Shown: one piece after another, positions 1-64,000 of the stretch | How the letters are laid out: the number at the start of each line of letters is the position of its first letter | Position numbering within the stretch: position 1 is the first letter of the stretch | From: an uncultured Eubacterium sp. | GTDB lineage: Bacteria > Bacillota > Clostridia > Oscillospirales > CAG-272 | Assembly (NCBI GenBank): GCA_900544285.1 | Contig: UQUT01000001.1 | Coordinates: 59,004 to 123,003, forward strand | Reading direction: 5' to 3' | Length of the DNA stretch: 64,000 nt | The notes under the pieces: model-generated | Seen by the model: only the letters and a program-made list of their open reading frames with translations | Told to the model about the DNA's origin: nothing | Database searches by the model: none | Position numbers and translations under genes: made by a program

Positions 1-2
1 TC

Positions 3-155
3 GGCGTTGCGCTCGGCGGAAGCAACATTCCCGAATACTGGGGCGGCAGAGTCAACGATACACTTTGCGCTTCCATATTCGGCTTTGACAAAGTCTCCAT
101 AAAGGAAATGGCGCAGAAAACAATCGCCTTTTTCCCCGAAAAAACACAGCAGTAA
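3..155 (+). CDS. 3' end of an upstream gene; only the C-terminal 50 aa lie in the window (GVALGGSNIPEYWGGRVNDTLCASIFGFDKVSIKEMAQKTIAFFPEKTQQ). It may be ADP-ribosylglycohydrolase-like or a glycosidase partner of the downstream PfkB kinase.
   Basis: An open frame enters from the window edge and ends at TAA 153-155. The ribosome-binding site AAGGAG for the next gene follows immediately. Confidence 0.3.
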   Translation, partial: GVALGGSNIPEYWGGRVNDTLCASIFGFDKVSIKEMAQKTIAFFPEKTQQ

Positions 156-168
156 GGAGTGAGTCAAT

Positions 169-1059
169 TTGAAAATACTCAGTTTCGGTTCGCTTAATTG
201 CGACTATGTTTACAGTACCGATCATTTCGTGGCTCCCGGAGAAACAATAAGTGCCATCAAGCGCGAGACCTTCTGCGGCGGAAAGGGACTCAATCAGTCG
301 ATTGCCCTTGCAAAGGCGGGCGCAAATGTCTATCACGCAGGTTGCGTCGGCAGTGACGGCGACATGCTCACGGACGCACTTTCTGCGGCAGGCGTTGACA
401 TTCATCTTATAAAAAAGGTCGACGCACCGTCCGGTCATGCTATTATAGAGGTCGACCCGAGCGGGAAAAACCGCATTATAATTTACGGCGGCGCAAACAG
501 GTGCATGACGGAAGAATATGTCGATTCCGTCCTCTCCGAGTTTTCGGAAGGTGATTTCATCGTCCTTCAGAATGAGATAAACGACATAAACCTCATAATG
601 AAAAAAGCAAAGGCAAAGAAGATGAAGGTCGTTCTCAACCCTTCCCCTATGGATGAGGCACTGAAAACGGTCGACACTTCCCTTGTTGATTATATGCTCC
701 TGAACGAAACGGAAGGCTTTGATATGACGGGAAAGACAGATCCGGACGAAATCATATCCGAGCTTGAAAGAAAAGCCCCCGAAATAAGCACAGTGCTTAC
801 TCTCGGCGACAAAGGCGCACGTTACAGCGGCAAGGACGGAAAACATTCTTTCGGGATTTTCCGCGTTCACGCCGTCGATACGACTGCCGCGGGCGACACA
901 TTCACTGGATTTTTCATCTCATCCGTATCATCCGGAAAGACCGCAGAAGAGGCACTTCGCATAGCCTCTGCGGCTTCGGCAATCGCTGTCACAAGAAAAG
1001 GCGCTTCCCCTTCAATACCCACGATGGACGAAGTTGTCGAGTTTCTTAAAAACAACTGA
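169..1059 (+). CDS. rbsK: ribokinase / PfkB-family sugar kinase
   Basis: TTG start sits 8 nt after AAGGAG. Motifs GSLNCD, GGKGLNQS and DTTAAGDTFTGFF match the anion hole and ATP site of ribokinase-type PfkB kinases. Length is 296 aa. Confidence 0.7.
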   Translation: MKILSFGSLNCDYVYSTDHFVAPGETISAIKRETFCGGKGLNQSIALAKAGANVYHAGCVGSDGDMLTDALSAAGVDIHLIKKVDAPSGHAIIEVDPSGKNRIIIYGGANRCMTEEYVDSVLSEFSEGDFIVLQNEINDINLIMKKAKAKKMKVVLNPSPMDEALKTVDTSLVDYMLLNETEGFDMTGKTDPDEIISELERKAPEISTVLTLGDKGARYSGKDGKHSFGIFRVHAVDTTAAGDTFTGFFISSVSSGKTAEEALRIASAASAIAVTRKGASPSIPTMDEVVEFLKNN

Positions 1060-1065
1060 AAATTC

Positions 1066-1108
1066 AAAGAAAAACTGCGTCCCGACAAAACGAGACGCAG
1101 TTTTTTTA
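1066..1108. terminator. bidirectional intrinsic terminator between convergent rbsK and the acyltransferase gene
   Basis: Stem ctgcgtc / gacgcag (1075-1081 and 1094-1100) has an A-run before it and a T-run after it. Confidence 0.6.
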
Positions 1109-1939
1109 TTCGCTGTAAACAAGCTCTTTCCCGTAGACGCGTTCATACACTTCTTTGCAGGCGCGAGCATTTTCGGCGAGCATTCGCTCGGCTTCGATAT
1201 GTGCTCTCACGTCGCCTCTGGGGTATATCGGCGGCATTATATGAATTTCATAACGGATGTTGTCCGGAAGCATGTCGAATTCCGGATCCTTTGCATGAAG
1301 AGTCACAAAGCAAGGAACTATCGGCACGTTGTTTTTTGCAGCATAGTAATATGCGCCTATCTTATACGGGCGCGGCTTCTGATAATTCCACCACATCGCC
1401 TGCTCCGGATAGACAAGAATGAAATCTCCGTTTTTCAGTATTTGTGAGATTGCACCGTCGAGCATTTTCATTGTCAGAAGATTACTGCTCAGCGGCAAGG
1501 TGTCGCAATATTTCAAAAGCCAACCGATCACGCCGGGCATGAAATAATTTCCCTCGCGCACGAGCTTATACATTCTGTGCTTTCCCGGCGCCTTTTCGCC
1601 GGCAAGCTTTACAGCCAGATTCTCCGTGACCGAAAAATGATTGCTTGTAAATATTGCGCCGCCGGTCAAATCCTTGAGATTTTCTCCGCCGTGAACGGTT
1701 ATATCGAATTTGCTCTTGCAGACATTTTTGCAGACCCATTCAACGCCGCGACTGAAAAATCCGTTCAGCTTGAATTTTGCCGTGCTGTGAAGATAGTCAA
1801 CATCGGACGGCATGAGCGTCCTTGCGGGCGGATCCTGTTCAACGTCACAGAAAAAGTAATCACCGCCGAGCTTTTCATAATCCCGTATCTTTTTGAGAAC
1901 AGCCTCTCTGTCTGCCGGAAGTTCGGTTTTACGCTTCAT
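1106..1939 (-). CDS. PlsC-like lysophospholipid / lipid A-type acyltransferase (paralog 1)
   Basis: An NHxxxxE/D acyltransferase motif is present (FTSNHFSVTEN). It is paralogous to the 3697-4482 product over VYPE...W.Y...P...G....A....VPI.P.... Its start overlaps the GT8 stop (ATGA). Confidence 0.55.
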   Translation of the reverse strand: MKRKTELPADREAVLKKIRDYEKLGGDYFFCDVEQDPPARTLMPSDVDYLHSTAKFKLNGFFSRGVEWVCKNVCKSKFDITVHGGENLKDLTGGAIFTSNHFSVTENLAVKLAGEKAPGKHRMYKLVREGNYFMPGVIGWLLKYCDTLPLSSNLLTMKMLDGAISQILKNGDFILVYPEQAMWWNYQKPRPYKIGAYYYAAKNNVPIVPCFVTLHAKDPEFDMLPDNIRYEIHIMPPIYPRGDVRAHIEAERMLAENARACKEVYERVYGKELVYSE

Positions 1940-2877
1940 ACTGTAATCTCCGAAAACATCATAGTTCTGAAATTGCGGTCGCTTTTTGATATTCTTTCAG
2001 CTGACCTGCGAAGGTCGTCGCCCGCCTCGGCGTCACGTCTTTTGTTTTCGTCTCCGAAGTTGTCACGCTCGCGTATGATATTGGCATAGAACGGCGAAGC
2101 TTTTGCGTAATTCCAGAAATGCTCCTGATAAAGTACGCCGGAATAAAGCCAAGGCTTGAAAAACATATTGTAATGAATGAGCCGCAACTTCTCACACGGC
2201 GACGGGTCGACGGACATCTTGTTCCATTCCGTGCCGAGATAATGAACCTTGTCCTTGCAAATGACGTTCAGATAGTCCTGATCGGGACAGATTGTGTCAA
2301 AATGATATGTTTTGAGCATATGCATAAATTTTCCCTGGAGATCCGCCAATCTCATTTCGCGCAGATTCATAAGCAGGACACCGGAATTAAAATATCTTTC
2401 ATATCTGACGCCGACGCCCATGTCCGCATACGTTCTGAACACCTTTTCGCTTGCCACGACCATATCCTGAACCGCCGCAACGAGGTTATCGCCCATATCG
2501 ATCCCGTAAAGCTCGGCTATGTCTTCGAGAACGACCGTATCAGAATCAAGATATATCGCCTTGTCAACGTTCGGAAAAAGCTCCGGAATGAATATTCTGT
2601 AATATATTGAGAGGCTGTAATAATCGCGGAGAGAGAGACTGCTTGCAATGCCGCGTATCTGCGCGGAAACATCGACAAATTTTATGGATATATTTTCATT
2701 CGACATATCCGTTATTATCTTTTCGTTTTCTTCTTCAATTCCGCTGCAAAGCACGTTTATATTGTATTGCATGCCCTTCGATGCGTTTTCTATAAGCGAA
2801 ATCAGCGATACGGACAGATACGGAATGTACCTGTCGTCGCAGGCGTAAAATATCGTGACGGGATTATTCTGTTTCAT
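1936..2877 (-). CDS. glycosyltransferase family 8 (LPS/glycan alpha-glycosyltransferase-like)
   Basis: The DxD motif reads DSDTVV, and the N-terminal region YACDDRY and FNSGVLLMNL are typical of GT8. I chose the internal start MKQNNPV (ATG at 2877) over the longer ORF. Confidence 0.7.
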   Translation of the reverse strand: MKQNNPVTIFYACDDRYIPYLSVSLISLIENASKGMQYNINVLCSGIEEENEKIITDMSNENISIKFVDVSAQIRGIASSLSLRDYYSLSIYYRIFIPELFPNVDKAIYLDSDTVVLEDIAELYGIDMGDNLVAAVQDMVVASEKVFRTYADMGVGVRYERYFNSGVLLMNLREMRLADLQGKFMHMLKTYHFDTICPDQDYLNVICKDKVHYLGTEWNKMSVDPSPCEKLRLIHYNMFFKPWLYSGVLYQEHFWNYAKASPFYANIIRERDNFGDENKRRDAEAGDDLRRSAERISKSDRNFRTMMFSEITV

Positions 2878-3700
2878 TTTGCTTTTCCTCAAATTCTTTC
2901 TTTTTTGCTTTGTATTCGGCGAGAATAGCGTCATACTTTTTCGTCAGTACCTCGCTGACCTTTTCTGTTTCCCATGGCTTTATGTTTCTCGTATGAAAAT
3001 AAGGCAACCAAAGGATTGTTTTCGTGAAGTGCTGAATGACTGTATCCTCCCTGTCATATCTCTTCTGCTCATTGTATTTTCTCGGGAGAATATACTTGCG
3101 TTTTGTGAGCTTATATATCGCTGTCTGATCCGGAAGGAAGATCTTCTTTTTCGCACAGAGCGCAACGGCTTTTTCAAACAGTCCCGTTTTTCGTATCTCT
3201 GCCATGTTAAGAAGAAGAACCCCGGCGTTTATGTAATGATAACCCATGAAGATCTTTCCGTAATAATCAAGCGCGGCGGCATATTCATAGCCTTCGATAT
3301 CTGTATGGAACAGCGGCGAAAGATCGCCGTTTATCACAATGTCGGTGTCAAGATAGAGAACTTTATCGGGAATATCCGGCAATCTGTCGGCAAAGAGACG
3401 CAGAAATGTATACGGCGTATATCCCGTCTGCGAATTCGGCGAGTGACCAAGGTGCGCTCTGTAAAGCTCGCCGACGTCAATAAGACTGACGTTACTTTCG
3501 GAATTTACCGATTTATAAATGCTTTCAACAAATATGCGTTGCGCCTCAGTTATAGGCTCGAAACGCTCTTCGATATCTGTCAGATCCATTGTCAGGATGT
3601 AAGCATTGACGGCTTCCCGCGTATGCTTTACCGTCGATACTGCGGAAATAATAAGTCCGTCAAACATTCTGTCGTTGCCTGCGTACATTACGGAAATCAC
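2864..3700 (-). CDS. glycosyltransferase family 8 (second paralog)
   Basis: YAGNDRMF, DTDIVINGD and NAGVLLLNM are GT8 motifs. This gene overlaps the downstream GT8 by 14 nt and the upstream acyltransferase by 4 nt. Confidence 0.7.
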   Translation of the reverse strand: MISVMYAGNDRMFDGLIISAVSTVKHTREAVNAYILTMDLTDIEERFEPITEAQRIFVESIYKSVNSESNVSLIDVGELYRAHLGHSPNSQTGYTPYTFLRLFADRLPDIPDKVLYLDTDIVINGDLSPLFHTDIEGYEYAAALDYYGKIFMGYHYINAGVLLLNMAEIRKTGLFEKAVALCAKKKIFLPDQTAIYKLTKRKYILPRKYNEQKRYDREDTVIQHFTKTILWLPYFHTRNIKPWETEKVSEVLTKKYDAILAEYKAKKKEFEEKQNETE

Positions 3701-4482
3701 TTTTTTTCCTCCTTTTTTATATACTCAATAAATCTGTAATCACTGTTTTCGGAGTTTTTCAGCATTGATTCATAAGCCGTATCGCGCAGTTTTTTCTCTG
3801 CGTCGCGCGGAGAAAGGGTGCTTTCCGGATAGAACGGACCGTCGATATAAACGGTGACCTTCGGCGGCTTGCCTTCCTTTCTCACTTGAAACGTGCTTGT
3901 CGATACATAAATCGGCACATTATGTTTTACAGGAAAATGAAATGACTTGCTTTCAAAAGGTCTTATTCTCGTATAGTACGGCCAGATGTGCGCCTCAGGA
4001 TATATCGTGACACAGCTTCCCTGCAAAATCCGTTTTTCGATTGCGTCCGTAAATCTTCTGAAGGCATACGGCGACTTCGGTATCGGGAGCGCGCCGCTCA
4101 TAGAGAGAAAATTTCTAGTCCCGAAGGTTGAAAGGTTTTCGGAGTTGACAACAACATACGTCTTTTTCGGAAACATCAGAAGCGACGGAATAAATGCGTC
4201 GCCGATGATGAGTGTATGATTTGCGTAAAGAAAGCAACCGCCTTCGTCCCTGCGTTTCTTTTTCGTCCTGTCGACAATTTTCAGCTTCAGTTTTATCTTG
4301 CAATAAAGAAAAGCTATCGGCGTCATTATGACGCGGTAAACAAAAAACGCAAGTGCCCTCCAGAAAATATTTTTGTGGACATATTTGTATTTCTTCGGCA
4401 CTTCATATCCCGAACGACTGACACCGGCAAACTCATCTTTGAGTTCATCCGAATAATAAATAACTTTCTTCTCTTTTCTCAT
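3697..4482 (-). CDS. PlsC-like acyltransferase (paralog 2)
   Basis: YANHTLIIGD and VTIYPEAHIWPY...NVPIYV resemble the 1106-1939 product. It is the first gene of a four-gene minus-strand operon. Confidence 0.55.
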   Translation of the reverse strand: MRKEKKVIYYSDELKDEFAGVSRSGYEVPKKYKYVHKNIFWRALAFFVYRVIMTPIAFLYCKIKLKLKIVDRTKKKRRDEGGCFLYANHTLIIGDAFIPSLLMFPKKTYVVVNSENLSTFGTRNFLSMSGALPIPKSPYAFRRFTDAIEKRILQGSCVTIYPEAHIWPYYTRIRPFESKSFHFPVKHNVPIYVSTSTFQVRKEGKPPKVTVYIDGPFYPESTLSPRDAEKKLRDTAYESMLKNSENSDYRFIEYIKKEEKK

Positions 4483-4639
4483 GAGCTTCCTTTCAAAAGC
4501 GGAATATCTGGAAAGATCCTATCACATGCGGATCGGGAAAGCAACCTATCGTGCCTCTATTGCCCTTCTATATTCCGAAAATCGCTTATTCTACCGCGAA
4601 AACAAAAGAGTAGAGTCGTAGAATCCGACTCTACTCAAC

Positions 4640-4668
4640 GAAAAAACGCCCTTTTGAGGCGTTTTTTC
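4640..4668. terminator. intrinsic terminator downstream of the tetR-family gene
   Basis: aaaaaacgcc cttttga ggcgtttttt is a perfect hairpin with flanking A and T runs. A second 11-bp hairpin, gagtagagtcg/cgactctactc, lies at 4600-4632. Confidence 0.6.
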
Positions 4669-4688
4669 ATACATATATTTTCTTTAAT

Positions 4689-5264
4689 TCAATTATTGTC
4701 CGCTTTATTCATTTCTTTGCTGCGTTTCATGATTTCATTGGAAAAATCACGGCAAAGATCCGCAAGGCTATAAATCTCTTCTATAGCGTCCTCTTTCATG
4801 CCCTTTTCTATCCATTCAAATGACAGTCCGAACAGCTCGCATTTGAAAAATATGATTGCGGACGCTCTTGCTTTTTCACTTTCGGGGTCTTTGCCGAACA
4901 CCGTTTCAAGATATTTTGTGACGACATATTCGCAGAGCTTCATCATCGACTTTTCATAAATATCTCTGTTTGCCGAGTTATAAATATGTAAAACGGCTTT
5001 CTTGTTTTCAAGTGCGTATCTGAACATGATATTGATGCATTCCCGAAGAGAGTTTACCGTCGGATGCTGCTCGATTATCCTGTCTGCGTCCTCCTTGATT
5101 ATCTCCTCGATTAGTGACGGAATGTCCTGAAAATGATAGTAAAAAGAGTTTCTGTTTATTCCACAGTCTTCAACAATGTCTCTCACGCTTATTTTGCTCA
5201 GCGGTTGCTGATTGAGCAGCTTCATAAACGATGATTTTATCGCCTGCTTTGTGAAATTTGCCAT
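4689..5264 (-). CDS. TetR/AcrR family transcriptional regulator
   Basis: The N-terminal HTH reads ISVRDIVEDCGINRNSFYYHF. Length is 191 aa. Confidence 0.75.
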   Translation of the reverse strand: MANFTKQAIKSSFMKLLNQQPLSKISVRDIVEDCGINRNSFYYHFQDIPSLIEEIIKEDADRIIEQHPTVNSLRECINIMFRYALENKKAVLHIYNSANRDIYEKSMMKLCEYVVTKYLETVFGKDPESEKARASAIIFFKCELFGLSFEWIEKGMKEDAIEEIYSLADLCRDFSNEIMKRSKEMNKADNN

Positions 5265-5475
5265 GCGTTTGCTCCCTTTGTGTTATTTTCCCTGTTATTA
5301 TATCATTTCTCAGCCGAAATTGCAAGCAAAAAGCGCACTGAATGTGCGCTTTTGCCTGCAAATTGTGATTTTAATAAATCATAGCGAGGAAGTCTCTGTA
5401 ATTGTGCGCAATGGCGCTCTGAATTCTTTATTTACAACGTTATAAAACAAAATCGGCGGGTTGCCCCGCCGATTT

Positions 5476-7101
5476 TTAATTGTATGAGAAATATGCAAAG
5501 TCGCCGTTTCCGCCGGTGTAAAGTCCGTTATCCTTTACAAGTGCCGCAACACAGTCTCTCATCATGTAAAGCATCATAGAAACATAATAATCGAAATCGT
5601 CCTTAAGATAAGGCACGCTGTATTTTGAAATTACGCCGACTGCGTCGTCGTGAAGCTTTTTCATTGCCGCCACACGAGCGTCGTATTCTTCCCTGTACTC
5701 GCAGATCATAAGATTTATAAGCTCGCTCAGCTTATCTCCCTCGAAAACAAGTACCGTCGGCTTGTATCTGTCGCCGTCCTTTACAAAGTAGCCGTTATCG
5801 CAGAATCTGTCCAATATATTCTTCTGTGAATCCGTGAAGCCTTCTGTGCTGTATCCGTTTTTCACAAGCTCGCGGATTGCCGGCAGATCGTTTGAACGTA
5901 CACAACATCTATCTTTATAAATCTGTTTTCCGAATATGCCGTTCACATCGACATAGCAGCGCAAGTGCAATTTATTACAGTCATTGGAGATAATTGCTCC
6001 GTTGTCGCCGAAGCCGCACGCGTTTATTCTGCCGCGCCGTGCGCCCTGCTCATATCCGATAAAGCCCCAGTTACCGCCGTCTCTTCTCTTGAATCTGCCC
6101 CATACGTCGCCGTCGACTGTTTCCTTCACCGTTGTTACGAGTTTAAGAAAGAAAAACATTGTCGCGTCCTGCTCGCTCATGGTGCTTTCGCCGATAAACT
6201 CCGCATAGTGCTTTGTCACAAAATCGCTTGCCGTGTGCCAGAATTTTTTGTAATTGTCATAGGCGAAATCCTCGCAGAGAGCATTCACCTCTTCTATGCA
6301 TTCGCTTGGCGCAATGAAGAAATTTGTGATGTATTTTCCGTCGTCGAGCTTGCGGAGAAGCTCGCTTTTTTCAAGAATATCAACCTCTTCCTCCATATAA
6401 GGCGCGGCAATACCCAGCTCTATTGCCAGCTCCTCGACCGTTGACGGATTGTTGTTTGCCTCGCACAGGATATTTACCGGTATTTTTCTCTGAACTGCGC
6501 TCCACGGCAGTCCCGACGGCTGATTTCCAGATGACGAAAAACTCAGTCTTTCCGGGTTATAACTTCTTTTTCCGAATTCTCTTGCCATATACATACCTTC
6601 TTTCAGTTTTTGCCTCGCACGGAAAAGCCTTGTTTTGACCGTGCCTTCCGGGATGCCGAGATTTTTCGCAATATCGCAGACACGTTTGCTCTGTATATAG
6701 TACATAAGCAAAACGTTTCTGTATTCCGAAAGAATGAAAGCCATTTCACGGCGAATAGCTGCTATGTTTTCTTCCCGTATAAGGTCGGAAACAAAGTCGG
6801 AATTGTCCGGAATTTCAAATTCCGAAATATCCGTATCCGAAAGCCTTTCCCTCGCCTTGTGCTTTTCGGTCGCCCAGCCTGCGTAGATATTGCGCACTAT
6901 CTGCCAGACCCAGCCCGAAAAACTGTCGGGGCAAGCCCCTCGGCGCAGCTGCTCGATTATTCCGAGAGCTATGTCCTGCGAAAGCTCCGCCGCCTCCGTC
7001 TCGCTGCCCGTCTTTTTAAGGCAGTAATAATAGACCCTTTCAAAATATTCGGAGGTAAATTCACCAATGCGAAGCTCCGCAAGTTCTTTGCCGCCTTTCA
7101 T
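5476..7101 (-). CDS. ECF-type sigma-70 factor with a roughly 350-aa cytoplasmic C-terminal extension
   Basis: The first ~190 aa carry sigma region 2 (WVWQIVRNIYAGW) and a region 4 HTH (VLLMYYIQSKRVCDIAKNLGIPEGTVKTRLFRARQKL). The remaining ~350 aa contain no TM segment and are Cys-rich. Confidence 0.65.
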   Translation of the reverse strand: MKGGKELAELRIGEFTSEYFERVYYYCLKKTGSETEAAELSQDIALGIIEQLRRGACPDSFSGWVWQIVRNIYAGWATEKHKARERLSDTDISEFEIPDNSDFVSDLIREENIAAIRREMAFILSEYRNVLLMYYIQSKRVCDIAKNLGIPEGTVKTRLFRARQKLKEGMYMAREFGKRSYNPERLSFSSSGNQPSGLPWSAVQRKIPVNILCEANNNPSTVEELAIELGIAAPYMEEEVDILEKSELLRKLDDGKYITNFFIAPSECIEEVNALCEDFAYDNYKKFWHTASDFVTKHYAEFIGESTMSEQDATMFFFLKLVTTVKETVDGDVWGRFKRRDGGNWGFIGYEQGARRGRINACGFGDNGAIISNDCNKLHLRCYVDVNGIFGKQIYKDRCCVRSNDLPAIRELVKNGYSTEGFTDSQKNILDRFCDNGYFVKDGDRYKPTVLVFEGDKLSELINLMICEYREEYDARVAAMKKLHDDAVGVISKYSVPYLKDDFDYYVSMMLYMMRDCVAALVKDNGLYTGGNGDFAYFSYN

Positions 7102-7198
7102 TCTTTTCTCGCCCCCTTTCGCTTAAGAAGTATCGATTTTTCAAATTCGGTTTCAAAAAATTTATCAAAAAAGCTCCGCAGATTACGGAGCTTATAGT

Positions 7199-8002
7199 TT
7201 ATACGGTTTCCCGCAAGCCAAGACTGACAGCCAATTCGTCAAGATAATCAATATGACCGTGATCTGCGCCGTACAGCGTCACATAACCGTCTTTTTCGGC
7301 AGTTATATCTTGTCCCATAAAAATAACACGTTCGCCCTTTTTGAGATATTGCTTATGTCCGTTTTCTGTCAGATCATTGTATTCCTTTACCACAGACTGA
7401 TAATAGAGTTCAAAAAGCTCCTTGGCCTTTTCTATGTTTCCGAGATGACCGTATATCATACTTTCTTCTAATAAAATCAGTAATGAATTCAAGCTATCAA
7501 GCAAGGGATAATTTCTCCTTTTTGCAAGAATGGCGTCTCTGCTGTTTAACACTTCATAAACCGGTAAAACATATTGATCAATTTCATAAATAATGCTGTC
7601 AATAATTTTTACGGTCTTCTTGTGAAGGTCATACCAAGTTTCATTTTGACCGCTGACTCTTCCCAAACGTGAGCGGATTGTGCATTCATACTCGTGGTAA
7701 TATTTTTTCTTTTCTGTATTGGGCTGAAAAGTTCTTTCGGAACATTCCGGTATGCGAATGCCTAAATTTACACAGAGTAGCCCACCCATTCCGTGCGCCG
7801 GCATGCCGCTTTGAAAATTGATTACCTGCGAAATATCTTCCGAAACAAAACGATGAAGCGTTCTGCCGTATTTTTTGAATCCATATGGTTTGATATGCTC
7901 ATAAACCGACGATTCAATTTCATCGACTATGCGAGTTGTATTGATTTTTGCTTTTTTCTTCAAAAAATCAAACACAGATTCCTCCCTGATTTTAACGCAC
8001 AA
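7199..8002 (-). CDS. hypothetical protein
   Basis: A 267-aa ORF with good coding character; I recognise no motif. Confidence 0.45.
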   Translation of the reverse strand: MCVKIREESVFDFLKKKAKINTTRIVDEIESSVYEHIKPYGFKKYGRTLHRFVSEDISQVINFQSGMPAHGMGGLLCVNLGIRIPECSERTFQPNTEKKKYYHEYECTIRSRLGRVSGQNETWYDLHKKTVKIIDSIIYEIDQYVLPVYEVLNSRDAILAKRRNYPLLDSLNSLLILLEESMIYGHLGNIEKAKELFELYYQSVVKEYNDLTENGHKQYLKKGERVIFMGQDITAEKDGYVTLYGADHGHIDYLDELAVSLGLRETV

Positions 8003-8245
8003 TCATTGCAACCATCATTTTTTATTTTTTATATTATCTTTATTCCCACTCTTTTACAGGTGTCTCAAACACCTTGTTTTAAGGGCTTTTTACTGCCCTA
8101 ACAGCCTATTTTAGAGGGGATTTTCTATGTTATATTTGGTCTGTTTTCTTGCGTGTTGCAAGTGAAGTTGCATATAGGTTAAAGGGATAATTGCCTTTGG
8201 CTTTGAAGCCAGTCATTAGACTACATATTCTTTAATATTATACAC

Positions 8246-8280
8246 AAAAAGCCCGGTTTCGTCAACCGGGCTTTTGCTTT
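8246..8280 (-). terminator. intrinsic terminator ending the int-mobC-like transcript
   Basis: gcccggtt tcgtc aaccgggc forms the hairpin, with an A-run on the plus strand (a T-run on the minus strand). Confidence 0.5.
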
Positions 8281-8608
8281 ATACGCTTGTCTTGACATAC
8301 AGGTTATCAACGATTCCCATAATCAATTCTATGTTAGACATTAGCTCATCACCTATATTTTCGCCGCTTCCAATGCGCTGCAATTCTACTAACACCTCAT
8401 TGAGCTTATCGTAAACGGCTCGATGTATTTTGCAGTTGCCCTGAACATAAATCTTCCTATCGAGTAATTTAGATACAATGTAGTCCTGTTTGGTCATTCC
8501 CGATAGTTCAACAACAGTGTTGATTTGATGATCTTCCTCTGATGAAACCCGAAACCCGATTGTCCTATCCCGAAACCTGTTGTGCTTATCGCAATTTTTG
8601 GCTGACAT
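8279..8608 (-). CDS. MobC-like ribbon-helix-helix relaxosome accessory protein (tentative)
   Basis: 109 aa. RTIGFRVSSEEDHQINTVVELSGMTKQDYIV resembles the MobC N-terminal RHH, and LQRIGSGENIG loosely resembles the MobC LxRIGNNLNQ motif. It starts 4 nt after the int stop. Confidence 0.4.
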   Translation of the reverse strand: MSAKNCDKHNRFRDRTIGFRVSSEEDHQINTVVELSGMTKQDYIVSKLLDRKIYVQGNCKIHRAVYDKLNEVLVELQRIGSGENIGDELMSNIELIMGIVDNLYVKTSV

Positions 8609-8612
8609 ATTT

Positions 8613-9719
8613 TTACCCCCTTCTTAGGCTGTCAAGGTCGTTGGCGATTGTTCTTTGAACTTCATCGAATAGATGGCCATAAATGTCCTGCGTGGTTTTA
8701 ACAGATTTATGCCCTATTCGCTTCGATACCTCGAAAATATCGTACTTCTTACTGATTAACAAGGAAACGTGGGAATGGCGTAAACCGTGAACGGTTATCC
8801 TTTTCAGTCCTGCCTCCTGCGTCATATTTTGAAAATTCTTTGTCAGGGTAGACTTTGTAATCTGGAAGATACGCTGATCCGGTTCCGGTTCATATAGCAT
8901 ATCAATATATTCCCTGAGTTCATCGCAAAGGAAAGCAGGCATACTCACTTTTCTAACCGAACTCGGAGTTTTAGGAGTGCTGATTACATCTTGTCGGCCT
9001 ACTCTCTGATAGGTCTTATTAACGGTAATAATCCCTTCCTCCAAGTCAATGTCATTGAGAGTCAAGGCAAGCATTTCGCCTTCTCTGAGGCCACACCAGT
9101 AAAGAACTTCAAAAGCATAGTAGTAATGAGGATTCTGCATAGCGTAGTAGGCAAATTTTTCGTATTCGTCTGCACTCCAGAACTCGACTCTCTTATCCTT
9201 AATGCCCATATTTTTGATGTCAGCAAGGGGGTTTAATTTGAGATACCCCTTGCTGTGAGCATAGTTGATAACCGAATTGAACTGGCTCTGGATTGTTCTA
9301 AGGAACGCCTTAGAGAGAGGTTTCCCGTCCGGTTTGACAACGCTTTTCATTTTAGCCTGCCACGCTGCAATATCATCATCTGTTATATCCGCAATCGGCG
9401 TATCCCGAAAAGTCGGAAAGATGTGCTTTTCAAAGACGTTGTGTTTCGTTCTCAGGGAGGATTCTTTAATATCCTCCCGCTTATGCGACATAAGGTATTC
9501 CTGAAAAACGTCCTCAAATGTTCTCTCATAAGGTGCTTCTTCCTCCTCATTCTCTGCGGTGAGATTTTCAAGAAAATTCTCCTCATAGTCCTTTGCTTCT
9601 CGCTTGCTGTCAAAACCACGCTTGTATTCGGTTTGCGTGGTTCCAGTGTTCGGATCGACATAATTGAATTTTGCAAGCCACTTAACACCCTTTTTTACCT
9701 GATACTTATACTGCGGCAT
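8613..9719 (-). CDS. int: tyrosine site-specific integrase, Tn916 Int family
   Basis: The N-terminal arm-binding domain reads YKYQVKKGVKWLAKFNYVDPNTGTTQTEYKRGF. The C-terminal catalytic region reads HGLRHSHVSLL...GH...Y. Confidence 0.9.
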   Translation of the reverse strand: MPQYKYQVKKGVKWLAKFNYVDPNTGTTQTEYKRGFDSKREAKDYEENFLENLTAENEEEEAPYERTFEDVFQEYLMSHKREDIKESSLRTKHNVFEKHIFPTFRDTPIADITDDDIAAWQAKMKSVVKPDGKPLSKAFLRTIQSQFNSVINYAHSKGYLKLNPLADIKNMGIKDKRVEFWSADEYEKFAYYAMQNPHYYYAFEVLYWCGLREGEMLALTLNDIDLEEGIITVNKTYQRVGRQDVISTPKTPSSVRKVSMPAFLCDELREYIDMLYEPEPDQRIFQITKSTLTKNFQNMTQEAGLKRITVHGLRHSHVSLLISKKYDIFEVSKRIGHKSVKTTQDIYGHLFDEVQRTIANDLDSLRRG

Positions 9720-9733
9720 ATCGCTCGCCTCCT

Positions 9734-9943
9734 TTACTCATCGTCTGTTTGGATTTTTTCTTCAGGTGGGAAGAACCGTTTTGTTAGATACAAAGAATCA
9801 ACCTTGCCTTGAAGCGTTAAATAGCCTGATTTTTCAAGTTCTTTGTTCAAGCGGTCGATTATCTTGTAGGCATACGAGGCTGAAATACCAAGAATTTCAG
9901 CTACCTGTTCAGCGTTAATCAATTTTCTTGTATTGGATTCCAT
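9734..9943 (-). CDS. xis: excisionase (Xis-Tn916-like HTH)
   Basis: 69 aa from the internal ATG at 9943 (MESNTRKLINAEQVAEILGISASYAYKIIDRL). It lies immediately upstream of int, as in Tn916. Confidence 0.7.
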   Translation of the reverse strand: MESNTRKLINAEQVAEILGISASYAYKIIDRLNKELEKSGYLTLQGKVDSLYLTKRFFPPEEKIQTDDE

Positions 9944-10078
9944 ACTGTACCTCCATAAGCATTTCATTCTCAATCGCCTCCTTTTGTGTGGATTTGATTG
10001 TATTGTATTTGAACCTTCTGCAAACGGCAATTATGCGATTTGGGCAATCGCATAATTGCTATCTGCGCCACCTTCGAC

Positions 10079-10633
10079 TTATTTCGTGGGCGGCTTTTCA
10101 GATCTATCCCGAACAACATATTCAAAGCCCGAGTTATCGCATTTGTCGCATTTCTGCTTGATTTTCGCAAAGGGATCATACCGCTTCACAATATAGTCGG
10201 GATTTGATTTGTAGTCTTGCAGGCACCTGCCGCATAAGCACCGGATTTCGCCTTTGTGCTGCGGCTTGTAAACCCACACGCCGAGAGCTTTTTTCAGGCC
10301 ATTGTTAATCCTGCGGAAAACATTATCATCATCAACGATTCCGATATAGCTTACGAGATCTGCCTGATTGATTGTTTTGAGCTGCTCGAGCATAACCATT
10401 GAAGGCTCTCTCAGTCCGAAGCGGTCGCCCAAGATAATATGCGAGGGCAGATACCGCTTCTTTATTGCTGAGGTTAGAGCCGCAATCACGGTTGTCGTAC
10501 TTGCCTGATTTCCTTCATCGCACTGCACGACAAGGACGGGGCGGAGTCCGTTTTGCATAGAGCCTTCATTTTTACCAAAGTCATAAAGGTAAATTTCTCC
10601 ACGCTTTACTTTCTGATTTTCGTTGGTCGCCAT
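10079..10633 (-). CDS. MazF/NdoA (EndoA)-like endoribonuclease toxin domain fused to a C-terminal Cys4 zinc ribbon
   Basis: Residues 10-120 (KRGEIYLYDFGKNEGSMQNGLRPVLVVQCDEGNQASTTTVIAALTSAIKKRYLPSHI...MLEQLKTI) align closely with B. subtilis NdoA. The ~65-aa tail contains CLCGRC...CDKCD. No antitoxin ORF fits in the 67-nt upstream gap. Confidence 0.7.
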   Translation of the reverse strand: MATNENQKVKRGEIYLYDFGKNEGSMQNGLRPVLVVQCDEGNQASTTTVIAALTSAIKKRYLPSHIILGDRFGLREPSMVMLEQLKTINQADLVSYIGIVDDDNVFRRINNGLKKALGVWVYKPQHKGEIRCLCGRCLQDYKSNPDYIVKRYDPFAKIKQKCDKCDNSGFEYVVRDRSEKPPTK

Positions 10634-10700
10634 AATGTATACCTCTCATTTTTAGTATTTGAAAGGTGTTTCGCTGCCGGCTATGAAACAAGTCCCTTCA

Positions 10701-11291
10701 CTAATTCCCAGTGGCACCCCCGTTTTGGTCGGGTGTTTCATAAAACTTTTTGAAATTTTTTATCGCAGATACCAACGATTCGTGGATAGAGGTCTTAGAT
10801 TTACCTTCTTTTTCGGCTATATCCCGTTCAGGTATTTTGTAGATACAGGAAAGGATCAGCCGCCTTCTTTGAGGTTCAGTCAGCATACTCAACGCCTTAT
10901 ATAGCCTTTGATTTCTAAGTTGCAGGTTTTCGATTTCAAACTTTTGCGTAATATAATCGGGAGTAGTTAATTCAGCGTGAAAAGCCTCGCTAACTCCCTC
11001 ATCGTAACCATATGAATCCTCGCAGTTGTTCTGACGGTAGGCATATTTCTTTTCGTTTCTGATATAGTCCCTTCGGATTTCTCTGACTTCGGAATCAAGA
11101 ACGATAAAGGGAGTGTGTGCCGCAATCTGTTCCGGGTATCTTTCAAGAATTTCTCTCTCGGTCAGATGTGAAATAACCGCCCACTTAGGCTCGCCTATGA
11201 ACCCGGGATACTCATACCTCAAATTGATAACTTTGCAGTCATCGGCAAATTGTTCTTCAATGCTTCTTTCGTTTTCAATATTTGTAGACAT
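10701..11291 (-). CDS. sigma-70 region 4-like HTH protein (Tn916 Orf7-like regulator)
   Basis: C-terminal LTEPQRRRLILSCIYKIPERDIAEKEGKSKTSIHESLVSAIKNFKKF is a sigma r4 HTH. I chose the internal start MSTNIENER (ATG at 11291). It sits in the position of orf7 relative to xis and int. Confidence 0.5.
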   Translation of the reverse strand: MSTNIENERSIEEQFADDCKVINLRYEYPGFIGEPKWAVISHLTEREILERYPEQIAAHTPFIVLDSEVREIRRDYIRNEKKYAYRQNNCEDSYGYDEGVSEAFHAELTTPDYITQKFEIENLQLRNQRLYKALSMLTEPQRRRLILSCIYKIPERDIAEKEGKSKTSIHESLVSAIKNFKKFYETPDQNGGATGN

Positions 11292-11605
11292 TTCCGTAAT
11301 CTCCTTGAATTTGAATTTTGTTGGTGAGAACAAAATTCGGAGATCACGGATACCTACATATAAATGCCTGCCACGCTGATATAGACATAGAAACCCCTTC
11401 CGCTTAGCAAAGCGAAAAGGGCTTCTACACAAAAAACAGCCATAGCTTCCAAGATGAACACCTGAAAGCTATGACTGCTTCTTCTTATTCATATTCAATT
11501 CGTTCTGCCTAAGCTACTTGTGTTACTGCCATTAAGGTATAGTAGCTGAAACTGAAATTTCAAGAAAACATTTCATATTTCTCGGCATACCGATTATATC
11601 AGGTC

Positions 11606-11631
11606 GGTTTTACCGTGTCATCGGCAAAACC
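11606..11631. repeat. inverted-repeat hairpin (10-bp stem, 6-nt loop) in a long intergenic region
   Basis: ggttttaccg tgtcat cggcaaaacc, with one G:A mismatch. Confidence 0.5.
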
Positions 11632-11730
11632 CCGCCAATTTGTAGGCATTTTCTTTTCAGCTTCCACTCATACCCTCGATTCACGCCAAAGGCCGTGCTT
11701 CGGGCAGCATACACAGTGTAGCACAAGCAA

Positions 11731-11786
11731 AGTCGGACAATCAGTAGGGATTTAGTCGGACAATGGTCGGACATTAGTCGGACAAG
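11731..11786. repeat. array of 4 direct GTCGGACA repeats (iteron-like)
   Basis: Copies lie at 11732, 11755, 11766 and 11777, spaced 23, 11 and 11 nt. The last copy overlaps the stop of the 11774-12358 gene. Confidence 0.6.
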
Positions 11787-12358
11787 CTTTTGCTCACGAA
11801 GAAATCTGGAATTTCACCGCACATATCAACCTCCTCAATCTGAAATATTCCTTTGAAATAAGGAATCGCATACCCCCATAGGGAAACGCCGAGAAGCATA
11901 ACCGCCTCTTTTTTTCGGTCGTAAAAGGTACTGCGCTCCATATTCAACAATTCAAGCAGTTCGCTTTCGGTGTAGCGAAAAGCCGTGAGATAGCTCTTGG
12001 ATAGTATCTCGTGATAAAGTTTTCCGTTGTTGTGGTAATCGTAGATTTTCCCCATAGCCGTATCTATGAGGTCAATCATCCACTTATTTTCAAACAAGCT
12101 GCATACCCGGTTCTCGAACTCCTGACGCTCTATATCCGGGGCAAACTGCTCTAAATAGACGAGGGCGCTGTTCAGGTCATCCCCGTAATAGATGATTTCT
12201 TCATTTAACCCCTCAGACTTGTTCAGGGTTATCCATACAACATCCCGGTACACACCGAGAAGCATTTTCGTCCTATGCAGTATATCTTCCCGATCCAAGC
12301 GTAACTGCTCGTACATTTTTTGAATCGTCTTAACTGCGACTGTATCTTTTCTTCCCAT
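11774..12358 (-). CDS. hypothetical protein with a C-terminal HTH-like segment (possible ArpU/sigma-r4-like regulator)
   Basis: 194 aa. LNMERSTFYDRKKEAVMLLG looks like a helix-turn-helix. Confidence 0.4.
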   Translation of the reverse strand: MGRKDTVAVKTIQKMYEQLRLDREDILHRTKMLLGVYRDVVWITLNKSEGLNEEIIYYGDDLNSALVYLEQFAPDIERQEFENRVCSLFENKWMIDLIDTAMGKIYDYHNNGKLYHEILSKSYLTAFRYTESELLELLNMERSTFYDRKKEAVMLLGVSLWGYAIPYFKGIFQIEEVDMCGEIPDFFVSKSLSD

Positions 12359-12439
12359 TAGCTCTCCTTATCCGTAAAAAACCGGGCATACTAAAAAGAT
12401 GTTTGGTTTATCGTATCGTGTGTGAAAAAAGTTTCCTGA

Positions 12440-12590
12440 CATTTTTTTGAACTCTCTTGACAAAACACGCAACTTGCGGTATTATATTTACGCAACTTAC
12501 TTGCGTATTGACATTATACGAAATTAACTTGCGCTTGTCAATAGGGACACGCAATATAATTTCAGAAATGTGCGAACTATTTGGAGGGCG
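12440..12590 (+). promoter_or_regulatory. stacked sigma-A-type promoters with palindromic operator sites upstream of the XRE (ImmR-like) gene
   Basis: TTGACA 12458-12463 is followed 16 nt later by TATTAT 12480-12485, with further TTGACA and TTGTCA boxes. Palindrome CGCAAnnTTGCG occurs at 12468-12478, a spaced variant at 12491-12505, and half-sites at 12527-12554. Confidence 0.5.
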
Positions 12591-12595
12591 TAAAA

Positions 12596-13003
12596 ATGAA
12601 ATTCTGCGAAAAAATAAGGGAAGCCCGCAAAAATGCAGGCTTGAAGCAAGACGAGTTTGCAAAAGCAATCGGTGTTTCTCTTAGAACAGTATCCAACTAC
12701 GAATCCGGCGAAAGGTATCCCAAAAAACGGGAAACCTATTATAAGATAGCCGAAGTCCTGAAGGTCGATGTCAACTATCTGCTCACCGATGACGAGGAAT
12801 TTCTGCTCGAGGCAGAAGCGAAGTACGGCACCAAAGGCGCAAGGCAGGCAAAAGCGCTCGTGGCAGAAGTAAGCGGTCTGTTTGCAGGCGGCGAACTTGC
12901 GGACGAAGATCTGGACGAAATGATGAAGGGCATTCAGGAAGCTTACTGGATCGCCAAAGAGAAAAACAAGAAGTACACCCCCAAAAAATACCGCAAAGAG
13001 TAA
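12596..13003 (+). CDS. XRE-family HTH repressor (ImmR-like)
   Basis: MKFCEKIREARKNAGLKQDEFAKAIGVSLRTVSNYESG is a Cro/CI HTH. GGAGGG precedes the ATG at 12596. Confidence 0.8.
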   Translation: MKFCEKIREARKNAGLKQDEFAKAIGVSLRTVSNYESGERYPKKRETYYKIAEVLKVDVNYLLTDDEEFLLEAEAKYGTKGARQAKALVAEVSGLFAGGELADEDLDEMMKGIQEAYWIAKEKNKKYTPKKYRKE

Positions 13004-13086
13004 CGGTTCTATTGAGAGTCCGTTTTTTGGGACATTAGTTATGGGATAATAGAGTTGCGGGCAGTTTAGATTGGAGGTGTTCGCTC

Positions 13087-13602
13087 TTGGATATTCAAAC
13101 ATTAGAAATTGTAAAAAAGGCCAATCGGCTTGTAAATGAGCTTGGTACACGCAATCCGCACAGAATGGCACGGGAACTTGGAATAGCGGTTATCCCGTTG
13201 GATTTTAAGCGGCAGCGTGGTGCATATAAAGTTTTAATGCGAAATCGTTTTATCTTCATCAAAAGCGATCTGCACCCGGTAATGGAAAATATCGTAATGT
13301 TTCACGAGATCGGACACGACACATTACATAGAGAGGAAGCAATCCGGGCAGGCGGCTTTAAGGAGTTCAATATCTTCGATATGCGGGAAAGCCGTATGGA
13401 ATATGAAGCGAACATCTTTGCCTCACAAATCTCCCTGCCGGACGATGAAATCCTTGAATATATTGAGCAGGGATATGATACTCAGCAAATCGCACGGGCT
13501 ATGTGTTCGGATATTAACTTGGTTGCCTTGAAAACAGACACGCTTATCGCACAGGGCTATTGTCTGCGCCATCAGGAATATCGCAATCGGTTTTTGAAAT
13601 AG
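13087..13602 (+). CDS. ImmA/IrrE-family zinc metallopeptidase (anti-repressor protease)
   Basis: The HEIGH motif FHEIGHDTLH is present. TTG start sits 7 nt after GGAGGTG. It lies directly downstream of the XRE repressor, as in ICEBs1 immR-immA. Confidence 0.8.
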   Translation: MDIQTLEIVKKANRLVNELGTRNPHRMARELGIAVIPLDFKRQRGAYKVLMRNRFIFIKSDLHPVMENIVMFHEIGHDTLHREEAIRAGGFKEFNIFDMRESRMEYEANIFASQISLPDDEILEYIEQGYDTQQIARAMCSDINLVALKTDTLIAQGYCLRHQEYRNRFLK

Positions 13603-13611
13603 ATTAACGGA

Positions 13612-15033
13612 ATGGAGAAACCCATTATGAGATATACACTTGAAGAACTATGTACCAAAAAGGAAAATCAGGTCTTTGACCGCAAAAGTGCAAGAAAAGA
13701 CGCCAAAGGATTATCCAATCATATTGTAGCCTTCGCCAATGCGGACGGAGGTACACTTGTTATTGGCGTAGAGGACAACGGCGAAATAACAGGAATTGAC
13801 GCATACACCAACAATATCAATGATATTCTGCGGGTTCCCTTTGACTACTGCAATCCTTCGGTAAGGGTAACTACCGAAACAGTTGAGTGCAAAGACAAGG
13901 ACGGAAATCTGAACCATCTTCTGATTATGACGATTCCCCAAAGTTCTGAGCTTCACGCCAATCAGCAGGACGAGGTTTATTACCGTATGGGTGATAAGTC
14001 AAAGAAACTAAACTTTGATGAGCGCTTGCAGCTTATGTATGCCAAAGGTTCCCGTTACTATGAAGATGAGCCTGTGTTCCGGTCTACGTTAGATGACATT
14101 GATATGGATTTCGTCGCCGAATACTGTAAGAAAATCGGCTACACGAAATCCCCGGAAGAATACATCAGGCAGAACAAAGACTATATTGTAAAGCACGACG
14201 GTCGAGAGGAAATGAGTGGGGCTGCGCTTCTTCTTTTCGGGGCAGATCCACAGCGTTTCTTCCCGAGAGCAAGGGTGCGCTTTATCCGCTATGACGGAAC
14301 AGAAGCCAAGGTCGGCACACAGATGAACGTCATCAAAGATGAGGTTTTCTCCGGTCGTATTCTGGATATGGTTCAGCAGGCGCTTGATTTCGTCCGCAGT
14401 CAAATCAAGGAACGCACTCGGCTCGGCGGCGATGGGCGGTTTGTTACTACGCCCGAATACCCTGAATTTGCTTGGAAAGAAAGCATTGTGAATGCTGTTG
14501 CCCATCGTGATTACAGTATCAAAGGAACCGACATTCAGATTAAAATGTTTGATGACCGGATCACCGTTGAAAGCCCCGGTATTTTACCCGGTATCGTCCG
14601 GCTGAGTAATCTGCGAACCGTACATTTCTCCCGCAATCCAAAAATCGCTGAATTTTTACACCAATATGACTACGTGAAAGAGTTTGGCGAAGGCGTTGAC
14701 CGAATGTTCAAAGAAATGGAAAATGCGGGGCTTCCCGCACCTGAATACAGCGATAATGTCTTTATGCTTAATGTGACGATACGAAATGGGGCAATAAATG
14801 AGAAAAGCGGGGTAATAAATGGGGCAATAAATGGAGCGATAAATCTATCGTCTACCGAAAGGGCAGTTCTCGAAGCAATAATCGACACTCCGAACATTAC
14901 AAAGGAAAAATTGCAAATAGTAACTTCGCTCGGAAAAGGTACAATCGACCGAGCCATCAAAACATTGAAAGAAAAAGAAATTATCAAGCGGGTTGGTTCT
15001 AACAAGAATGGATATTGGGAAATGCTGAAATGA
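13612..15033 (+). CDS. Schlafen-like AlbA_2 (divergent AAA) + HATPase_c_4 + winged-HTH protein (COG2865-like ATP-binding regulator)
   Basis: The N-terminal FANADGGTLVIGVEDNG matches AlbA_2, the middle region NAVAHRDYS...TVESPG matches HATPase_c, and the C-terminal LSSTERAVLEAI...KEKLQIVTSLGKGTIDRAIKTLKEKEIIKR is a winged HTH. The in-frame repeat GAINEKSGVINGAINGAIN lies at 14786-14842. Confidence 0.7.
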   Translation: MEKPIMRYTLEELCTKKENQVFDRKSARKDAKGLSNHIVAFANADGGTLVIGVEDNGEITGIDAYTNNINDILRVPFDYCNPSVRVTTETVECKDKDGNLNHLLIMTIPQSSELHANQQDEVYYRMGDKSKKLNFDERLQLMYAKGSRYYEDEPVFRSTLDDIDMDFVAEYCKKIGYTKSPEEYIRQNKDYIVKHDGREEMSGAALLLFGADPQRFFPRARVRFIRYDGTEAKVGTQMNVIKDEVFSGRILDMVQQALDFVRSQIKERTRLGGDGRFVTTPEYPEFAWKESIVNAVAHRDYSIKGTDIQIKMFDDRITVESPGILPGIVRLSNLRTVHFSRNPKIAEFLHQYDYVKEFGEGVDRMFKEMENAGLPAPEYSDNVFMLNVTIRNGAINEKSGVINGAINGAINLSSTERAVLEAIIDTPNITKEKLQIVTSLGKGTIDRAIKTLKEKEIIKRVGSNKNGYWEMLK

Positions 15034-15103
15034 AGGTATAGAACATAGACTCGCATAGATCGAACCCCATCCGATTGAACACAGGTGAGCAGGTGTGAAT
15101 TTG

Positions 15104-15140
15104 AAAAGCGGAGGCACATTTGAAAGTGCCTCCGCTTTTC
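15104..15140 (+). terminator. intrinsic terminator after the Schlafen-like gene
   Basis: gcggaggcac atttgaaa gtgcctccgc followed by tttt. Confidence 0.6.
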
Positions 15141-15244
15141 ATTTATCACCCTATAAAACGAAGTATAAATCTCTCGTCCGTTGCGAGAACAGTAGCTGTA
15201 ACACTAAAATCTAAAACCGAAGCGAACCCACAGGGCAGCGGTGC

Positions 15245-15793
15245 TTATTTTGCGAGCTTCACGCCTGCCTCAAAAGCTTGATCCAAGAGTTCTGCCGGAA
15301 TTTGGTCAGCCGTTTCGATACCGCAGCCCAAAATGCTGTCTACCAGTTCACAGCCTGCGTCAAGGAATGTCTGATTGGTGGCGGTTCTGACACCTTCATA
15401 ATAAGAAGCATCTGCCGCAAGGTGAGAGAAAACCGTAACAAGTTTTATTCCCGGATGGCGGGGTGCAAAGTTCTCATCTATCAACGGATAAGATCTGTCA
15501 ATCAGTTTTTTTGATTGAGAGCTGATGGAATTAAAGTAAATTGGGAAAGTCGCAACGATTCCGGTTACATCGTTAATCTGTTCAAAAAAAGAAGCCAGAC
15601 CGTCTTTTGTGGCGCAGCCATCGTTGGAACGGCAGTAATTACAGCCCTGACAGCCTTTGATAGCTTCGCTGTTCAGGTCGTAGGTAACGACTTCAGCGCC
15701 AACAGATTTGGCACCTTCAACGACTTTTGCGGCAAGTGCTGCGGAAATCCCGTTTTTTCGAGGACTTCCTGAAAATAATAAAATTTTGCTCAT
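15245..15793 (-). CDS. flavodoxin-like NAD(P)H-dependent FMN reductase / iron-sulfur flavoprotein
   Basis: MSKILLFSGSPRKNG is the flavodoxin-like start, with an internal ATG at 15793. Cys cluster CQGCNYC is present. Confidence 0.6.
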   Translation of the reverse strand: MSKILLFSGSPRKNGISAALAAKVVEGAKSVGAEVVTYDLNSEAIKGCQGCNYCRSNDGCATKDGLASFFEQINDVTGIVATFPIYFNSISSQSKKLIDRSYPLIDENFAPRHPGIKLVTVFSHLAADASYYEGVRTATNQTFLDAGCELVDSILGCGIETADQIPAELLDQAFEAGVKLAK

Positions 15794-15924
15794 AAATAGT
15801 ACCTCATTTCGTTTTTCGTTTCTTGACACAAGTCAGTATATAAATTATACTATATACGAATAATAAATCAAGTACGCAGAAATTTCGTACATAGTACAGA
15901 ATATAATACCGAGGTAACTGAAAT

Positions 15925-16284
15925 ATGGTGAAAATGAGCTTTGAAGAATATCAGCAAATGGTTATAGAGCAGCCTTTTTGCACGGAAAACTGTCCGGTGC
16001 AAATGCTGTTTGATACCTTTTCAAACAAGTGGGTTTTGCGGGTACTTTTTGAGCTAACAAAGGCAGAAAGTATGCGCTTTGGAGAATTGAAAAGCTCTGT
16101 CAATGGGGTTACAAACACAATGCTTTCTTCCACATTAAAGACTTTGGAGGAAACAGGCTTTGTAAACAGAACACAGTTTAATGAAATACCGCCCCACGTT
16201 GAATATTCTCTATCGGATAAAGGGAAAGCCCTGTATCCGATCTTTCTTGAAATTATTAACTGGGCAACTGAATACGGAGTGTAG
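15925..16284 (+). CDS. HxlR-family winged-helix transcriptional regulator
   Basis: CPV...FSNKWVLRVLFEL...MRFGEL...LSSTLKTLEETGFVNR...PPHVEYSLSDKG matches HxlR. It is divergent from the flavoprotein gene. Confidence 0.8.
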   Translation: MVKMSFEEYQQMVIEQPFCTENCPVQMLFDTFSNKWVLRVLFELTKAESMRFGELKSSVNGVTNTMLSSTLKTLEETGFVNRTQFNEIPPHVEYSLSDKGKALYPIFLEIINWATEYGV

Positions 16285-16322
16285 AATAGCAAGGATTGCC
16301 GTAATACACTTGTCCGAAATAA

Positions 16323-16363
16323 AAAGAACCTCCTGTGGCTTTTTTGAGCTTCAGGAGGTTCTT
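16323..16363. repeat. about 41-bp palindromic element, copy A (REP-like; 10-bp stem with a T-rich loop)
   Basis: agaacctcctg tggcttttttgagctt caggaggttcttc. A near-identical copy lies at 18721-18762. Confidence 0.6.
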
Positions 16364-16442
16364 CGAATTTTGTATTAGCATCATTTTTCGTAATTTCACT
16401 CTACAGCTTCATATTTGCTATAAATTTCAAGGCAAGCGTCAG

Positions 16443-17579
16443 CTATTTCAGACAACCCTTTAGCACGGACACAGCCTGATCCACTTCTTCCTTTGTGTTA
16501 TAGCCGTGGATGCCAGTACGGATATATCCACACCTCATTGAACAGGCGATATTGTTCTGCCTGAGTGTTGCATAAGTCTCCTCTATTTTGGACGGACGGA
16601 AAGATACAATGGTAGACCTTGTACTATCCCGTTCCGTACAGGGGACAAGCTCCACCGGAAGTTTGCGAAGCTCCTCAATTAAGTATCCACTGACATTCCA
16701 AGCAGCTTTATGGATTTCATCAAATCCGATCTGCTTCATCAGCAAAAGCGAAGCACGCAGTCCGGCAATTCCCGGCGCATTCGGCAATGAGCCTTCAAAC
16801 CTTGAAGCATCTTCCTTCAGGTCAAACGGATAATTTGTAGAATCCACAAAAGTCTTCATGCTGTCTGCGCCTACAAACGGGGGGATCAGTTCGGGAATCA
16901 GGTCCTTCCTGACGTACAAAAATCCGGTTGCAAAAGGCCCCAGCAGCCATTTAGAAGAAAGCCCGGCCATAACATCGATTTGATACTTTTTCACATCCAT
17001 CGGCATCACGCCAAGCGATTGGGCGCAGTCAACCACCAAATACGCCTGATGTGCCCGACACCAGGCGCCGACGGCTTCCAGATCCGTCTTGAACCCATCG
17101 CCAAATTCCACACTGCTCACCGAAACCGCCCGGGTGCGCTCGTCTGCATATCGTTCCAATAGCTCCGTAGTCAATCCGCCGCCCTGGTGAGGAACAATCC
17201 GTACCTCTATCCCTTTCACCCGTTCCAATTGCATCCAGGGATAGACATTAGAGGAAAACTCCCGGTTACAGAGAATAATATTATCTCCTGCTTGAAGCGG
17301 CAAGGAACCGGCGGCAGAGTTGATGCCGTAGGTCACGCTCTCCGTAAATGCAATCTCTTCCGGAGATGCGCCCATCAACTCCGCCAGCAAGGATTTGCAG
17401 GAAGAAAAAACCTCTTCCGCAAAGCGGTAATATTTCATCGGCATGGTCTGCCGCAGTTTCATACAGGCATTCATCGCCTCCGTCACACAAGGCGCTACCG
17501 GCCCCATAGACGCATTGTCAAAAAACACGCCCCTACTGGTCGTCTGCTGAAAAGCCTCTCGAAACAATTCGATTCCCAT
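16443..17579 (-). CDS. aminotransferase class V / cysteine desulfurase-family PLP enzyme
   Basis: The fold motifs match over SVTYGIN...VVDCAQS...SSKWLLGP. I chose the internal start MGIELF (ATG at 17579), which overlaps the upstream stop in TGATG. Confidence 0.7.
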   Translation of the reverse strand: MGIELFREAFQQTTSRGVFFDNASMGPVAPCVTEAMNACMKLRQTMPMKYYRFAEEVFSSCKSLLAELMGASPEEIAFTESVTYGINSAAGSLPLQAGDNIILCNREFSSNVYPWMQLERVKGIEVRIVPHQGGGLTTELLERYADERTRAVSVSSVEFGDGFKTDLEAVGAWCRAHQAYLVVDCAQSLGVMPMDVKKYQIDVMAGLSSKWLLGPFATGFLYVRKDLIPELIPPFVGADSMKTFVDSTNYPFDLKEDASRFEGSLPNAPGIAGLRASLLLMKQIGFDEIHKAAWNVSGYLIEELRKLPVELVPCTERDSTRSTIVSFRPSKIEETYATLRQNNIACSMRCGYIRTGIHGYNTKEEVDQAVSVLKGCLK

Positions 17580-18109
17580 CACAGTCTCCCGCCTTGTTTG
17601 CTTACAGGACCTTCCGCCTTTCTCACCAAGTCCACCACACGGTATGCCACCAAACGGATACACAGCACCTGAATGGGAATGGTAATCAGGTTTTGCACAA
17701 TACGTGTCGGCAGCAAAACAAGATACCCTTTCCCCGTTAAAAGCATCAGCCAGAATGTCTGCAAGATTACACTGATAAAAACGCTCTCACAGACCACGCA
17801 AAGGATGACACGCCTGATGTCCGCCGGCTTGCGGTATAAAAACACACCGTAAATCACACCGGACAGGATTGCCGAAATCGTCATCGGCGGGAAATACCCA
17901 AATCCGCCCAGCACTGCCACCAGAATATCTCCAATGGCTCCTGCTACACCGCCCCACACCGGGCCGTAAAGCATAGCAACAATCACAAGGGGCAAGAAGG
18001 CAAAACCAATTTTTACAATCGGCAGCGAAATAGAAAGAAAGCGTCCGGCTACCACCTGAGCCGCAACCAACATACCGATAACCACAATTTTTTTAACTTT
18101 AGAATTCAT
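17579..18109 (-). CDS. ECF transporter S component, folate (FolT) family-like
   Basis: 176 aa, about 5 TM. RFLSISLPIVKIGFAFLPLVIVAMLYGPVWGGVAGAIGDIL...GYFPPMTISAILSGVIYGVFLYRK matches the FolT-family pattern. Confidence 0.65.
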   Translation of the reverse strand: MNSKVKKIVVIGMLVAAQVVAGRFLSISLPIVKIGFAFLPLVIVAMLYGPVWGGVAGAIGDILVAVLGGFGYFPPMTISAILSGVIYGVFLYRKPADIRRVILCVVCESVFISVILQTFWLMLLTGKGYLVLLPTRIVQNLITIPIQVLCIRLVAYRVVDLVRKAEGPVSKQGGRL

Positions 18110-18149
18110 TAAAATATACCTCCAGAATTAGAATAAATCGACTGCGTGT

Positions 18150-18375
18150 TTGAAAACAGAAAAAACCTCCTTTTTATGTAGAATCCGCTACATAAATGGA
18201 GGCAGTTCGACTATTCTTCTTCCAGAATATGTAGCAACGGGATGCGGACTCTGCACCGCCAGTGAATGCTTCACTGTTCGTCCCACCGCCAACTCCCCGT
18301 CCGGTGGGCACTTCGTGCCGATTGGCACACGCACAAAACCCTACTTTGCTGTTCGAATACCTGAATTCATAGGTA
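18150..18375 (-). ncRNA. structured 5' leader ending in an intrinsic terminator (18155-18203). It is a candidate riboswitch, possibly THF-like given the folT context.
   Basis: A -10-like box tatact lies at ~18380-18395. The leader holds nested hairpins GUGCCAAUCGGCAC and CAGUGAAGCAUUCACUG, the direct repeat UGGCGGUG x2, and fragments AGUAGG, CACGAAG and GCAUCC. The terminator is cctccatttatgtag-cggattc-tacataaaaaggagg plus UUUUUU, ending 40 nt before the ATG. Confidence 0.35.
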
Positions 18376-18720
18376 TCCGATTAGTATAGTATAGCATATT
18401 TTTTCAGAAAAGAAAAGGTTATTCTTTCCATCAAATATAGATATTCATAATATGGGTATTCATAAATTCCAATTTTATTTTCTCAAGCATAGAGGCAATA
18501 AATTAAGCTCTGATATATAGTGGAAAATGCTTCGCTTTCCTGCACTTCCTTCTGAACGGCGACTATCCTCTTTTCCATTATAGCGTTTTCACGCTTCTCT
18601 GCAGCGGTAACTATCTCTTTCGATTTGTAATTGGTGGTAGAACCGAGGCCACCAGCTTTATCACCCCGATAATCTTGTGCTGTTTCTATACGGAAATGTT
18701 TGCCAGAATATTGAGAAGAA

Positions 18721-18762
18721 GAGAACCTCTTGTGGCTTTTTTGAACTTCAGGAGGTTCTTCA
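18721..18762. repeat. about 41-bp palindromic element, copy B
   Basis: agaacctcttg tggcttttttgaactt caggaggttcttc. It has 2 mismatches relative to copy A and the same orientation. Confidence 0.6.
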
Positions 18763-18811
18763 CAATCCGAGTTTTATATTCGCCAAACAGTTTGAAAGGC
18801 TGTCATTAAGA

Positions 18812-19213
18812 CTATATCATCCCTATCACTTCTGCTGCTTTTGGCAAAAATATGATGAGTCCCACGATTGCTGCCCCTATCGCCAATATCAAGACTCCGC
18901 CAGCAGCTACATCTTTCGCCAGTTTCGCCTTTTCATTCTTATAGGGCATTACCATATCCACAACAGTTTCAATCGCTGTATTGAACAACTCTCCACTGAT
19001 TACGACAGCAAAACAGAGAATGCAGGCAACCCATTCATACCGATTGATTTTTAACAGCATCCCCATAACGATCACTAACAACATAATGACGACATGGATC
19101 TTCATATTTCTTTCGCTTAAAAAGGACGAAACGATTCCCTGTCCTGCGTATTTGAAACTATTCGCTAACTTTTTCGCTTTCGTTTTTACCACTCCGTTTT
19201 TCTTTGGATTCAT
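18812..19213 (-). CDS. dgkA: diacylglycerol / undecaprenol kinase (DgkA family)
   Basis: A 133-aa 3-TM protein with the typical DgkA size and hydrophobicity. ELFNTAIE is present. Confidence 0.7.
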   Translation of the reverse strand: MNPKKNGVVKTKAKKLANSFKYAGQGIVSSFLSERNMKIHVVIMLLVIVMGMLLKINRYEWVACILCFAVVISGELFNTAIETVVDMVMPYKNEKAKLAKDVAAGGVLILAIGAAIVGLIIFLPKAAEVIGMI

Positions 19214-19857
19214 TTCGTTTCCTCTTTTAAGACAAATTTGTCAACCGCACTCACATAGATAATCAAATAGGAAATTGAAATCAGGAAGCCTGCCAATACA
19301 TCGCTTGTGTAATGAACGCCTAAATAAATCCTGCTGACGCCAATTGCAATAATCAGGATACTCAGCACTGCTATGGCAGACCATTTCAAGTGCTTGTTCG
19401 TTACATACCTGTAGATCAGGTAAATGATAAATCCATAGAAAGCCATACTCACCATTGAATGCCCAGACGGGAAGCTGTAACCAACCTCATCAATAATCCT
19501 GTATTCAATCGGTCTTGGCCTTTGGACGATTTGCTTCAGCAACAGATTCAAGCCGGTTATAAGACCAAGATTGACGGCAATCGACATCCCGACCTTTTTA
19601 TCCTTAATAAAGATAAAGAGAAGAACCGTGAGTGCAAGCAACACAAAGGCTCCGCCGAAATTTGTAATAACTTTTGCTATGGGCGTAGCAAAATCTGATA
19701 TTAAAAACTTTGAAATAATCTGATACCCGATAATATCGCCGTTCATAATTTCCTGCCGGAATACATCTTCCGCTAAAGCCAAAAAGCCTATTAAACACCC
19801 AAACAGGATGATCCACTTCAAATTATGAATAACAAATGCCTTTATTTTTTCGAACAT
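19210..19857 (-). CDS. PAP2-family phosphatase (BcrC/undecaprenyl-diphosphatase-like)
   Basis: KQIVQRPRP, PSGHS and SRIYLGVHYTSDV are the three PAP2 signature motifs. Confidence 0.8.
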   Translation of the reverse strand: MFEKIKAFVIHNLKWIILFGCLIGFLALAEDVFRQEIMNGDIIGYQIISKFLISDFATPIAKVITNFGGAFVLLALTVLLFIFIKDKKVGMSIAVNLGLITGLNLLLKQIVQRPRPIEYRIIDEVGYSFPSGHSMVSMAFYGFIIYLIYRYVTNKHLKWSAIAVLSILIIAIGVSRIYLGVHYTSDVLAGFLISISYLIIYVSAVDKFVLKEETK

Positions 19858-19884
19858 GGATACCTCCGAATTTTGTTTCCGTTC

Positions 19885-21102
19885 TTATGCCTCTTTTGGA
19901 GTATGCAGCTTCAACGCAAGCAGGATTGCGGATAACAGTGATAACATACCGCCGAACACAAACGGCGCAAACACGCCGATCCCGTCCCAAAGCAGACCTG
20001 CGATCACGCTTGCCGGAAGCAAAGCGATTCCCGCCAATGTGGAGTGCAGGCCGAGCATTGTCCCTTTAAGCTGCGGCGGTGCGATTTCTGCAATAAACGC
20101 CCGTTCCGCCCCTGCGGTCATCGCCGTATAAATACCGTAGACCACAAAAATCAAAATCATAAACGGTTTGGAATTGCAGAAAGCAAACCCGAAATAGACA
20201 AGCGAGAAGGTAAGATACCCGCCCACAAGCAAACGCTTCCTGCCGATTTTGTCCGAGAGCTTGCCGCAGGGAATGGCTAACAGCGAAGCGGTCAGATTGT
20301 AGATAAAATACAGCAGGATGGTGGTGCTGCTGTCAAAGCCTATATCCGAAGCCCTGAGAAGCAGAAAGCTGTTTGAGGAATTGCCGAGCGTAAATAAAAA
20401 TGTAATGGCAAGGTAAAGTTTCAGTCTGCCGTCCAGCTTTGAGATATTCTTCCAAAAGTGTTCCCGTTGCACGGTTTCCCGTTTCTCCTTTTTCTCTTGA
20501 ACAAAGAAAAACAGAAGGAGTGCAATCACAATCGGGATGATGGAAACAGCGAACACTGTTTTGTAGCCGCTGGTGCCCGCACCGATATTCTTCATCAGGA
20601 GAAACGCCAATAGAATCCCGATGGCCGAGCCTGCCATATCAAGCATTTTGTGAATCCCGAAGGCTTTGCCCATACTGTTTTTATCGGCGCTCTCCGAAAC
20701 CATTACATCTCTCGGGGCAGTCCGGATTCCTTTGCCGAAACGGTCAATCACCCTTGCGGCAAGGATACCGCCCCAAGATCCGGCGAACAGCAGCGCCGCC
20801 TTATATAACAGCCCGGTGGCATACCCGCTGAACGCAATCGCTTTCTTGTGCTGAAAACGGTCGCTGATATATCCGCTGAACACCTTTAAGAGACTGGCGA
20901 CGCTTTCCGCAATTCCCTCAATGATACCGACCAGCACAGGCGTTGCCCCGAACACCGCCGTCAGGTACAGCGGAATCAATGGGTAGACCATTTCACTGGA
21001 TATATCCGCAAAACAGCTAATCAGCCCGAGTATGATAATGTTTTGGGTTCCCTTAACAATCAGTTCTTTGCTCTTTTTAGTTTTTTGTTCCATTGCTCTC
21101 AC
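19885..21102 (-). CDS. MFS transporter
   Basis: 12 TM. The D-R-x-G-R-K/R-like loop reads VIDRFGKGIRTAPRD. Confidence 0.75.
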   Translation of the reverse strand: MRAMEQKTKKSKELIVKGTQNIIILGLISCFADISSEMVYPLIPLYLTAVFGATPVLVGIIEGIAESVASLLKVFSGYISDRFQHKKAIAFSGYATGLLYKAALLFAGSWGGILAARVIDRFGKGIRTAPRDVMVSESADKNSMGKAFGIHKMLDMAGSAIGILLAFLLMKNIGAGTSGYKTVFAVSIIPIVIALLLFFFVQEKKEKRETVQREHFWKNISKLDGRLKLYLAITFLFTLGNSSNSFLLLRASDIGFDSSTTILLYFIYNLTASLLAIPCGKLSDKIGRKRLLVGGYLTFSLVYFGFAFCNSKPFMILIFVVYGIYTAMTAGAERAFIAEIAPPQLKGTMLGLHSTLAGIALLPASVIAGLLWDGIGVFAPFVFGGMLSLLSAILLALKLHTPKEA

Positions 21103-21557
21103 CCCTCAATCAGCTTTTTCACGTCCGGGAATCCAGACCGGGACTGCTGTTTTGACCGCAGATACAATTCATTCAGAATCCGGCAAAACTCGTTTCTATC
21201 TTCTTCGGGCAGTTCTGACAACAGCCATTCATAAAAGGCTTGCTCGAGCGAAACTTTAGAGTTCCGCAGGTTTTCTGCCTTTTCGGTCGCATAGAGCAGT
21301 TGGCTGCGCCCGTCTGCCGGATTTTCCTTGCGAATGAGATACCCCTTTGCCTCCAGACTGGCGGCTTGTCGTGCGGCAGCCCCCTTGTCAATCTTCAATT
21401 CTTCCCTGATTTGTGCCTGTGTAAGTTCGGGATGATGGCGGAGCAGATGAATGAAATCAAACTCTGCTGTACCAATTCCGTCCTCTTTCATAGTCTGTAC
21501 CGTGAACTTGCTGACCTCACGGGCAATCTTTGTAATCTGTCTTTTGCTGTAATCCAT
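21099..21557 (-). CDS. MarR-family transcriptional regulator
   Basis: The winged HTH reads LTQAQIREELKIDKGAAARQAASLEAKGYLIR. ATGA overlap with the MFS gene. Confidence 0.8.
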   Translation of the reverse strand: MDYSKRQITKIAREVSKFTVQTMKEDGIGTAEFDFIHLLRHHPELTQAQIREELKIDKGAAARQAASLEAKGYLIRKENPADGRSQLLYATEKAENLRNSKVSLEQAFYEWLLSELPEEDRNEFCRILNELYLRSKQQSRSGFPDVKKLIEG

Positions 21558-21733
21558 ATCGCACCTCTCTTGGATAGATGTAGTATCAACTATATTTATA
21601 TGATACTACATCTTCTTTAAAAAATCAAGGTGCTTTATCGACAATTCTTCTTGATTAAATCATAGAAGAAAAGTATACTATAAAGGGATATACTACATTC
21701 AAGTATAGTTTTGCGGATGAAATCACGAGGTGG

Positions 21734-23497
21734 ATGGTTATGGATATTTTCGATGTATTAACGCTCATAGGAGGCTTATGCCTGTTCCTTTTCGGTATGA
21801 ATTTGATGGGAGACTCTTTAGCAAGAAGCGCCGGGAATAGGCTTGAAATTGTTATCGGCAAACTGACGACCGGGAAATTGGCGGGGCTGCTCACTGGTCT
21901 TGGCGTTACGGCGGTGATCCAAAGTTCATCGGCTACAACGGTTATGGTGGTTGGCCTGGTCAATTCCAGATTGATGAGTCTAAAACAGGCCATTCACGTA
22001 ATTATGGGTGCGAATATCGGCACAACCGTTACGGCGTGGATTCTCAGCTTAAGCGGTATTTCCGGCAGCAACATCTTCCTGAAACTCCTAAAACCTTCCT
22101 CCTTCACGCCAATTCTCGCCCTGATCGGTATCATTTTCCTGATGTTTACAAAGAGCAATAAAAAGAAAGACATCGGCATGGTTTTGCTGGGATTTGCCAC
22201 GCTGATGTTCGGGATGGAAACCATGACCGGCGCTGTCTCCGGGCTGAGGGATATTCCCGCTTTTCAGGAATTGTTCATTATGTTCAAGAACCCGATTTTG
22301 GGCGTGCTTGTTGGTGCGATTCTCACCGCAATCATTCAGTCGAGTTCCGCTTCTGTGGGAATCCTTCAGGCACTTGCGGCAACCGGCGTCGTTTCTTACG
22401 GAGCTGCCATTCCGATTATTATGGGACAGAATATCGGAACCTGCATTACAGCGATTCTTTCCTCCGTGGGTACAACAAAGAATGCCAAAAGAGCTGCTCT
22501 CGTGCATTTATCCTTTAACGTGATAGGAACTGTCGTTTGTCTCGGGATTTTCTCGGTTGTAAAGGTTTTGTTTGCCCCGACAATGCTGAATGCTCCTGCT
22601 ACATATGCGGGCATCGCCACGGCGCACTCTATTTTCAACATCGCCTGCACCCTGATTCTCCTGCCTATGTCGGGGCTGCTCGAGAAACTTGCGTACAAAC
22701 TTGTTCCAGACACCAAACTCCCGGAAAACATTTCTCAGCTTGATAACAGACTTCTCGCAACACCTGCCCTGGCTTTGGAATGCGCCCACAACCTGACTTT
22801 TGAAATGGCTAAGGTTGCCACCGACGCACTTCGGAATAGTATCCAGTGCCTTTCCAACTATGACAAGGAAAAAGCACAGGCTATTCGTGCTGCTGAGGAC
22901 GAAACCGACCACTATGAAGATGTTATTGGCAGTTATCTTGTAAAAGTGAGTACAAAACGGCTCAACGACGCAGATGGGGCAACTGCTTCTATGTTGCTAA
23001 GAGTCATCGGAGATTTTGAACGGATCTCCGATCACGCCGTAAACATACTGGAATCTGCGGAGGAAATGCGGGAGAAAGGCATTGCATTCTCCGACAGCGC
23101 AAAATCAGAACTGGATTCTCTCTCAGAGGCGACACTTGAAATCATTTCCTTGTCATACCGGGCCTTTGTTGACGAAAATGCGGAGCAGGCGACGCTTGTG
23201 GAACCACTTGAACAGGTGATTGACAGGCTGAAGGAACTGCTTCGGGCACGACATATTGATCGTTTGCGTATTGGTGATTGCAGCATTGAAGCAGGTTTCG
23301 TATGGAGCGATTTAATTACCAATATGGAAAGGGTTTCCGACCACTGTTCCAATATTGCAGGCTGTGTGATGGATACCAAGGATCAGAATATGAACCTGCA
23401 CTCGTCTTTGAAAATGCTGAGAATTGATAACGACAGTTACCGGCAGAAGTATGACGAATACACCAAGAAGTATTTTTCATTTATGCAGAATCTTTGA
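21734..23497 (+). CDS. Na+/phosphate cotransporter family protein (NptA-like with PhoU-like C-terminal domains)
   Basis: Duplicated QSSSAT and QSSSAS motifs, GANIGTT and GQNIGTC. The C-terminal region is soluble and PhoU-like. Confidence 0.8.
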   Translation: MVMDIFDVLTLIGGLCLFLFGMNLMGDSLARSAGNRLEIVIGKLTTGKLAGLLTGLGVTAVIQSSSATTVMVVGLVNSRLMSLKQAIHVIMGANIGTTVTAWILSLSGISGSNIFLKLLKPSSFTPILALIGIIFLMFTKSNKKKDIGMVLLGFATLMFGMETMTGAVSGLRDIPAFQELFIMFKNPILGVLVGAILTAIIQSSSASVGILQALAATGVVSYGAAIPIIMGQNIGTCITAILSSVGTTKNAKRAALVHLSFNVIGTVVCLGIFSVVKVLFAPTMLNAPATYAGIATAHSIFNIACTLILLPMSGLLEKLAYKLVPDTKLPENISQLDNRLLATPALALECAHNLTFEMAKVATDALRNSIQCLSNYDKEKAQAIRAAEDETDHYEDVIGSYLVKVSTKRLNDADGATASMLLRVIGDFERISDHAVNILESAEEMREKGIAFSDSAKSELDSLSEATLEIISLSYRAFVDENAEQATLVEPLEQVIDRLKELLRARHIDRLRIGDCSIEAGFVWSDLITNMERVSDHCSNIAGCVMDTKDQNMNLHSSLKMLRIDNDSYRQKYDEYTKKYFSFMQNL

Positions 23498-23531
23498 CAC
23501 CATATTTTTAGAAGAAAAGTCTCACAATTAC

Positions 23532-23560
23532 TTGACAATTATCATATAATGCAATATACT
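23532..23560 (+). promoter_or_regulatory. sigma-A-type promoter for the CDF transporter leader
   Basis: TTGACA, then 17 nt, then TATACT. Confidence 0.55.
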
Positions 23561-23604
23561 ATAACTTAATCTTTGCACTGTATTACATTCTTTTGCAGAA
23601 TGCG

Positions 23605-23730
23605 AGATCAACAGTACAAACTGAGTAGGCGATAATCTTTCTGATTATGGGGCTGGGCCGTTATCGGCAGCAGGTTGTATGTTCACACACCTGCGGGACA
23701 GTTGTATGTTCCGTAGGTGTGTTTTTTATA
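23605..23730 (+). ncRNA. candidate NiCo (czcD-type) metal riboswitch with a terminator expression platform
   Basis: The leader contains CAGUACAAACUGAGUAGGC and GGGACAGU, and sits upstream of a CDF metal exporter. The terminator is acacacctgcgg...ccgtaggtgtgt plus UUUUUU at 23685-23728. The ATG lies 85 nt further on. Confidence 0.45.
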
Positions 23731-23813
23731 CCCTTTTTGGAACGGTTAAATCTCAAGGTGCCTATAAGAGAAATCATCACCGCCGCATAAAGCGGAAGAA
23801 GGAGGATTCTTTT

Positions 23814-24770
23814 ATGACTACTAACAACAAACACCGCACCGATATGGTTTCCGGAAAACCGGCCGTCAACGAACAGGCGGTCATCCGGAACCTGTCTTTG
23901 GTGAGCGTGATCGGCAACGCTCTCCTGTCCGGCTTCAAAATCATTGCAGGAATTGTGGGGCATTCCGGTGCCATGATTTCCGATGCTGTTCATTCCTTTT
24001 CCGATGTACTTACTACCATCATTGCATACATCGGTGTGAAGGTTTCCAAAAAAGCGGCAGACCGGGCGCATCCCTATGGTCACGAGCGCATGGAATGCGT
24101 CGCTTCCCTGCTTTTGAGTCTGATGCTGATGGCTACAGGCGTTGGGATCGGCGCAGTCGGTTTGAAAAACATTCTTTCCGGGCATTACGAAACCCTTGAA
24201 ATCCCCGGTGCGATTGCTCTGGCTGCTGCTATTGTCTCCATTATCGGAAAAGAAGCCATGTACTGGTACACCCGGCACTACGCCAAGCTCATCAATTCCG
24301 CAGCGTTTATGGCCGACGCCTGGCACCATCGCTCCGACGCTTTTTCCTCTGTCGGTTCTTTAATCGGAATCGGCGGCGCTATGCTGGGATTCCCGGTGCT
24401 GGACTCTGTTGCCAGCGTGGTGATCTGCCTGTTCATTTTGAAGGTGGGATATGACATCCTGAAGGATTCCATTTCCAAAATGCTGGATACCTCCTGCGGC
24501 CAGACCTATGAGAAGGATTTGCGGGAGTTTGTAGAGGCGCAGGACGGCGTTGTCTGCGTGGATTTGCTTCGCACAAGGATGTTCGGCAACAAAATCTACA
24601 TTGATTTGGAGATTGAATTGGACGGCAATTTGCTTCTGCGGGACAGCCATGCCATCGCTGAACGGGTTCATAACCTTGTGGAAACCAAATATCCGGAGAT
24701 AAAGCACATTATGATCCATGTGAATCCGGCTGAATATTCTACATCCGAGACTTCTCAGGATATGAAGTAA
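23814..24770 (+). CDS. cation diffusion facilitator (CDF) family divalent-metal efflux transporter
   Basis: 6 TM plus a C-terminal cytoplasmic domain. AVHSFSDVL and HPYGHERME are present. ATG at 23814 follows GGAAGAAGGAGG. Confidence 0.8.
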   Translation: MTTNNKHRTDMVSGKPAVNEQAVIRNLSLVSVIGNALLSGFKIIAGIVGHSGAMISDAVHSFSDVLTTIIAYIGVKVSKKAADRAHPYGHERMECVASLLLSLMLMATGVGIGAVGLKNILSGHYETLEIPGAIALAAAIVSIIGKEAMYWYTRHYAKLINSAAFMADAWHHRSDAFSSVGSLIGIGGAMLGFPVLDSVASVVICLFILKVGYDILKDSISKMLDTSCGQTYEKDLREFVEAQDGVVCVDLLRTRMFGNKIYIDLEIELDGNLLLRDSHAIAERVHNLVETKYPEIKHIMIHVNPAEYSTSETSQDMK

Positions 24771-24886
24771 ATGTAAAAGCCTTAGTTTATAGTAAGTAGA
24801 GTTTACCACTATATAGATATTCCAGACTTTACGATGGGGCAGTCTGCTTACATAAAACAATCATTTTCTTAACTCTTACAAATCAA

Positions 24887-24933
24887 GGCCGCCATTCTCC
24901 TGTGAGAGTGGCGGCCTTGTCTTCTGTTTTTTT
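24887..24933. terminator. intrinsic terminator between CDF and pdxT
   Basis: aaggccgcca ttctcctgtgagag tggcggcctt plus a T-run. Compare the similar hairpin at 27691-27722. Confidence 0.6.
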
Positions 24934-24953
24934 GTCCGGTTTTGTAAACATTC

Positions 24954-25532
24954 TTAACGCTCAATATCCTGTGCAACCATCTTTATAAAATATTGGTGAA
25001 CAGAAAGGTCATCATTTAATTCCGGATGGAACGCCGTCACAAGCTGGTTGTTCTGGCGAGCTGCCACAATATGACCGTCCACGGTGGCTAAAGCCTGTGC
25101 CTCCCCGGAAACTTTTTCGATATATGGCGCACGGATAAAGGTCATAGGGATTTTCCCGATGCCCTGAAACGCCGCTTCCGTGTAAAAACTGCCAAGCTGT
25201 CTCCCGTACGCATTTCGCACCGCCGTAATATCCATTGTCGCAAAATGCACCCTATCATCGTTTTGTATTGTTTTCGCAAGCAAAAGGAGTCCCGCACAGG
25301 TGCCGAACACCGGAAAGCCCTCCGTTATCCTCTTTTTCAGCGGTTCAGAAAGGCCAAGCTCATACATCAGCTTGCCCTGCACGGTACTCTCACCGCCGGG
25401 GATAATCAGCCCATCGAAGGACTGTTCCAAATCCTCTTTTTTTCGGATTTCCATAGAGGAAACGCCAAGCCGGGACAGCATCTGCTCATGCTCGATAAAC
25501 GCCCCTTGCAGGGCAAGTACAGCAATCCGCAT
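24954..25532 (-). CDS. pdxT: pyridoxal 5'-phosphate synthase glutaminase subunit
   Basis: [10 protein letters not shown]...GGESTV...FGTCAG...HPE matches a class I glutamine amidotransferase of the PdxT type. Confidence 0.9.
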
Positions 25533-25535
25533 CCC

Positions 25536-26411
25536 TTATTTTCCTCTCTCCGCCATCAGCAGTTCAATCTCCTGCTCATTAATTCCAACCATTGCTTCGC
25601 CCAAATCTTCCGACAGTTGTGCAAGCATTTTTGCGTCTGTAAAATTGGTTACTGCCTTCACAATCGCTGCGGCTCTTTTTTCGGGGTTGCCCGACTTGAA
25701 AATGCCCGAGCCTACAAAGACGCCCTCTGCACCGAGCTGCATCATAAGGGCTGCGTCTGCCGGAGTAGCCACACCGCCTGCGGCAAAGTTTACTACAGGG
25801 AGCTTTTTGTGTTCGTGAACATACTGTACCAGTTCATAAGGAACCTGAAGCTGCTTTGCTGTATCGAACAATTCGTCCTCTGCCATAGAACCAATCCTGC
25901 GGATTTCAGCCTGCATCATTCTCATATGCCGTACAGCCTGAACAACATCTCCTGTACCGGGTTCGCCCTTTGTGCGGATCATAGACGCCCCCTCATTGAT
26001 ACGGCGCAGTGCTTCCCCAAGATCTTTGGCACCGCAAACAAAGGGTACGTCAAACTTGGTTTTGTCAATGTGGTATTTATCATCTGCCGGGGAGAGAACC
26101 TCCGACTCATCAATGTAATCAATCTCAATCGCCTGAAGGATCTGCGCTTCGGCAAAGTGGCCGATACGGCATTTCGCCATAACGGGAATCGACACAGCTT
26201 CCTGTATCCCTTTAATCATTTTGGGATCGCTCATACGGGATACGCCGCCTGCCGCACGGATATCCGCAGGGATTCTTTCCAAAGCCATAACAGCACAGGC
26301 ACCCGCCGCTTCTGCAATCTTGGCCTGTTCCGGGGTGGTAACGTCCATAATAACGCCGCCCTTTAACATCTGGGCAAGATTTTTATTCAGTTCATATCTT
26401 TTTTCTGACAT
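25536..26411 (-). CDS. pdxS: pyridoxal 5'-phosphate synthase lyase subunit
   Basis: [13 protein letters not shown]...[24 protein letters not shown] is the PdxS/SNZ signature. I chose the internal start MSEKRYEL (ATG at 26411). Confidence 0.9.
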
Positions 26412-26504
26412 TTTCGTTGTCCTCCTTGATTTTATTACTTTCATAGGATACAATATATTTGACCATATTGAAATAGCCAAAACAGGAGAATAATATATAG
26501 CCAG

Positions 26505-27587
26505 ATGAACTACACAATTGACATCAACCTGCAAATGCCTGCATATCTTCAGTTATACAATCAAATCAAAGCGGATATTGTAAAGGGGATTTATCCCTAT
26601 GGCAGCAAAGTCCCTTCTAAGCGTACAATGGCAGTGGAAACAGGGATAAGCACCATAACCGTAGAACACGCCTACGCTCTGCTTTGCGAAGAAGGATATA
26701 TTGAATCCCGGGAACGAAGTGGTTTCTTTGTCGTTTTTCGGTTAGTCGATGGTTTTGCTTCCACGCCTCAAAAGCCAGTGCCTCCAAAGATTTTACCCCA
26801 TTCCCATCACGCCAACCTTGAATTTCCGTTTTCCATTTTGACAAAGGCCATGCGCCGTGTGATGAGCGATTACGGCGAAAATATCTTAATCAAATCGCCA
26901 AACTCCGGCTGCGTGGAGCTTCGGGAAACGCTCAGGCAGTATTTAGCACGCAATCGTGGCATTTATATTGACACCGAGCAGATTATCATCGGCTCCGGGG
27001 CAGAATATTTATATACCCTGATTGTCGGGATTTTGGGGCAGGAACAAATCTTTGCACTGGAATCGCCGTCTTATGAAAAAATAGAACAGGTGTATCAGGC
27101 GGCAGGGATAACCTGCGACCTGCTGCCGCTTGGTTCGGATGGGATCGAAAGTTCCGCACTGGCTCAGACAAAAGCGACTGTTCTGCACCTGTCCCCTTAC
27201 CGGAGTTTTCCAACCGGGATTACGGCATCGGCGTCCAAGAGATATGAATACATCCGGTGGGCGGAACAACCCGGGCATTTTCTTGTTGAGGATGACTTTG
27301 AATCCGAGTTTACGATTTCAACCAAGCCGGAAGAAACGCTGTTTTCACTCTCTGAAAATGATAACGTGATCTATCTCAATACATTTTCCCAAACAATTTC
27401 GCCGTCCTTACGCATGGGGTATATGGTACTTCCGAAGCGGCTTGTAAACATCTTTTCTGAAAAACTCGGATTTTACTCCTGCACCGTGCCAACCTTCGAG
27501 CAGCTTGTATTGGCAAAACTGATTTCGGAGGGGGACTTTGAAAGGCATATCAACCGGATTCGGAGAGCGAAACGAAAGAATATATGA
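26505..27587 (+). pseudogene. pdxR: MocR/GntR-family PLP-dependent regulator (PdxR-like). It looks truncated: 360 aa against the usual 450-480.
   Basis: The N-terminal GntR HTH (KVPSKRTMAVETGISTITVEHAY) is followed by an aminotransferase-fold domain. The protein ends at ...ERHINRIRRAKRKNI, lacking the ~100-aa C-terminal lobe. It is divergent from pdxST, as expected for PdxR. Confidence 0.6.
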
Positions 27588-27782
27588 TTGCGTCATCGTG
27601 GAAAAAGATTTTTTGAATGGGAATCATCAAGTTTTGTATTCAAGCTAAATTTCAATGGCAGCAGCGAGAATTCCGTCAATTAAAAGACCGCCTTCCCATA
27701 TGAGAGTGGCGGTCTTGCATTTTACTTGTGCGGCACTTTTTCGTATACACTTACTTACCACATACGAAAATTCGTATTGGTT

Positions 27783-29354
27783 TCAGTGACATCTTTTACA
27801 CGGCGTATATCCCATACTTTGAGCTTCTTCGAGTGTCACCTGACGGGGATTTTTCATATTACTACAGCTTGAATAGCTATGATATTTTGAGCCAGAAGAA
27901 GGTATCCATACCATTTCCGTTACTTCATCGTCCGGCTCGGGTTCTGTATAGAGGGGCGGATCTTCTTCCGGCACGACGGTACTGGAAGGTGGGTTGACTG
28001 TTTCTGGCTCACTTGGAGTGGTTGGCACGGTTTCTGAGCTTTCAGGCTCATCAGACTTATCCTCTCCATATATGCCCAACTCACCGATATTTAAGGTTTC
28101 AACGCTCACCTTGTCATTATAACAATTTATCTTGAATGAAGCGTCTGTATCGTTTGTAATATTCAAATCCACCGAACCGTTAACAGAATCCGAGTCTGCA
28201 CTACAGAAATTAAGTGTATATTTCCCTGATTTAATTCTGTACTCAAATTCACCATCTTCTCCGTGCTTCAATGTTTCTGTATGACCGTCAATTTCCATTT
28301 TAACATCATAAGTGCTGAATATTAGATTTGGGACAAAATCAATTTCAATTTTGAGAGTATATTTTTCATATGGTTTATGTGTAACAATCTTCACCTCAGC
28401 GTTAGGAGGAAAAGTTGCATTTTTATCAAAAGTTTCTGTTCCGTTAATGGAAATAAGGTTTTCAAAGGTGGATTCTGTTATATCTGGATCAAGGTCAAAC
28501 GCTTCATCTGTCATTATTTCCATAAATCCCGCTTCATCAAATGCCTCGATAATCAATTCTGTATCCATACTCTTGGCCTCATCAGAAGAAAACGGAACGC
28601 CAATATTCTTAAATGAATGATATGTAATGACTATTTTCGATGAATTCTTAAACTCAACATTTCCTTCAAAGTCAGATACACCATTAATCGAAACAGATTC
28701 AACAATACCATCCCTATCCGCTTCTGAGATTTCTAAATCTTCAATTACTCCCAAAGAAATATTAGTAAAGCCAGACCGCCGAAAATCGTCCTTTACTATT
28801 TCGTATTCTTTTCCTATGCACTCTTTCGCACTATACGGAGTATCAACATTAAAAAAGTTCTCATAGGTTGGAATGTTTGTAGGAGACTTATTAAGCCAAG
28901 AATAACTCGAGATATACGGCACTACAAGCACTATGGATACGGCAAGAATCAAATATTTTAGCCAAGCTTCATTATACTTAATTTTTCCTTTATGTAAAAG
29001 CAAAGCTACAACCAACCCGCATAGTTGCAGTACAGAAAAAATGATTGGAGGAACCTTTCCATTACCTAATGCAATTAATAAAAGAAACGCAGATACGGAT
29101 ATCGCAATGGTCTCAATTTTGCAGAATAGATCTATTTTGTTCCAATAATCTGTAAATTTCCCCTTCGCTTTATTAGCAATAGATGGCTTTCGAGCCAAAG
29201 GGGTAGATGTAATCTGAGGCGCACTTTCTTTTTTATCCGGTTCTCCCTTATATTTTGCAGATGAAACGAACGTTTCCGTTTCAACTTTCATCCCGCAAAA
29301 TGGGCAAAAGTTAGAATCCTTTTTAAGTTCAGCACCGCATTTAGAGCATTTCAT
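27783..29354 (-). CDS. membrane protein: N-terminal zinc ribbon, 3 TM, large extracytoplasmic region, C-terminal Ada-type Cys4 module
   Basis: The N-terminus reads CSKCGAELKKDSNFCPFCG and TM helices follow. The C-terminus reads KYHSYSSCSNMKNPRQVTLEEAQSMGYTPCKRCH, which shares the pattern of the Ada_Zn_binding domain (yCRPSC...aGfRPCKRC). Confidence 0.5.
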   Translation of the reverse strand: MKCSKCGAELKKDSNFCPFCGMKVETETFVSSAKYKGEPDKKESAPQITSTPLARKPSIANKAKGKFTDYWNKIDLFCKIETIAISVSAFLLLIALGNGKVPPIIFSVLQLCGLVVALLLHKGKIKYNEAWLKYLILAVSIVLVVPYISSYSWLNKSPTNIPTYENFFNVDTPYSAKECIGKEYEIVKDDFRRSGFTNISLGVIEDLEISEADRDGIVESVSINGVSDFEGNVEFKNSSKIVITYHSFKNIGVPFSSDEAKSMDTELIIEAFDEAGFMEIMTDEAFDLDPDITESTFENLISINGTETFDKNATFPPNAEVKIVTHKPYEKYTLKIEIDFVPNLIFSTYDVKMEIDGHTETLKHGEDGEFEYRIKSGKYTLNFCSADSDSVNGSVDLNITNDTDASFKINCYNDKVSVETLNIGELGIYGEDKSDEPESSETVPTTPSEPETVNPPSSTVVPEEDPPLYTEPEPDDEVTEMVWIPSSGSKYHSYSSCSNMKNPRQVTLEEAQSMGYTPCKRCH

Positions 29355-29615
29355 TTGCTATCCCTCCTTTTACACTCTCAGTTTTGTTCTGTTGGCGCAA
29401 CAGGCGGTATAAGTATTTAACCATTATAAACATCCTTTCTCTTTGTATTATTATGTTCTTCAAAATCTGAAGGCACACCACAATTCGCATAGAATCTGGC
29501 ACCGCCTTGAATTTGATCTCCACAGTTTGAACCGAATGCTACTATAGCTCACCATCTCTCCTTTATATTTCTGAATTCGCCAAGATTGTTTCATCGTTCT
29601 TGACTTATTTTTTGC

Positions 29616-30656
29616 TTATGGGTGGCAGTTACCGCAGGGATCATAGCCTCGAGCAATTACATCGTCTCGGCTTCCTGTAAAATATTCCTTATTGCTCTCT
29701 TTCATTCGGCCTACCGATGAGCAGGAAGGATAGTGGAATTTCTTTGTGTTTTTATTAAGAATATACGTGGTTTCCTGCTTGTTTTCTTCCGGTTGCTGAT
29801 TTACAGTCGGTTGTTCTTCATTTGGCACTTCTTTCGATCCGCCTATATAAGAACTTTCGCCTGTCGCATAGTCTATTGAGATCTGCGGCTGCGCATTGTA
29901 AACAAAGACATTGAAACAAATACCGTCGCCATCATCTTCAACAGAATACGCTTCCATTTGAACCCCGTTGGCGACAAGGTTTTTCCCGTCGTAGATAGGA
30001 GTAACCCGATAGAGGACGTGGTAATTTGTTTCCTTTACGAAGTCGGCAACCATATTCTCGAATGGCAGCATACCATCAACATTCATATACCGAGTACCTG
30101 TTATCAGATTCTTCGTATTCGCATTCTCTCCACTTAGCTGAAAACCGATTAAATGGCAGCGGTTATATAGGTACTTTCCGTCAACGCAATCATATTTAAC
30201 CGTGTGCCATCCGGTAGGCTTGACCTGCCCGATACTCCCACGATCTTCGGTTGGCATTAAATCTTGACCAATGCAGGCCATCGCAATTCCACATCTGCCG
30301 AGGTTGTCAAGGTCGCTATAATATTCATACGATTGCGTCGTATAATCATCATCGCTGAAATACGGCACATTATCGTTGACTGCCACATAGGGCGATCCTG
30401 CGAAAGCAGGAATACTCGACAACGAGACTGCTTTATTTTCGGTTGGTATAGAGGGCTTTTCAGTAGGCGTTGAATCTGTGCTGACTTCCGGTTCTGAGTC
30501 CGGTATTGATTGTTCGCTCTCGGTTGGTTTCGTCAGCTCAATACTCGACGATGAATCCGATATATCAGAACTTATTTCATCAGGGATTTCACCGCACCCG
30601 GAAAAGATAATGCTCACCGCCAGAAGAAGCGATAAAAGCCACGTCATTTTCTTCAT
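29616..30656 (-). CDS. lipoprotein DNA/RNA non-specific endonuclease (EndA/NucA-like) with a C-terminal Ada-type Cys4 module
   Basis: The lipobox reads MKKMTWLLSLLLAVSIIFSGC. NRCHLIGFQLSGENANTKNLITGT is a DRGH-type beta-beta-alpha-Me nuclease motif. The C-terminus KFHYPSCSSVGRMKESNKEYFTGSRDDVIARGYDPCGNCHP matches the tail of the 27783 product. Confidence 0.7.
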   Translation of the reverse strand: MKKMTWLLSLLLAVSIIFSGCGEIPDEISSDISDSSSSIELTKPTESEQSIPDSEPEVSTDSTPTEKPSIPTENKAVSLSSIPAFAGSPYVAVNDNVPYFSDDDYTTQSYEYYSDLDNLGRCGIAMACIGQDLMPTEDRGSIGQVKPTGWHTVKYDCVDGKYLYNRCHLIGFQLSGENANTKNLITGTRYMNVDGMLPFENMVADFVKETNYHVLYRVTPIYDGKNLVANGVQMEAYSVEDDGDGICFNVFVYNAQPQISIDYATGESSYIGGSKEVPNEEQPTVNQQPEENKQETTYILNKNTKKFHYPSCSSVGRMKESNKEYFTGSRDDVIARGYDPCGNCHP

Positions 30657-31060
30657 TTTTCAAAAATCTCCTTTGTTATTTTTTCGTGCGATTTTCCCGT
30701 GAACTCGAATAAAGATACCGATTTGAAGCCGTTTTGTGTCGGCTCAAAATCGAGCTGATAATCGCTCGGATATTTTCGATTCCACCAATAGACAATAATC
30801 CTATCAATTTCATTCAAATGCTCTTTTACCGAGAAGTTCTCAATAAAATAATCTGCTTCATCTTTTCCCTCAACGGGGAAATGGTCGAAAAGGGTGTAGC
30901 GGATACCCGCCGACGAAATGAGTTTTTCAGAAAATTTATTTATAAACAGATTGCCGTTAAGAGAAGCCCCTATATCTTCAAGAATTTTCTCGTCACGGCT
31001 GAGCCGCCTATGATTGAACAGCATACCCTTGTTGTCATCTAAAAGAAAAATAACGGTCAT
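30653..31060 (-). CDS. small cytoplasmic hypothetical protein, translationally coupled to the nuclease (candidate nuclease inhibitor or immunity protein)
   Basis: 135 aa from ATG 31060, preceded by GGGAGGTG. Its stop overlaps the nuclease start (ATGA). No signal peptide is present. Confidence 0.4.
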   Translation of the reverse strand: MTVIFLLDDNKGMLFNHRRLSRDEKILEDIGASLNGNLFINKFSEKLISSAGIRYTLFDHFPVEGKDEADYFIENFSVKEHLNEIDRIIVYWWNRKYPSDYQLDFEPTQNGFKSVSLFEFTGKSHEKITKEIFEK

Positions 31061-31300
31061 TGAAACACCTCCCACGAATAGTGATAATTACGCTATACAG
31101 CATAAAAATAAGCAGACCGTCAAAACACAAATCGAATCGACGGTCTGCTTCATATTCAAAACGAAACAAGTGAAAATAGTGTAAGTAGAAATATGATTTT
31201 ACGGCTCATTTTCTCCTCCATATTTACTCAATGTCTCATTTCGCATATGGTTCTTGTATGCAGCGTCGTTCAGGTAATGTCTTGACTGAAACTGTTCCTT

Positions 31301-32701
31301 TTATTCAGGCTGAGGAACAGGAGGAATCGGAGGTGCGGGTGGAACCGTACCGAACAACGCTTGCAGTTCGGGAACTGTTTCCGCCACCATCCAATTTGCC
31401 ATTCCTTGCTTCCAGACAAGACTCTGCTTTGTAAATGTTCCAGCAACAACCATCTGCGACAAGGTTCCAATATCATACGGGCCAGTTGTCTGCCCGTTTA
31501 TTGCAATATGGAAAGAGACTGTTGGAATTGGAGGAGGAACCATACCTGCCTGCGGTGGCATTGCACCGCTTTGTGGTTGGTTCATTCCATTCATCATATT
31601 GTTCATTGTGCCTGCAATATTTTGGCCAACGGCACCGCCTACTGCCATTCCTGCCATCATAGCAGCAGGATTAAAGCCTGCACCGCCCCCACCTAAATCA
31701 ACTCCGCCTGCACCGTTAGCGCCCATCTGCCCCAAAGCGTTAGCACCTGCAACACCAACATCTGTTTGAGCTTCAACTTGGTAAGCAGCAAAATTAGCTG
31801 TTTGAGTCGCTTTGTGTTGAGCATAAGCCCCTTCTTCACGCTGAATACGAAGTGATTCCTCATAGTTGAGAGCTTCAATTCTTTGCTTATCTTCAATATT
31901 TTTAATTTGAGCGGCAGCTTGCGCTCTCGTTGTAGCGGCACTAACCTCTTGGGTTACGCTCATAAGCTGACGATAACCGTCACTTGATTTATCCAAGTCA
32001 ATAGCCGAAATATCAACGCCGGACACGTCCACCCCAAAATCTTGGCGTAATCTCTGCGAAAGAGCTTTTTCAACTATATCGTTGATTTCTGCGGTCTTGC
32101 GTTCAATCTGAATTACGGGAATATTATACTCGGCAGGGGCATTTGCAACTGTATTTTTCACATTTCTTATAACAGCGTCTTTAATCTGATTTTGAAAATT
32201 TGTCAATGTAAATTCTGCAAGCCTATGCAGTTTGATAAACTCCTGATAATCAGATATTTTGAAGCTGATTGTACCACGAACAGCCGTTGGTACTCCAAAA
32301 TCCAAGAAACGAGGATCATATACATCAAAAAATGGAACACCAAACTTCACCTGAATAATGTGCGCAAGATTGATGAAATATACCTCTGCTTGGAACGGGG
32401 TTCCGCCTTCAAAAGCTAACCCAACTAAGCTCGCAAGAACAGGCAGGTTCGCCGTCTTTATCGTTTGGTCAAACGGGCCGACGATGAAATCCTGCATTGT
32501 TCCATTTTCTTGTTTATAGACAAAGACCGCAACTTCACCGTCTTTGACTCTTAACGATGAACCCCAACGAATAGCATTTTCTCGATTATTGTTTCCTTTT
32601 TCTGAACCTACCGGATGCCACTTCCAAATCAAATATGACGGCTCATCACAGCGAATTTCATCCATAAATCCGCCTGCTTTGGGTTTATTAAACAATGCCA
32701 T
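31301..32701 (-). CDS. SPFH/band-7 domain protein with a G/M/N/Q-rich low-complexity linker and a C-terminal DUF4339 (GYF-like) domain
   Basis: The N-terminus reads MALFNKPKAGGFMDEIRCDEPSYLIWKWHP, a COG4260-type SPFH. The C-terminus reads FHIAINGQTTGPYDIGTLSQMVVAGTFTKQSLVWKQGMANWM. I chose the internal start at 32701. Confidence 0.6.
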   Translation of the reverse strand: MALFNKPKAGGFMDEIRCDEPSYLIWKWHPVGSEKGNNNRENAIRWGSSLRVKDGEVAVFVYKQENGTMQDFIVGPFDQTIKTANLPVLASLVGLAFEGGTPFQAEVYFINLAHIIQVKFGVPFFDVYDPRFLDFGVPTAVRGTISFKISDYQEFIKLHRLAEFTLTNFQNQIKDAVIRNVKNTVANAPAEYNIPVIQIERKTAEINDIVEKALSQRLRQDFGVDVSGVDISAIDLDKSSDGYRQLMSVTQEVSAATTRAQAAAQIKNIEDKQRIEALNYEESLRIQREEGAYAQHKATQTANFAAYQVEAQTDVGVAGANALGQMGANGAGGVDLGGGGAGFNPAAMMAGMAVGGAVGQNIAGTMNNMMNGMNQPQSGAMPPQAGMVPPPIPTVSFHIAINGQTTGPYDIGTLSQMVVAGTFTKQSLVWKQGMANWMVAETVPELQALFGTVPPAPPIPPVPQPE

Positions 32702-32754
32702 AAAAATACCTCCTAAAATTTTTTGATTTCTGCTCTCTAACACAAGCCGTACCA

Positions 32755-33618
32755 TCATTTGATTTTTATTTTCAGTTCCTTCATTTTGTCAAAATACATC
32801 TTTTGGATTCCGGCAAAAGCAGGATCATTAGGGAATACTATTTCTGCCTTTTTATACACCTGTTCCATTTTTGCTACCCACGCATTACTGATTGTTCTGC
32901 CAATAGTCGCACCCGTTTCGGCTTGACCATTACTATTGATTCGGTTTGTAAATGTGTTTTTAGACAAACTCACATCAATATTGGCAATAGCAAGCATCAT
33001 AAATTCTAAACAGTCATCAATAGAGTTAGGAATAGGAAAATTTCTTATCAATGAAAGTTTTTGAACATCTGCCTTATCTGCTGCAAGATAAACGCTTAAT
33101 GCACCGCCTAATCCCTTTTTTCGAGATCCTTCAATCGCCATTAGCTGATCCTTAAATGCCTGAACGGATGATACCGCCGCCCTTCCAGTTATTCTTACGC
33201 CACAATCTGGGCAAATAGCTGTTGTCTCGCTGATAACACTTCCGCAATTCGGGCACTTGAAAATCTTTCCGACAAATTCCTGCTGCCTTTGGGAAGGGTT
33301 CGGCTGAGGCGGGGTAGGTGGTGTTTCTTGTGCGGCCGGGGTAGACGTTGTGCCAACCGGCGCACCACATCCGTGGCAGAATTTTGCGCCCGCATTAAGT
33401 TTTGTGCCGCAGTTAGAGCAGAACATATATGTACCCTCTTTCTTTGTAGTATCGGATTGATATGAAATGTTCTCATCTTCATTCCCATCATCGGAATCAT
33501 TATCCGAAATACTTTCGATTTTTGCTTGAACTTTTCCAATGGTGGATTGAATATCAAACGGTAATGCACCTGAAAGCCCTTTCAAAAGTCCTTTTTTCTC
33601 TTTGCTCATAATTTTCAC
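32755..33618 (-). CDS. double zinc-ribbon protein
   Basis: CSNCGTKLNAGAKFCHGCG and CPNCGSVISETTAICPDCG are followed by a ~150-aa domain I cannot assign. Confidence 0.5.
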   Translation of the reverse strand: MKIMSKEKKGLLKGLSGALPFDIQSTIGKVQAKIESISDNDSDDGNEDENISYQSDTTKKEGTYMFCSNCGTKLNAGAKFCHGCGAPVGTTSTPAAQETPPTPPQPNPSQRQQEFVGKIFKCPNCGSVISETTAICPDCGVRITGRAAVSSVQAFKDQLMAIEGSRKKGLGGALSVYLAADKADVQKLSLIRNFPIPNSIDDCLEFMMLAIANIDVSLSKNTFTNRINSNGQAETGATIGRTISNAWVAKMEQVYKKAEIVFPNDPAFAGIQKMYFDKMKELKIKIK

Positions 33619-33670
33619 CTCAAAAATTTGTTATCCTCTATCGCTTTGCTTGTCTGAAAAGGAACGGTTT

Positions 33671-33967
33671 TTATTCAGCCTTACCAGTATTGATTTCTCC
33701 AACAAGGTAAGCGTTTAATTCATCTGCCGAAATCTCATAGAATTTCAAAAGAGGCTTTGTTTCTGGATTTTTTGAAAATACTAAGAAACAAGCAAGAAAG
33801 GTACTCCACGACATCTTTCGTTTTCTGTTTTCTACGGCAACTAATGTCTGCCTACTAACACCGATAATCTCTGCTAACTTTGCTTGTGAAAGTGAAGCTT
33901 TCGCTCGCAAGGTAGCTAAATTCTGTGTCATATTATCAATCAAGTTCTCTTTTACAGCTTCATTCAT
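33671..33967 (-). CDS. XRE-family HTH regulator
   Basis: LSQAKLAEIIGVSRQTLVAVENRKRK is the HTH. It is divergent from the integrase. Confidence 0.7.
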   Translation of the reverse strand: MNEAVKENLIDNMTQNLATLRAKASLSQAKLAEIIGVSRQTLVAVENRKRKMSWSTFLACFLVFSKNPETKPLLKFYEISADELNAYLVGEINTGKAE

Positions 33968-33994
33968 AGACCAACCCTCCTACGTAAAATAGGA

Positions 33995-34014
33995 TTTTCG
34001 TGAAGTATGCTACT
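33995..34014. repeat. left copy of a perfect 20-bp inverted repeat flanking the integrase gene
   Basis: ttttcgtgaagtatgctact. Its exact reverse complement lies at 35427-35446. Confidence 0.8.
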
Positions 34015-34225
34015 TGACGGGAGAATACTCCGACACAAATAGACACTATAATTATACTTATTGTTGTCGGATTTGTCAATATGACGCACGAAAATTCCGG
34101 TTTTTTTCGGATTTTCTTTATCAGACGGTCGAAAAAGCAGGTCTTTTCTCCCCTAAAAGCTCTCAAACACGGGTTTATCGCCGTCAGAATTTCCGTCAGC
34201 ATTACATAGAAAGGAGGCATTTCTT

Positions 34226-35356
34226 ATGTCAAAAAAAGGTGAAAACATTTATAAGCGAAAGGACGGAAGATGGGAAGGTCGGTATATCAAGCTCTATGAC
34301 GCTGACGGAAAAGCAAAATACGGTTATCTCTATGGGAAAACCTACGGTGAAACCAAAACCAAGCTGCAAGAAAAACAAGCGCAGATCTGCCGGGGGCAGC
34401 TTCCCCAAGTATCAAAAATCGCTTTGTATTCGGATATACTTACGGCTTGGCTTCAATCCACCCGTATCAATGTAAAGGAATCTACCTACGTTCGGTATAA
34501 GCAGCTTATCGACCGCCACATTATCCCGCCTTTGGGGAAATACGTTGTCGGCAAAATCAGTACGCAGTTGATTGAAAAGTTTGTAGAGGAAAAGATAAAA
34601 AGCGGTCGTTTGGACGGGAAAGGCGGCCTGTCGCCTAAGACGGTAACGGATATTATCACGATTGTAAAAAGTTCAATGGAATATGCTTCTTATAATGGGT
34701 TCCCGGTGGCCTGCAATCTGAGTAAGCTGTCTGTAAAAAAGAAAGAAAAAGAGATGAGGGTTTTGTCGGCACAAGAACAGAAGCAGCTAACCTCAACCCT
34801 CCTTGAAGAAACGGATCTTTGTAAATTGGGGGTGCTTCTCAGCCTATATACCGGGATACGGATTGGGGAACTCTGCGCTTTACGATGGGAGAATCTGAAC
34901 CCCAACGACAAAACCCTTCGGGTGCGGGAAACAATGCAGCGTATTCAAAGCTCTGAGCCGAGCGAACGGTCTAAGACTAAAATCGTGATAACCGAGCCGA
35001 AAAGCAAATGCTCGATTCGGGATATTCCACTGCCCGATTTTCTGCTTCAAATCATACGCCAGTTTCAAGGAACGCCGAAGGCTTTTATCTTAACCGGGGA
35101 AAGAAACAGGTATATCGAACCCCGTACAATGCAAAACCGCTTTCAGCGCTATGTCCGGGAAAGTGGAATAAAAGAAGCAAATTATCACGCCCTCCGTCAC
35201 ACCTTCGCCACAAGGTGCGTGGAGGTCGGATTTGAAATAAAGAGTCTGAGCGAAATTCTCGGTCACGCCAATGTCAATATTACACTCAATCGCTATGTTC
35301 ACTCTTCCTTTGATCTCAAAACGCAGAATATGAATAAGCTCGCTATCGTTGCTTAA
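34226..35356 (+). CDS. int: tyrosine site-specific integrase (Tn916/phage Int family)
   Basis: The N-terminal arm-binding domain reads NIYKRKDGRWEGRYIKLYDADGKAKYGY. The C-terminal catalytic box reads HALRHTFATRCVEVGFEIKSLSEILGHANVNITLNRYVH. Confidence 0.9.
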   Translation: MSKKGENIYKRKDGRWEGRYIKLYDADGKAKYGYLYGKTYGETKTKLQEKQAQICRGQLPQVSKIALYSDILTAWLQSTRINVKESTYVRYKQLIDRHIIPPLGKYVVGKISTQLIEKFVEEKIKSGRLDGKGGLSPKTVTDIITIVKSSMEYASYNGFPVACNLSKLSVKKKEKEMRVLSAQEQKQLTSTLLEETDLCKLGVLLSLYTGIRIGELCALRWENLNPNDKTLRVRETMQRIQSSEPSERSKTKIVITEPKSKCSIRDIPLPDFLLQIIRQFQGTPKAFILTGERNRYIEPRTMQNRFQRYVRESGIKEANYHALRHTFATRCVEVGFEIKSLSEILGHANVNITLNRYVHSSFDLKTQNMNKLAIVA

Positions 35357-35426
35357 CGCCGTCAAAATTGTAGTCAGTAATCCCCGAGAATGCCTGTATT
35401 GCAGGGATTTCCGGGGATTTTACTTT

Positions 35427-35446
35427 GAGTAGCATACTTCACGAAA
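35427..35446. repeat. right copy of the perfect 20-bp inverted repeat
   Basis: agtagcatacttcacgaaaa. It follows a stem-loop, aatccccg...cggggatt, placed just after the int stop. Confidence 0.8.
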
Positions 35447-35536
35447 ACAACAAGTGCTTTTTCTCCCTTTAATTTGGGTTGATTTTTTCAATATGTAAGC
35501 AAGACGCCGCCTTAACAGGCAGCGTCTTTTTTGTGT

Positions 35537-37273
35537 TTAATAGGCAGGCACACCGTAGCCGAGTATCTCGTAATAGCCGATGGAATACTCCCGGAGTCTC
35601 ACGCTGTCGCCTGAGTTTCCCTCAACGGTATAAACCTTTCCGTTTTCGACCTTTTGGACGATACCTGTATGGTCAGATTCCCCGTCCTGCGGGCCGGATT
35701 CACCATCGGGCGAGTCCCAATCAAAAAAGATAATCATACCGGGGGCAGGTTCATTGGAACCGTCAAGCCATTGGCCTCGATCCTTAAACCACTGCACACC
35801 GTTGACACAGCCTGCGTATTTGGGTATTACCCCTGCGTCGATATAGCCGCACTCATTGGCAACCCAACTGACGAAGCAGGCACACCATTCCACTCTGGAA
35901 TTGAAACCATACCAACTCCAATAGGGTTCGCCGCCCAAGTTTCCAACCTGAGAGAGCGCAACTGTAACAATCTGCCCCTCGTCATAGGAAATCCCATAGA
36001 GAACCGCAGACCATAGGGAATTGTTCTCGTCGGCAAGCAGCTCGGCAAGATAGCCTTTCTGTTCTTCATTAAATCCATACTGAGCCGCCATTTCATCGGC
36101 GGTTTTGTGCGAAACCGTAATATATAGGTAGGTCTGCGTGACCGTACTTTCGGTTTCAACAATATTGCCGTGGCCATCATCGGTTTCGGTAATCATCGTT
36201 TCGGTATTGGTTTCTGTCCGGGAGGATATTTCGTTCATTTCCCAAAAGATGTCCTTCATAAGTTGTTTTTTTGAATCGTCCATCGTGGCGACTTCCTGTG
36301 GGTTGTCGGGATCAGTATTGGTTTTTACGGCATACACCGCAAGCACCTCTTTCCAAACAGCCCTGCTGCCACTCATTTCAAGAACATCGTAGGATACTGA
36401 ATCTTTTTTCTCCTGAAGCTTAGCATCGTAATCGGAATTGATCTCCTGCACTACGGTCTGCATTGTCATACCTGTGCCGGAATCTTCTCCCGAAAAGAAG
36501 ATCCCAAATACAGAACCGAGAAGCAGACCAATCAGACAAATCACAATAATCACAACAACCGCAACCCACCCTCCGGCAGCAATAGCGGCGACCAATGCTT
36601 TTGTGGCGGCAATAATCGCCTTGACTGCCGCAATCGTCGCTTTTACGGCGGCTTTCACCCCAACGGCAACAGCCTTTGCGGTTGCTCTCGCCGCCTGAAT
36701 CGCTCTCTGCGTTGCTTTCACCGTGGCCTGCGCCGTTTTCTGTGCCGCCTTTGCAGCCTGCTGTGTAGTTTTAACGGCTGTTTTAGCGGTGCGCTCTGCG
36801 GTTTTGACTGTTTTCTGCGCTGTTTTAGCCGAACCCCTGCCAACGGTTTTAATCGTCTTTTTCCCCGCAGATCGGGCAGACTGCTTCACCGTCTTTTTCG
36901 TTTCCTGAACTGCTTTCACTCCTTTGTTTCGGGGAGTGCGGATAGATTGCTTTTCAAGGGATTGCGCCGCCCGTTTCTCCTTAAATTTCTGAATCCCATC
37001 TTTTGCTTTTGAGATATTCTGTTTGGTGGTTTCCAGACCTTTGCGCCCCTGCTTATCAAACTGGCGGGCAGCTTCGTGGGTAATGCGGTCAGCACCGCCC
37101 TCAATCCGGTTGGAAGCGTATTCTTCCGCACTACTCTCCTGAGCGTGGGTAGAATGTTCCGCTTTTTCTTTGGTTTGAATAAAGGCGGATTTCATTCTTT
37201 CTGCGGCAACCGCCGATTTGTTTATCGTCTTGATCGTGCCTTTGACCATATCCCTCGTCTTTATATCAGGCAT
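35537..37273 (-). CDS. conjugative cell-wall hydrolase: K/A/T-rich repeat region, TM, C-terminal CHAP (NlpC/P60-like) amidase domain (Tn916 Orf14-like)
   Basis: The C-terminus reads WCACFVSWVANECG...H.. and fits a CHAP Cys-His domain. Residues ~150-250 form KTxxK/AAxKA repeats. I chose ATG 37273, preceded by GGAAAGGAGG. Confidence 0.65.
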   Translation of the reverse strand: MPDIKTRDMVKGTIKTINKSAVAAERMKSAFIQTKEKAEHSTHAQESSAEEYASNRIEGGADRITHEAARQFDKQGRKGLETTKQNISKAKDGIQKFKEKRAAQSLEKQSIRTPRNKGVKAVQETKKTVKQSARSAGKKTIKTVGRGSAKTAQKTVKTAERTAKTAVKTTQQAAKAAQKTAQATVKATQRAIQAARATAKAVAVGVKAAVKATIAAVKAIIAATKALVAAIAAGGWVAVVVIIVICLIGLLLGSVFGIFFSGEDSGTGMTMQTVVQEINSDYDAKLQEKKDSVSYDVLEMSGSRAVWKEVLAVYAVKTNTDPDNPQEVATMDDSKKQLMKDIFWEMNEISSRTETNTETMITETDDGHGNIVETESTVTQTYLYITVSHKTADEMAAQYGFNEEQKGYLAELLADENNSLWSAVLYGISYDEGQIVTVALSQVGNLGGEPYWSWYGFNSRVEWCACFVSWVANECGYIDAGVIPKYAGCVNGVQWFKDRGQWLDGSNEPAPGMIIFFDWDSPDGESGPQDGESDHTGIVQKVENGKVYTVEGNSGDSVRLREYSIGYYEILGYGVPAY

Positions 37274-37389
37274 AAAAACCTCCTTTCCGAGCGCCCTGTT
37301 ACGCTCTAAAATGAAAAAGAGGGGTAAAGGTACAAACACCTTACCCCTCAAAGTGCGGGCGCTGAAAAGCCGCTTGTTTCAAGGGCTTT

Positions 37390-37752
37390 TTACCCTCTAT
37401 TTTTCGACTCTGTACGCTTCTTTCTTGCGTACTCGGCCTGCTGCCGCTTATACGCTTTCTCCGCACACTTTTCGCAATATTTTTTCTTGTTGTTTCGCTT
37501 GATAATGGGAGTACCGCAGGCAACGCACCTGTCAGGGTGTGTTCCGAGTATCTCTGCTTCAAGCAACGGCTCAGCCGGAAGCACGGCATTTCGGAAATAC
37601 TTACATAATAAGGAATAGGAAATACTCTGCACACAAACGCAGGGTTCTCCGTCATCGAGAAGCAAGCAGTTTCCTCCGTCATAATTAGCGCAAAGCCTTT
37701 TAATCAAGGCGTTGGATCTCTGCCGCTGCTTGGGCGTCATCTGCGGAAGCAT
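37390..37752 (-). CDS. cysteine-rich VLP-domain protein (conserved small ICE protein)
   Basis: LIKRLCANYDGGNCLLLDDGEPCVCVQSISYSLLCKYFRNAVLP, and a second Cys cluster CVACG...CEKC. Confidence 0.5.
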   Translation of the reverse strand: MLPQMTPKQRQRSNALIKRLCANYDGGNCLLLDDGEPCVCVQSISYSLLCKYFRNAVLPAEPLLEAEILGTHPDRCVACGTPIIKRNNKKKYCEKCAEKAYKRQQAEYARKKRTESKNRG

Positions 37753-38533
37753 TCAGCGAACCTTCCTCCATAATCTTTTTAGCGACAACAACAAGCCTGC
37801 CGTTGGTATGGGAATACTCACAGGTGGAAAGGGTAATCAGCTTATCACCGTATTCTGCCGACACTCCGGTATCATACAGCGAAAGCTCTTTGCATTTCTC
37901 AATAAACGCCGTAAATTCCTCCGGCGACTGAGCGTTGGTAAAGCGGTAGAATTTGAAGGAATCAGGGCTGTCGGTATAAACCACGGTTTTGAAAACCGCA
38001 ACAATCTCATATTCGCACTTCTCGGTCAGGGTATTAAATGTGACCGTCTTGTGATTTTTCCAGAAATCCTCGCTTTTGAATTTCTCGAGATTGGCAAACA
38101 TACTGCCGTTTTTCATATTGTGGCCGTAGATTACGATATTGTCCGAAGGTGCCTGCACATCGCAGTCCTCCTGCACATAGGGGCAGCCATAGTCGGTATA
38201 TCCTTTATCAAATCCGTGTTTGAGATAGAAATTCGGGTTGTCTACCGTCTGCATAACAGGGTAGTTGATATTCGTATCTTCCACACGAACCCAACCGACC
38301 AAATCGCTGTTCTGGCGATAAAGCTCCGTCAGTTCCGGCAAAATGGCTGCGTCCTCAGAATACTGGATTGGTTCGGTCGGTTCTGTTTCAGGTTTCTCCA
38401 CAATCTGAGCAAGGGAACCGTACATCTGCGCCTGTTCCTTTTCCTCCTGAAAGTGGTCGATTATAAAATAGGTGCTTGTGCCGAGCAGGGCAACAAACGC
38501 CGCAATTAAAATGATACAAATGGTCTTTTTCAT
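37700..38533 (-). CDS. srtB: class B sortase
   Basis: IVIYGHNM is the catalytic His region, LITLSTCEYS is the TLxTC Cys motif, and NGRLVVVAKK carries the Arg. The N-terminus has a TM anchor. Confidence 0.75.
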   Translation of the reverse strand: MKKTICIILIAAFVALLGTSTYFIIDHFQEEKEQAQMYGSLAQIVEKPETEPTEPIQYSEDAAILPELTELYRQNSDLVGWVRVEDTNINYPVMQTVDNPNFYLKHGFDKGYTDYGCPYVQEDCDVQAPSDNIVIYGHNMKNGSMFANLEKFKSEDFWKNHKTVTFNTLTEKCEYEIVAVFKTVVYTDSPDSFKFYRFTNAQSPEEFTAFIEKCKELSLYDTGVSAEYGDKLITLSTCEYSHTNGRLVVVAKKIMEEGSLNASADDAQAAAEIQRLD

Positions 38534-39291
38534 CGTGTATTCCTTTCTTCGTTTATTCTTCTGACGGCAATCTCATAGTAATGGCTGTCGATTTCACAGC
38601 CGATAAAGCGCCGTTTGTTCCGAATGGCCGCAATCGCTGTCGTTCCCGTCCCCAAGTACGGATCGAGAAGAAAATCCCCCTGTTTGGAGGAAAGCTGAAC
38701 CAGCCATTCGACGCACTCCACATTTTTAATCGTGGGGTGGTAAATTCCGTTTTTCTTCTGCCATACCGAATTATAGGTGGATTTGGGATAAGCGGAACCG
38801 AACCAACAGCTATCGAGCCGAAACCGATAACCCTCTTTTGGCTTTTTTATCCGTTTAACAAGCTGCGTCTTTTCAAACTTCCTTCGCCCTTTGTGGCAGA
38901 AGATTACCCATTCCGAATTGTTGGCATAGCTGCCGCTTAAATCCCCAATTCCTCCGAGCGTCCCTTTTTCAATCACAAGGCAGTTTTTAATGATGAACCC
39001 TGCGTTTATCAGGGAATGATAATGAAGGGGGTATCTGTCGAATCGGGTAAAGAAATATGCGTGGGCATTGTCTTTCAGCACACGGTAGCATTCGTCTGCC
39101 AACCAATCGTAGTCAATTCCTTCGTCCCCTTTCAGGGGATTATGCCTATTCCTTGTAAAATGGTTGACATACTGAATCCCATAAGGCGGATCGGTGATAA
39201 TCAAGTCGATGGAATTGCCGGGGAGCTGCCCGAACAACTCCCCGCAATCCATACAGTAGACCTTGTTTTCCTCAACTCGCATTTTCTTCAC
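38530..39291 (-). CDS. orphan DNA methyltransferase (beta-class N6A/N4C, DPPY)
   Basis: Motif IV reads IITDPPYG, and motif I FLLDPYLGTGTT follows it, which is the beta-class permutation. No restriction endonuclease gene is adjacent. Confidence 0.8.
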   Translation of the reverse strand: MKKMRVEENKVYCMDCGELFGQLPGNSIDLIITDPPYGIQYVNHFTRNRHNPLKGDEGIDYDWLADECYRVLKDNAHAYFFTRFDRYPLHYHSLINAGFIIKNCLVIEKGTLGGIGDLSGSYANNSEWVIFCHKGRRKFEKTQLVKRIKKPKEGYRFRLDSCWFGSAYPKSTYNSVWQKKNGIYHPTIKNVECVEWLVQLSSKQGDFLLDPYLGTGTTAIAAIRNKRRFIGCEIDSHYYEIAVRRINEERNTR

Positions 39292-41611
39292 CGAATTTGG
39301 TAGTCATCAGCTTGTAAAGCTTGGTGTTTTTGGGGAACTTGTTTGCAAACGGAACAATGCTTGAACCTACCTTGATTAAGCCGTGTCCGGCCTCCACATT
39401 GGTAATATACGACATTTGCATATCGGAGATATTCAGAAGCCTGCCAAGCTCAATTCTGTCGGTACTTGCTTGATTTGCCATAATCAAAAATTCGCTGTTG
39501 CTGAGCATTGTCCTTGCCGTGTGACTCTGCAAGAGGTCGTCCACATTTTGAGTGATACCCGTCGCATAAGCGCCGTATTTCCTCACTCGTTTCCACAAGG
39601 TGAATAGGAAGTTTGCGGAATACTCGTGCTGAAACAGAAGGTAGATCTCATCAATAAAGATGAAGGTATTTTTGCCCTTTGCACGGTTCTGCGTAATACG
39701 ATTGAGAATGGAATCCAGAACCACGAGCATTCCGATGGGCATTAACTGCTTGCCGAGGTCGAGAATATCATAGCATATCAGACGGCTTCCGGTATTCACA
39801 TTCGTATGCTTCGCAAAGGTGTTCAGGCTGCCGTTGGTAAACAGCTCAATGGCAAGGGCGATCTCCTGCGCTTCGGGTTCCTCCTGTTTCAAGAGTTCAT
39901 TTCTGAAATCCTGCAAGGTCGGCACTTCGCCCTGATAATCATTCTGCTGATAGGTGCGGTAAACCGAAGCGGTACAACGGTCGATAATGGATTTCTGCTT
40001 TGCACCGAGGTTCGTCCCGCCGATAAGCTGTTCGCAAAGAGACATAATAAACTCGGATTTGAGAATAACCGGGTTCGCCCCATCGCCGTATTCCTTTGTC
40101 ATATCCATAGCGTTGATATGGTTTTGAGAAGTGGCGGAGATGTGGATTACTTCACCGCCGAGCGCCTTGACAAGCGGAGAATATTCCCGCTCAGGATCAA
40201 TTATAACCACATCTGAATCGGAGGATAGAATGACATTCTCAATCTCGCCTTTTGCGGCGAAGGATTTACCACTGCCTGACACGCCGAGGATAAAGGAATT
40301 GCCGTTGAGAAGCTGTTTGCGGTCGGCAATAATCATATTTTTGCTGATGACATTCTGCCCGTAGTAGATTCCGTTCTCGTGAAAAATATCCTGTACCCGG
40401 AATGGGATAAAGACCGCCAAAGATTCGGTGGTCAGGGTGCGGAAGGTATCAATCTTTCTCACGCCAAACGGCATAGCCGTGTTCAGACCGTCCATCTGCT
40501 GAAATTTCAGGATACCAAACTGACACAGGTGCTTTCTCGCCGTGGTGAGCAGGGCTTCGGTGTCGTTGTCGAGCTGTTCCTTGGTATCCGCCGTATGCAC
40601 AAGAGTCAGAACGGCAAACATCATTCTCTGATCCCTTGTGGTCAAATCGTCGAGAAACTCCTTCATTTCCTTTTTCTGCTGTTCCATATCATAAGGCACG
40701 GTTGCCGAAAAGTTGTTGTTGGAATTTTGTCTCCTTTGCCAATTCGTTATATTCGTTTCAACCCCAAGCAGGCGGTTTTCTGCTTCTTTCACCGCTTCAT
40801 CGGTGGGAACAGGCACAACGTCAATCGACATCATCAGGTTACGGTTCAGATCGGTCAGCTCGGCTACCATACTATCCTTAATATAGGAGGCGTATTCCCG
40901 TAAAAAAAGAACCCTCCCAAAACGGTTTCCCATCTTGAAAAAGTCCTTCTCAAATTCCATTGTATCGGGGCAGATATAGTCTTTGAAGCTGTGCCCCTTT
41001 TTTCGAGTTTCCTTCATGTCGAACCGATAGGCCGTTTCCTCGCCCACACGGTAGAAATCGTGAAAGATACGCAGTCTTTCATCGGTTTCCAGTTCCACGC
41101 ATTTACTGCCGAGCCTGCCGAAGTGGGCAATCAGATCCGCACCGACACGGGCAAAGTAGTTTCGTGCGTCCTCCACATTCTTTTTATTGACCGAAATGGT
41201 CATATACTTATCCTGCACGATGGCATTGGCACCCGTGGCCTTTTCAAGCAGAATTTTGTTGTATTCCTCCCGGTACTCGTCGAGCCTGTCGCCTTTTAGG
41301 GGAATGAGAATGTTTTTCTCAAAATCAAGGCGGTTGAGCCTGCGGTTGTTGATGGTGATTTTGGTCGTTGCGCCGGAGTCAAGGGAATTGAGCAGTTCCG
41401 AGTATTCAAGGAACATCGCTTCTTTATCTTCACGGCTTGCAACGGCGTAATTTATATCTGAAAACTTAAAGGTCTTGGAAAACTTGTCCTTTCCGATCTG
41501 GAAGATACCGTCATCATAAATCACGGTGACGGGGATTACATCCTGAACGCCCTTCGGCACGACAAACTTTTCCTTCTCCTGCTTGCGAAGATTGGTAAGT
41601 GTTTTAATCAT
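39272..41611 (-). CDS. VirB4-family conjugative transfer ATPase (Tn916 Orf16 / PrgJ-like)
   Basis: 779 aa. Walker A reads GVSGSGKSF, and the C-terminal ATPase core reads IFIDEIYLLFQ. Confidence 0.85.
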   Translation of the reverse strand: MIKTLTNLRKQEKEKFVVPKGVQDVIPVTVIYDDGIFQIGKDKFSKTFKFSDINYAVASREDKEAMFLEYSELLNSLDSGATTKITINNRRLNRLDFEKNILIPLKGDRLDEYREEYNKILLEKATGANAIVQDKYMTISVNKKNVEDARNYFARVGADLIAHFGRLGSKCVELETDERLRIFHDFYRVGEETAYRFDMKETRKKGHSFKDYICPDTMEFEKDFFKMGNRFGRVLFLREYASYIKDSMVAELTDLNRNLMMSIDVVPVPTDEAVKEAENRLLGVETNITNWQRRQNSNNNFSATVPYDMEQQKKEMKEFLDDLTTRDQRMMFAVLTLVHTADTKEQLDNDTEALLTTARKHLCQFGILKFQQMDGLNTAMPFGVRKIDTFRTLTTESLAVFIPFRVQDIFHENGIYYGQNVISKNMIIADRKQLLNGNSFILGVSGSGKSFAAKGEIENVILSSDSDVVIIDPEREYSPLVKALGGEVIHISATSQNHINAMDMTKEYGDGANPVILKSEFIMSLCEQLIGGTNLGAKQKSIIDRCTASVYRTYQQNDYQGEVPTLQDFRNELLKQEEPEAQEIALAIELFTNGSLNTFAKHTNVNTGSRLICYDILDLGKQLMPIGMLVVLDSILNRITQNRAKGKNTFIFIDEIYLLFQHEYSANFLFTLWKRVRKYGAYATGITQNVDDLLQSHTARTMLSNSEFLIMANQASTDRIELGRLLNISDMQMSYITNVEAGHGLIKVGSSIVPFANKFPKNTKLYKLMTTKFGEENAS

Positions 41612-41979
41612 TTCGACTTCATAGCCTCCTTTATTTTTGCGTCAATACCCGGCTTCATCAGCTCATAGTAGGTATTGGTGGAATGGAAGGTGAGTTTTTT
41701 CGGGGTGAGAAACTCCGATTTAATCCACGCATAGATGAATTTTTCTGCGGTCATTCCGTTGTATTTGACAAATCCAAGCGCCGCAAAGGGCGCTGCGCCC
41801 AAAATGCAGATCCACGAAACGGTTTCGGTGCCGACATAGGGCTTGAGCAGAAAATACAGCCCAACCGCTACAACGCAGGCGCAGGCAGAAAAGATAAACT
41901 GCCTGAGCGATAAACCGAAAAACATCGATTCCGTATAGTTTCTGATTTCTCTGTTGATTTTTACTTCCAATTCAGCCAC
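41608..41979 (-). CDS. PrgI-family (VirB3-like) conjugal transfer membrane protein
   Basis: A 123-aa protein with 2 TM. Its start overlaps the VirB4 gene. Confidence 0.55.
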   Translation of the reverse strand: MAELEVKINREIRNYTESMFFGLSLRQFIFSACACVVAVGLYFLLKPYVGTETVSWICILGAAPFAALGFVKYNGMTAEKFIYAWIKSEFLTPKKLTFHSTNTYYELMKPGIDAKIKEAMKSK

Positions 41980-41985
41980 CTCCGA

Positions 41986-42486
41986 TTATCGTTCAAAGCT
42001 TTGAGAACCTATGTTCTTCTGCTTGAAGGCAGCAAGAATATCGGTACCGTCGTAACCGTTTTCAATCATCTTTTCCATCGTCACACCGTTCTGCCTGCAA
42101 AACTGCATATACTTTTTCAGCCCATCGGGGTAATCGGTTTCCATATCCTCTGCCGACAAACAATCCCAAACGCAGTAATGGGCGTCGGGCAGCATACCGA
42201 CAAGGCGATACCCATCTTCCAGATGGTTAAACAGGCTGTTGTCGTTAAACAGCAAGGTAGAATCGTATTGCTTCACCGACTGATCGGGGTTCTCTGCAAA
42301 CGGGTTAAAAGAAATCGCTTCATCTGCGTTTACCGCATAAGCGAGAGCGTCCTTTTCATTCCCGTCCTTCACAAGCAGATAAAAAAGCTCATAGCTGCCG
42401 CCAAGTTCCCGGTTTTCCTGATAAACTGTCAGGCGTTTCAGGATACGCTCGGTGTATCTCATCATTTTTGCATTGTTGAAATTCAT
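41986..42486 (-). CDS. hypothetical conjugative-element protein
   Basis: 166 aa from the internal start MNFNNAKMM, which overlaps the upstream stop (ATGA-type). Confidence 0.4.
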   Translation of the reverse strand: MNFNNAKMMRYTERILKRLTVYQENRELGGSYELFYLLVKDGNEKDALAYAVNADEAISFNPFAENPDQSVKQYDSTLLFNDNSLFNHLEDGYRLVGMLPDAHYCVWDCLSAEDMETDYPDGLKKYMQFCRQNGVTMEKMIENGYDGTDILAAFKQKNIGSQSFER

Positions 42487-42653
42487 ACTGTACCTCTTTC
42501 TTTTTCTTTTGCCTGCCGGATTTCTTCGGCGCATACACATTCGTCGGCAAGGCACTTGACCTTGCCTTTTCGTCTGCCGCCGTAGTACAGGCAATATCTG
42601 CAATCGCAATCTTCAAGGGTGTAGCCCTTGAATTTGTTGTAAATCCGTTTCAT
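42483..42653 (-). CDS. small Cys-rich protein (56 aa; below the ORF-track cutoff)
   Basis: MKRIYNKFKGYTLEDCDCRYCLYYGGRRKGKVKCLADECVCAEEIRQAKEKERGTV has 8 Cys. It is translationally coupled to the downstream ORF. Confidence 0.35.
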   Translation of the reverse strand: MKRIYNKFKGYTLEDCDCRYCLYYGGRRKGKVKCLADECVCAEEIRQAKEKERGTV

Positions 42654-42664
42654 TTGCTTCTCCT

Positions 42665-43501
42665 TTATAAGCCCATCATCTCTCGGATAATGCGGTCGCT
42701 CATTTTTACCGCCCCGACCAAAACAAGCATATTAAAAAGCAGTTCTCCGATATATGACCACACCTGCGTAACTGCCGCAGCGTTGGGATCGACTACCGGG
42801 GGCGAAGAAGCGAACAGCGAGAAGATGATACACGCCAACACGATAACAGCCCCTTCCAGACAAACGGCGCAGTAGCTTTTGATAAAGCTCTTGCCCACAT
42901 TCTGGCTCGGCTCTCCTGCAAAGGTGGAAAGCGGAATCGGGGCGAGCGCCGTATACATATATAATTTGAAAAATCTCCCGTACACGGTCATTATTAAAAG
43001 GAAGGACATTACCGTGATGAACAATCCGCCGATGAGCGTAACCGCCCAAAGGGGAATCGACTCGAAAAAGCCGCAGCTTTCAATGGTATCAATCATCGAC
43101 TGCGGCAGGGGGGTTTGCTGCGCCGTGGAAAATCCTGCGGCGGTCATAATGGTGGAGATTGTACCCTGTACGATATTGAACAGGGCAAGCATTAACTCCA
43201 TACCATAGGTGATCCCCGCCTTTGCGAGAGCGAACCGGATAAACAGCTTTAAGGCGTGTTCCGGTTTCTTGACTTCACTGAAACTGCCGCAGGTGCGTAC
43301 CATACCAACCACAAAAAACAGCACAAGCAAGGCAAGGCCGATTGCCTGAACCGCACCGTTGATATTGACGATTACGCCCCATATCCCGCCGCCTTTGAAA
43401 TTCTGCGGGGTGGTGGTGATGAGCTGCCAAATTTCAGCAAGTTTTTCATTCCAAGTCTCGAGGGCGTTTTGGAGATTTTGAACTACCCAGTTATCTGACA
43501 C
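42665..43501 (-). CDS. VirB6/TrbL-like polytopic conjugal transfer membrane protein
   Basis: 278 aa, about 6 TM, in the T4SS gene block. Confidence 0.5.
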   Translation of the reverse strand: MSDNWVVQNLQNALETWNEKLAEIWQLITTTPQNFKGGGIWGVIVNINGAVQAIGLALLVLFFVVGMVRTCGSFSEVKKPEHALKLFIRFALAKAGITYGMELMLALFNIVQGTISTIMTAAGFSTAQQTPLPQSMIDTIESCGFFESIPLWAVTLIGGLFITVMSFLLIMTVYGRFFKLYMYTALAPIPLSTFAGEPSQNVGKSFIKSYCAVCLEGAVIVLACIIFSLFASSPPVVDPNAAAVTQVWSYIGELLFNMLVLVGAVKMSDRIIREMMGL

Positions 43502-43505
43502 AAAA

Positions 43506-43931
43506 TCACCTCTCTCTTTCCTGTTTCCTGCGTCGTTCCGTCAGGTCTTTCTTTACATCGTCAAGGGTGGGAAGCGCACCGAAATAGTCGAACTTATCGT
43601 TCAAAGATTTCTCAATCAGATTTTCTGTGTTTCCACCCGATTTCAAATGTTCAATCAGCCCCATAATCTCGTGGGGGTATAGGCAGTGCTGTTCAGTCAG
43701 CCACAGGATTTCGCCCACGGCTTTATCCCCAACCTGTCTCTGTGCAAAATACAGCGCCGAGAATATTCGGTCGAGCCACTTTTGAACAGCCTGCTCATAC
43801 GGTTCCGGCTTGAAATTGATATACTGCTCTGAATTTACATTTTCATCTGCAAACGCAATCCATTTCTGGATTATCTTCTGGCCGCACCGGAATCGGTTTT
43901 CCATATTGATTTCAAATTCTTTTCTAAGCAT
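43506..43931 (-). CDS. hypothetical conjugative-element protein
   Basis: A 141-aa soluble protein in the T4SS operon. Confidence 0.4.
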   Translation of the reverse strand: MLRKEFEINMENRFRCGQKIIQKWIAFADENVNSEQYINFKPEPYEQAVQKWLDRIFSALYFAQRQVGDKAVGEILWLTEQHCLYPHEIMGLIEHLKSGGNTENLIEKSLNDKFDYFGALPTLDDVKKDLTERRRKQERER

Positions 43932-44015
43932 TGCTGCCTCCTTAAAAACAAAAAAAAGAGGGGTGTTCCTGAAAATGAATCCAGGAACACCCCTCGTGCA
44001 AGTGTCGTTTATGAA

Positions 44016-44375
44016 TCAGCCCGTGATTAAGGTTAAAATTTCTTTTGCGAAAACAATGATGACGCCGCCCGCCAAGGTCAGAAAGCCGTTCGCTCGCTGC
44101 GAAGGATCGTGGGATTTCAACGAAAGTCCTACCTGTACGATACCAAAGCCGAGCAGAATCATACCGATTGCCCGAATGAATCCAAAGATAAAATCGGACA
44201 GGTTATTGACTACGGTTAGCGGATCTCCGCCTGCCGCAAAAGCCGTCAGGGACATACTCATCACGACAGTCAGCGTCACAACGAGTACGCAGTAAAAACG
44301 AAAGCCACGTTTAACCTTTCCGGCCATAGGCAGCTTATTGGTTTCCTTCTTCTGGTTTCTATTAAAAAGAGTCAT
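44016..44375 (-). CDS. Maff2-family small membrane protein
   Basis: 119 aa from the internal ATG 44375. The signal/TM region and Gly-rich TM helices are typical of Maff2, which normally sits beside the T4CP. Confidence 0.5.
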   Translation of the reverse strand: MTLFNRNQKKETNKLPMAGKVKRGFRFYCVLVVTLTVVMSMSLTAFAAGGDPLTVVNNLSDFIFGFIRAIGMILLGFGIVQVGLSLKSHDPSQRANGFLTLAGGVIIVFAKEILTLITG

Positions 44376-44376
44376 T

Positions 44377-46185
44377 TTAAGTTCCTCCATATTCTTGATT
44401 TGATATTTCAAAGTCCTCATCGGACAAAAGTTCATAGTTGGTTTCCGAAAGTTCCATTTCGGGGATTGTATCGAGGTCAACCCGTAGGGGTTCGATGGTC
44501 GCCACAGATTTTGTGACTTGGCCGTGCTGATATACGCCTGCTTTCCCGTCTGCGGTATAGGCCACATTGGGGTGTTTGAGAATGTCATACTTCAAATCCA
44601 TTACCGGGCGCTCGCCACGGATAAAGAGAATCGCATATTGGTTATCGAGCATTCTAACTTCGTCAGGGGTGAGTAGCTCACGACCGGAAATCTGATAATT
44701 GGTCGAGTAGTTTCCGCTTCGCCCTGAACTTTTACCAAAGGTATTGGTATCAATCGTTTCTTTGCCGAGCAGTTCCGACACATATTTGTGCGTGCTTTGC
44801 TCGTTACCGCCAAGATATAAAAATTCATCGCAGTTGCCCACAATGCTTTCCCACTGTTTTTCAAACAGCGCCTTTAACTGCGCCAGATTTTGCAGGATAA
44901 TCGAAACCGACACCCCACGGGAACGCATTACCGAGAGGATTTTATCAAAATCGTCCGGCAAGCTGACATTGGCAAATTCGTCCATCAGGAAGTGGACGCT
45001 GACCGGCAAGCAGCCGCCGTGAACGTGGTCGGCAGAATAGAAAAGCTGCTGAAACAGTTGGGTGTAGAGGATCGATACCAAAAAGTTGAAGCTTGAATCG
45101 TTATCCGGTATCAGGGCGAACAGCGCAACCTTTTTCTCACCGAGAGAAGCAAGGTCAAGCTCATCGGTAGAGGTCAGCGCCGCAAGGCTTTCAAGATTGA
45201 ATTTTTCGAGCCGTGCGGCAAGGGTAATCTGGATAGATTTCAAGGTCTTTGCCGAGCCGGAGTGGTAGGAACGATAATACTTCAAGGCGATATGGTCGGG
45301 ATTGTCGAGTTCCAAATCCGCAAACAGATTATCAAGAGGCGAAGGGCGGTTATCCTCCTCGTCCTCAATCGCTGCGGCTCTGAGCATTTCCATTACCATC
45401 GCAAAGTTTTGTTCTTCTTCCGGCGCTTCATAGTGCAAATAAAAAATAAGGGAGAGCAGCAACATACTCGCCGCTGTGTCCCAAAAGGGATCGTTGGATT
45501 GCGAACCCTTTGGTGTGGTACTCTTAAACAGGTTGGTCACAAGGCGCTGAATATCATTGTCGTTGTGAAGATAGACAAACGGGTTATAGCAGTGGCTCTT
45601 CTCCATAGAGATTAAGTCAAGCACCCGGATTTCGGTTCCTGTCTTTTCAAGAAGCTTTCCTACATCACGCAGAATTTCCCCTTTCGGATCTAAAATCACT
45701 TGTGACGAATTGCTCGTCTGCATTAGGTTTGGTTTACAATAGAATCTCGTTTTACCTGCCCCTGATCCGCCGCATACCAAAGTATTGATATTGCGGCGGT
45801 GTTTTTTCGCATTCAACCCGATTCGGACGTTCTGCGTCATTATCTTGTTTTCTGAGGGCGGGCTTTGACGGTATTTTTTATCAATGGCTTTGGCGTTGCC
45901 CCATTTTGCCGAGCCGTGTTCTTCACGCCTGCGGTAATTCCTTCTTGTTGAAAAATAAACGCCAATCCCCATTCCATAGAGCAAAAGCAAAACGAGGACA
46001 GTTCTTACACTGTCCCCGCATAGCTCAATCTGAAATGGGTTGTTGAAAACGGTTAAAAGGTTCGGCAGTATTTCCGGCAGGCCGCCCTTAACGGACGGGG
46101 CAATCAATAAGCCGAGCCACACAATGGGAATGATACCCACAAGCGAGAGAATGATTGCGGATTGCCTGTCGTTATCTCGTTTCAC
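44377..46185 (-). CDS. VirD4/TraG-type type IV coupling protein (TcpA-like)
   Basis: N-terminal TM segments, then Walker A VCGGSGAGKTRF. Length is 602 aa. Confidence 0.85.
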   Translation of the reverse strand: MKRDNDRQSAIILSLVGIIPIVWLGLLIAPSVKGGLPEILPNLLTVFNNPFQIELCGDSVRTVLVLLLLYGMGIGVYFSTRRNYRRREEHGSAKWGNAKAIDKKYRQSPPSENKIMTQNVRIGLNAKKHRRNINTLVCGGSGAGKTRFYCKPNLMQTSNSSQVILDPKGEILRDVGKLLEKTGTEIRVLDLISMEKSHCYNPFVYLHNDNDIQRLVTNLFKSTTPKGSQSNDPFWDTAASMLLLSLIFYLHYEAPEEEQNFAMVMEMLRAAAIEDEEDNRPSPLDNLFADLELDNPDHIALKYYRSYHSGSAKTLKSIQITLAARLEKFNLESLAALTSTDELDLASLGEKKVALFALIPDNDSSFNFLVSILYTQLFQQLFYSADHVHGGCLPVSVHFLMDEFANVSLPDDFDKILSVMRSRGVSVSIILQNLAQLKALFEKQWESIVGNCDEFLYLGGNEQSTHKYVSELLGKETIDTNTFGKSSGRSGNYSTNYQISGRELLTPDEVRMLDNQYAILFIRGERPVMDLKYDILKHPNVAYTADGKAGVYQHGQVTKSVATIEPLRVDLDTIPEMELSETNYELLSDEDFEISNQEYGGT

Positions 46186-46378
46186 GACCGGAATCCTTTT
46201 CTATCACTTTGAATTTCTTTTTTGGGGCGTGACCGAATTTGATAATCAATTCGTCAACGGCGTCGGTTGCTTTTCCCTCCCGTTTCAGGTCGGTCTTTTT
46301 ATCGTTCAGGGAACGAATGACAACGCCGTGTTCATAATCATCCAAAGCGACGTGATAGCGTTCTTCTCTCATCTGCAT
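46172..46378 (-). CDS. small hypothetical protein
   Basis: 68 aa. It overlaps the T4CP start by 14 nt. Confidence 0.3.
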   Translation of the reverse strand: MQMREERYHVALDDYEHGVVIRSLNDKKTDLKREGKATDAVDELIIKFGHAPKKKFKVIEKDSGRETR

Positions 46379-46387
46379 ATCCTCCGG

Positions 46388-47275
46388 TTATCTCTCCTGT
46401 TCCTTTGAGCGTTCCGCTTTCTGGCGGTACAGCTCATCAGAAACACGGGCGGCGATTTCCTTGTACGCCTTTTGGGATTTGCCGAGTTCGGCTTTAATCT
46501 CTTTCGGCGTTTTGTTTTTCAGTTCGTCTGGGATACGGTCAATGGCGAAGTTTTGGGTATCCACCCCATATTTCTTGCAAAGCATATACCCAATGCACAC
46601 CGCCTGAAATCCCATATCCCTGCGGCTGTACGCTTCGCTGTTCATTGAAAGCTGAGCGTGGCCGAGTTCCTGCGCCACACACTGGCACAGCGCCACGCTG
46701 TCGCCAATATCCTTTTTTACATAGAGCGTCTGATCTTCATTTTTATAGAAAGCGCCCATATCAGGATAAGGCAGCTCGTCCACGCTTTCGATATTGATGG
46801 GTGCGGTGTCGAGCATAACCGCCACAAGCTTTCTCGGATCACGGTTGACCGTCGGGGCGGCAGGCCGTTTCCCATTGGTCTGCGAAACATCAAGCACCCG
46901 TTTCATATTGAAATCAATGCCGGTGGTTTGATCCTTTTTGGTGTACTCGTAGGGATCGAGAATAATAAAGGTCTTGGAACCCTTGTTTACCTTTACTCCT
47001 TCCGTCACCCAATCGTTAAACTCCTTGACCTGACTTGCCTGCGGGAACTGCTTATACATCAAAAGGGCATTGTTCGCCGTATAGCGATCCATCCGGCTTT
47101 GCACGTCAAGGTAGGCTTTGAATTTATCGGGGGATTGTACGACCTCCGAAGCGGTATCGTCGAGCATTTTATAGACCGCCTGTTTCTCTGCCTTCATTTT
47201 CTCTTTATATTCCTCCGGCGAAAGTCTCGGCGGCTGAGCGCCGCTACCTTTCTTCGGATTAAAATTGTTGGTCAT
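46388..47275 (-). CDS. ArdC-like antirestriction protein (ssDNA-binding N-domain plus zincin-like metalloprotease-like C-domain)
   Basis: The N-terminus reads NALLMYKQFPQASQVKEFNDW. The C-terminus carries the ELGHA motif. Confidence 0.6.
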   Translation of the reverse strand: MTNNFNPKKGSGAQPPRLSPEEYKEKMKAEKQAVYKMLDDTASEVVQSPDKFKAYLDVQSRMDRYTANNALLMYKQFPQASQVKEFNDWVTEGVKVNKGSKTFIILDPYEYTKKDQTTGIDFNMKRVLDVSQTNGKRPAAPTVNRDPRKLVAVMLDTAPINIESVDELPYPDMGAFYKNEDQTLYVKKDIGDSVALCQCVAQELGHAQLSMNSEAYSRRDMGFQAVCIGYMLCKKYGVDTQNFAIDRIPDELKNKTPKEIKAELGKSQKAYKEIAARVSDELYRQKAERSKEQER

Positions 47276-47280
47276 AATGA

Positions 47281-48108
47281 TTACCTCTCTTTCGGTTTTT
47301 CAGATTTCACAGGTTGGGGAGGCTGCGCCTGCCCCTGCGGTTGCGATTTCAGGGATTCCTCTTTGGAACTTTCCGGCTCGGTGCGCTCGGCCTGTTTTTC
47401 AGCCTTTGCCGCCGCCTTGTATCGGTTCAGGTTTTCTTTGACCGAAGATCTCACTCGGGAAACCCTGAGCCTGTCGGCTGTATCCATCGCCTTTTGTTCC
47501 AAAGAAGCAAAGCCCTTCTGCACTTTCTCGAATACACGGCTGAGTCTTGATAAAATGCCTTTATCGGTTCTGGCGTGTTCCGCTTGCTTTGCGGCTCTCC
47601 CGGTAAACAGAAGCCCCACATTTTTCAAATGCCCCTTTGCGCTTTGCAGTTCTGAGTGCATAGAGGACAACTTTGCCGTATCCTGCGCCATCTCCTGAGA
47701 CAGCCTGCGGAACAAAGAGGACAGCTTATCAAACATTTCGGGGATTTTCATCGCTCTGACCGATCCGGCAAGAGCGTCTTTGCCTTTCTCCCGGAATGCC
47801 CGCATTGCGTCCCCGGCAGATTTGATGAGATTATCCTTCATCGTCTTGACGGCGGTAAAGCCCTGACGAACTTTATCCTCTGTTTTCTGAACAAGGGTTT
47901 GGCACTTGCTGCGTAGGGTGCTGTTGTGAATCAAATTGATTTCCCGGCGCATATCCTGAAGCTCACCGAGCATTCCTGAAAGTGTTGCCTGCATATCGCC
48001 TATATACCCAACGAGCGACTGCACTTCGCTTTTCTCTCTCGTCAGGCCGTTTTTTTCAAGGGTATCCAACAACTCCGCAATTTGCGGGTGTTCATTGAGA
48101 TTATCCAT
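47281..48108 (-). CDS. coiled-coil hypothetical protein with a conserved C-terminal tail shared with the next gene
   Basis: 275 aa. The tail reads SVKENLNRYKAAAKAEKQAERTEPE...KPKER. Confidence 0.45.
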   Translation of the reverse strand: MDNLNEHPQIAELLDTLEKNGLTREKSEVQSLVGYIGDMQATLSGMLGELQDMRREINLIHNSTLRSKCQTLVQKTEDKVRQGFTAVKTMKDNLIKSAGDAMRAFREKGKDALAGSVRAMKIPEMFDKLSSLFRRLSQEMAQDTAKLSSMHSELQSAKGHLKNVGLLFTGRAAKQAEHARTDKGILSRLSRVFEKVQKGFASLEQKAMDTADRLRVSRVRSSVKENLNRYKAAAKAEKQAERTEPESSKEESLKSQPQGQAQPPQPVKSEKPKER

Positions 48109-48114
48109 TTAGTT

Positions 48115-48966
48115 TCACCTCTCTTTGGGTTTCTTCGATTTTTTCGGCTGCGTGTGAACCGTCTGACGGTTCGGCTCGGGGGATTTTGGCTTTTCCTTTG
48201 CAGCCTCCGGCTCGGTGCGCTCTGCTTCCTTCTCCGCTTTTGCGGCAGCACGGTATCGGTCGAGTTTTTCTTTGACCGAAGGCTTTTTATCCGCCGCCTT
48301 TGCGATACCCTTATCAGTGTGCGTACCTGTCGTTTCTGAGTCTCGCTCGGACGGAGGGCTTTTGTCCGTCTTTGCGACCGAAGGGTTTTGGTGGGAATTG
48401 CCCTCCTTCTGAGAAGGCTTGCCCATCGCTTCTTCCACAATGAGTTCGCCCCTTGTCTTGGCAGGAACTTCTTTTGCAGCCGCCTCCCGGTCTGTAACCG
48501 CTTTTTCTGCTTCGGTAACAATAGAAGCCTTATCCACTTTACCGAGTTCAAAGCGGTCGGAGATCCTTTGGATTTTTGCTGCGTCCTCCGCACGGGCGAT
48601 AATGTCTATCGTCGCCGTATCACTCTTGGTATTTTTATCCCGCAGAACGCAATAGAGGACGCCATATTTTTTTGCCTGCTCGGTAAACTTTTGCAGGTCT
48701 TTCTGCTCAAACGAAAAGACTTTGAGTTCCTTGCCGGATTTAATCATATTGGTCAGCCGAGCCTTGCCCCTCGTCTTATTCGACTGGCTGATTTCCTGCT
48801 TCAGCACCGAAGCTAACAGGACGGCGATATTCTTCGCCGCCGAGCCTGTGAGTTTTGCAGCTACTTCAAATCCTTCAAGCGAAAGCCTGACGATTTGTTC
48901 TGCTGCGTCACCGCCGTTTACCATAGTTCCGACTCTCCTTTCTCTGAGATTTTTCTTCTTCTGCAA
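48115..48966 (-). CDS. PcfB/DUF3801-like conjugative element protein
   Basis: The N-terminal domain reads GGDAAEQIVRLSLEGFEVAAKLTGSAAKNIAVLL...KVFSF. The tail reads SVKEKLDRYRAAAKAEKEAERTEPE...KPKER. Confidence 0.5.
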   Translation of the reverse strand: MQKKKNLRERRVGTMVNGGDAAEQIVRLSLEGFEVAAKLTGSAAKNIAVLLASVLKQEISQSNKTRGKARLTNMIKSGKELKVFSFEQKDLQKFTEQAKKYGVLYCVLRDKNTKSDTATIDIIARAEDAAKIQRISDRFELGKVDKASIVTEAEKAVTDREAAAKEVPAKTRGELIVEEAMGKPSQKEGNSHQNPSVAKTDKSPPSERDSETTGTHTDKGIAKAADKKPSVKEKLDRYRAAAKAEKEAERTEPEAAKEKPKSPEPNRQTVHTQPKKSKKPKER

Positions 48967-50290
48967 TTACTTGCTCGAGATTGTGTTCGACAACTTTTGA
49001 TCGCTCTGCAATCCCGTCGCAAAGCTTCACTTCCTTGCGAAGCTCTTTGAGTCGTTCGGAAAGCGCCGAGATTTCTCCTTTCGCCTTAGACAGCTCACCG
49101 TCGGTGATGTTTACTTTTCGTATTTCATTTCGGAGGCGGTTTCTTCCGGCGGTTCGGGATTTAATCTCTGCTTCAACCGAGTGCTTATATGCGAAAAGCT
49201 GCTCGTCCGTACTGATTTGGTGCTTGCCGAGCAGCCTGACTTGCTGTGAGAACTGTTCAAGCTTCATCAAATCGTCTTTGAGAAGATAATGAAGCCGTGC
49301 GGGGTTCTGTTGTTTTTGGTTGTACTTTGGAAGATAACCGAGCCGGTAGCAGTAGTGGAGGTACAGGCCGTAAAGACCGCCCACCTTTTTGATTTTCTGT
49401 TCCCTTGTCGGGAGGCGGTACTGCCGGACACGATAGGTTTTCGGTTGAAAAGGGTGAAAAGCGATATTATCCCGGTTCTGTATGAGTCGTTCAAGGATTC
49501 GCTCTTTGGTATATTCCTCTCCGAGCCGATAGGTGCGGATTGGTTTTTCATCGCCCTTTGGGGTGACGGTGCAGTATTTCCGGTTCGGGTTGAAATTGGA
49601 ACGATAGCCCATCACGCCGAGTTCATATTGGAACTGCCGCAGGTTATGGCTCATCGCTATTGCTTCATCAATCGCTTTTCTGGCGTTGTTGTACCGGGTG
49701 GGCATACCCGCCTCGTCCTTTTTGGTAAGATAGGCGGGGGATCTGTGCAGTTCGGGATTTTTAACGATGGAAAGCTTATGCGAAAGGCAAATCTCATCAG
49801 CAATATGCCGGAAGTAGTACCAAGATTTCTCCTTGTTTTGCAGACGCTTCCCATCAACGAAGGAAACGGAATTGATAACGAAATGGCAGTGGAGGTGCTT
49901 TGTGTTCAAATGGGTGGTTACGACCACCTGAAAGCGGCTGCCCCACATCTTATTTGCAAACTCCATTCCGATCTGCTGCGCCTGTTCAGGTGTGACTTCA
50001 TCTTCCTTAAAACTCAGATACCCGTGATAGGCTTGAATCCCGTCCGGTTTTTCAAACTGTTCCTTGACTGAAATGAACTGGTCACGGGCGGTGGCCACAT
50101 TACAGTTGATCCCTTCGCTGAAAAATTCGTGTTCGGTTTTTTCTTCGTCCTTTGCGTAGGCAAGCACATCTTTGAGCGCCTGATATTCTTCGGGCGTGTA
50201 TTCGGGATTGGCGGTCTTTTCGGGATTTGTCGCATAGTCGAGAACCTGCCCGAGCCGTTCTGTTACCTTCCAAAGCTTTGTTACTGCCAT
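48908..50290 (-). CDS. relaxase / mobilization nuclease (MobA/MobL, MOB_P-type)
   Basis: The histidine triad reads HLNTKHLHCHFVINSV. Length is 460 aa. It lies immediately downstream of mobC. Confidence 0.8.
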   Translation of the reverse strand: MAVTKLWKVTERLGQVLDYATNPEKTANPEYTPEEYQALKDVLAYAKDEEKTEHEFFSEGINCNVATARDQFISVKEQFEKPDGIQAYHGYLSFKEDEVTPEQAQQIGMEFANKMWGSRFQVVVTTHLNTKHLHCHFVINSVSFVDGKRLQNKEKSWYYFRHIADEICLSHKLSIVKNPELHRSPAYLTKKDEAGMPTRYNNARKAIDEAIAMSHNLRQFQYELGVMGYRSNFNPNRKYCTVTPKGDEKPIRTYRLGEEYTKERILERLIQNRDNIAFHPFQPKTYRVRQYRLPTREQKIKKVGGLYGLYLHYCYRLGYLPKYNQKQQNPARLHYLLKDDLMKLEQFSQQVRLLGKHQISTDEQLFAYKHSVEAEIKSRTAGRNRLRNEIRKVNITDGELSKAKGEISALSERLKELRKEVKLCDGIAERSKVVEHNLEQVIAEEEKSQRKESRNYGKRR

Positions 50291-50622
50291 TTCAAATCGC
50301 TTTTTTCAGGACGGAGGAATACCCGTTCCACATCAGCCTGAAATTTATGCCAACGGAGGGCTTCGGCTTTTAACATCTGCGTGTCGATGAAGCCGAGAGC
50401 GTTTGCTTTAATGGCAAGCTGATTGATATTGTTGCCGATAGCGGAGAGTTCCCGCATAGCGTCGTAGAACCTCTCGTCCGGTTTCTCTCTCGGCTCATAT
50501 CCACGAATGAGCAGACGGACGAGCGCCGCTTCGGTCAGGCAGGCTTTCTTTGCTTTCTTCTGCAAATCCTGAGCCTCCTGACGGTTCATCAAAAAATGCT
50601 TCTCGATATTTCTTCTGTTCAA
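50281..50622 (-). CDS. mobC: MobC relaxosome accessory protein
   Basis: LSAIGNNINQLAIKANALG is the canonical MobC motif. Confidence 0.75.
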   Translation of the reverse strand: MNRRNIEKHFLMNRQEAQDLQKKAKKACLTEAALVRLLIRGYEPREKPDERFYDAMRELSAIGNNINQLAIKANALGFIDTQMLKAEALRWHKFQADVERVFLRPEKSDLKWQ

Positions 50623-50751
50623 AACTCATCGTCCTCCTTTCGGGCGGTCTGGCTGTGATGGGTACGGCTGATTTGCAGAAGGCACATTGTCGTAACAGCG
50701 ACAACGCCGCCGAGCAGCAAGCCTATCATAAAGAATAGAAATTCATACATT

Positions 50752-50888
50752 GTAAAAATCCTTTCTGAAATGGGGGTATTAGGGGCAAGCCCCTAACGAG
50801 TTTTACTGTTTTGGACGAACCTGTCCATAAACAGTCTGCTCGCTAAGATAATGCAGTTCCTCCGGGCTGCCCCGCATACCCCTGAAAT
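50752..50888. promoter_or_regulatory. candidate oriT / promoter region upstream of mobC and the relaxase
   Basis: A perfect palindrome GGGGCAAGCCCC lies at 50783-50794. An additional imperfect inverted repeat, ccgggctgccccg, is present in this region. This is the usual oriT position for MobC-MobA modules. Confidence 0.3.
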
Positions 50889-51953
50889 TTATCGTTCTCT
50901 ATCTGCCTTTTCGGGCTTGATTGGTTCGATTTTTATGCCGTAATCGGTTTCAATGAACCTTTCCGGCTGACGGAAAAGCCTCTGATATTTGAGGGCTTGT
51001 TCAGGGGTTAAGCTGTCGTATTTTTCATCGGCTACATTGGATCGGGCAATAAAAAAGTCCCCGTGAACAATGTCGGAGACTTCTCGTGGATCTGTAATAA
51101 TGAAGCATTTTTCAATTTTCCAACCGTCCTTGCCGCCCTTTTCGTCCGCCATAAGACCTTCCATTCGCAGGCAGCGGTCAACCCCGTCAAGGGAAGCGCC
51201 GTAGATAGAATACCCGTTCATATTGGGCTGAAACGCCTTATTATCCGAGCTGACTTCATAGGTTCGTTCAAACTCGCTGTGGGGTGTGCGGAAGGTATCG
51301 ACGGTAAAAACAATGTGTCCCTTGCAGTGATGGCCTTCCCGTTCCATCTGCCGGAAGTGGTTTTTCAACCCCTCATAGTCCACTTCATATTTCTGCGGTT
51401 CTGCATAAACGGCACGGTTTTTCGGCAAATCATTCTGCTTTCCGTCCCGGTTGCAGACGATGGCGGCGTCATCTTCAAAGGGCATATACTCATCAAGACC
51501 GCCGCCGACCAGTTCTTTCATCGCCTCATAGGTGTTGGGGATCTCCATAACAACCGGGGCTTTACCAACCGGAACAAAGAGAACGGAAATGGTTTCTTCC
51601 TTTGTCAAGCAGGAAAAGCGCTCGCTGATTTTGCATTTCTCCGGTTCAAAATCCACCTTCCTAAACTCGAAGGAATCGCAAAAATGAAATTCGCTTTCTC
51701 CATTCTCTGCAATCACTTCCACCACATCGGATACCGAAAGGGAACGGGCTTTATACCCTTTGGGGTGGTTTTGGTTGAATTTTTGATAGACATCTTCAAG
51801 GGTTTTGCAGTTGACGTCCCCCTCGAAAACCTTGTCGTAAACGCTGCTGTTGATCTGATTGCTGCCCTGAAATTTCGGCAGACTCTCATATCTCATAAAG
51901 GCGATGTTCTTGGTATCACGGTCGGTATTAACCTGATAGATTCGTATTTTCAT
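50889..51953 (-). CDS. YodL-like/DUF3846-type conjugative element protein
   Basis: The N-terminus MKIRIYQVNTDRDTKNIAFMRYESL resembles the YodL-like domain seen in Firmicutes ICEs. Confidence 0.4.
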   Translation of the reverse strand: MKIRIYQVNTDRDTKNIAFMRYESLPKFQGSNQINSSVYDKVFEGDVNCKTLEDVYQKFNQNHPKGYKARSLSVSDVVEVIAENGESEFHFCDSFEFRKVDFEPEKCKISERFSCLTKEETISVLFVPVGKAPVVMEIPNTYEAMKELVGGGLDEYMPFEDDAAIVCNRDGKQNDLPKNRAVYAEPQKYEVDYEGLKNHFRQMEREGHHCKGHIVFTVDTFRTPHSEFERTYEVSSDNKAFQPNMNGYSIYGASLDGVDRCLRMEGLMADEKGGKDGWKIEKCFIITDPREVSDIVHGDFFIARSNVADEKYDSLTPEQALKYQRLFRQPERFIETDYGIKIEPIKPEKADRER

Positions 51954-52915
51954 CGCTCAAAACTCCTCTCTTTGGATTTGTGAATACCCATCTGAATACA
52001 AAGAAAATCATTGTAGTCGTTGCCTTTGGGCGGCGGCTCGTCAATGATTTCATACTTTCCCGGCAGAATTGCTTTTAACGCTGCGGTCGCTTTTCTGCCC
52101 GTATTGTCGTTGTCAAAATGGATATGAATTTTCTTGATATGCGGTCTTTCCGCAAGGTATCGGACGAGGGCGGCGGGGGTAGTGCTTTCCTCGATTTTCT
52201 CTTTCGGGAGGTACACCCCGGCGAGCGATACAAGGTTTTCCTTGTGCCAATCCCTGCCGGAGAGCCGTGCAAGCGTAGCGTAGGAGAGCAGGTCGATGGC
52301 GCACTCAAACAGGTGTACTTCTTCGCTTTCGCTCTCGGCTATCCGAAAAGAATAGTGCTTGTCGCTGCCGGAACAATCCCCTAAAATGCGGCGGCTTCCG
52401 GTCGCCCGGTATGCGGCATATCTCGGTTTCTGCTTCTCATCAAAGCCGACAAACACAAGGTTATGATAGGGCAGACTCTCAAAAATCAAGCCCCGGTCAA
52501 TGCACTCGCCTATGATGGAATAGTCAATGCCCCTGCCAAAAAGGTACTCGGTAATTCTATCGTTGGAAGCACTTTTTTCAGGCAGAAGCAAGACCTTCGG
52601 CTTTTCTTCCTGTTTCGGTCTGACCGTCAGGGAGGGCATAACCGCCGCCTTGCCCATCAGGGTTTCTACCGCTTCTACAAACGAACAGCCCTTTACCTTA
52701 ACGAGATAATCAAGGGCGTTGTAGCCGCCGATCCGCCGTGACCACCACATCCATTTCCCGTTTGAAATCTTCAAGCTGTCGTGGGTGCGGGTGGTATAGT
52801 TGTTGCCGGAAATCCGCACAAGCTCGTGGGGTTCAAAGGCTTGCAGGTAAGTCAAAAGGTCAATCTGCCGAGCCTGTTCGATCACCTCCGGTTCGATATA
52901 TGGCAAGAAAATCAC
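51950..52915 (-). CDS. Toprim-domain primase-like protein (DUF3991/Toprim)
   Basis: The C-terminal Toprim reads IHIHFDNDNTGRKA...DYNDFL. Length is 321 aa. Confidence 0.6.
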   Translation of the reverse strand: MIFLPYIEPEVIEQARQIDLLTYLQAFEPHELVRISGNNYTTRTHDSLKISNGKWMWWSRRIGGYNALDYLVKVKGCSFVEAVETLMGKAAVMPSLTVRPKQEEKPKVLLLPEKSASNDRITEYLFGRGIDYSIIGECIDRGLIFESLPYHNLVFVGFDEKQKPRYAAYRATGSRRILGDCSGSDKHYSFRIAESESEEVHLFECAIDLLSYATLARLSGRDWHKENLVSLAGVYLPKEKIEESTTPAALVRYLAERPHIKKIHIHFDNDNTGRKATAALKAILPGKYEIIDEPPPKGNDYNDFLCIQMGIHKSKERSFER

Positions 52916-53241
52916 CTGCTTTCCCGGTTCTTTTCTCGCTTGATGACATCATTTGCCCGTGTTTCAATGGAATCTCTGACAGTATCCATATGCTCGACTT
53001 CTCTGTCCTTGAACTCCTTATACACATCGTCAAGAGGGCAAGGCGACCGGAGCAAAGCTTTCGCCTGTTTGGGGGTAAGTTCCAGTTCCTCCATTGCCAT
53101 CACAATATCCTCCCGCATTGTATATTCATAGGTGTGGTTCAAAATTTCAGAAGGCGGCTGATTCAAAAGCCAATCCCTGTATTTGTCCTGTTCGGCTCTC
53201 ATTTTCTCATAGAGAAGGGTATTATAATCGGTTTCGCCCAT
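52912..53241 (-). CDS. hypothetical protein
   Basis: 109 aa. Its stop overlaps the Toprim gene start. Confidence 0.35.
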   Translation of the reverse strand: MGETDYNTLLYEKMRAEQDKYRDWLLNQPPSEILNHTYEYTMREDIVMAMEELELTPKQAKALLRSPCPLDDVYKEFKDREVEHMDTVRDSIETRANDVIKREKNRESR

Positions 53242-53348
53242 CGTGCGAACACCTCCTTAAGCAAAAAAATATAGCCGCCTGATTTCCTAAGAAAACCAAG
53301 CGGCTATGTAATTTAATATTGCAGAATAGGAAGCGGAGAAATAAACCT

Positions 53349-53810
53349 TTATGCTTTTTTTCGTGTTTTCCAAGTCTGATAAAGAATATCTTTCAGCACT
53401 AACATTGCGTCCTGCTCATTAAACTGATATTCCGTTTTCAGTTCATTGAGCATTAAATTGATTCGCCGTGCATAGTCGGGAACATTGACCTCCTGCTGAT
53501 ATTGAAGCAAAACCGGGTACTTTTTTCCCCAAGCCGAAGTCCAGTCAATCCTTTCTTCTATCTTTTCATCGGTCTTTTCAATAATCTCCTGTATTTCGCT
53601 GAGTTCCACATCAAACTCTATCAAATCGTCTAAGGCGATATGATAGAGCTTTGCCATCTTCTTCGATTGATAAATATCGGGTACGGTTTCATTAGTTTCC
53701 CATTTAGAAATGGTCTGTCGGCTCACCCCAAGTTTTTCAGCAACTTCCTCTTGCGATAAACCGCATTTCTTTCGTGCGTGAAATAGACTATTGCCTAAAT
53801 TCATTCTCAA
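53349..53810 (-). CDS. XRE-family HTH transcriptional regulator
   Basis: The HTH reads LSQEEVAEKLGVSRQTISKWETNETVP. Confidence 0.7.
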   Translation of the reverse strand: MRMNLGNSLFHARKKCGLSQEEVAEKLGVSRQTISKWETNETVPDIYQSKKMAKLYHIALDDLIEFDVELSEIQEIIEKTDEKIEERIDWTSAWGKKYPVLLQYQQEVNVPDYARRINLMLNELKTEYQFNEQDAMLVLKDILYQTWKTRKKA

Positions 53811-54010
53811 TCCCTCCTGCCGTTTGATACCTTAATTATAAAGAACGGCAAGATGAATAGCCACCAACTGTGTTTTCCATTTTTGCCCGATAACTTTACA
53901 ATATCCGATTTTCGTATTCTGTTTCAGGTAACATACCACGAACCAGCACCTTCATTTGTCGGAGAGTTGGGGTATGTAAATGCGGTATGGGGGTTCCATA
54001 CCGCAAAGGG

Positions 54011-55426
54011 TTATCGCTCATAAGACGGATCTTTGTGTTTTGTATTCGTGCGGGACGGTATCGAGAGCAGCTCTCTTGTGCGTTCTCCAAGCTGCTTTTC
54101 AATCGCCGCAAGCCTTTCTTCGGGCAGATTGAGCGAAGGGTGGCGGTGGAACCGGAAGCCCACCATCTTGCGAAGCTGCGCCTTCTGCCTTGCGCCCATC
54201 ACCTCTTTGCAGACCTCCTCATAGGAAATCCGGTAAGGGTTGGAACGGGTTTTAGCGTATTCTTTCAGCCCTTTGAAATCATCGGGCATAGCGAAATTGA
54301 ACAGCGACAATCCGTTGTCGAAAATGGGGGCGGGGGCGATAATCTCCCCGGTGTGGTTATCCCGGAGAACGCCGAAGTTCCCGAAATGTCTGTCCTCATT
54401 ATAGATGAGGGCGTCGAAAACAAGCATACTGCAAAGCTGCTCATAGAAATCATCACCCAAAGTTTTGTAGTAATCCAAACAGCTTTTCAGCGTGATTTTT
54501 TTCAGGATACGGCCAATGGGAACAAAGGAAACATTGATGTCCGTAAAGAGTTTACACTTGGAGGCGAGGATACCTTTCCAATTCTCCAAATCATATTCGA
54601 CGTAATTTAAGCCCATTGTTTTTGCAACCTGACAGGCATAGTATTCGCTGTAAGGCTCGTTTCCGGTATTTGCCGCACCCTCCGTTCCGCCTTTATACAA
54701 ATAAATACTGTCGCCCTCAACAAACCGCCAAGCCTTCCTCAGCATACCGTTTGTAGTCAGCTCGGGAGAGGTCGAAAAGGCTTCGTTGCTTCCACCGATT
54801 CCTGTATAGGCGACCAAAGACAGCGCTTCGGAAAAGCGGTTTTCATATAGGTTATACTCGGCAAATTTACCCGCAAAATCGGCGGGTACTACCCAATAGC
54901 TGTCGTTGAGCGACAGCCCCATACATACGTCGATAATCCCTTTGGTATTGTTCACGCTGAGTCCCAATGTTTTCAAGATTTCATCGACGAACTGACGGTT
55001 TTTGGGGATTACCCGTTTTTCAAGCCACTTCACAATTCCCTCATCGGTCAGTTCCAAATCAAGGGGAAACAAGTGATTGTTTTCGGTATCCGCAGATAGA
55101 ATATTCGCCTGTAAGCCCTCCAATCCCCGTTCTTCGAGGGAGAAGGTAATCAAATCTTCGTCATAAAGGCGAAGGGAATAAATGTTGGTCATTGTCTGAT
55201 TCCTTTCTTCCAATAGGATATTCAAATCCTTGCCGAGCGCTTCGGCAATCCGTATCATCATATCGAGGGAGAGATTCTGAGCGCCGCTTTCTATGCGGCA
55301 GATGTTGGATCTCTGCGTCCCAATCAGGCGTGCAAGTTGCGCCTGCGACAGCCCTTTTTCAAGCCGTGCCTGCGTCAATTTTTGAATTACACTCTGCCGG
55401 GAAGCCAATAAATCTTTCTCCGTCAC
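54011..55426 (-). CDS. HipA-like Ser/Thr kinase with a fused N-terminal XRE HTH (YjjJ/HipH-like architecture)
   Basis: The N-terminus reads LSQAQLARLIGTQRSNICRIESG. The catalytic core reads VFDALIYNEDRHFGNFGVL, a HipA D-x-H-x-x-N loop. Confidence 0.65.
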   Translation of the reverse strand: MTEKDLLASRQSVIQKLTQARLEKGLSQAQLARLIGTQRSNICRIESGAQNLSLDMMIRIAEALGKDLNILLEERNQTMTNIYSLRLYDEDLITFSLEERGLEGLQANILSADTENNHLFPLDLELTDEGIVKWLEKRVIPKNRQFVDEILKTLGLSVNNTKGIIDVCMGLSLNDSYWVVPADFAGKFAEYNLYENRFSEALSLVAYTGIGGSNEAFSTSPELTTNGMLRKAWRFVEGDSIYLYKGGTEGAANTGNEPYSEYYACQVAKTMGLNYVEYDLENWKGILASKCKLFTDINVSFVPIGRILKKITLKSCLDYYKTLGDDFYEQLCSMLVFDALIYNEDRHFGNFGVLRDNHTGEIIAPAPIFDNGLSLFNFAMPDDFKGLKEYAKTRSNPYRISYEEVCKEVMGARQKAQLRKMVGFRFHRHPSLNLPEERLAAIEKQLGERTRELLSIPSRTNTKHKDPSYER

Positions 55427-55495
55427 AGAACCCCTCCCCTCGATTATTTTTCAGTATATATGTTATCATATATGATAACACTTGTCAAGAGGGGG

Positions 55496-58400
55496 TTATC
55501 GCTCGTAGGCTTTTTCCCTGCGTTCCGGCGCTTCGTCGCCCTCGTCAAGTTCGCCGTCTACAAGCTCATTCCCACGCTTGTCTACATTGAGCAATCCGTT
55601 TAATACATTCAAACGCTCTGTTTTTTCGGTCAGTTCCGGCTCCTTATCAAAGGGTTTTTCAACCTCTATTTTTGCGGTAGCAAGCTGCTTTTCGGTGGTT
55701 TCAAGTTCCTGCTTTTCCATTTCCAACAATTCGGGGATTTTTTCAATAACATTGTCGATTCGGGTGATATTGCCGATGGCGTCTGTACCCAAAGACACGC
55801 TGCGGGATACGCTGCCCTTGATTTTCACCTGATACACTTTCTGGAAAGGTTCAAACGAGAGTTCCAAATCAAACCCCCTGTACCTGCCGAGAGAAACCGG
55901 ATCAGGCGAAGTCATTTCACCGCACGAGTCTATGATTTTCTTTCCCGCTTCCGCCTTTTCAGAATAAGAAACACCCTTTACCTCCATACCGACAAAGCGG
56001 TCATCGGTAGGTTTCGGGTGTTCGCTTGCCCTGCGAATATCGCTCTCCAGACCGGAAATCATTTCCTTCGCCCGAGCAATCTGCTTCGGGTAATATTTGA
56101 TGATTTTATCCTCCAAAGCGTATTTTTCAGTCAGATAGTTGGATTTTAAGAGCCTGAGCTTCTGCACCTGAATATCCAAATCCATCTTTTCTTTGATATA
56201 TGGGTTTCCGGTTGAAAGCATTTTCAGCTCTGCATAGGAGAGCGCCGTTTCGTCTATATCCTCGCAAGACCGGACGGGGGATTTACCCGTCATAATCTGC
56301 GAAGCAAATTTCTGCTTGCCCTCTACAAGCTGCCAACAATATGCGTCAAAGGTTTCCTCCGTCACATATCGGTAAAGGCCAACTTTTGAGTTTTCGTTGC
56401 CCTGCCGCACCGTTCTGCCTGCCCGCTGTTCCAGATCCGAAGGCCGCCACGGGCAGTCAAGATCGTGGGAAGCAATCAGCTTATTTTGAACATTGGTGCC
56501 TGCGCCCATCTTCTGCGTGGAACCGAGAAGGATTCGCACTTCGCCCCGGCGAACCTTTTTGAATAGTTCCTGTTTCTTCACTTCGGTATCTGCCTCGTGA
56601 ATAAACTTGATTTCTGATTCGGGGATACCACGCCCGATGAGCTTTTTGCGAATATCCGTGTAGACCGAAAATTCACTTTCACCCTTTGGGGTGGAAAGGT
56701 CGCAAAAGAGAAGCTGCGTAGATTTTTTATCAGCAGTTTCTTCCCAAATGTGGTAGACCTCCTGCACACAGGCATTGACTTTGCTGCCCTCTTCATCGGG
56801 CAGTAAGGGGTTCATCATTCTCTGATCGAGGGCAAGCTTTCTGCCGTCGTTGGTCACTTTGAGCATATTGTCAACGCTTGCATTTACCCCGCCGTCCCGT
56901 ATTTTTTCAGCCCGTTCCGCAAGGGAGGCAACCATATCCTTTTGAATTTGAGAGGGCTTGACGGCGATGTTGTGGTATTCCACTTCCGGCACGGGCAAAT
57001 GAAGCATATCCGCCGTTTGAATGTCCGCAACCTCTTTGAACATTGCCATCAGCTCGGGGAGATTGTTAAATCTTGCAAAGCGTGTCTTTGCCCGGTATCC
57101 TGTTCCTTCAGGGGTTAATTCCACGGCTGTAACGGTTTCACCGAAGCTGGAAGCCCACGAATCAAAATGCTGTAAATCGTGTTCTTGCAGGGTTCGATAC
57201 TGCAAATAGCGCTGAATGGTATAGAGTTCTACCATACTGTTTGAAATCGGCGTACCTGTCGCAAAGACTGTGCCACGTCCTCCGGTGATCTCGTCCAAGT
57301 AGCGGCACTTCATAAATAAGTCGCTCGATTTTTGTGCCTCCGTCTGAGCAATACCGCCCACATTTCTCATTTTCGTATAGAGAAACAGGTTCTTGTAATA
57401 GTGGCTCTCGTCGATGAAAATACGGTCAACGCCGAGTTCTTCAAAGGTAACTACATCATCCTTTCTCGATTGGTCGTTTAGTTTTTCCAGTTTTACGGTA
57501 AGGGATTTCTTGGTCTTTTCAAGCTGTTTGACCGAGAACCTGCTGCCCTTATTCCGCTTTATATCCGTAATCCCGGCGACAATATCGTCAAGCTGCTGCT
57601 GTAAAACGGCTCTTTGCCGTTCTATGCTCATCGGGATTTTTTCAAATTGGCTGTGTCCGATGATAATTGCGTCGTAGTCGCCCGTGGCGATTCTGCCGCA
57701 AAACCGTTTGCGGTTTTTCATCTCAAAATCTTTTTTCGTTGCTACTAAAATATTGGCGGCAGGATAGAGCTGCAAGAACTCCGCCGCCCATTGTTCGGTC
57801 AGGTGGTTGGGTACGACAAAAAGGGATTTGCTGCAAAGCCCCAACCGTTTGGATTCCATAGCGGCGGCGGTCATTTCAAAGGTTTTGCCTGCGCCAACGG
57901 CGTGTGCCAAAAGGGTATTACCGCCGTAAAGGATATGGGCAACCGCATTTTTCTGATGTTCCCTGAGTGTGATTTCGGGGTTCATTCCGGTAAAAGCAAT
58001 ATGGCTTCCGTCATACTCACGGGGACGGATGGAATTGAATTTGTCGTTGTAGAGCCGCACAAGCTTTTCCCGCCTTGTGGGATCACGCCATATCCAATCC
58101 TGAAAGCCCTGCTTGATGAGTTCCTGCTTCGATTGAGCGATAGCCGTTTCTTTTTTATTGAGAACCGCTTTCTTTTTGCCCTCATCGTCCTCGATATAAT
58201 CGAAAACACGGACGTCCTTCATATTCAGCGTTTCTTCAATGATTTTGTAGGCGTTGACTCGCTGTGTTCCATAGGTGTTGTAGGCTTTCAGGTTGCTTCG
58301 GTCGGAAGATTTTCCTTCGACATTCCATTCACCCGTCAGCTTGGAGTAGTGAACCTTGATGTTCCACCTTGCATAAACAGGGGTATCCAAAAACTCGTAG

Positions 58401-61400
58401 ATGAATTTCTGCACGATTTCTTCGGGCAGCCAAGTTGTGCCGAGCTGCACGAAAATCTCACTTGCGGTCAAGTCCCTCGGCTGTACTTTTTCAAGCGCCT
58501 CCACATTGACCGTGTAATCTTCGGGGTAGACTTCGGCGGATTTTCTCGCCCACGCAAGTTTCTGGCGCACATTCCCGGAGAGGTACTCGTCCGCCATCAG
58601 GTACTTTTGCTCGTCGCTGTCTCCATAGCCATACATTGGATTTAAGAAGATAACGCCTTTCAAGTCCTGATAGATTTCCTGTTCGGTTTTGCCGGAGAGC
58701 GAACACATATATTCCATATCTACAAAGGCTTTTTCCGCCATAGACACGGCGAGCGCTTCGCTTGCGGTATCCACCGAAGTTATGGGAATGTGCGGTTTGA
58801 TCGTCCGCTTGGTAAAAATATCTGCCTTGCGTTCCAACTCTCCATCGTCGCCCAATATCTCGAGCGCCGAGAGCAAAGAGAACGAACCGTCCTGCGAAAA
58901 GGCAGAAACATTGGCTCGGCTGTTTATCAGCCCGTACTTTTTAGAAAAGGTATCATACAGGGTGTTGAGCTTCTGCTGTTCGGCTGTAATCTCCCCATCG
59001 GGGAAATCCAAAGTCTGAATTTCAATCAGGTTTCTCACACAATCCCGAATGGCAATCATACCCTTAATTCGATTTTCAGCCGTGGCGGAACATTCGACGG
59101 GAGTCATCCGGGAATTTTCACGGTAATAGATTTTATCGTCTACCACCGTGTAAGAAAAGTTGCGTACATTGGGATCTGCGGGAATGGAGGTATCTTCTTC
59201 CTCCAATTCTTCGTCTGCTTCGTACTCGGTTATCTCGGCGTGGATACCGGAAATCGCTTCTTCAAGCTGTTCTGCAAGGCCGGTATTCTCATAGGGTACG
59301 ACGGTATTTTCCTCGCCAAATCTGCCCGATACGGTTTTCCATTCGCCAAGCACCATTTCAGGGTGGTCTACAAAATAGGAGTTCATCTTCACACCGTTTT
59401 CATCGGTATTCAGATGTACCCACTCCGGCTCAATATCGATGAGCCTGTCCCTTTTTTGGAGAATGAGAATATCCGAAACAACCTCTGTTCCGGCGTTCCC
59501 CTTAAAGGTGTTGTTGGGCAAGCGAACCGCACCAAGCAGGTCAGCTCGCTGTGCAATATATTTTCGGATTGCGGGGTTTTCCTTATCCATTGTCCCCTTG
59601 CTCGTGATGAGCGCCATCACGCCGCCCGGCCTTAATTTGTCTAAGGATTTCGCAAAAAAGTAGTCGTGGATCAAAAAGTTGTGTTTGTTGTACCGCTTGT
59701 CGTTGATCCGAATATCTCCAAACGGCACGTTGCCGATTACAGCGTCGAAGAAGCTGTCGGGGATATTTGCTTCTTCAAAGGGCTGTGCCGCAATCGAGGT
59801 TTTCTGATAAAGCTGCTGAGCGATACCCGCCGAAATCTTGTCGATTTCCACGCCGTACATCTTAGCGTTTTGTATTGACTGCGGCAGCATACCGATAAAG
59901 TTGCCGATCCCGCAGGAAGGTTCTAAGATATTGCCCTCCCGAAAGCCCATCTGCTCCATCGCTTTGTAGATTGCGGAAATGACAACGGGCGGGGTGTAGA
60001 AAGCGGTCAGAACGCTGCCTTTGGCGCTTTCGTACTCGTCGGGGGATAGTGCCTGATACAGTTCGATAAACTCGTCCGCCCAAGAGGAATTGTTTTCATC
60101 AAAGGCTTCTGGAATACCGCCCCACCCTACATACTGCGATAGGATTTCCTGTTCTTCGGGGGTGGCGAAGCGGTTTTCAAACTCACACTCGTTCAGCACA
60201 TTGATTGCCGCCATATTTCTGCGGAACCGTTCTTTTTTCCCTGCTTCGGGTATTTCGTGGGAGGCAAGGTCAAAGGTGTGCCGCTCAGACATCGGGATTT
60301 CAGGGTGCAAATCAAAGGTCTGCACCCGTGAGCGTTTCGGCTGAGTAAAGGCCGGGGCAAGGGGTTTTTCTTCCGGTTGTTCAGGTGCGGGTGCTTCCTG
60401 TTTTGCCCGTTCCACATAGAGCCATTCGGCAGATTCCTTTTCTGAAACCTCTTTTTTCACCTGTTCCAGATAATCGTTTGCCTGCCATTCGCTCGTAAAT
60501 TCTTCGCTGACGCCCTCATCATCAACATAGATTTCTTCCCGTATATCGTCCCATACGGCATAGCCCTCATCAGTTTCGATGACGAAAAACCGTTCATAGG
60601 ATTCCACCGCACTTTCTGCGGCGATTTCCTCCGCCTGCCTGAGCATTTCATCTGCCCTGTCCTTTGCAAGATAGGGCGAATCAATGATTTCTATGCCCTG
60701 CGGCGGCGGATCAAGCTCGCCTATAAAATCCTGCGGTATGGTGTTCCCGTCTTTGTCTTTATACAGAACGAGGGTGAAGGGAACGCCGTAAAAATTCTCC
60801 TCCTTAACATCTTTTTCAAGCTGATATGGGCTTGTGTACTCAATGCTCTCCCGCACCGAACCGTCGGTGTGGAGATAGTCGATCCTGCCGATTGGCTGCG
60901 ACTGTACCGGATCTTCCTTATTGGTCGAGACGATATTTCGGGTAATGCGCTCTCCGTTTTCCAAAGAGCAGACCGCCACATCAAAGCCCCGGTCGAGCAG
61001 CATATTGGTATAGGTTTGCAGGCTGTGGGCAGGCAGGCCGCACATCGGCACACGATGTTCCTCACCGAAACGGCGGGTAGTCAGGGTAAGGCCGAGTGCT
61101 TCCGATACTTGATTGGCGTCCTCCTCAAACGCTTCATAGAAATTGCCAAGCTGAAACAGAACAATGCTGCCGGGGTTTTCGCCCTTTGCGTCAAGGTAAT
61201 CCTGCCAGATAGCAGTAACGGCGCTGTCCTCCTGCGAAATGGCAGAAGGGATATGGCCATTCTTTTCCTGCTCGGCGGCCCGTTCAATCCGGGCAATCAC
61301 ATCTTCGGGCAGATTCTCCACATAGTAGTGAATTTCCCCTTCGGGGCTGATATGGGCGATATTCTGATAATCGCCGTTTACTTCAACGGCTCGGTTCCAA

Positions 61401-64000
61401 ACGGTAAGCCCGTTGCCGAGATACCCCATTCCAATGTCGTATGATCCTTTTTCTTCGGGATTTGCGTTGAAATCTTCCTCTGTGCTTTCCAAGCCAAGAT
61501 ATTCACTGAGTCCAGCTTCTTGAATTGCGTTCACATAGTCGTCTTTGAGAATAGAATCCTCTGTAACAACCGCCAAGACTTTGCTTGCCCTATCATCTTC
61601 AAACGAATAGTGAGGGCTGATACTGCGGGAAGTCACATAGAACTTTTTGATATTGCCGTCGTAATCCTTTACGGCCTGCTGAAAGTCCCGCAGATCTTCC
61701 ACCGTGAAAATGCCCTGTGTTACCCAATACACTTCGCTGCCGTTTACAATGTCGGCTTCTTTGAAGCGCATATGATGGGGAATGCGTTTTTCAAATTCAA
61801 CGGCGCTGAACAGGGGTTCCGGTGTTTCTTCTGTTTTTTCTTCGGGTGGTAATTCCTTGACCTTCAAGTGGTCGTTCATCGGGTTTTCCTGCACCCTGCG
61901 GTCAAACTCGCCCCGTTCTATTTCTTTTTGAAATAAGGGGAACTGCGTATCGAACAGCATTACCCGGTTTTCGTCAAAGGAGAGGATTTCATATTCGTCC
62001 GCACCCATATATACCGTATCGCCAAGATGATATACATAGCGGTCGGTTGCAACGGGTTCAGCCTCTAAGCCGCCCGTCATCTGCGCTTCATAGCGGTCAA
62101 TATCATGCTCGGTTATCCATTCTGGTTTCTCTGGCAGAAGGGCATACAGTTCCCGCATTTTAGCAATCTGCTGTTCGACATTTTCCGCCCACAAATGCTT
62201 TTCTGCACGGTTGCCGTTCCCTAAGAAATACTCGCAGTCCGAGCGCAGACGGGAGAGCAGGCGATATTCGTTTTCAAAGTTTTGCACGGCGGGTTCTTCC
62301 TCTTGCGGCGGCGCAGCCGAGAGGATTTCCCGGTTTTTTCGTTCTTCGGCAAGCTCGGCACGACGTTCTTCCTGCTTTTGCAGCCAAGAGGGGTAAACCT
62401 CTTTTTCTTTCGGGTTGAGATAACGGTCAAGGCGGATCAGTTCAGCAATCCGCTTTTCAACCTGATTCCAAGTCAGATTGATATGCGGTTTCTCAGCGCC
62501 AATCCCTTTTGAAATGCGAATCCCTTTCCCGTCGTGCTGTTCATCAATGCCTGCGCCGACAATTACGGGGTAGGAACCGCCCCAACCGTATTCCTCTTTG
62601 AGAAAATCGGCATTTTCCTTTGCTGACAGGCTTTTTTCAAACCGTTCGTAAATCCTGAACTTGCCTTCGGATACGCCGCTTCCACGAGTGAGAACTGCGT
62701 CGATAATCTCCTGAGAAAAAGTAAAGGCGGAGGTTTTTTCCTCCGCCTGCGTTTCCAGTAGATTCATCTGCCCGCCGATTGAGGGCAGGGGTTTTTGTGT
62801 GTCCCGCAGCTCTCCGAGCAGCCGCATAGCTTCAAAATGTTGGGCAATCACGCCCCAATCATAAAAGCTCTGCGCCGTTCTGCTTAAATAGCTGCCTTCC
62901 CAAAGATGAAGCACATTCTGATAGGTTTTGTACCCCACACGCCGCCCGTCGTTCAATATTACTTCGGTATAGTCGTTGTTGAAAATACCCTTGATATATT
63001 CAGTACGGGCGGCATTGTCAGTGATACCCTCATAAAAAGCACGAATTTCATCTTTTGAAGCCTTCAAATGAGGGGTTGTGCCGAGAATTTCCCGAATGGT
63101 ATCGTCCCTGCCGAAAAACGGCAGGCTTTTATCCTCGTGTTCCCGGTCGTAGTAATCTAAGCGAAAATCACTTCCGCTTTCACGATCTCCTGCACCCGGT
63201 TCCGAAGATTGTTCATTCCCTGCACCCATTTCATCGTATCCGCCGCTTTCAGGCTCTCGGTCAAGCCCTCCTGCGCCGCCATTTTCTTCAACAGGGATTC
63301 CTCCATCTGGAGAGCCGTCTGTTCGGTCTGCACCAGATGTGCGGTCAGGGTGCAGCTCGTCAGAAGATTGTAATAGAGGATTCGGTGCTGTTCTTTCAGG
63401 TATTTCTTCCTCATCTGAGCGTACCTGCCCATCGTCACCTCCGGCTGTTCGGGCATTGTCAGGTCGGGAAGATTGTAGTCTCCCTGCATTGTATAGGTCA
63501 GTTCGGCCATCGTCAAAACTCCTTTCACTTTTCTTTTCAGCTATATTGTAATCGGCTCTGCCGTTTCCTGCAATTATGCGATTTTGCTTATCGAGAGCGA
63601 GAACAGTGCGGGAGATTTCACTAAGCCCCATCTCCGCAATATCGCTCGTGGCAAAGCCGAGGGCATTCAAGGTTTCGGACGTGTTGAACTGCGACACGCC
63701 TGCAAAAAAACCGGAGGGATAGATCTCCGAAGTGTCAATCCCCAAACGGGACATCATCATATATGCGATACTGTGGGTAACAAGTTCTTCATAAAGTTGC
63801 CCGGATTCTTCGGCGGAGAGATAGGCAATATCGCTGTCGCCGCCGATCTGCATAAAGTCTTGCAGATAATCGGGCAGGTTATCTTCGGCTGCGTTTTTAG
63901 CAGCGGAGAGGACGGCGCTTTTCAGATCGTCCTTGTTTTCCAACTCACCGAAGGTATTTTCAAGGGTATCAATGACCTCCTGCTCATACTCCGGTTTCAT
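55496..64000 (-). CDS. giant multidomain protein (>2834 aa, 5' end beyond the window): N6-adenine DNA methyltransferase + SNF2/DEAH helicase + MutS-domain-I-like segment. It is ICE anti-restriction/SNF2-methylase-like.
   Basis: MTase motif I reads EPSCGIGNFIG (~59890-59940) and motif IV reads GNVPFG (~59711-59735). The helicase Walker A reads LLAHAVGAGKTFE (~57880), the DEAH box reads FIDESHYYKN (~57395), and the helicase-C region reads ASHDLDCPWRPSDLEQRAGRTVRQGN. The MutS_I-like segment reads LGNFYEAFEEDANQVSEALGLTLTTR...PMCGLPAHSL...VAVC (~60940-61170). Confidence 0.85.
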   Translation of the reverse strand: MKPEYEQEVIDTLENTFGELENKDDLKSAVLSAAKNAAEDNLPDYLQDFMQIGGDSDIAYLSAEESGQLYEELVTHSIAYMMMSRLGIDTSEIYPSGFFAGVSQFNTSETLNALGFATSDIAEMGLSEISRTVLALDKQNRIIAGNGRADYNIAEKKSERSFDDGRTDLYNAGRLQSSRPDNARTAGGDDGQVRSDEEEIPERTAPNPLLQSSDELHPDRTSGADRTDGSPDGGIPVEENGGAGGLDREPESGGYDEMGAGNEQSSEPGAGDRESGSDFRLDYYDREHEDKSLPFFGRDDTIREILGTTPHLKASKDEIRAFYEGITDNAARTEYIKGIFNNDYTEVILNDGRRVGYKTYQNVLHLWEGSYLSRTAQSFYDWGVIAQHFEAMRLLGELRDTQKPLPSIGGQMNLLETQAEEKTSAFTFSQEIIDAVLTRGSGVSEGKFRIYERFEKSLSAKENADFLKEEYGWGGSYPVIVGAGIDEQHDGKGIRISKGIGAEKPHINLTWNQVEKRIAELIRLDRYLNPKEKEVYPSWLQKQEERRAELAEERKNREILSAAPPQEEEPAVQNFENEYRLLSRLRSDCEYFLGNGNRAEKHLWAENVEQQIAKMRELYALLPEKPEWITEHDIDRYEAQMTGGLEAEPVATDRYVYHLGDTVYMGADEYEILSFDENRVMLFDTQFPLFQKEIERGEFDRRVQENPMNDHLKVKELPPEEKTEETPEPLFSAVEFEKRIPHHMRFKEADIVNGSEVYWVTQGIFTVEDLRDFQQAVKDYDGNIKKFYVTSRSISPHYSFEDDRASKVLAVVTEDSILKDDYVNAIQEAGLSEYLGLESTEEDFNANPEEKGSYDIGMGYLGNGLTVWNRAVEVNGDYQNIAHISPEGEIHYYVENLPEDVIARIERAAEQEKNGHIPSAISQEDSAVTAIWQDYLDAKGENPGSIVLFQLGNFYEAFEEDANQVSEALGLTLTTRRFGEEHRVPMCGLPAHSLQTYTNMLLDRGFDVAVCSLENGERITRNIVSTNKEDPVQSQPIGRIDYLHTDGSVRESIEYTSPYQLEKDVKEENFYGVPFTLVLYKDKDGNTIPQDFIGELDPPPQGIEIIDSPYLAKDRADEMLRQAEEIAAESAVESYERFFVIETDEGYAVWDDIREEIYVDDEGVSEEFTSEWQANDYLEQVKKEVSEKESAEWLYVERAKQEAPAPEQPEEKPLAPAFTQPKRSRVQTFDLHPEIPMSERHTFDLASHEIPEAGKKERFRRNMAAINVLNECEFENRFATPEEQEILSQYVGWGGIPEAFDENNSSWADEFIELYQALSPDEYESAKGSVLTAFYTPPVVISAIYKAMEQMGFREGNILEPSCGIGNFIGMLPQSIQNAKMYGVEIDKISAGIAQQLYQKTSIAAQPFEEANIPDSFFDAVIGNVPFGDIRINDKRYNKHNFLIHDYFFAKSLDKLRPGGVMALITSKGTMDKENPAIRKYIAQRADLLGAVRLPNNTFKGNAGTEVVSDILILQKRDRLIDIEPEWVHLNTDENGVKMNSYFVDHPEMVLGEWKTVSGRFGEENTVVPYENTGLAEQLEEAISGIHAEITEYEADEELEEEDTSIPADPNVRNFSYTVVDDKIYYRENSRMTPVECSATAENRIKGMIAIRDCVRNLIEIQTLDFPDGEITAEQQKLNTLYDTFSKKYGLINSRANVSAFSQDGSFSLLSALEILGDDGELERKADIFTKRTIKPHIPITSVDTASEALAVSMAEKAFVDMEYMCSLSGKTEQEIYQDLKGVIFLNPMYGYGDSDEQKYLMADEYLSGNVRQKLAWARKSAEVYPEDYTVNVEALEKVQPRDLTASEIFVQLGTTWLPEEIVQKFIYEFLDTPVYARWNIKVHYSKLTGEWNVEGKSSDRSNLKAYNTYGTQRVNAYKIIEETLNMKDVRVFDYIEDDEGKKKAVLNKKETAIAQSKQELIKQGFQDWIWRDPTRREKLVRLYNDKFNSIRPREYDGSHIAFTGMNPEITLREHQKNAVAHILYGGNTLLAHAVGAGKTFEMTAAAMESKRLGLCSKSLFVVPNHLTEQWAAEFLQLYPAANILVATKKDFEMKNRKRFCGRIATGDYDAIIIGHSQFEKIPMSIERQRAVLQQQLDDIVAGITDIKRNKGSRFSVKQLEKTKKSLTVKLEKLNDQSRKDDVVTFEELGVDRIFIDESHYYKNLFLYTKMRNVGGIAQTEAQKSSDLFMKCRYLDEITGGRGTVFATGTPISNSMVELYTIQRYLQYRTLQEHDLQHFDSWASSFGETVTAVELTPEGTGYRAKTRFARFNNLPELMAMFKEVADIQTADMLHLPVPEVEYHNIAVKPSQIQKDMVASLAERAEKIRDGGVNASVDNMLKVTNDGRKLALDQRMMNPLLPDEEGSKVNACVQEVYHIWEETADKKSTQLLFCDLSTPKGESEFSVYTDIRKKLIGRGIPESEIKFIHEADTEVKKQELFKKVRRGEVRILLGSTQKMGAGTNVQNKLIASHDLDCPWRPSDLEQRAGRTVRQGNENSKVGLYRYVTEETFDAYCWQLVEGKQKFASQIMTGKSPVRSCEDIDETALSYAELKMLSTGNPYIKEKMDLDIQVQKLRLLKSNYLTEKYALEDKIIKYYPKQIARAKEMISGLESDIRRASEHPKPTDDRFVGMEVKGVSYSEKAEAGKKIIDSCGEMTSPDPVSLGRYRGFDLELSFEPFQKVYQVKIKGSVSRSVSLGTDAIGNITRIDNVIEKIPELLEMEKQELETTEKQLATAKIEVEKPFDKEPELTEKTERLNVLNGLLNVDKRGNELVDGELDEGDEAPERREKAYER

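What the first reader, a model, noticed from the sequence alone, without database searches (positions are those of the whole stretch)
8100..15150. Small T4SS-less integrative element combining a Tn916-type orf7-orf8-xis-int module with an ICEBs1-type ImmR/ImmA switch
The gene order Orf7-like sigma-r4 protein, (orf8 position), xis, int on one strand reproduces the Tn916 recombination module. The divergently placed XRE repressor plus HEIGH protease pair reproduces the ICEBs1/phage ImmR-ImmA derepression module. The repressor has palindromic operators and stacked promoters. No relaxase or T4SS is present, so this looks like a mobilizable or decaying element whose main cargo is a Schlafen-like ATPase. 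A MobC-like RHH gene is translationally adjacent to int, outside the usual Tn916 end.
Basis: partly seen in the sequence, partly recalled or inferred. Interest (0 to 1): 0.55.

Follow-up and report, generated by a model that had tools for sequence, protein, structure and literature searches.

The report
ICE-derived mini integrative island, no transfer genes
A 7.1-kb integrated genetic element in a human-gut Clostridia genome keeps the on/off switch and cut-and-paste genes of a conjugative element but has no DNA-transfer machinery; it sits at the same site in every sampled genome, and other mobile elements insert next to one of its ends.

Summary
Window ~8040-15147 is a discrete 7.1-kb integrative element with the stated gene order and no relaxase or T4SS.

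The labels need correcting:
- Xis is ICEBs1-like and Int is an arm-binding phage-type integrase. Neither matches the Tn916 Pfam families.
- The 'orf8 position' holds a MazF/PemK-like protein with a C-terminal Cys-rich tail and no antitoxin.
- A second regulator, p194, was missed.
- The NikA-like RHH gene lies inside the element and belongs to a conserved Xis-Int-NikA module.

The backbone (XRE-ImmA | p194-sigma-MazF-Xis-Int-NikA-attR) recurs in many gut Clostridia with swapped cargo (Schlafen-like ATPase, YhcG nuclease) or a serine recombinase instead of Xis-Int-NikA. Parts of it also form the terminal module of true ICEs (Monoglobus; L070).

The right end is sharply conserved: arm repeats plus a core resembling the guaA 3' end. 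In other genomes of this species, MobV IMEs and defence islands sit directly against it.

The element lies beside a flavodoxin gene in 24/24 contigs, not at guaA. It lacks the canonical attL arm sites of its family, and no circular junction was found. It is therefore probably a fixed, possibly excision-defective derivative. This is a new member of a known kind, of moderate interest.

The parts
8040..8057 (-). Right-end (attR) core GTAAAAGAGTGGGAATAA. It reads ..KEWE-stop and resembles the 3' end of guaA.
   Evidence: Homology with more than 20 contigs breaks exactly here. The core is conserved across the family, and the stop codon varies TAA/TAG/TGA. In L032, guaA ends ..ATCGAGTGGGAGTGA at a canonical attL.
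8153..8173 (-). Pair of arm-type direct repeats, (T)TGCAAC x2, in the P arm.
   Evidence: Exactly one such pair lies ~115-130 bp before the core in nearly every family locus.
8237..8275 (-). nikA terminator hairpin overlapping an outward-facing sigma70 promoter (TTGACG-17-TATAAT).
   Evidence: (I9). Conserved in most relatives.
8279..8608 (-). NikA-like ribbon-helix-helix protein, a putative relaxosome accessory factor.
   Evidence: PF21983 9.9e-9, above cutoff. phrog_30322 1.9e-31. 49-50% identical to the NikA-like gene that follows int in MobV IMEs.
8613..9719 (-). Tyrosine integrase, 368 aa, with an arm-binding N-terminal domain.
   Evidence: Arm-DNA-bind_4 + SAM_3 + Phage_integrase. The exact protein is indexed in 750 collection blocks.
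9734..9967 (-). Excisionase (Xis), 77 aa, ICEBs1-Xis-like.
   Evidence: NF047858 1.3e-11, below the equivalog cutoff. phrog_989 1.4e-17. Strong RBS.
10020..10066 (.). Inverted repeat between pemK and xis (21-nt arms, 86% complementary). Role unknown.
   Evidence: (I3).
10079..10633 (-). MazF/PemK-like endoribonuclease domain fused to a C-terminal CxxC...CxxC tail. No adjacent antitoxin.
   Evidence: PF02452 1.8e-22. EndoA/MazF structures 1.5e-20 over residues 9-116. Conserved at 51-76% identity in the family.
10701..11291 (-). Sigma-70 region-4-like protein, 196 aa (Orf7 analogue).
   Evidence: Sigma70_r4_2 2.8e-4 here; 8e-9 and 2e-8 in orthologues. 35% identical to the sigma gene of the Monoglobus ICE.
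11344..11388 (-). Conserved 14-codon leader ORF, MSISAWQAFICRYP-stop.
   Evidence: Conserved with synonymous and conservative changes in 4 diverged relatives. Coordinates.
11434..11480 (-). Intrinsic terminator (20-bp stem plus T run) upstream of the sigma gene.
   Evidence: Conserved.
11593..11621 (-). Internal promoter (ATGACA-17-TATAAT with extended -10).
   Evidence: Conserved.
11732..11783 (-). Four GTCCGAC direct repeats at the end of p194, a candidate activator-binding array.
   Evidence: These are the only four GTCCGAC sites in the 64-kb window. Conserved in relatives.
11774..12358 (-). p194: all-helical protein with no Pfam family. Putative transcription activator and first gene of the excision operon.
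   Evidence: No Pfam or NCBIfam hit. Weak hits to phrog_1558 (3e-8) and phrog_248 'transcriptional activator' (1.3e-4). 253 homologues, none with a functional name (the only source names are 'hypothetical protein').
12457..12541 (.). Switch region: face-to-face promoters for the repressor operon (+) and the excision operon (-), with CGCAA/TTGCG palindromic operators at 12468-12478 and 12491-12505.
12596..13003 (+). XRE-family HTH repressor, 135 aa (ImmR analogue).
   Evidence: HTH_3 8.3e-15. capH 1.5e-10.
13087..13602 (+). ImmA/IrrE-type M78 metalloprotease with the HEIGH motif.
   Evidence: PF06114 9.9e-16. capP 1.1e-9. 71% identical to the ImmA of the Monoglobus ICE.
13627..15033 (+). Cargo gene: Schlafen/AlbA_2 + HATPase_c_4 + wHTH protein, co-transcribed with the repressor operon.
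   Evidence: PADLOC pAgo-model domain 3.9e-49. This slot holds YhcG or other genes in relatives.
15102..15141 (.). Terminator hairpin of the cargo operon.
   Evidence: I7.
15143..15147 (-). Inferred left junction (GATAA). The layout 'xATAA + hairpin' recurs at the cargo-side end of relatives, but no arm-type sites are present.
   Evidence: Inference. The true left end is only bracketed to 15034-15244.

Best explanation
Window ~8040-15147 is a 7.1-kb site-specific integrative element that carries no relaxase, coupling protein or T4SS. It belongs to an undescribed but widespread modular family in gut Clostridia. Parts of the family's regulation and recombination backbone also occur as the terminal module of true ICEs.

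How it most likely works:
1. In the integrated state, the XRE repressor is made from the rightward promoter together with the ImmA-type protease and the Schlafen-like cargo gene. The repressor binds the CGCAA/TTGCG palindromes, which overlap both start sites of two face-to-face promoters, and keeps the leftward operon off.
2. A signal activates ImmA to inactivate the repressor. By analogy with ICEBs1 ImmR/ImmA and CapH/CapP, the signal is probably DNA damage.
3. p194 is then made. It probably activates the internal promoter through the GTCCGAC repeats.
4. Transcription has to pass a terminator and a leader-peptide region to reach the sigma-like protein, the MazF-like protein, Xis, Int and NikA.
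5. Int and Xis act on the conserved right end (arm repeats plus a core resembling the guaA 3' end).
6. Transfer would require a helper element's relaxase and T4SS, possibly recruited by the NikA-like accessory protein.

In this species the copy sits at an ectopic site beside a flavodoxin gene, not at guaA. It is present in every sampled genome and lacks the canonical attL arm sites. It is therefore probably a fixed, weakly excising or non-excising derivative. In other genomes of this species, guaA-type MobV IMEs and defence islands lie directly against its right end, as if it served as a surrogate attachment site.

Shown here: gene content, boundaries at the right end, conservation, modularity, fixation in the species, and elements abutting the right end.
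Inferred: repressor cleavage, the regulatory cascade, excision competence, and mobilisation.

Boundaries and fixation:
- Homology with more than 20 contigs breaks sharply at 8040, while the flavodoxin-side flank is identical.
- The exact Int protein is indexed in 750 blocks and the exact flavodoxin in 783.

Family backbone:
- Sig-PemK-Xis-Int-NikA plus the ~230-bp right end recur in 16 genome loci and 66 metagenome loci at 58-89% Int identity.
- The full backbone recurs with other cargo: YhcG in L043 and L053, SLFN in L061.
- In L037-L042 a large serine recombinase replaces Xis-Int-NikA.

Link to true ICEs:
- In the Monoglobus pectinilyticus ICE (VirB4, CHAP, tet genes), ImmA is 71% identical, XRE 54%, Sig 35% and PemK 44%.
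- L070 has a CHAP gene and the regulatory module, and ends in Xis-Int(74%)-NikA.

Right end and accretion:
- The core equals the guaA 3' end, and the canonical attL has three TTGCAAC arm sites (L032, L033, L035, L021).
- MobV IMEs abut the core in L002, L004, L007 and L008.
- A 3.2-kb segment in L082 is flanked by two cores.

Regulatory features:
- The switch and cascade features are conserved in relatives.

Literature:
- guaA 3' ends as IME targets, accretion at attR, and relaxase-less IMEs that carry a relaxosome accessory factor are all described (PMC5357655, PMC5704250).
Against: - No second copy of the core and no TTGCAAC arm pair exists anywhere left of the element. A functional attL is therefore not demonstrated.
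- The left end is only bracketed to 15034-15244.
- No empty site was found. The closest flavodoxin homologues (83-86% identity) are not syntenic beyond the HxlR-flavodoxin pair.
- No attP junction was found in two contig collections.
- No oriT was identified.
- The NikA-like protein is not similar to the accessory gene of the co-resident ICE, and the two elements share no DNA that could be a common oriT.
- p194's function rests on weak PHROG hits, and its AlphaFold model was unusable (pLDDT 51).
- guaA adjacency was seen in only one related locus, L032.
- Sequence diversity within the species is about 0.1%, so intact ORFs say little about current function.
Confidence: 0.55

Rival explanations
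1. The copy is a still-active mobilizable island: a relaxase-less IME/MGI with one accessory factor. It excises through Int/Xis using an asymmetric att system with arm sites on one arm only. A co-resident ICE, for example the one at ~29-64 kb in this window, mobilises it in trans through an unrecognised oriT bound by the NikA-like protein.
For: - All nine ORFs are intact in almost all copies.
- The same small architecture, including p194, abuts unrelated flanks in at least 4 contexts: the window, L043, L053 and L061. This implies movement as a unit at least in the past.
- A 100%-identical PemK-Xis-Int-NikA module occurs in a different element context in L021.
- An ICE with VirB4, VirD4 and a MobP relaxase lies in the same window.
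- Relaxase-less IMEs carrying an accessory factor are a known class (PMC5704250).
Against: - The element is at the same site in 24/24 contigs.
- No attP junction was found.
- The left end has no arm sites, whereas canonical attL sites of this family have three.
- The element shares no oriT-like DNA with the co-resident ICE, and the two accessory proteins are not similar.
Confidence: 0.3
2. The functional unit is a damage-regulated defence locus: a CapH/CapP-like HTH and M78 protease pair controlling a Schlafen-like effector. It merely lies next to a decaying integrase module, and the mobile-element genes are no longer relevant.
For: - XRE and ImmA hit the PADLOC capH and capP models (1.5e-10, 1.1e-9), and the SLFN protein hits a pAgo-associated domain model (3.9e-49).
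- The cargo is co-transcribed with the regulator pair.
- The locus is fixed in the species.
Against: - The XRE-ImmA pair stays with the p194-Sig-PemK-recombinase backbone when the cargo changes (YhcG, others) and when the recombinase type changes.
- The same pair also sits in ICE regulatory ends.
- The pair therefore belongs to the element's switch, not to the cargo.
Confidence: 0.12
3. It is a prophage or phage-satellite remnant.
For: - Several genes hit PHROG families.
- 'Bacteriophage sp.' fecal scaffolds give partial 67-70% matches.
- An integrase, an XRE/ImmA pair and a RinA/ArpU-like activator are phage-like features.
Against: - The element and its relatives have no structural, packaging, replication or lysis genes.
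- The matching 'phage' records are unverified, unannotated linear scaffolds that carry only single modules.
- The closest complete relatives are ICEs with T4SS genes.
- The last gene is a relaxosome-type RHH.
Confidence: 0.04

Closest known systems
ICEBs1 (Bacillus subtilis) ImmR/ImmA switch with Xis/Int
   Same: - An XRE repressor lies next to an M78 HExxH protease.
- The repressor operon diverges from an operon that contains xis.
- Xis matches the ICEBs1 Xis model (1.3e-11).
- Int is a phage-type arm-binding tyrosine integrase.
- The element targets the 3' end of a conserved gene.
   Different: - int sits at the far end of the excision operon, not beside immR-immA.
- There are no rapI-phrI genes, no conjugation genes and no relaxase.
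- Extra cascade components are present: p194, a sigma-like protein and a MazF-like protein.
- The promoters face each other.
Tn916 orf9 / orf7-orf8-xis-int regulatory and recombination end
   Same: - The architecture matches: an XRE gene diverges from a sigma-region-4 regulator followed by xis and int at the element's end.
- Transcription is directed towards the end. In ICE relatives it could cross the joint after circularisation (inference).
   Different: - Int lacks PF02920 and Xis lacks PF09035. A positive control exists in L008.
- The orf8 slot holds a MazF-like protein.
- An extra NikA-like gene follows int.
- The end carries a specific guaA-like core rather than AT-rich low-specificity targets.
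- tblastn at E<=1e-3 found no match to the sigma-like protein in the plasmid collection other than the Monoglobus ICE.
Relaxase-less IMEs ('MGIs') with one relaxosome accessory factor, e.g. MGIVchHai6 and MGIVmi1 (PMC5704250)
   Same: - Own tyrosine integrase.
- No relaxase or T4SS.
- One putative accessory factor.
- Defence-type cargo.
- Dependence on a helper element is presumed.
   Different: - Those elements are from Vibrio and have demonstrated helpers and oriT mimicry.
- Here no oriT, helper or transfer is shown.
- The regulation is of the ImmR/ImmA type.
Streptococcal IMEs targeting the guaA 3' end, and tandem accretion / CIME formation (PMC5357655; PMC5704250)
   Same: - The core resembles the guaA 3' end.
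- Other IMEs lie in tandem against the right end.
- Decayed mini-elements flanked by cores are present (L082, L033, L036).
   Different: - This copy is not at guaA. It appears to have carried the core to an ectopic site.
- It lacks a relaxase.
- The host clade differs (gut Clostridia).
Monoglobus pectinilyticus ICE (NZ_OY725736.1, 448-468 kb) and the ICE end in L070
   Same: - Homologous ImmA, XRE, sigma and PemK genes in the same order.
- The same face-to-face promoter layout.
- L070 also shares Xis-Int-NikA.
   Different: - Those are full ICEs with VirB4, CHAP and sortase genes and tet cargo.
- In place of p194 they carry PolIV and a second M78 gene.
- The Monoglobus Int is a different, 487-aa type.

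Membership tests
Tn916-type recombination module | Integrase with the Tn916 N-terminal DNA-binding domain (Pfam PF02920, Integrase_DNA) | tested here: not met
   One search gives Arm-DNA-bind_4 + SAM_3 + Phage_integrase only. A real Tn916-type Int in L008 carries PF02920.
Tn916-type recombination module | Tn916-type excisionase (PF09035) | tested here: not met
   There is no PF09035 hit. The best hit is the ICEBs1 Xis model NF047858, 1.3e-11.
Tn916-type recombination module | Sigma-region-4 protein (Orf7) followed by a small HTH protein (Orf8) upstream of xis-int | tested here: inconclusive
   A sigma r4-like protein is present, weak here and above cutoff in orthologues. The next gene is MazF-like, not a small HTH protein. 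Direct comparison with the Tn916 Orf7 sequence was not possible.
ICEBs1-type ImmR/ImmA switch | XRE-family repressor encoded next to an M78 (HExxH) anti-repressor protease | tested here: met
   HTH_3 8.3e-15; Peptidase_M78 9.9e-16 with the HEIGH motif. The two genes are co-directional and 83 bp apart.
ICEBs1-type ImmR/ImmA switch | Protease cleaves the repressor on induction | not testable with these tools
   Needs biochemistry or genetics.
ICEBs1-type ImmR/ImmA switch | immR-immA-int co-oriented at one end, divergent from xis and the transfer genes | tested here: not met
   int is the penultimate gene of the divergent operon. The repressor operon carries cargo instead.
Integrative mobilizable element without relaxase (MGI type) | Own integrase and excisionase and defined att sites | tested here: inconclusive
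   Int, Xis and a conserved attR are present. attL has no second core or arm sites.
Integrative mobilizable element without relaxase (MGI type) | No relaxase, coupling protein or T4SS; may carry a relaxosome accessory factor | tested here: met
   Pfam, NCBIfam and PHROG scans of all ORFs. NikA-like PF21983 is above cutoff.
Integrative mobilizable element without relaxase (MGI type) | An oriT recognised by a helper, and demonstrated mobilisation | not testable with these tools
   No oriT was found, and no DNA is shared with the co-resident ICE.
guaA-3'-end-targeting tyrosine-integrase elements | att core identical or similar to the last codons of guaA | tested here: met
   The core is GAGTGGGAATAA. 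In L032, guaA ends GAGTGGGAGTGA at a canonical attL that carries the same arm repeats.
guaA-3'-end-targeting tyrosine-integrase elements | Integrated immediately downstream of guaA | tested here: not met
   There is no guaA in the 64-kb window or in the flanks of 24 conspecific contigs. The neighbouring gene encodes a flavodoxin.
Type II MazEF toxin-antitoxin | MazF/PemK toxin with an adjacent MazE/PemI antitoxin gene | tested here: not met
   The toxin domain is present. No antitoxin-sized ORF or domain lies on either side: the upstream gap is 67 bp and the downstream gap is 111 bp and contains a palindrome.
CapH/CapP-regulated defence operon | HTH and M78 pair controlling an adjacent defence effector | tested here: inconclusive
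   PADLOC capH 1.5e-10 and capP 1.1e-9. However, the pair co-varies with the mobile backbone, not with the cargo.

The most novel reading that the evidence does not exclude
An ICE-derived mini-element has carried a copy of the guaA-3'-like attachment core to an ectopic chromosomal site and become fixed there. Its right end now acts as a surrogate attB that recruits many different guaA-specific IMEs and defence islands, which would found a new, species-wide hotspot of variable DNA. In addition, its excision cascade uses components not described for ICE/IME control: an antitoxin-less MazF fused to a Cys-rich tail, a conserved 14-aa leader peptide behind a terminator, and the unnamed p194 activator.
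Probability: 0.3. Interest if true: 0.55.

Novelty: new member of a known kind. Interest (0 to 1): 0.36.

Why it matters
- It documents an abundant, unnamed family of small integrative elements in human-gut Clostridia. The exact Int protein alone is indexed in 750 assembly blocks.
- The family shows how regulation modules, recombination modules and defence cargo are swapped between ICEs, MobV IMEs and relaxase-less islands.
- If the surrogate-attB reading is right, a fixed, possibly immobile element can still organise a hotspot of variable DNA by offering a conserved attachment core.
- It points to testable regulatory parts: face-to-face promoters, p194, the MazF fusion and the leader peptide.
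- No new principle is demonstrated.

Tried and rejected
- **L010 as independent insertion.** I first read L010 as an independent insertion that defined both ends. This was wrong. L016 shows it is the same site with a 7.4-kb serine-recombinase island inserted at 15154-15157.
- **Flanking direct repeats.** None were found.
- **Small ORF at the right end.** A conserved ORF ending at the right end was rejected. Only the last 4-5 codons are conserved.
- **guaA near the element.** It is absent from the window and from all loci except L032.
- **Empty site.** Looked for through flavodoxin homologues. They are not syntenic.
- **Window's right flank.** The DUF4304 gene there is rare and occurs only on 2.3-kb contigs.
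- **attP junction.** The search found nothing in metagenome contigs or viral contigs.
- **p194.** The AlphaFold model had pLDDT 51, so no fold search was run. PDB searches with the sequence and with a profile found nothing.
- **Sigma-like and NikA-like proteins.** They have no PDB relatives by sequence.
- **'Bacteriophage sp.' records.** They are linear, unannotated fragments with no terminal repeats.
- **Rfam.** It finds no RNA family inside the element.
- **Shared oriT or accessory factor with the co-resident ICE.** Neither was found.
- **Literature.** The search found no description of this family.

Full report
**1. Observation**

ORF listing and domain scans confirm the gene set and order.

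Minus strand:
- NikA-like RHH, 8279-8608. PF21983 scores above its cutoff; MobC_2 is only sub-threshold.
- Tyrosine integrase, 8613-9719. Domains are Arm-DNA-bind_4, SAM_3 and Phage_integrase.
- Xis, 9734-9967.
- PemK/MazF domain with a CxxC...CxxC tail, 10079-10633.
- Sigma region-4-like protein, 10701-11291.
- A 194-aa protein with no Pfam family, 11774-12358.

Plus strand:
- XRE repressor, 12596-13003.
- M78 ImmA/IrrE protease with HEIGH, 13087-13602.
- SLFN_AlbA_2 + HATPase_c_4 + wHTH protein, 13627-15033.

nikA starts 4 nt after the int stop codon. No ORF hits a relaxase, coupling-protein or T4SS family.

The switch region contains two near-consensus sigma70 promoters that face each other: plus strand 12457-12485 and minus strand 12541-12513. 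Two CGCAA-N-TTGCG palindromes lie over the predicted start sites. They account for two of only three such sites in 64 kb, against 0.7 expected.

**2. Boundaries and population**

The exact Int protein is indexed in 750 collection blocks. The ten long contigs shown (L001-L010) are 99.9-100% identical to the window from 8040 rightwards. All diverge from the window, and mostly from one another, immediately left of 8040.

L010 at first looked like an independent insertion. It is the same site with a 7.4-kb serine-recombinase island inserted at 15154-15157, so it does not define the left end.

The neighbouring flavodoxin protein is indexed in 783 blocks. All 22 contigs read for it, plus two contigs of a 99% variant, carry the element. 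The element therefore appears fixed in this uncultured gut Clostridiales species.

The closest flavodoxin homologues (83-86% identity) share only the HxlR-flavodoxin pair, so no empty site was recovered. The left end is bracketed between the SLFN stop codon (15033) and the flavodoxin stop codon (15245).

**3. The family**

A scan of species-representative genomes found relatives with 75-89% Int identity over the full-length protein in MAGs labelled Clostridia, Ruminococcus, Lachnospiraceae and Christensenellales. It also found C-terminal Int fragments with NikA and the right end in Oscillospiraceae and Gemmiger MAGs and in Merdimmobilis hominis. A metagenome scan added 66 loci.

Sig-PemK-Xis-Int-NikA and a ~230-bp right end are conserved throughout. 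The right end consists of:
- the nikA terminator, overlapping an outward TTGACG-17-TATAAT promoter;
- a pair of TTGCAAC arm-type repeats, one pair per locus;
- the terminal core GTAAAAGAGTGGGA(A/G)T(A/G)(A/G).

Only the last codons (..KEWE-stop) are conserved as coding sequence, and the stop codon varies synonymously. In L032, guaA ends ..ATIEWE-stop (GAGTGGGAGTGA) exactly at a left end that carries three TTGCAAC sites. The same canonical left end occurs in L033, L035, L036 and L021. The Int family is therefore a guaA-3'-end type, which is a target already known for IMEs (PMC5357655, PMC5704250).

**4. Modularity**

Homologues of p194 are numerous and carry no functional name. Their contexts show the same backbone, ImmA<-XRE | p194-Sig-PemK-Xis-Int-NikA, at 74-76% nucleotide identity but with different cargo:
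- YhcG/DUF1016 in L043-45, L053, L058 and L105;
- SLFN in L061.

In L037-L042 a 564-aa serine recombinase replaces Xis-Int-NikA.

MobV-type IMEs carry homologous Xis (37-43%), Int (39-40%) and NikA (49-50%), followed by AAA_25 and Mob_Pre genes.

Two true ICEs share parts of the backbone:
- An annotated ICE in Monoglobus pectinilyticus (VirB4 CD1110-type, sortase, CHAP, tet(O/32/O), tet(40)) ends with ImmA (71%), XRE (54%), PolIV, a second M78 gene, sigma (35%), PemK (44%), HTH proteins and a different Int.
- L070 combines a CHAP gene and that regulatory module with Xis-Int(74%)-NikA.

The window element is therefore a T4SS-less derivative or chimera of ICE regulation and recombination modules. 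NikA is an integral part of the recombination-end module, not a gene outside the element.

**5. The right end as a landing pad**

Directly beyond the core lie different things in different contigs:
- MobV IMEs with their own arm repeats (L002, L004, L007, L008, L017, L022);
- defence islands with Kiwa, RM and AbiEii genes (L009);
- remnants (L001, L003, L043);
- apparently chromosomal DNA (L006, and the window itself).

L082 shows a 3.2-kb segment carrying HNH and HigBA-like genes, bounded by two cores. This is tandem accretion and CIME formation as described for streptococci.

**6. Regulation (inferred)**

The switch layout is conserved even in the Monoglobus ICE. Between p194 and the sigma gene, four diverged relatives conserve the following:
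- four GTCCGAC repeats, the only four in the window;
- an extended -10 promoter;
- a long-stem terminator;
- a 14-codon ORF, MS(I/L)xxWQxxxxRYP-stop.

I infer a cascade: the repressor is inactivated by the M78 protease, p194 is made, the internal promoter fires, and terminator read-through lets the sigma-like protein, the MazF fusion, Xis, Int and NikA be expressed.

The MazF domain is close to B. subtilis EndoA (1.5e-20), but no antitoxin gene is adjacent.

XRE and ImmA also match the PADLOC capH and capP models, and the cargo matches a Schlafen-like domain of a pAgo model. The pair follows the backbone rather than the cargo, so it is the element's own switch.

**7. Is this copy mobile?**

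Against:
- It is at one site in 24/24 contigs.
- It is not at guaA.
- There is no second core and no TTGCAAC pair within 17 kb to the left, although canonical attL sites of this family have three arm sites.
- No circular junction was found in two contig collections.

For:
- The same small architecture abuts unrelated DNA in at least four contexts, each with an 'xATAA + hairpin' junction.
- A 100%-identical PemK-Xis-Int-NikA block occurs behind a canonical left end in L021.
- The ORFs are intact.

A complete ICE with VirB4, VirD4, CHAP and a MobP relaxase lies at ~29-64 kb in the same window. Its accessory gene and DNA show no similarity to the element.

I put excision competence at about 30%.

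**8. Comparison and novelty**

Functionally the element resembles ICEBs1 in its ImmR/ImmA switch and Xis type. It resembles the Tn916 end in architecture only, because the defining Tn916 domains were tested and are absent. As a class it is closest to relaxase-less IMEs that carry one accessory factor, and to decayed elements in accretion arrays at guaA.

No paper describing this Clostridial family was found. It is a new member of a known kind. Interest is moderate.

The more novel possibility has two parts. One is an ectopic surrogate attB that founds a defence-island hotspot. The other is the set of unusual cascade components. It remains to be tested.

Noticed in passing
window ~29400-64000: A complete-looking ICE lies in the same window. 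It has int (34226-35356, +), CHAP (35537-37351), a VirB4-like gene (39272-41611), VirD4 (44377-46185), a MobA/VirD2-type relaxase (48908-50290), YodL/DUF3846 (50889-51953) and a giant ORF (over 2834 aa) running off the window end. It is a candidate helper, but shares no oriT-like DNA and no similar accessory protein with the element.
   Followed up: partly
window 18233-18350 (-): A THF riboswitch (Rfam RF01831, 68 bits) lies upstream of the ECF transporter S-component gene at 17579-18109. That gene is therefore probably a folate-family transporter rather than a riboflavin transporter.
   Followed up: no
window 18425-18436: A second insertion hotspot. L013 has a ~5.3-kb insert here, and in L017 the end of the ICE (matching window 29376-30000) abuts this point.
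   Followed up: partly
L016 10641-18082 (insertion point = window 15154-15157): In one metagenome contig, a 7.4-kb island ending in a 503-aa large serine recombinase is inserted 7-10 bp outside the element's inferred left end.
   Followed up: partly
window 11344-11388 (-): A conserved 14-codon leader ORF (MSISAWQAFICRYP-stop) lies behind a strong terminator and ahead of the sigma-like gene. It ends in Pro-stop. This could be a translational or attenuation control.
   Followed up: partly
window 10079-10633 (-) and 10020-10066: A MazF/EndoA-like domain is fused to a C-terminal CxxC...CxxC tail, has no antitoxin gene, and is conserved in the family. A 47-bp inverted repeat with no T run follows it, before xis.
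   Followed up: partly
L021 1-540 joined to window 10734: A 3.3-kb contig carries a canonical left end (three TTGCAAC sites) and a 67-aa gene, fused to a block 100% identical to the window's PemK-Xis-Int-NikA-attR. This indicates a very recent module exchange.
   Followed up: partly
L082 3399-6587: A 3.2-kb segment with an HNH nuclease and a HigB/HigA-like pair is flanked by two copies of the att core (AAAGAGTGGGAATAA and AAAGAGTTTGAATAA). It is a CIME-like accretion product.
   Followed up: partly
L043 14270-14800: Tandem ~224-bp repeats of att-region remnants sit beyond the core, followed ~0.6 kb further on by what reads by eye like a tRNA gene on the minus strand (not checked with ARAGORN).
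   Followed up: no
L037-L042: The serine-recombinase version of the backbone shows the same pattern as the window element: a constant cargo-side flank and a variable recombinase-side flank within one species.
   Followed up: partly
window 14784-14845 (+): Copies of a 17-nt direct repeat spaced 12-21 nt apart lie inside the SLFN gene and encode repeated GAIN motifs just before the wHTH domain.
   Followed up: no
window 7199-8002 (-) and L117/L118: The DUF4304 gene that abuts the right end in this window is rare. It was found on only three ~2.3-kb contigs, and the two shown start at the att core. The window's right-flank arrangement is therefore an uncommon variant.
   Followed up: partly

What the first reader, a model, noticed from the sequence alone, without database searches (positions are those of the whole stretch)
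10079..10633. Orphan MazF/NdoA-type toxin fused to a Cys4 zinc ribbon, sitting in the orf8 slot between the Orf7-like gene and xis
The first ~115 aa align closely with B. subtilis EndoA/NdoA. A 65-aa tail adds CLCGRC...CDKCD. There is no room for an antitoxin in the 67-nt upstream gap, and the downstream neighbour is xis. Either the zinc ribbon tail acts as a cis antitoxin or regulator, or the antitoxin is supplied elsewhere, or the domain has been co-opted for element regulation such as mRNA cleavage tied to excision.
Basis: partly seen in the sequence, partly recalled or inferred. Interest (0 to 1): 0.6.

Follow-up and report, generated by a model that had tools for sequence, protein, structure and literature searches.

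The report
MazF RNase fused to excision-module zinc domain
This gene joins an intact MazF-type RNA-cutting toxin domain, with no recognisable antitoxin gene, to a small undescribed zinc-binding domain that on its own normally sits between a sigma-like regulator and the excision genes of gut Clostridia mobile elements, so the toxin looks wired into the element's excision switch rather than being an ordinary toxin-antitoxin pair.

Summary
ORF 10079-10633 (-) encodes 184 aa: a MazF/PemK domain (aa 10-116, Pfam E 1.8e-22, about 45% identical to B. subtilis EndoA, catalytic Arg/Thr kept) plus a Cys-rich tail. It lies 67 nt after an Orf7-like sigma-region-4 gene and before xis/int. No MazE-like ORF is present.

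New points:
- The tail is an autonomous domain with no Pfam, PHROG or PDB relative. Its inferred ligands are C134, C137 (His in some relatives), C162 and C165.
- Stand-alone tail proteins of 57-82 aa occupy the same slot (sigma-like | ZnR | xis | int).
- The fused form is a large family in gut Clostridia and Erysipelotrichaceae. The Orf7-like gene was detected directly upstream in 53 of 63 loci. Tyrosine or large serine recombinases lie downstream.

So the zinc domain is the native occupant of the slot and MazF is the add-on. This argues against the tail being mainly a cis antitoxin.

Best reading (inferred): an RNase made with xis/int when an ImmR/ImmA-like switch is induced, held in check by repression and perhaps by the sigma-like partner. 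A UACAU motif between the Shine-Dalgarno and AUG in 20 of 32 distinct homologues hints at self-cleavage.

Verdict: new variant of a known kind, with untested mechanism.

The parts
10079..10633 (-). MazF-ZnR fusion gene, 184 aa (NCBI MFQ7593298.1, annotated PemK/MazF family toxin, Acutalibacteraceae MAG)
10286..10606 (-). MazF/PemK endoribonuclease domain (aa 10-116). R31 and T54 correspond to the catalytic R25 and T48 of B. subtilis MazF.
   Evidence: Residue roles from PMC10893535.
10106..10249 (-). Core of the zinc-binding tail domain (aa 129-176; strand-helix-strand-strand; RCLCxxCLxxYK...R(R/K)xDP...CDKCxxxGYDY)
   Evidence: No Pfam, PHROG or PDB relative.
10635..10639 (-). UACAU (core of the B. 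subtilis-type MazF cleavage site) between the Shine-Dalgarno (10642-10647) and the AUG of the fusion gene
10701..11291 (-). Orf7-like protein: novel N-terminal domain plus sigma-70 region 4. Invariant upstream partner of the ZnR and MazF-ZnR genes.
10020..10066 (.). Conserved inverted repeat (GCAATTATGCGATT-N5-AATCGCATAATTGC) between the fusion gene and xis
9734..9943 (-). Excisionase (ICEBs1-Xis-like HTH), read from the ATG at 9943
8613..9719 (-). Tyrosine integrase (Arm-DNA-bind_4, SAM-like, Phage_integrase domains)
8279..8608 (-). NikA/MobC-like ribbon-helix-helix protein coupled to int. It travels with this integrase type, not with MazF.
11434..11621 (-). Promoter-like site (11593-11621, 11 of 12 matches) and a 20-bp terminator-like hairpin (11434-11480) in the leader upstream of the Orf7-like gene
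11774..12358 (-). 194-aa protein with a weak match to phage transcriptional activators. First gene of the minus-strand operon in this element; not universal in related loci.
12457..12563 (.). Divergent overlapping consensus promoters (minus strand 12513-12541, 12 of 12 matches; plus strand 12457-12485) with an inverted repeat (12520-12563): candidate switch region
12581..13602 (+). ImmR-like HTH_3 repressor (12581-13003) and ImmA/IrrE-like M78 peptidase (13087-13602)

Best explanation
The gene encodes a catalytically competent MazF-type endoribonuclease that has been grafted onto a small zinc-binding protein (ZnR). ZnR is itself the regular occupant of the gene slot between an Orf7-like sigma-region-4 regulator and xis, in the regulation and excision operon of integrative (conjugative or mobilisable) elements of gut Clostridia.

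Shown:
- The domain architecture and conservation of the catalytic residues.
- The autonomy of the ZnR domain.
- The invariant gene order Orf7-like | (MazF-)ZnR | xis/RDF | recombinase across unrelated recombinase types.
- The absence of a MazE-like gene.
- An ImmR/ImmA-like pair with consensus divergent promoters upstream.

Inferred:
- The operon is silent while the element is integrated.
- When the ImmR-like repressor is removed, the RNase is made together with the Orf7-like regulator, Xis and Int.
- The ZnR domain docks it to the module's partner, most likely the Orf7-like protein or its nucleic-acid target.
- Free MazF activity cuts UACAU-type sites. This slows host translation and growth, or reshapes transcripts, in the excising cell.
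- It limits itself by cutting between the Shine-Dalgarno and the AUG of its own message.

On this reading, control comes from transcriptional repression and partner binding, not from a dedicated MazE.
For: - **MazF domain and catalytic residues.** Pfam PemK_toxin E 1.8e-22. PDB EndoA E 1.5e-20. R31 and T54 are invariant and are kept in 65 and 64 of 73 unique fused proteins. Their roles are described in PMC10893535.
- **The tail is autonomous.** A tail-only profile finds 422 clusters. About 32 complete stand-alone proteins of 57-100 aa appear among the 150 listed.
- **Stand-alone forms sit in the same slot.** See L016, L019, L085 and L088.
- **The partner is invariant.** The Orf7-like gene was detected upstream in 53 of 63 loci. 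The same partner family accompanies stand-alone ZnR genes (E 1e-35 to 3.5e-44), and it matches Tn916 Orf7 at 4e-11.
- **Recombinases lie downstream.** Tyrosine recombinase in 34 loci and serine recombinase in 9. Different xis/int types appear.
- **Translational coupling.** The stop of the fusion gene overlaps the start of the next gene in many loci.
- **Switch region.** ImmR/ImmA-like genes and 12-of-12 divergent promoters.
- **Possible self-cleavage site.** UACAU lies between the Shine-Dalgarno and the AUG in 20 of 32 distinct upstream regions, against 1.9% background and none of 4 distinct stand-alone upstream regions examined.
- **No antitoxin.** No MazE-like ORF was found.
Against: - No experiment or interaction prediction links ZnR to the Orf7-like protein. 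Adjacency fits equally well with ZnR binding DNA, RNA or Xis/Int.
- The cleavage specificity of this family is unknown.
- B. subtilis MazF is reported to need the 6-mer UACAUA (bioRxiv 10.64898/2026.08.06.743204). Most ribosome-binding-site motifs here read UACAUU.
- The fusion ORFs are not depleted in TACAT, so there is no signature of self-protection.
- About 12 of the 32 distinct homologues lack the motif.
- Promoter and terminator calls are consensus matches only.
- A free MazF with no protein inhibitor would be unusual.
Confidence: 0.4

Rival explanations
1. This is a classical addiction (post-segregational killing) module with an unconventional antitoxin. The upstream Orf7-like sigma-4 protein is a labile, DNA-binding antitoxin that neutralises MazF-ZnR, docking through ZnR. 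The pair stabilises the element after excision or loss.
For: - The upstream position, a DNA-binding domain and near-universal co-occurrence (detected in 53 of 63 loci) mimic the organisation of type II toxin-antitoxin pairs.
- An acidic, aromatic linker in the partner could mimic RNA in the MazF groove.
Against: - The same partner family accompanies stand-alone ZnR genes that have no toxin. It is also homologous to Tn916 Orf7, which has no toxin.
- No partner feature is specific to the fused loci.
- The genes are usually 60-100 nt apart rather than coupled.
Confidence: 0.2
2. The fusion protein is an orphan toxin neutralised in trans by the host's chromosomal MazE. Alternatively it titrates host MazE and so activates host MazF. 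Either way the element taps the host MazEF circuit, as arbitrium phages do.
For: - The MazF domain is about 45% identical to EndoA, with conserved surfaces.
- Cross-neutralisation between UACAU-type MazE and MazF pairs is documented (PMC10893535).
- Phage manipulation of host MazEF is documented in papers cited by bioRxiv 10.64898/2026.08.06.743204.
Against: - This could not be tested, because the host genome was not available.
- The elements occur in many families of Clostridia and Erysipelotrichaceae, so each host would need a compatible MazE.
Confidence: 0.15
3. The protein is a single-chain, self-inhibited toxin-antitoxin, like CapRel or EzeT. The zinc tail masks the RNase until a trigger such as phage infection releases it, giving abortive-infection defence as element cargo.
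For: - No separate antitoxin was found.
- The tail is tightly conserved together with the MazF domain.
- A Schlafen/ATPase defence-like gene lies nearby.
Against: - The tail exists alone in the same slot, so it has a function independent of MazF.
- There is no PADLOC match.
- The position inside the xis/int operon is conserved, rather than lying in a cargo or defence island.
Confidence: 0.1
4. The MazF domain is no longer a toxin. It serves only as an RNA-binding or dimerisation module for the ZnR regulator, or the fusion is a neutral relic.
For: - A few divergent members have lost the catalytic Arg or Thr.
- Truncated copies exist (L082-L084).
Against: - The catalytic and RNA-contact positions are conserved in about 88-95% of 73 unique members across wide divergence.
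- The domain is more conserved than the tail.
Confidence: 0.05

Closest known systems
B. subtilis MazF (EndoA/NdoA, YdcE) and the UACAU-cleaving MazF group of Gram-positive bacteria
   Same: Same fold family, about 45% identity over aa 9-116. The catalytic Arg and Thr and the LEQ substrate loop are conserved.
   Different: There is no upstream mazE/ndoAI. It carries a 68-aa zinc-binding C-terminal domain. It lies inside a mobile-element excision operon, not in the alr-mazEF-rsb chromosomal locus.
Tn916 regulatory module orf9-orf7-orf8-(canT)-xis-int
   Same: Same gene order: HTH repressor, Orf7-like sigma-4 protein, a small gene, then xis and int. The Orf7 homology is real at profile level (E 4e-11). 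There is a conserved structured or palindromic element between the small gene and xis, where Tn916 has canT and terminators (PMC11658703).
   Different: The occupant of the slot is unrelated to Tn916 Orf8. The Orf7-like protein has an extra N-terminal domain of about 70 aa. The xis and int genes are of other families in this window. Regulation here is ImmR/ImmA-like.
Fused toxin-antitoxin proteins (CapRel-SJ46, EzeT)
   Same: One polypeptide carries a toxin domain plus a small C-terminal domain, zinc-finger-like in CapRel, and there is no separate antitoxin gene (from my own knowledge).
   Different: Here the C-terminal domain also exists as a free-standing gene in the same genomic slot. The locus is a recombination operon, not a defence island.
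Host MazEF use by SPbeta-family arbitrium phages
   Same: The life-cycle decision of a mobile element is linked to MazF RNase activity (bioRxiv 10.64898/2026.08.06.743204 and references in it).
   Different: Those phages manipulate the host MazEF. Here the element encodes its own MazF domain, fused to a module protein.
ICEBs1 ImmR/ImmA/Xis switch
   Same: An HTH_3 repressor plus an M78 anti-repressor protease lie next to an ICEBs1-type Xis.
   Different: ICEBs1 has no sigma-like, ZnR or MazF genes between the switch and xis (from my own knowledge).

Membership tests
MazF/PemK toxin family (PF02452) | Sequence match to the family profile above the curated threshold | tested here: met
   80 bits against a cutoff of 23.1, E 1.8e-22, profile positions 1-108 of 109. 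PDB EndoA E 1.5e-20.
MazF/PemK toxin family (PF02452) | Catalytic Arg and Thr (R25 and T48 of B. subtilis MazF) | tested here: met
   R31 and T54 are invariant in 27 homologues. They are kept in 65 and 64 of 73 unique fused proteins. Roles per PMC10893535.
MazF/PemK toxin family (PF02452) | Sequence-specific endoribonuclease activity and growth inhibition | not testable with these tools
   Needs an in vitro cleavage assay and an expression toxicity assay.
Type II MazEF toxin-antitoxin module | Cognate MazE/PemI-type antitoxin gene (AbrB or RHH fold) adjacent to and co-transcribed with the toxin gene | tested here: not met
   The upstream gene is a 196-aa sigma-4 protein. No antitoxin family matches the neighbouring genes or 28 alternative small ORFs. 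The same arrangement holds in 53 of 63 related loci.
Type II MazEF toxin-antitoxin module | Toxin neutralised by direct binding of a labile protein antitoxin | not testable with these tools
   Candidates are the Orf7-like protein, the tail, and host MazE. None was tested.
Single-chain fused toxin-antitoxin (CapRel/EzeT type) | The appended domain is dedicated to auto-inhibiting the toxin domain | tested here: inconclusive
   The tail occurs as stand-alone genes in the same slot, which argues against a dedicated antitoxin role. No inter-domain contact data were obtainable: the full-length model has pLDDT 64.6 and no PAE output.
Tn916-type orf7-orf8-xis-int module | Orf7 homologue immediately upstream | tested here: met
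   The profile of the partner proteins matches Tn916 Orf7 at E 4e-11 over aa 23-137. Pairwise, 22% identity at E 1e-4.
Tn916-type orf7-orf8-xis-int module | Orf8 homologue in the slot | tested here: not met
   BLASTP found no similarity between Tn916 Orf8 and the fusion protein. Orf8 has no Cys residues.
Tn916-type orf7-orf8-xis-int module | Tn916-type Xis (PF09035) and Int (Integrase_DNA domain) | tested here: not met
   In the window, Xis is ICEBs1-like and Int has Arm-DNA-bind_4. Some relatives (L007-L011) do have Tn916-type Xis and Int.
Zinc ribbon / Cys4 zinc-binding domains | Four conserved Cys/His ligands in two pairs | tested here: met
   C134, C162 and C165 are invariant or nearly so. 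C137 is replaced only by His. C132 is dispensable, replaced by Thr or Ser in two members.
Zinc ribbon / Cys4 zinc-binding domains | Structural or sequence similarity to a described zinc-ribbon family | tested here: not met
Zinc ribbon / Cys4 zinc-binding domains | Bound zinc | not testable with these tools
   Needs metal analysis of purified protein.
Sigma / zinc-binding anti-sigma (ZAS) pair | HxxxCxxC motif and helical anti-sigma domain downstream of an ECF sigma | tested here: not met
   There is no HxxxCxxC motif, and the predicted fold is strand-helix-strand-strand. The only related signal is a sub-threshold match to the Fin anti-sigma-F family in 3 of 35 members. The partner matches sigma region 4 only, and no region 2 was detected.

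The most novel reading that the evidence does not exclude
The Orf7-like sigma-4 protein and the ZnR protein form a previously unrecognised two-component switch, sigma/anti-sigma-like or activator/co-factor, that controls excision in a wide range of Clostridial integrative elements. In the fused subfamily this switch doubles as a toxin-antitoxin-like circuit. The transcription factor holds the MazF RNase in check through the ZnR dock. Activation of excision then releases an RNase that arrests or reprogrammes the donor cell and auto-limits by cutting its own ribosome-binding site.
Probability: 0.25. Interest if true: 0.8.

Novelty: new variant of a known kind. Interest (0 to 1): 0.6.

Why it matters
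- **For toxin-antitoxin biology.** MazF toxins are a paradigm of two-gene toxin-antitoxin systems. Here a large, well-conserved subfamily has no MazE, carries an undescribed zinc-binding domain, and is hard-wired into the excision operon of integrative elements. The exact window protein alone is recorded on 408 contigs.
- **For mobile-element biology.** If the RNase is released on induction, this would be a built-in link between the decision to excise and host growth or translation. It would also give a handle on the poorly understood Orf7/Orf8-type regulatory modules of Tn916-like elements.
- **For annotation.** The stand-alone ZnR family, with no Pfam or PDB relative, deserves description in its own right.
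- **Current labels are misleading.** Databases call these proteins 'type II toxin-antitoxin system PemK/MazF family toxin', which implies a partner that is not there.

Tried and rejected
- **NikA-like RHH protein (8279-8608) as a MazE-like antitoxin: rejected.** It travels with this integrase type, including in neighbouring elements that lack MazF. It is absent from loci with other integrases.
- **Tail homologous to Tn916 Orf8 or to the Cys-rich Orf6: rejected.** BLASTP found no similarity, and there is no Cys_rich_KTR hit.
- **Known defence system: no PADLOC match**.
- **Depletion of UACAU or ACA in the element's own genes: none.**
  - In the window the expected counts are too low to tell.
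  - Across homologues the fusion ORFs are actually enriched in TACAT. My inference is that conserved Tyr-Ile dipeptides explain this. This was not tested directly.
- **Phage origin: not supported.**
  - The 'Bacteriophage sp.' record MT835788 is the end of an integrative element next to chromosomal genes.
  - The Listeria 'phage' hit is a canonical alr-mazF locus without a tail.
- **Element boundaries and att repeats: unresolved.** The block shared by six contigs ends at about window 8040, but no direct repeat was found.
- **Monophyly of fused tails: unresolved.** A neighbour-joining tree on about 55 positions interleaves fused and stand-alone forms.
- **Searches that failed or found nothing.**
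  - Locus searches with the tail profile or the sigma-like profile failed for lack of conserved stretches.
  - A plasmid search with the sigma-like protein found only one record.
  - Literature searches found no description of this fusion.
  - Rfam and tRNA scans of the module were negative.

Full report
**Observation**

The ORF at 10079-10633 on the minus strand encodes 184 aa. It starts at an ATG preceded by a GAGAGG Shine-Dalgarno.
- Residues 10-116 match Pfam PemK_toxin at E 1.8e-22, 80 bits against a cutoff of 23.1.
- The closest solved structures are B. subtilis EndoA/YdcE at E about 1.5e-20, then other Gram-positive MazF proteins.
- R31 and T54 correspond to R25 and T48 of B. subtilis MazF. 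These residues are reported as essential for catalysis (PMC10893535). They are invariant in 27 aligned homologues.
- In 73 unique fused proteins covering the wider family, R31 is kept in 65 and T54 in 64. The S19, Q21, S73, E78 and Q79 equivalents are similarly conserved.
- The tail (aa 117-184) carries C132, C134, C137, C162 and C165, all at least 98% conserved in 114 homologues.

- The upstream gene ends 67 nt before the start codon and encodes a sigma-70 region-4 protein.
- The downstream genes are an ICEBs1-Xis-like excisionase, a tyrosine integrase and a NikA-like RHH protein.
- Pfam finds no antitoxin family in any neighbouring gene, nor in 28 alternative small ORFs on both strands of 9769-12681.

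**The protein is a member of a large family**

A homology search returned 543 hits. More than 100 are full-length proteins of 178-192 aa with 62-99% identity. The exact window protein is in NCBI as MFQ7593298.1, 'PemK/MazF family toxin', from an Acutalibacteraceae MAG, and is recorded on 408 contigs. A scan of one genome per species found 61 loci. Nearly all are in Clostridia (Oscillospirales, Lachnospirales) and Erysipelotrichaceae.

**The key finding: the tail is an autonomous domain**

A profile built from the tail alone, searched against 1.84 billion cluster representatives, gave 422 hits at E 1e-3 or better. Among the 150 listed:
- 54 also have the MazF domain.
- Many are fragments or chimeric gene calls.
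- About 32 are complete stand-alone proteins of 57-100 aa with the same motif, (D/E)(I/V)RCLCxxCxxDY...(K/R)R.DP...C(D)KC...GYDY.

In these proteins the third Cys is sometimes His, and C132 can be Thr or Ser. The metal ligands are therefore inferred to be C134, C137 (or His), C162 and C165.

An AlphaFold2 model of the tail alone is confident: mean pLDDT 81.6, with the core above 90. It shows a strand-helix-strand-strand unit. The same region scored 80-91 in the otherwise poor full-length model.

The domain has no known relative:
- no Pfam family above threshold
- no PHROG or PADLOC family
- no significant PDB sequence match

**Genomic context**

The fused gene always sits in the same place.
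- In the window and six near-identical contigs the order is: ImmR-like HTH_3 and ImmA-like M78 (opposite strand) | 194-aa protein | 196-aa sigma-like | MazF-ZnR | Xis | Int | NikA-like.
- For a 70%-identical homologue the order is: HTH_3 | 192-aa sigma-like | MazF-ZnR | three Tn916-type Xis | Tn916-type Int.
- For a 44%-identical homologue in a Monoglobus record it is: sigma-70 family | PemK/MazF | four HTH genes | integrase.

Across 63 loci analysed with my own ORF calling, the nearest upstream same-strand gene is a homologue of the sigma-like protein in 53, with a gap of 0-103 nt. Most of the misses look like contig ends, pseudogenes or ORF-calling artefacts. Downstream, 34 loci have a tyrosine recombinase and 9 a large serine recombinase within four genes. 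The stop codon of the fusion gene often overlaps the next start.

Stand-alone ZnR genes occupy the same slot:
- sigma-like 172 aa | ZnR 78 aa | HTH_17 | Int (L016)
- sigma-4 205 aa | ZnR 61 aa | HTH_17, with overlapping stops and starts (L019)
- 181 aa | ZnR 72 aa | HTH_17 | Int (L085)
- Sigma70_r4_2 | ZnR 70 aa | HTH_17 | Int (L088)
- ZnR 67 aa two genes before a serine recombinase (L014)

.

A profile built from the partners of fused genes matches the partners of stand-alone genes over their full length (E 1e-35 to 3.5e-44). It matches Tn916 Orf7 at E 4e-11. Only the C-terminal 60-80 aa resemble sigma region 4. The conserved N-terminal domain of about 70 aa has no known relative and is absent from Tn916 Orf7. 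Tn916 Orf8 shows no similarity to the tail.

**What this means**

The conserved unit is an Orf7-like regulator plus ZnR, placed directly upstream of whichever excision and integration genes the element uses. MazF is an N-terminal addition to ZnR in a large subfamily. It also argues against the tail being primarily a cis antitoxin, because the tail plainly has a job where no toxin exists.

The MazF domain is under strong purifying selection with an intact active site, so it is probably an active RNase. The only gene that always accompanies it is the Orf7-like gene.

**Local regulatory anatomy (consensus matches only)**

- Divergent, overlapping promoters lie between the ImmR-like gene and the minus-strand operon. 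One is a perfect TTGACA-17-TATAAT, and an inverted repeat overlaps them.
- A second promoter-like site is followed by a 20-bp terminator-like hairpin in the leader of the Orf7-like gene.
- A 14-bp perfect inverted repeat sits between the fusion gene and xis. It recurs with compensatory changes in four of five diverged relatives. Tn916 has its canT antiterminator and terminators in the corresponding region (PMC11658703).
- Rfam finds nothing in the module.

**A possible self-target**

UACAU is the core of the cleavage site of the B. subtilis, S. aureus and C. difficile MazF group. It lies between the Shine-Dalgarno and the AUG of the fusion gene in the window.

The motif occurs in 20 of 32 distinct upstream regions, at slightly varying offsets, including in lineages with only 44-57% protein identity. 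It is as frequent there as the Shine-Dalgarno pentamer itself. By comparison it occurs in 1.9% of generic SD-ATG segments in the same loci, and in none of four distinct stand-alone ZnR upstream regions examined.

Caveats:
- The homologues are related to one another.
- About 12 of the 32 distinct homologues lack the motif.
- The sixth base is usually U, whereas B. subtilis MazF is reported to require UACAUA.
- The ORFs themselves are not depleted in the motif.
- The specificity of this family is unknown.

**Mechanism**

My best-supported reading has confidence about 0.4. The RNase is a component of the element's induction programme.
- It is made with the Orf7-like regulator, Xis and Int when the ImmR-like repressor is removed.
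- It is docked through ZnR to the module's partner.
- It acts on host and element transcripts during excision, possibly limiting itself at its own ribosome-binding site.

Rivals:
- a post-segregational killing module with the Orf7-like protein as an unconventional antitoxin (0.2)
- neutralisation by, or titration of, host MazE (0.15)
- a CapRel-like self-inhibited defence toxin (0.1)
- a non-toxic RNA-binding module (0.05).

None of these could be separated further here.

**Comparison with known systems, and novelty**

The protein is a member of the MazF/PemK family. Sequence and catalytic residues were tested and met; activity could not be tested. It is not a canonical MazEF module, because the adjacent antitoxin was tested for and not found. 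The locus resembles the Tn916 orf7-orf8-xis-int module in order and in Orf7 homology, but not in the slot occupant.

Literature searches found no description of a MazF zinc-domain fusion or of this excision-module association. I rate it a new variant of a known kind. It includes an undescribed small zinc-binding domain family that merits its own description.

Noticed in passing
window 10634-10647 (minus strand); related loci L012, L024, L032-L070: UACAU, the core cleavage motif of B. subtilis-type MazF, lies between the Shine-Dalgarno and the AUG of the MazF-ZnR gene. It occurs in 20 of 32 distinct homologue upstream regions, against 1.9% of background SD-ATG segments and none of 4 distinct stand-alone ZnR upstream regions examined. 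It may be a self-cleavage or autoregulation site.
   Followed up: partly
window 10020-10066; L040 1385-1415, L043 4580-4610, L051 4753-4821, L037 4779-4817: An inverted repeat (CAATTATGCGAT-N5-7-ATCGCATAATTG) lies between the fusion gene and xis/int. It is conserved with compensatory arm changes in four of five diverged relatives. It could be an operator, an RNA hairpin or an attenuator.
   Followed up: partly
window 11434-11621 (minus strand): A promoter-like site (ATGACA-17-TATAAT with TG) is followed by a 20-bp-stem terminator-like hairpin, in the 342-nt leader upstream of the Orf7-like gene. It may be an attenuator or antitermination target.
   Followed up: no
window 12457-12563: Overlapping divergent consensus promoters (the minus-strand one matches 12 of 12) and an inverted repeat lie between the ImmR-like gene and the minus-strand operon. 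This looks like the element's genetic switch.
   Followed up: no
window 13612-15033 (+): A 473-aa Schlafen AlbA_2 plus HATPase_c_4 protein lies directly after the ImmA-like gene. It matches a PADLOC pAgo-associated model at E 3.9e-49 and may be defence cargo of the element.
   Followed up: no
window about 35500-64000: A separate conjugative element module is present. It has a CHAP-domain protein, sortase, VirB4-like ATPase, VirD4 coupling protein, MobA/VirD2 relaxase and an ORF longer than 2800 aa that runs off the window end. It could mobilise the relaxase-less element that carries MazF-ZnR and the NikA-like protein.
   Followed up: no
L002 12810-18500, L004 12816-18520: In some metagenome contigs a second small element (integrase, NikA-like, AAA_25, Mob_Pre relaxase) sits in tandem just beyond the int end of this element. 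The block shared by six contigs ends at about window 8040, which suggests an insertion hot spot.
   Followed up: partly
window 27783-33618 (minus strand): A cluster of zinc-ribbon/DZR membrane-type proteins, a DNA/RNA non-specific endonuclease and an SPFH/GYF_2 protein. Unrelated to the finding and of unclear function.
   Followed up: no
proteins P0121-P0140, P0164, P0186, P0222: Many metagenomic gene calls join the ZnR tail, or the last 20 aa of MazF plus the tail, to unrelated N-terminal pieces such as ParA, ParB, T4SS ATPase or the 194-aa protein. These are either assembly chimeras or real deletion junctions within such elements.
   Followed up: no

What the first reader, a model, noticed from the sequence alone, without database searches (positions are those of the whole stretch)
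33995..35446. Tyrosine integrase gene bracketed by perfect 20-bp inverted repeats
ttttcgtgaagtatgctact (33995-34014) and its exact reverse complement (35427-35446) flank the 1.1-kb int gene plus its promoter and terminator, about 1.43 kb apart. Site-specific recombination between inverted sites inverts a segment, and here the invertible segment would be the recombinase gene itself. Three readings are possible:
- a self-inverting int cassette that switches int orientation relative to read-through transcription from the ICE
- integrase arm-type or operator sites, since a third CACGAAAA core sits at ~34082-34099
- the junction of two tandem elements, with int terminating the accessory block to its left
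Basis: seen in the sequence. Interest (0 to 1): 0.65.

Follow-up and report, generated by a model that had tools for sequence, protein, structure and literature searches.

The report
Self-flipping integrase-and-promoter switch cassette
A 1.45-kb DNA segment carrying a recombinase gene and a strong outward-facing promoter lies between two inverted recombination sites, occurs in both orientations in otherwise identical public assemblies, and belongs to a large, apparently undescribed family of on/off gene switches in gut Clostridia.

Summary

The decisive result is that metagenome contigs 99.95-100% identical to about 10 kb on each side carry exactly this 1453-nt segment in the opposite orientation, with the breakpoints inside the repeats.

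Inside the segment a 12/12 sigma-70 consensus promoter faces away from int. In the window's orientation it points at the XRE / zinc-ribbon / SPFH operon, whose start codon lies 27 nt beyond the repeat. In the flipped state it faces a terminator.

The design recurs widely:
- About 70 of 80 Int homologues (42-96% identity) in Clostridia genomes have the same layout.
- Each has dyad core sites, TTTCG(C/T)AGAGT, about 5 variable nt, then ACTCT.
- The spacer is private to each locus but identical at its two ends.
- Each also has an outward promoter, a GCCGTCA direct repeat before int, and a terminator after it.

Flanking genes that read away from the cassette are mostly TetR or XRE regulators and surface-fibre operons. 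Several orthologous loci have the cassette inverted.

It works like Salmonella Hin but uses a lambda/Tn1549-type tyrosine integrase. It is a new variant of a known kind. Read-level proof of switching within one clone is still missing.

The parts
33995..34023 (+). Left recombination site. It comprises the outer arm TTTTCGTGAAGT (33995-34006), the central ATGCT (34007-34011) and the inner arm ACTTGACGGGAG (34012-34023). The perfect inverted repeat covers 33995-34014.
   Evidence: The inversion breakpoint lies within this repeat.
34029..34071 (.). Operator-like dyad TCCGACA ... TGTCGGA spanning the -10 box and spacer of the outward promoter.
   Evidence: Read from the sequence. It is conserved in the 60-96% identity clade in alignment A3. 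Its function is inferred.
34051..34079 (-). Outward promoter P_out: -35 TTGACA (34079-34074), 17-nt spacer, -10 TATAAT (34056-34051). It reads leftward out of the cassette through the left site.
   Evidence: 12 of 12 consensus match. Across 75 cassettes the outward strand scores >=11/12 in 25, the inward strand in 0, and shuffles in 10 of 1500. The -10 is visible in the family consensus.
34087..34094 (+). CACGAAAA, an extra copy of the distal end of the outer arm, 8 nt upstream of the -35 box of P_out.
   Evidence: Semi-conserved as C-G/A-N-GAAAA in the close clade. Function unknown.
34180..34198 (+). Direct repeat GCCGTCA (34180-34186) and TCCGTCA (34192-34198), 12 nt apart, 28 nt upstream of the int start codon. 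These are candidate arm-type sites for the Int N-terminal domain and/or an int operator.
   Evidence: CCGTCA is present in this position in 69 of 71 cassettes, usually twice about 11-12 nt apart. It is invariant in the close clade. Binding is inferred.
34226..35356 (+). int, a 376-aa tyrosine recombinase with three domains: N-terminal beta-sheet domain, SAM-like core-binding domain and catalytic domain.
   Evidence: Pfam. R212, K259, H321, R324, H347 and Y357 are invariant. Closest PDB sequence is Tn1549 Int. The AF2 model best matches full-length lambda Int and Tn1549 Int.
35379..35428 (+). Terminator-like hairpin (35379-35418) followed by AUUUUACUUU, just inside the right site. It would end int transcripts and would insulate the XRE operon when the cassette is flipped.
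   Evidence: Fold energy -23 to -26 kcal/mol, z -3.9, 0 of 200 shuffles as stable. An A/T-rich tract inside the right site appears in the family consensus.
35418..35447 (-). Right recombination site. On the minus strand it reads outer arm TTTTCGTGAAGT, then ATGCT, then inner arm ACTCAAAGTAAA. The perfect inverted repeat covers 35428-35447.
   Evidence: The inversion breakpoint lies within it.
35501..35535 (+). Hairpin plus U6 tract outside the cassette, between the right site and the 3' end of the CHAP gene. It would stop int transcripts (window state) or P_out transcripts (flipped state) before they run antisense into the conjugation genes.
   Evidence: Fold energy -16 to -18 kcal/mol, z -3.05 on the + strand. 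On the - strand the same stem is a perfect 12-bp stem, -27.8 kcal/mol.
31301..33967 (-). Operon switched by the cassette: XRE-family HTH (33671-33967), double zinc-ribbon protein (32755-33618) and SPFH/Band-7 + GYF protein (31301-32758). It may continue into a 140-aa ORF and an Endonuclease_NS_2 gene (29616-31075).
   Evidence: Pfam. The XRE start codon is 27 nt from the left repeat, and there is no other good promoter in between.
35537..37351 (-). CHAP-domain protein, the last gene of the minus-strand conjugation gene array (relaxase, T4CP, VirB4, TrbL, PrgI, sortase, methylase). It is the neighbour on the other side of the cassette.

Best explanation
The segment 33995-35447 is a self-contained invertible promoter switch that carries its own recombinase.

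**Recombination.** Int, a tyrosine recombinase, binds the two inverted core sites. Each site is an imperfect dyad of about 12-nt arms around a short central spacer. Int exchanges strands in the identical spacer and so flips the 1.4-kb segment.

**Window state.** The cassette's consensus promoter P_out reads out through the left site into the XRE / zinc-ribbon / SPFH accessory operon of the conjugative element. This is the ON state. int reads the other way and stops at terminators.

**Flipped state.** P_out is parked against a terminator at the 3' end of the conjugation genes. The XRE operon now lies behind int and int's terminator. This is the OFF state, or read-through only.

**Accessory site.** A conserved GCCGTCA direct repeat upstream of int is probably bound by the invariant N-terminal domain of Int. 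It may help synapsis, autoregulate int, or both.

**What is shown:** the repeats; both orientations in nature with breakpoints in the repeats; conservation of every part across the family.

**What is inferred:** that Int is the catalyst; that P_out fires; that the GCCGTCA repeats are Int sites; that switching is reversible within a clone.
For: **1. Both orientations exist with identical flanks.**
- L001 and L003 match window 24086-34014 and 35428-45217 at 99.95-100% identity, but carry 33995-35447 inverted.
- L002 has the window's orientation.
- L084, L085 and L100 give further junctions of the flipped state.

**2. Assembly artefact is unlikely.**
- The 20-nt repeat is shorter than the k-mer size named in record k127_111490.
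- Several independent assemblies agree.

**3. Signatures of both states in one sample.**
- L086 carries the same outside flank on both ends of its cassette, seen as a 101-nt perfect terminal inverted repeat.
- Contigs L010 (1460 nt), L073 (1458 nt, from the isolate Extibacter muris DSM 28560) and L098 (1441 nt) are bounded exactly by the repeats.
- About 16 of the 120 best homologue clusters have a longest contig of 1.3-1.55 kb.

**4. Family-wide architecture.**
- 71 of the 80 genome loci have flanking repeats scoring >=14.
- The spacer varies between loci but is about 100% identical between the two sites of one locus.

**5. Outward promoter.**
- It scores 12/12 in the window.
- Across 75 cassettes it scores >=11/12 in 25, against 0 of 75 on the inward strand and 10 of 1500 shuffles.

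**6. Flanking genes.**
- Only 1 of 43 loci has both neighbours pointing inward, where about 11 are expected.
- Neighbours reading away from the cassette are TetR_N in 23 of 75, against 0 of 35 for those reading toward it.
- Genes further downstream are SipW-like and TasA-like proteins, pilins and polysaccharide genes.

**7. Orthologous loci with both flanks swapped.**
- L036 against L027 and L042, and L022 against L033, have both flanks swapped.
- L036 against L024, L022 against L021, and L020 and L055 against L026 and L067 show one matched flank on the opposite side.

**8. Int looks functional.**
- The catalytic residues R212, K259, H321, R324, H347 and Y357 are invariant.
- The three-domain fold resembles lambda Int and Tn1549 Int.

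**9. Candidate arm-type sites.**
- The CCGTCA repeat is present upstream of int in 69 of 71 cassettes.
Against: - No read-level data were available. Reversibility within a clone rests on assembly signatures.
- In Agathobacter rectalis all 10 long contigs examined had one orientation. Some members may therefore be strongly biased or locked.
- The true A:B ratio for this element could not be counted, because the contig look-up collapses similar places.
- P_out is a consensus match only. No transcript data were examined.
- No convincing int promoter was found in the window.
- The N-terminal domain matches AP2 only weakly (E 0.07), and the model is of moderate confidence (pLDDT 73.6).
- The function of the switched operon is unknown: it has no PADLOC hit apart from weak HTH/control-protein matches for the XRE protein, and no NCBIfam match above cut-off.
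Confidence: 0.8

Rival explanations
1. The switch mainly controls int itself or the conjugation genes. In the flipped state int is co-directional with the conjugation operon and is transcribed by read-through, while P_out gives antisense or convergent transcription into the CHAP end of the operon. On this view the XRE operon is not the primary target.
For: - In L001 and L003 int follows the CHAP gene on the same strand.
- On the minus strand, the hairpin after the CHAP gene lacks a U-run, so read-through is conceivable.
- No clear int promoter was found.
Against: - Most family members are not in conjugative elements and still keep the outward promoter.
- A + strand hairpin with a U6 tract lies between the right site and the CHAP gene. 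It would stop P_out transcripts before they reach the gene.
- Genes that could be driven by P_out are non-random: TetR/XRE regulators and surface operons.
Confidence: 0.12
2. The cassette is an IS-like mobile element. The repeats are terminal inverted repeats and Int is its transposase. The two orientations reflect independent insertions rather than inversion in place.
For: - Cassettes occur in many unrelated contexts.
- Cassette-sized contigs could also arise from multi-copy repeats.
- Some MAGs hold two cassettes.
Against: - The two orientations sit at exactly the same position, with 100% identical flanks and no target duplication or scar.
- The conserved outer arms lie outside the crossover region, so a complete dyad site belongs to each locus.
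- Inverted tyrosine-recombinase sites cannot excise a circle.
- Cassettes in one genome differ in spacer and sequence.
- No empty site was seen.
Confidence: 0.04
3. The inversion is made by a different enzyme, either a host master invertase acting in trans or RecA on the 20-bp homology. Int would then be an ordinary integrase remnant that happens to lie between the sites.
For: - Trans-acting master invertases exist, such as RecV and Mpi (PMC5903667).
- A second integrase is encoded at 8613-9719.
Against: - The repeats co-occur with this Int family in about 70 of 80 loci across many genera, with arms that co-vary by Int clade.
- The sites have the dyad and spacer anatomy of tyrosine-recombinase core sites.
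- 14-25 nt is short for RecA-mediated exchange (own knowledge).
- The catalytic residues are under strict conservation.
Confidence: 0.04

Closest known systems
Salmonella H-segment / Hin (flagellar phase variation)
   Same: The invertible segment of about 1 kb carries both the recombinase gene and an outward promoter. It is bounded by short inverted sites and gives ON/OFF control of the adjacent operon. Hin is cited as the standard example of a recombinase inside the segment (PMC5903667).
   Different: - Hin is a serine recombinase that needs a Fis-bound enhancer (PMC3798978). Int here is a tyrosine recombinase with a lambda/Tn1549-like fold.
- The promoter here is divergent from the recombinase gene.
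- There is no sequence relationship.
E. coli fimS with FimB/FimE (also ipuS, hyxS)
   Same: Tyrosine recombinases invert a promoter-bearing segment between short inverted repeats (PMC6083910).
   Different: - In those systems the recombinase genes lie outside a roughly 300-bp segment.
- FimB and FimE lack an N-terminal arm-binding-type domain (own knowledge).
- Here the 1.45-kb segment holds the gene, and the protein has three domains with a conserved internal direct repeat.
Clostridioides difficile RecV-dependent switches (flgB, cwpV, cmrRST, pdcB)
   Same: Phase variation in Clostridia by a tyrosine recombinase acting at short inverted repeats (PMC5903667, PMC5386303).
   Different: - In C. 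difficile one trans-acting RecV serves many short switches of about 150-300 bp.
- Here each switch carries its own recombinase and a private spacer.
Heterobivalent integrases: lambda Int, Tn916/Tn1549 Int
   Same: Best structural and sequence matches are 1Z1B (E 5e-10) and 6EMZ/6EN0 (E 2e-15). Shared features are an N-terminal three-stranded sheet plus helix, a SAM-like core-binding domain and a catalytic domain, together with a candidate arm-type direct repeat.
   Different: - Those enzymes integrate and excise between directly oriented att sites, with an Xis.
- Here the sites are inverted, no xis gene is present, and the product is an inversion.
Yeast 2-micron plasmid FLP/FRT
   Same: A tyrosine recombinase gene lies between inverted copies of its own target and flips its own segment (own knowledge).
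   Different: - FLP sits on a eukaryotic plasmid with 599-bp repeats, and the inversion serves copy-number amplification rather than promoter switching.
- There is only superfamily-level relatedness.

Membership tests
Tyrosine recombinase superfamily (Phage_integrase, PF00589) | Catalytic domain with the R...K...H-x-x-R...H/W...Y residues | tested here: met
   PF00589 E 3e-27. R212, K259, H321, R324, H347 and Y357 are invariant in 16 and in 27 homologues. Aligned with Tn1549 Int.
Invertible promoter switch (inverton) | Segment bounded by inverted repeats | tested here: met
   Perfect 20-nt inverted repeat. Present in about 70 of 80 homologous loci.
Invertible promoter switch (inverton) | Both orientations observed with otherwise identical flanks | tested here: met
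   Window and L002 against L001 and L003, with 99.95-100% identical flanks and breakpoints in the repeats. Orthologous loci also have swapped flanks.
Invertible promoter switch (inverton) | Promoter inside the segment that drives a flanking gene in one orientation only | tested here: inconclusive
   A 12/12 consensus promoter faces the XRE gene, is conserved across the family and is strand-specific. No transcript evidence was available.
Invertible promoter switch (inverton) | Reversible switching within a clonal population | not testable with these tools
   Only indirect signatures were found: L086 has one flank on both cassette ends, and some contigs are cassette-sized, including one from an isolate assembly.
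Hin/Gin-type DNA invertase systems | Serine recombinase (resolvase/invertase family) with a Fis-dependent enhancer | tested here: not met
   Pfam finds only tyrosine-recombinase domains. The fold matches lambda Int and Tn1549 Int. The system works like Hin but is not a member.
Integrases of mobile elements (lambda Int, Tn916/Tn1549 type) | Directly oriented att sites at element ends, giving integration and excision, usually with an Xis | tested here: not met
   The sites are inverted and 1.4 kb apart around the gene itself. No xis-like ORF lies in the cassette. Homologous cassettes sit in chromosomal, non-mobile contexts.
Integrases of mobile elements (lambda Int, Tn916/Tn1549 type) | N-terminal arm-binding domain plus arm-type repeats | tested here: inconclusive
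   The N-terminal 20 residues are invariant. The modelled fold is three strands plus a helix, and the alignment to full-length lambda Int spans 393 columns. The AP2 hit is weak, E 0.07. The GCCGTCA direct repeat is present in 69 of 71 cassettes. No binding data exist.
Shufflons and gene-altering invertons (Rci, hsdS) | Repeats inside coding sequences, so that inversion changes a protein | tested here: not met
   Both repeats are intergenic. The left one is 27 nt upstream of the XRE start, and the right one lies 71 nt after the int stop and about 90 nt from the CHAP stop.
Insertion sequence / transposon with terminal inverted repeats | Target-site duplication, multiple identical copies, empty sites | tested here: not met
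   There is no duplication at the ends. The window holds a single copy. The two orientations sit at the identical position. Cassettes in one genome differ.

The most novel reading that the evidence does not exclude

- Each module packages a heterobivalent, lambda-Int-like tyrosine recombinase, its arm-type sites, a consensus outward promoter, a terminator and two core sites.
- The private spacer of each module isolates it from the other cassettes in the same genome.
- Standard inverton surveys would have missed them. Those surveys look at short intergenic segments and discard invertible regions that contain a coding sequence.
- In this window one such module makes an accessory operon of a conjugative element phase-variable.
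Probability: 0.5. Interest if true: 0.78.

Novelty: new variant of a known kind. Interest (0 to 1): 0.7.

Why it matters
Phase variation in the gut has been mapped mainly in Bacteroidales. Surveys report Clostridia as poor in invertons, with a median of 3 per genome in PMC11892184.

A family of switches that carry their own recombinase would change that picture:
- They would be missed by pipelines that drop invertible regions containing a coding sequence (PMC8748976, methods).
- They sit in front of TetR/XRE regulators, SipW/TasA-like fibre operons, pilins and polysaccharide loci. Much of the surface and regulatory heterogeneity of Lachnospiraceae and Oscillospiraceae could therefore be switch-driven.

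For recombination mechanism, this is a lambda-Int-type, apparently heterobivalent enzyme used as an invertase, with its arm-type sites inside the inverted segment.

For mobile-element biology, it shows a phase-variable cargo operon on a conjugative element.

The compact module, with orthogonality set by the spacer, is also an attractive part for synthetic memory switches.

Tried and rejected
- **Plasmid search.** A megablast of 33600-35600 against plasmids gave no match.
- **Metagenome scan.** A scan with the 20-mer gave only 4 short contigs. These were useful for junctions but not for an orientation count.
- **Counting orientations.** I tried to count orientations with the look-up of encoding contigs for Int and for XRE. 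The tool collapses 'similar places' (15-20 hidden), so no A:B ratio could be obtained.
- **Agathobacter rectalis.** Its homologue was examined as an independent test of polymorphism. All 10 long contigs had one orientation, so there is no support from that species.
- **Operon function.** PADLOC gave only weak HTH/control-protein matches for the XRE protein and nothing for the rest of the switched operon. NCBIfam gave nothing above its cut-offs.
- **Other sites in the window.** A search for further core-like sites found none convincing.
- **Synteny.** tblastn of the window's neighbours against the 80 loci showed that context is not conserved beyond the closest clade. This argues against an ICE-specific role.
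- **Literature.** Seven searches found no description of this family. Subscription journals are not covered.
- **Rejected: arm-type or operator reading of the 20-mers.** They have core-site anatomy.
- **Rejected: tandem-element junction.**
- **Rejected: assembly artefact.**
Full report
**1. The observation**

The sequence TTTTCGTGAAGTATGCTACT lies at 33995-34014. Allowing 3 mismatches there is no other copy in the window, and none of 100 dinucleotide shuffles gave two matches.

The gene between the arms (34226-35356, +) encodes a 376-aa protein with Phage_integrase (E 3e-27) and SAM-like core-binding domains.

The neighbours are:
- To the left, on the minus strand: an XRE-family gene (33671-33967), followed by a double zinc-ribbon protein and an SPFH/GYF protein.
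- To the right, also on the minus strand: a CHAP-domain gene. It closes a long conjugation gene array comprising relaxase, coupling protein, VirB4, TrbL, PrgI, sortase, methylase and a 2834-aa polyvalent protein.

**2. The decisive result: both orientations exist**

A look-up of the exact Int protein returned long metagenome contigs. blastn shows two arrangements:
- L001 and L003 match window 24086-34014 and 35428-45217 at 99.95-100% identity, but carry 33995-35447 in the opposite sense. The three alignment pieces overlap by exactly the 20-nt repeat.
- L002 has the window's arrangement.

Further flipped-state junctions come from two short contigs of another assembly and from L100:
- L084 joins the XRE flank to the int 3' end.
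- L085 joins the CHAP flank to the promoter side.
- L100 is also flipped.

An assembly artefact is unlikely. The repeat is only 20 nt, shorter than the k-mer size shown in record k127_111490, and independent assemblies agree.

**3. Signs that both states coexist in one sample**

- L086 carries a 49%-identity Int with 18 of the 20 repeat bases, next to an 81%-identity CHAP gene. It ends in a 101-nt perfect inverted repeat, which is the same outside flank attached to both cassette ends.
- Three contigs are the cassette and nothing more, ending inside the repeats: L010 (1460 nt), L073 (1458 nt, from the isolate Extibacter muris DSM 28560) and L098 (1441 nt, a Logan unitig).
- About 16 of the 120 best homologue clusters have a longest contig of 1.3-1.55 kb.

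These are what an assembly graph gives when a segment is joined to its flanks both ways. They are indirect evidence, and a multi-context repeat would look similar.

**4. What is inside the cassette**

- *Outward promoter.* A 12/12 sigma-70 consensus promoter (TTGACA, 17 nt, TATAAT; 34079 to 34051) lies on the strand opposite to int. It points out through the left site.
- *Dependence of the XRE gene on it.* The XRE start codon is 27 nt beyond the repeat, so in the window state this is the only plausible promoter for the operon.
- *Terminators.* After int comes a strong hairpin with a U-tract (35379-35428, z -3.9). Outside the right site a second hairpin with a U6 tract (35501-35535) lies before the 3' end of the CHAP gene.

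In the flipped state P_out would therefore run into that outside terminator. The XRE operon would lie behind int and int's terminator.

**5. The architecture is a family trait**

A genome scan with Int returned 80 loci at 42-96% identity. All are Clostridia: Lachnospiraceae, Oscillospiraceae, Acutalibacteraceae, Ruminococcus and others. My scripts found the following.

*Flanking repeats.* In 71 of the 80 genome loci, inverted repeats (14-35 nt of exact match where measured) lie about 200-260 nt before int and about 70-90 nt after it in most loci (up to about 210 nt).

*Site anatomy.*
- The consensus is TTTTCGCAGAGT, about 5 variable nt, then ACTCTGCGAAAA.
- Identity between the two sites of one locus is about 100% over the outer arm, the spacer and the first 3-4 nt of the inner arm.
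- The spacer differs from locus to locus.

This is the anatomy of a tyrosine-recombinase core site with a homology-dependent crossover region. Private spacers would keep cassettes in one genome from recombining with each other.

*Outward promoter.* The best match on the outward strand is >=11/12 in 25 of 75 cassettes and >=10/12 in 45. The inward strand reaches >=11/12 in 0 and >=10/12 in 1. Shuffles reach >=11/12 in 10 of 1500. Its -10 box shows up in the family consensus about 10 nt inside the left site.

*Direct repeat before int.* A repeat GCCGTCA, N5, (G/T)CCGTCA lies upstream of int in 69 of 71 cassettes. In the window it is at 34180-34186 and 34192-34198.

**6. What the switches control**

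*Orientation of neighbours.* Among 43 loci with both neighbours within 400 nt, only 1 has both genes pointing at the cassette. About 11 would be expected by chance, giving a binomial P of about 6e-5.

*Identity of neighbours.*
- Neighbours that read away from the cassette are TetR-family in 23 of 75 cases. Others are XRE-type regulators, cell-surface proteins (Flg_new, MucBP, DUF7601, SLH, dockerin) or polysaccharide-synthesis genes.
- Neighbours that read toward it include no TetR (0 of 35) and are largely housekeeping genes.
- Behind the regulators come SipW-like signal peptidases (12 of 81), camelysin/TasA-like proteins, FctA pilins, and PP2C/kinase modules.

These are classical phase-variation targets.

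*Orthologous loci.* Comparing orthologous loci between species, the cassette is inverted relative to its flanks in several independent groups:
- both flanks swapped: L036 against L027 and L042, and L022 against L033;
- one matched flank on the opposite side: L036 against L024, L022 against L021, and L020 and L055 against L026 and L067.

**7. The enzyme**

- R212, K259, H321, R324, H347 and Y357 are invariant.
- The closest solved relative by sequence is Tn1549 Int (E 2e-15, catalytic domain only).
- An AlphaFold model (pLDDT 73.6) has an N-terminal three-stranded sheet plus helix, a helical core-binding domain and the catalytic domain. Foldseek ranks full-length lambda Int (1Z1B, 393 aligned columns) and Tn1549 Int first.
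- The first 20 residues are invariant down to 46% identity.

Together with the invariant GCCGTCA repeat, this suggests a heterobivalent enzyme whose arm-type sites lie inside the segment it inverts. That step is inferred: the Pfam hit to AP2 is weak (E 0.07) and there are no binding data.

NCBIfam has no model that names this protein. Sources call it 'site-specific integrase'.

**8. Rivals**

- *IS-like element.* This does not fit. The orientations share the identical position with no duplication, the conserved outer arms lie outside the crossover, and inverted sites cannot excise.
- *A trans-acting invertase or RecA.* This is unlikely given the tight co-occurrence and co-variation of sites with this Int family, and the short repeats.
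It does not explain the family-wide outward promoter or the non-random neighbours.
- *Negative result.* In Agathobacter rectalis all 10 long contigs had one orientation, although the 25-nt repeats are perfect. Some members may be heavily biased.

**9. Comparison with known systems, and novelty**

The logic is that of the Salmonella H segment, where a recombinase and a promoter sit inside the invertible DNA. [quoted passage not shown] The enzyme here, however, is a lambda/Tn1549-type tyrosine integrase, unlike Hin (serine), FimB/E (encoded outside the segment, no N-domain) or RecV (one enzyme in trans).

Seven full-text searches found no description of this family. Inverton surveys report few invertons in Clostridia (PMC11892184), and at least one pipeline discards invertible regions containing a coding sequence (PMC8748976).

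I therefore rate it a new variant of a known kind.

**10. Verdict**

- Confidence is about 0.8 that this is a site-specific, Int-mediated invertible switch. It is about 0.65 that its main output is P_out-driven ON/OFF control of the XRE / zinc-ribbon / SPFH operon.
- Read-level proof within a clone, and transcript data, are the missing pieces.

Noticed in passing
window 18426-29375: Contig L002 is 99.96-99.99% identical to window 13273-18425 and 29376-45357 but lacks the 10.9 kb in between. The missing stretch holds an MFS transporter, a Na/Pi cotransporter, a cation efflux gene, PdxS/PdxT, a GntR-aminotransferase and a 523-aa zinc-ribbon protein. This is an indel polymorphism next to the accessory genes, and its boundaries were not examined.
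   Followed up: partly
window 8613-9719 (-) and 10079-10633 (-): A second, classical integrase with an Arm-DNA-bind_4 domain lies about 25 kb to the left and is 25% identical to Int. A MazF/PemK-like toxin gene is nearby. It may be the true integrase of the conjugative element or of a neighbouring element. The element's ends were not mapped.
   Followed up: partly
L100 1752-2882 (corresponds to window 34226-34240): In one metagenome (SAYO22-1 scaffold_6) the cassette is in the flipped state. int carries a 1-nt deletion in the A7 run at codons 3-5 (ATGTCAAAAAAAGG), which splits the gene into 82-aa and 310-aa ORFs. This could be a slippage-locked switch or a sequencing error.
   Followed up: partly
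L085 (window 35848 joined to 52983): A low-coverage contig joins the 3' part of the CHAP gene directly to window 52983. This variant lacks the whole conjugation module (35849-52982) but keeps the cassette.
   Followed up: no
L084 1229-2032 (window 8036-8670 joined to 33843): In the same assembly the 5' part of the XRE gene plus the cassette is joined to sequence that in the window lies just downstream of the second integrase gene (8036-8670). This is either a rearranged element or a chimeric 3x-coverage contig.
   Followed up: no
L087 1320-1352: A lone, nearly perfect dyad site, TTTCGTGGAGT AGCAT ACTTCACGAAAA, contains the same 20-mer. It lies after a 317-aa membrane-protein ORF, with no int within the remaining 560 nt. 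It may be a remnant or one end of a broken assembly.
   Followed up: partly
L086 (cassette with 49%-identity Int beside an 81%-identity CHAP gene): A much more divergent Int sits at the same position of a related conjugative element and has 18 of 20 identical repeat bases. The cassette interior may have been exchanged while the sites were kept. Recombinase-mediated cassette exchange is one possibility.
   Followed up: no
window 34190-34209 vs 34292-34311: An 80% inverted repeat pairs the second CCGTCA repeat upstream of int with TGACGCTGACGGAAA inside the int coding region (codons for YDADGK). Its meaning is unknown and it may be chance.
   Followed up: no
window 55496-64000 (-): A 2834-aa ORF starts at the very edge of the window. 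It has LPD11, MutS_I, Eco57I-type methylase and SNF2 helicase domains, making it a 'large polyvalent protein' of the conjugative element.
   Followed up: no
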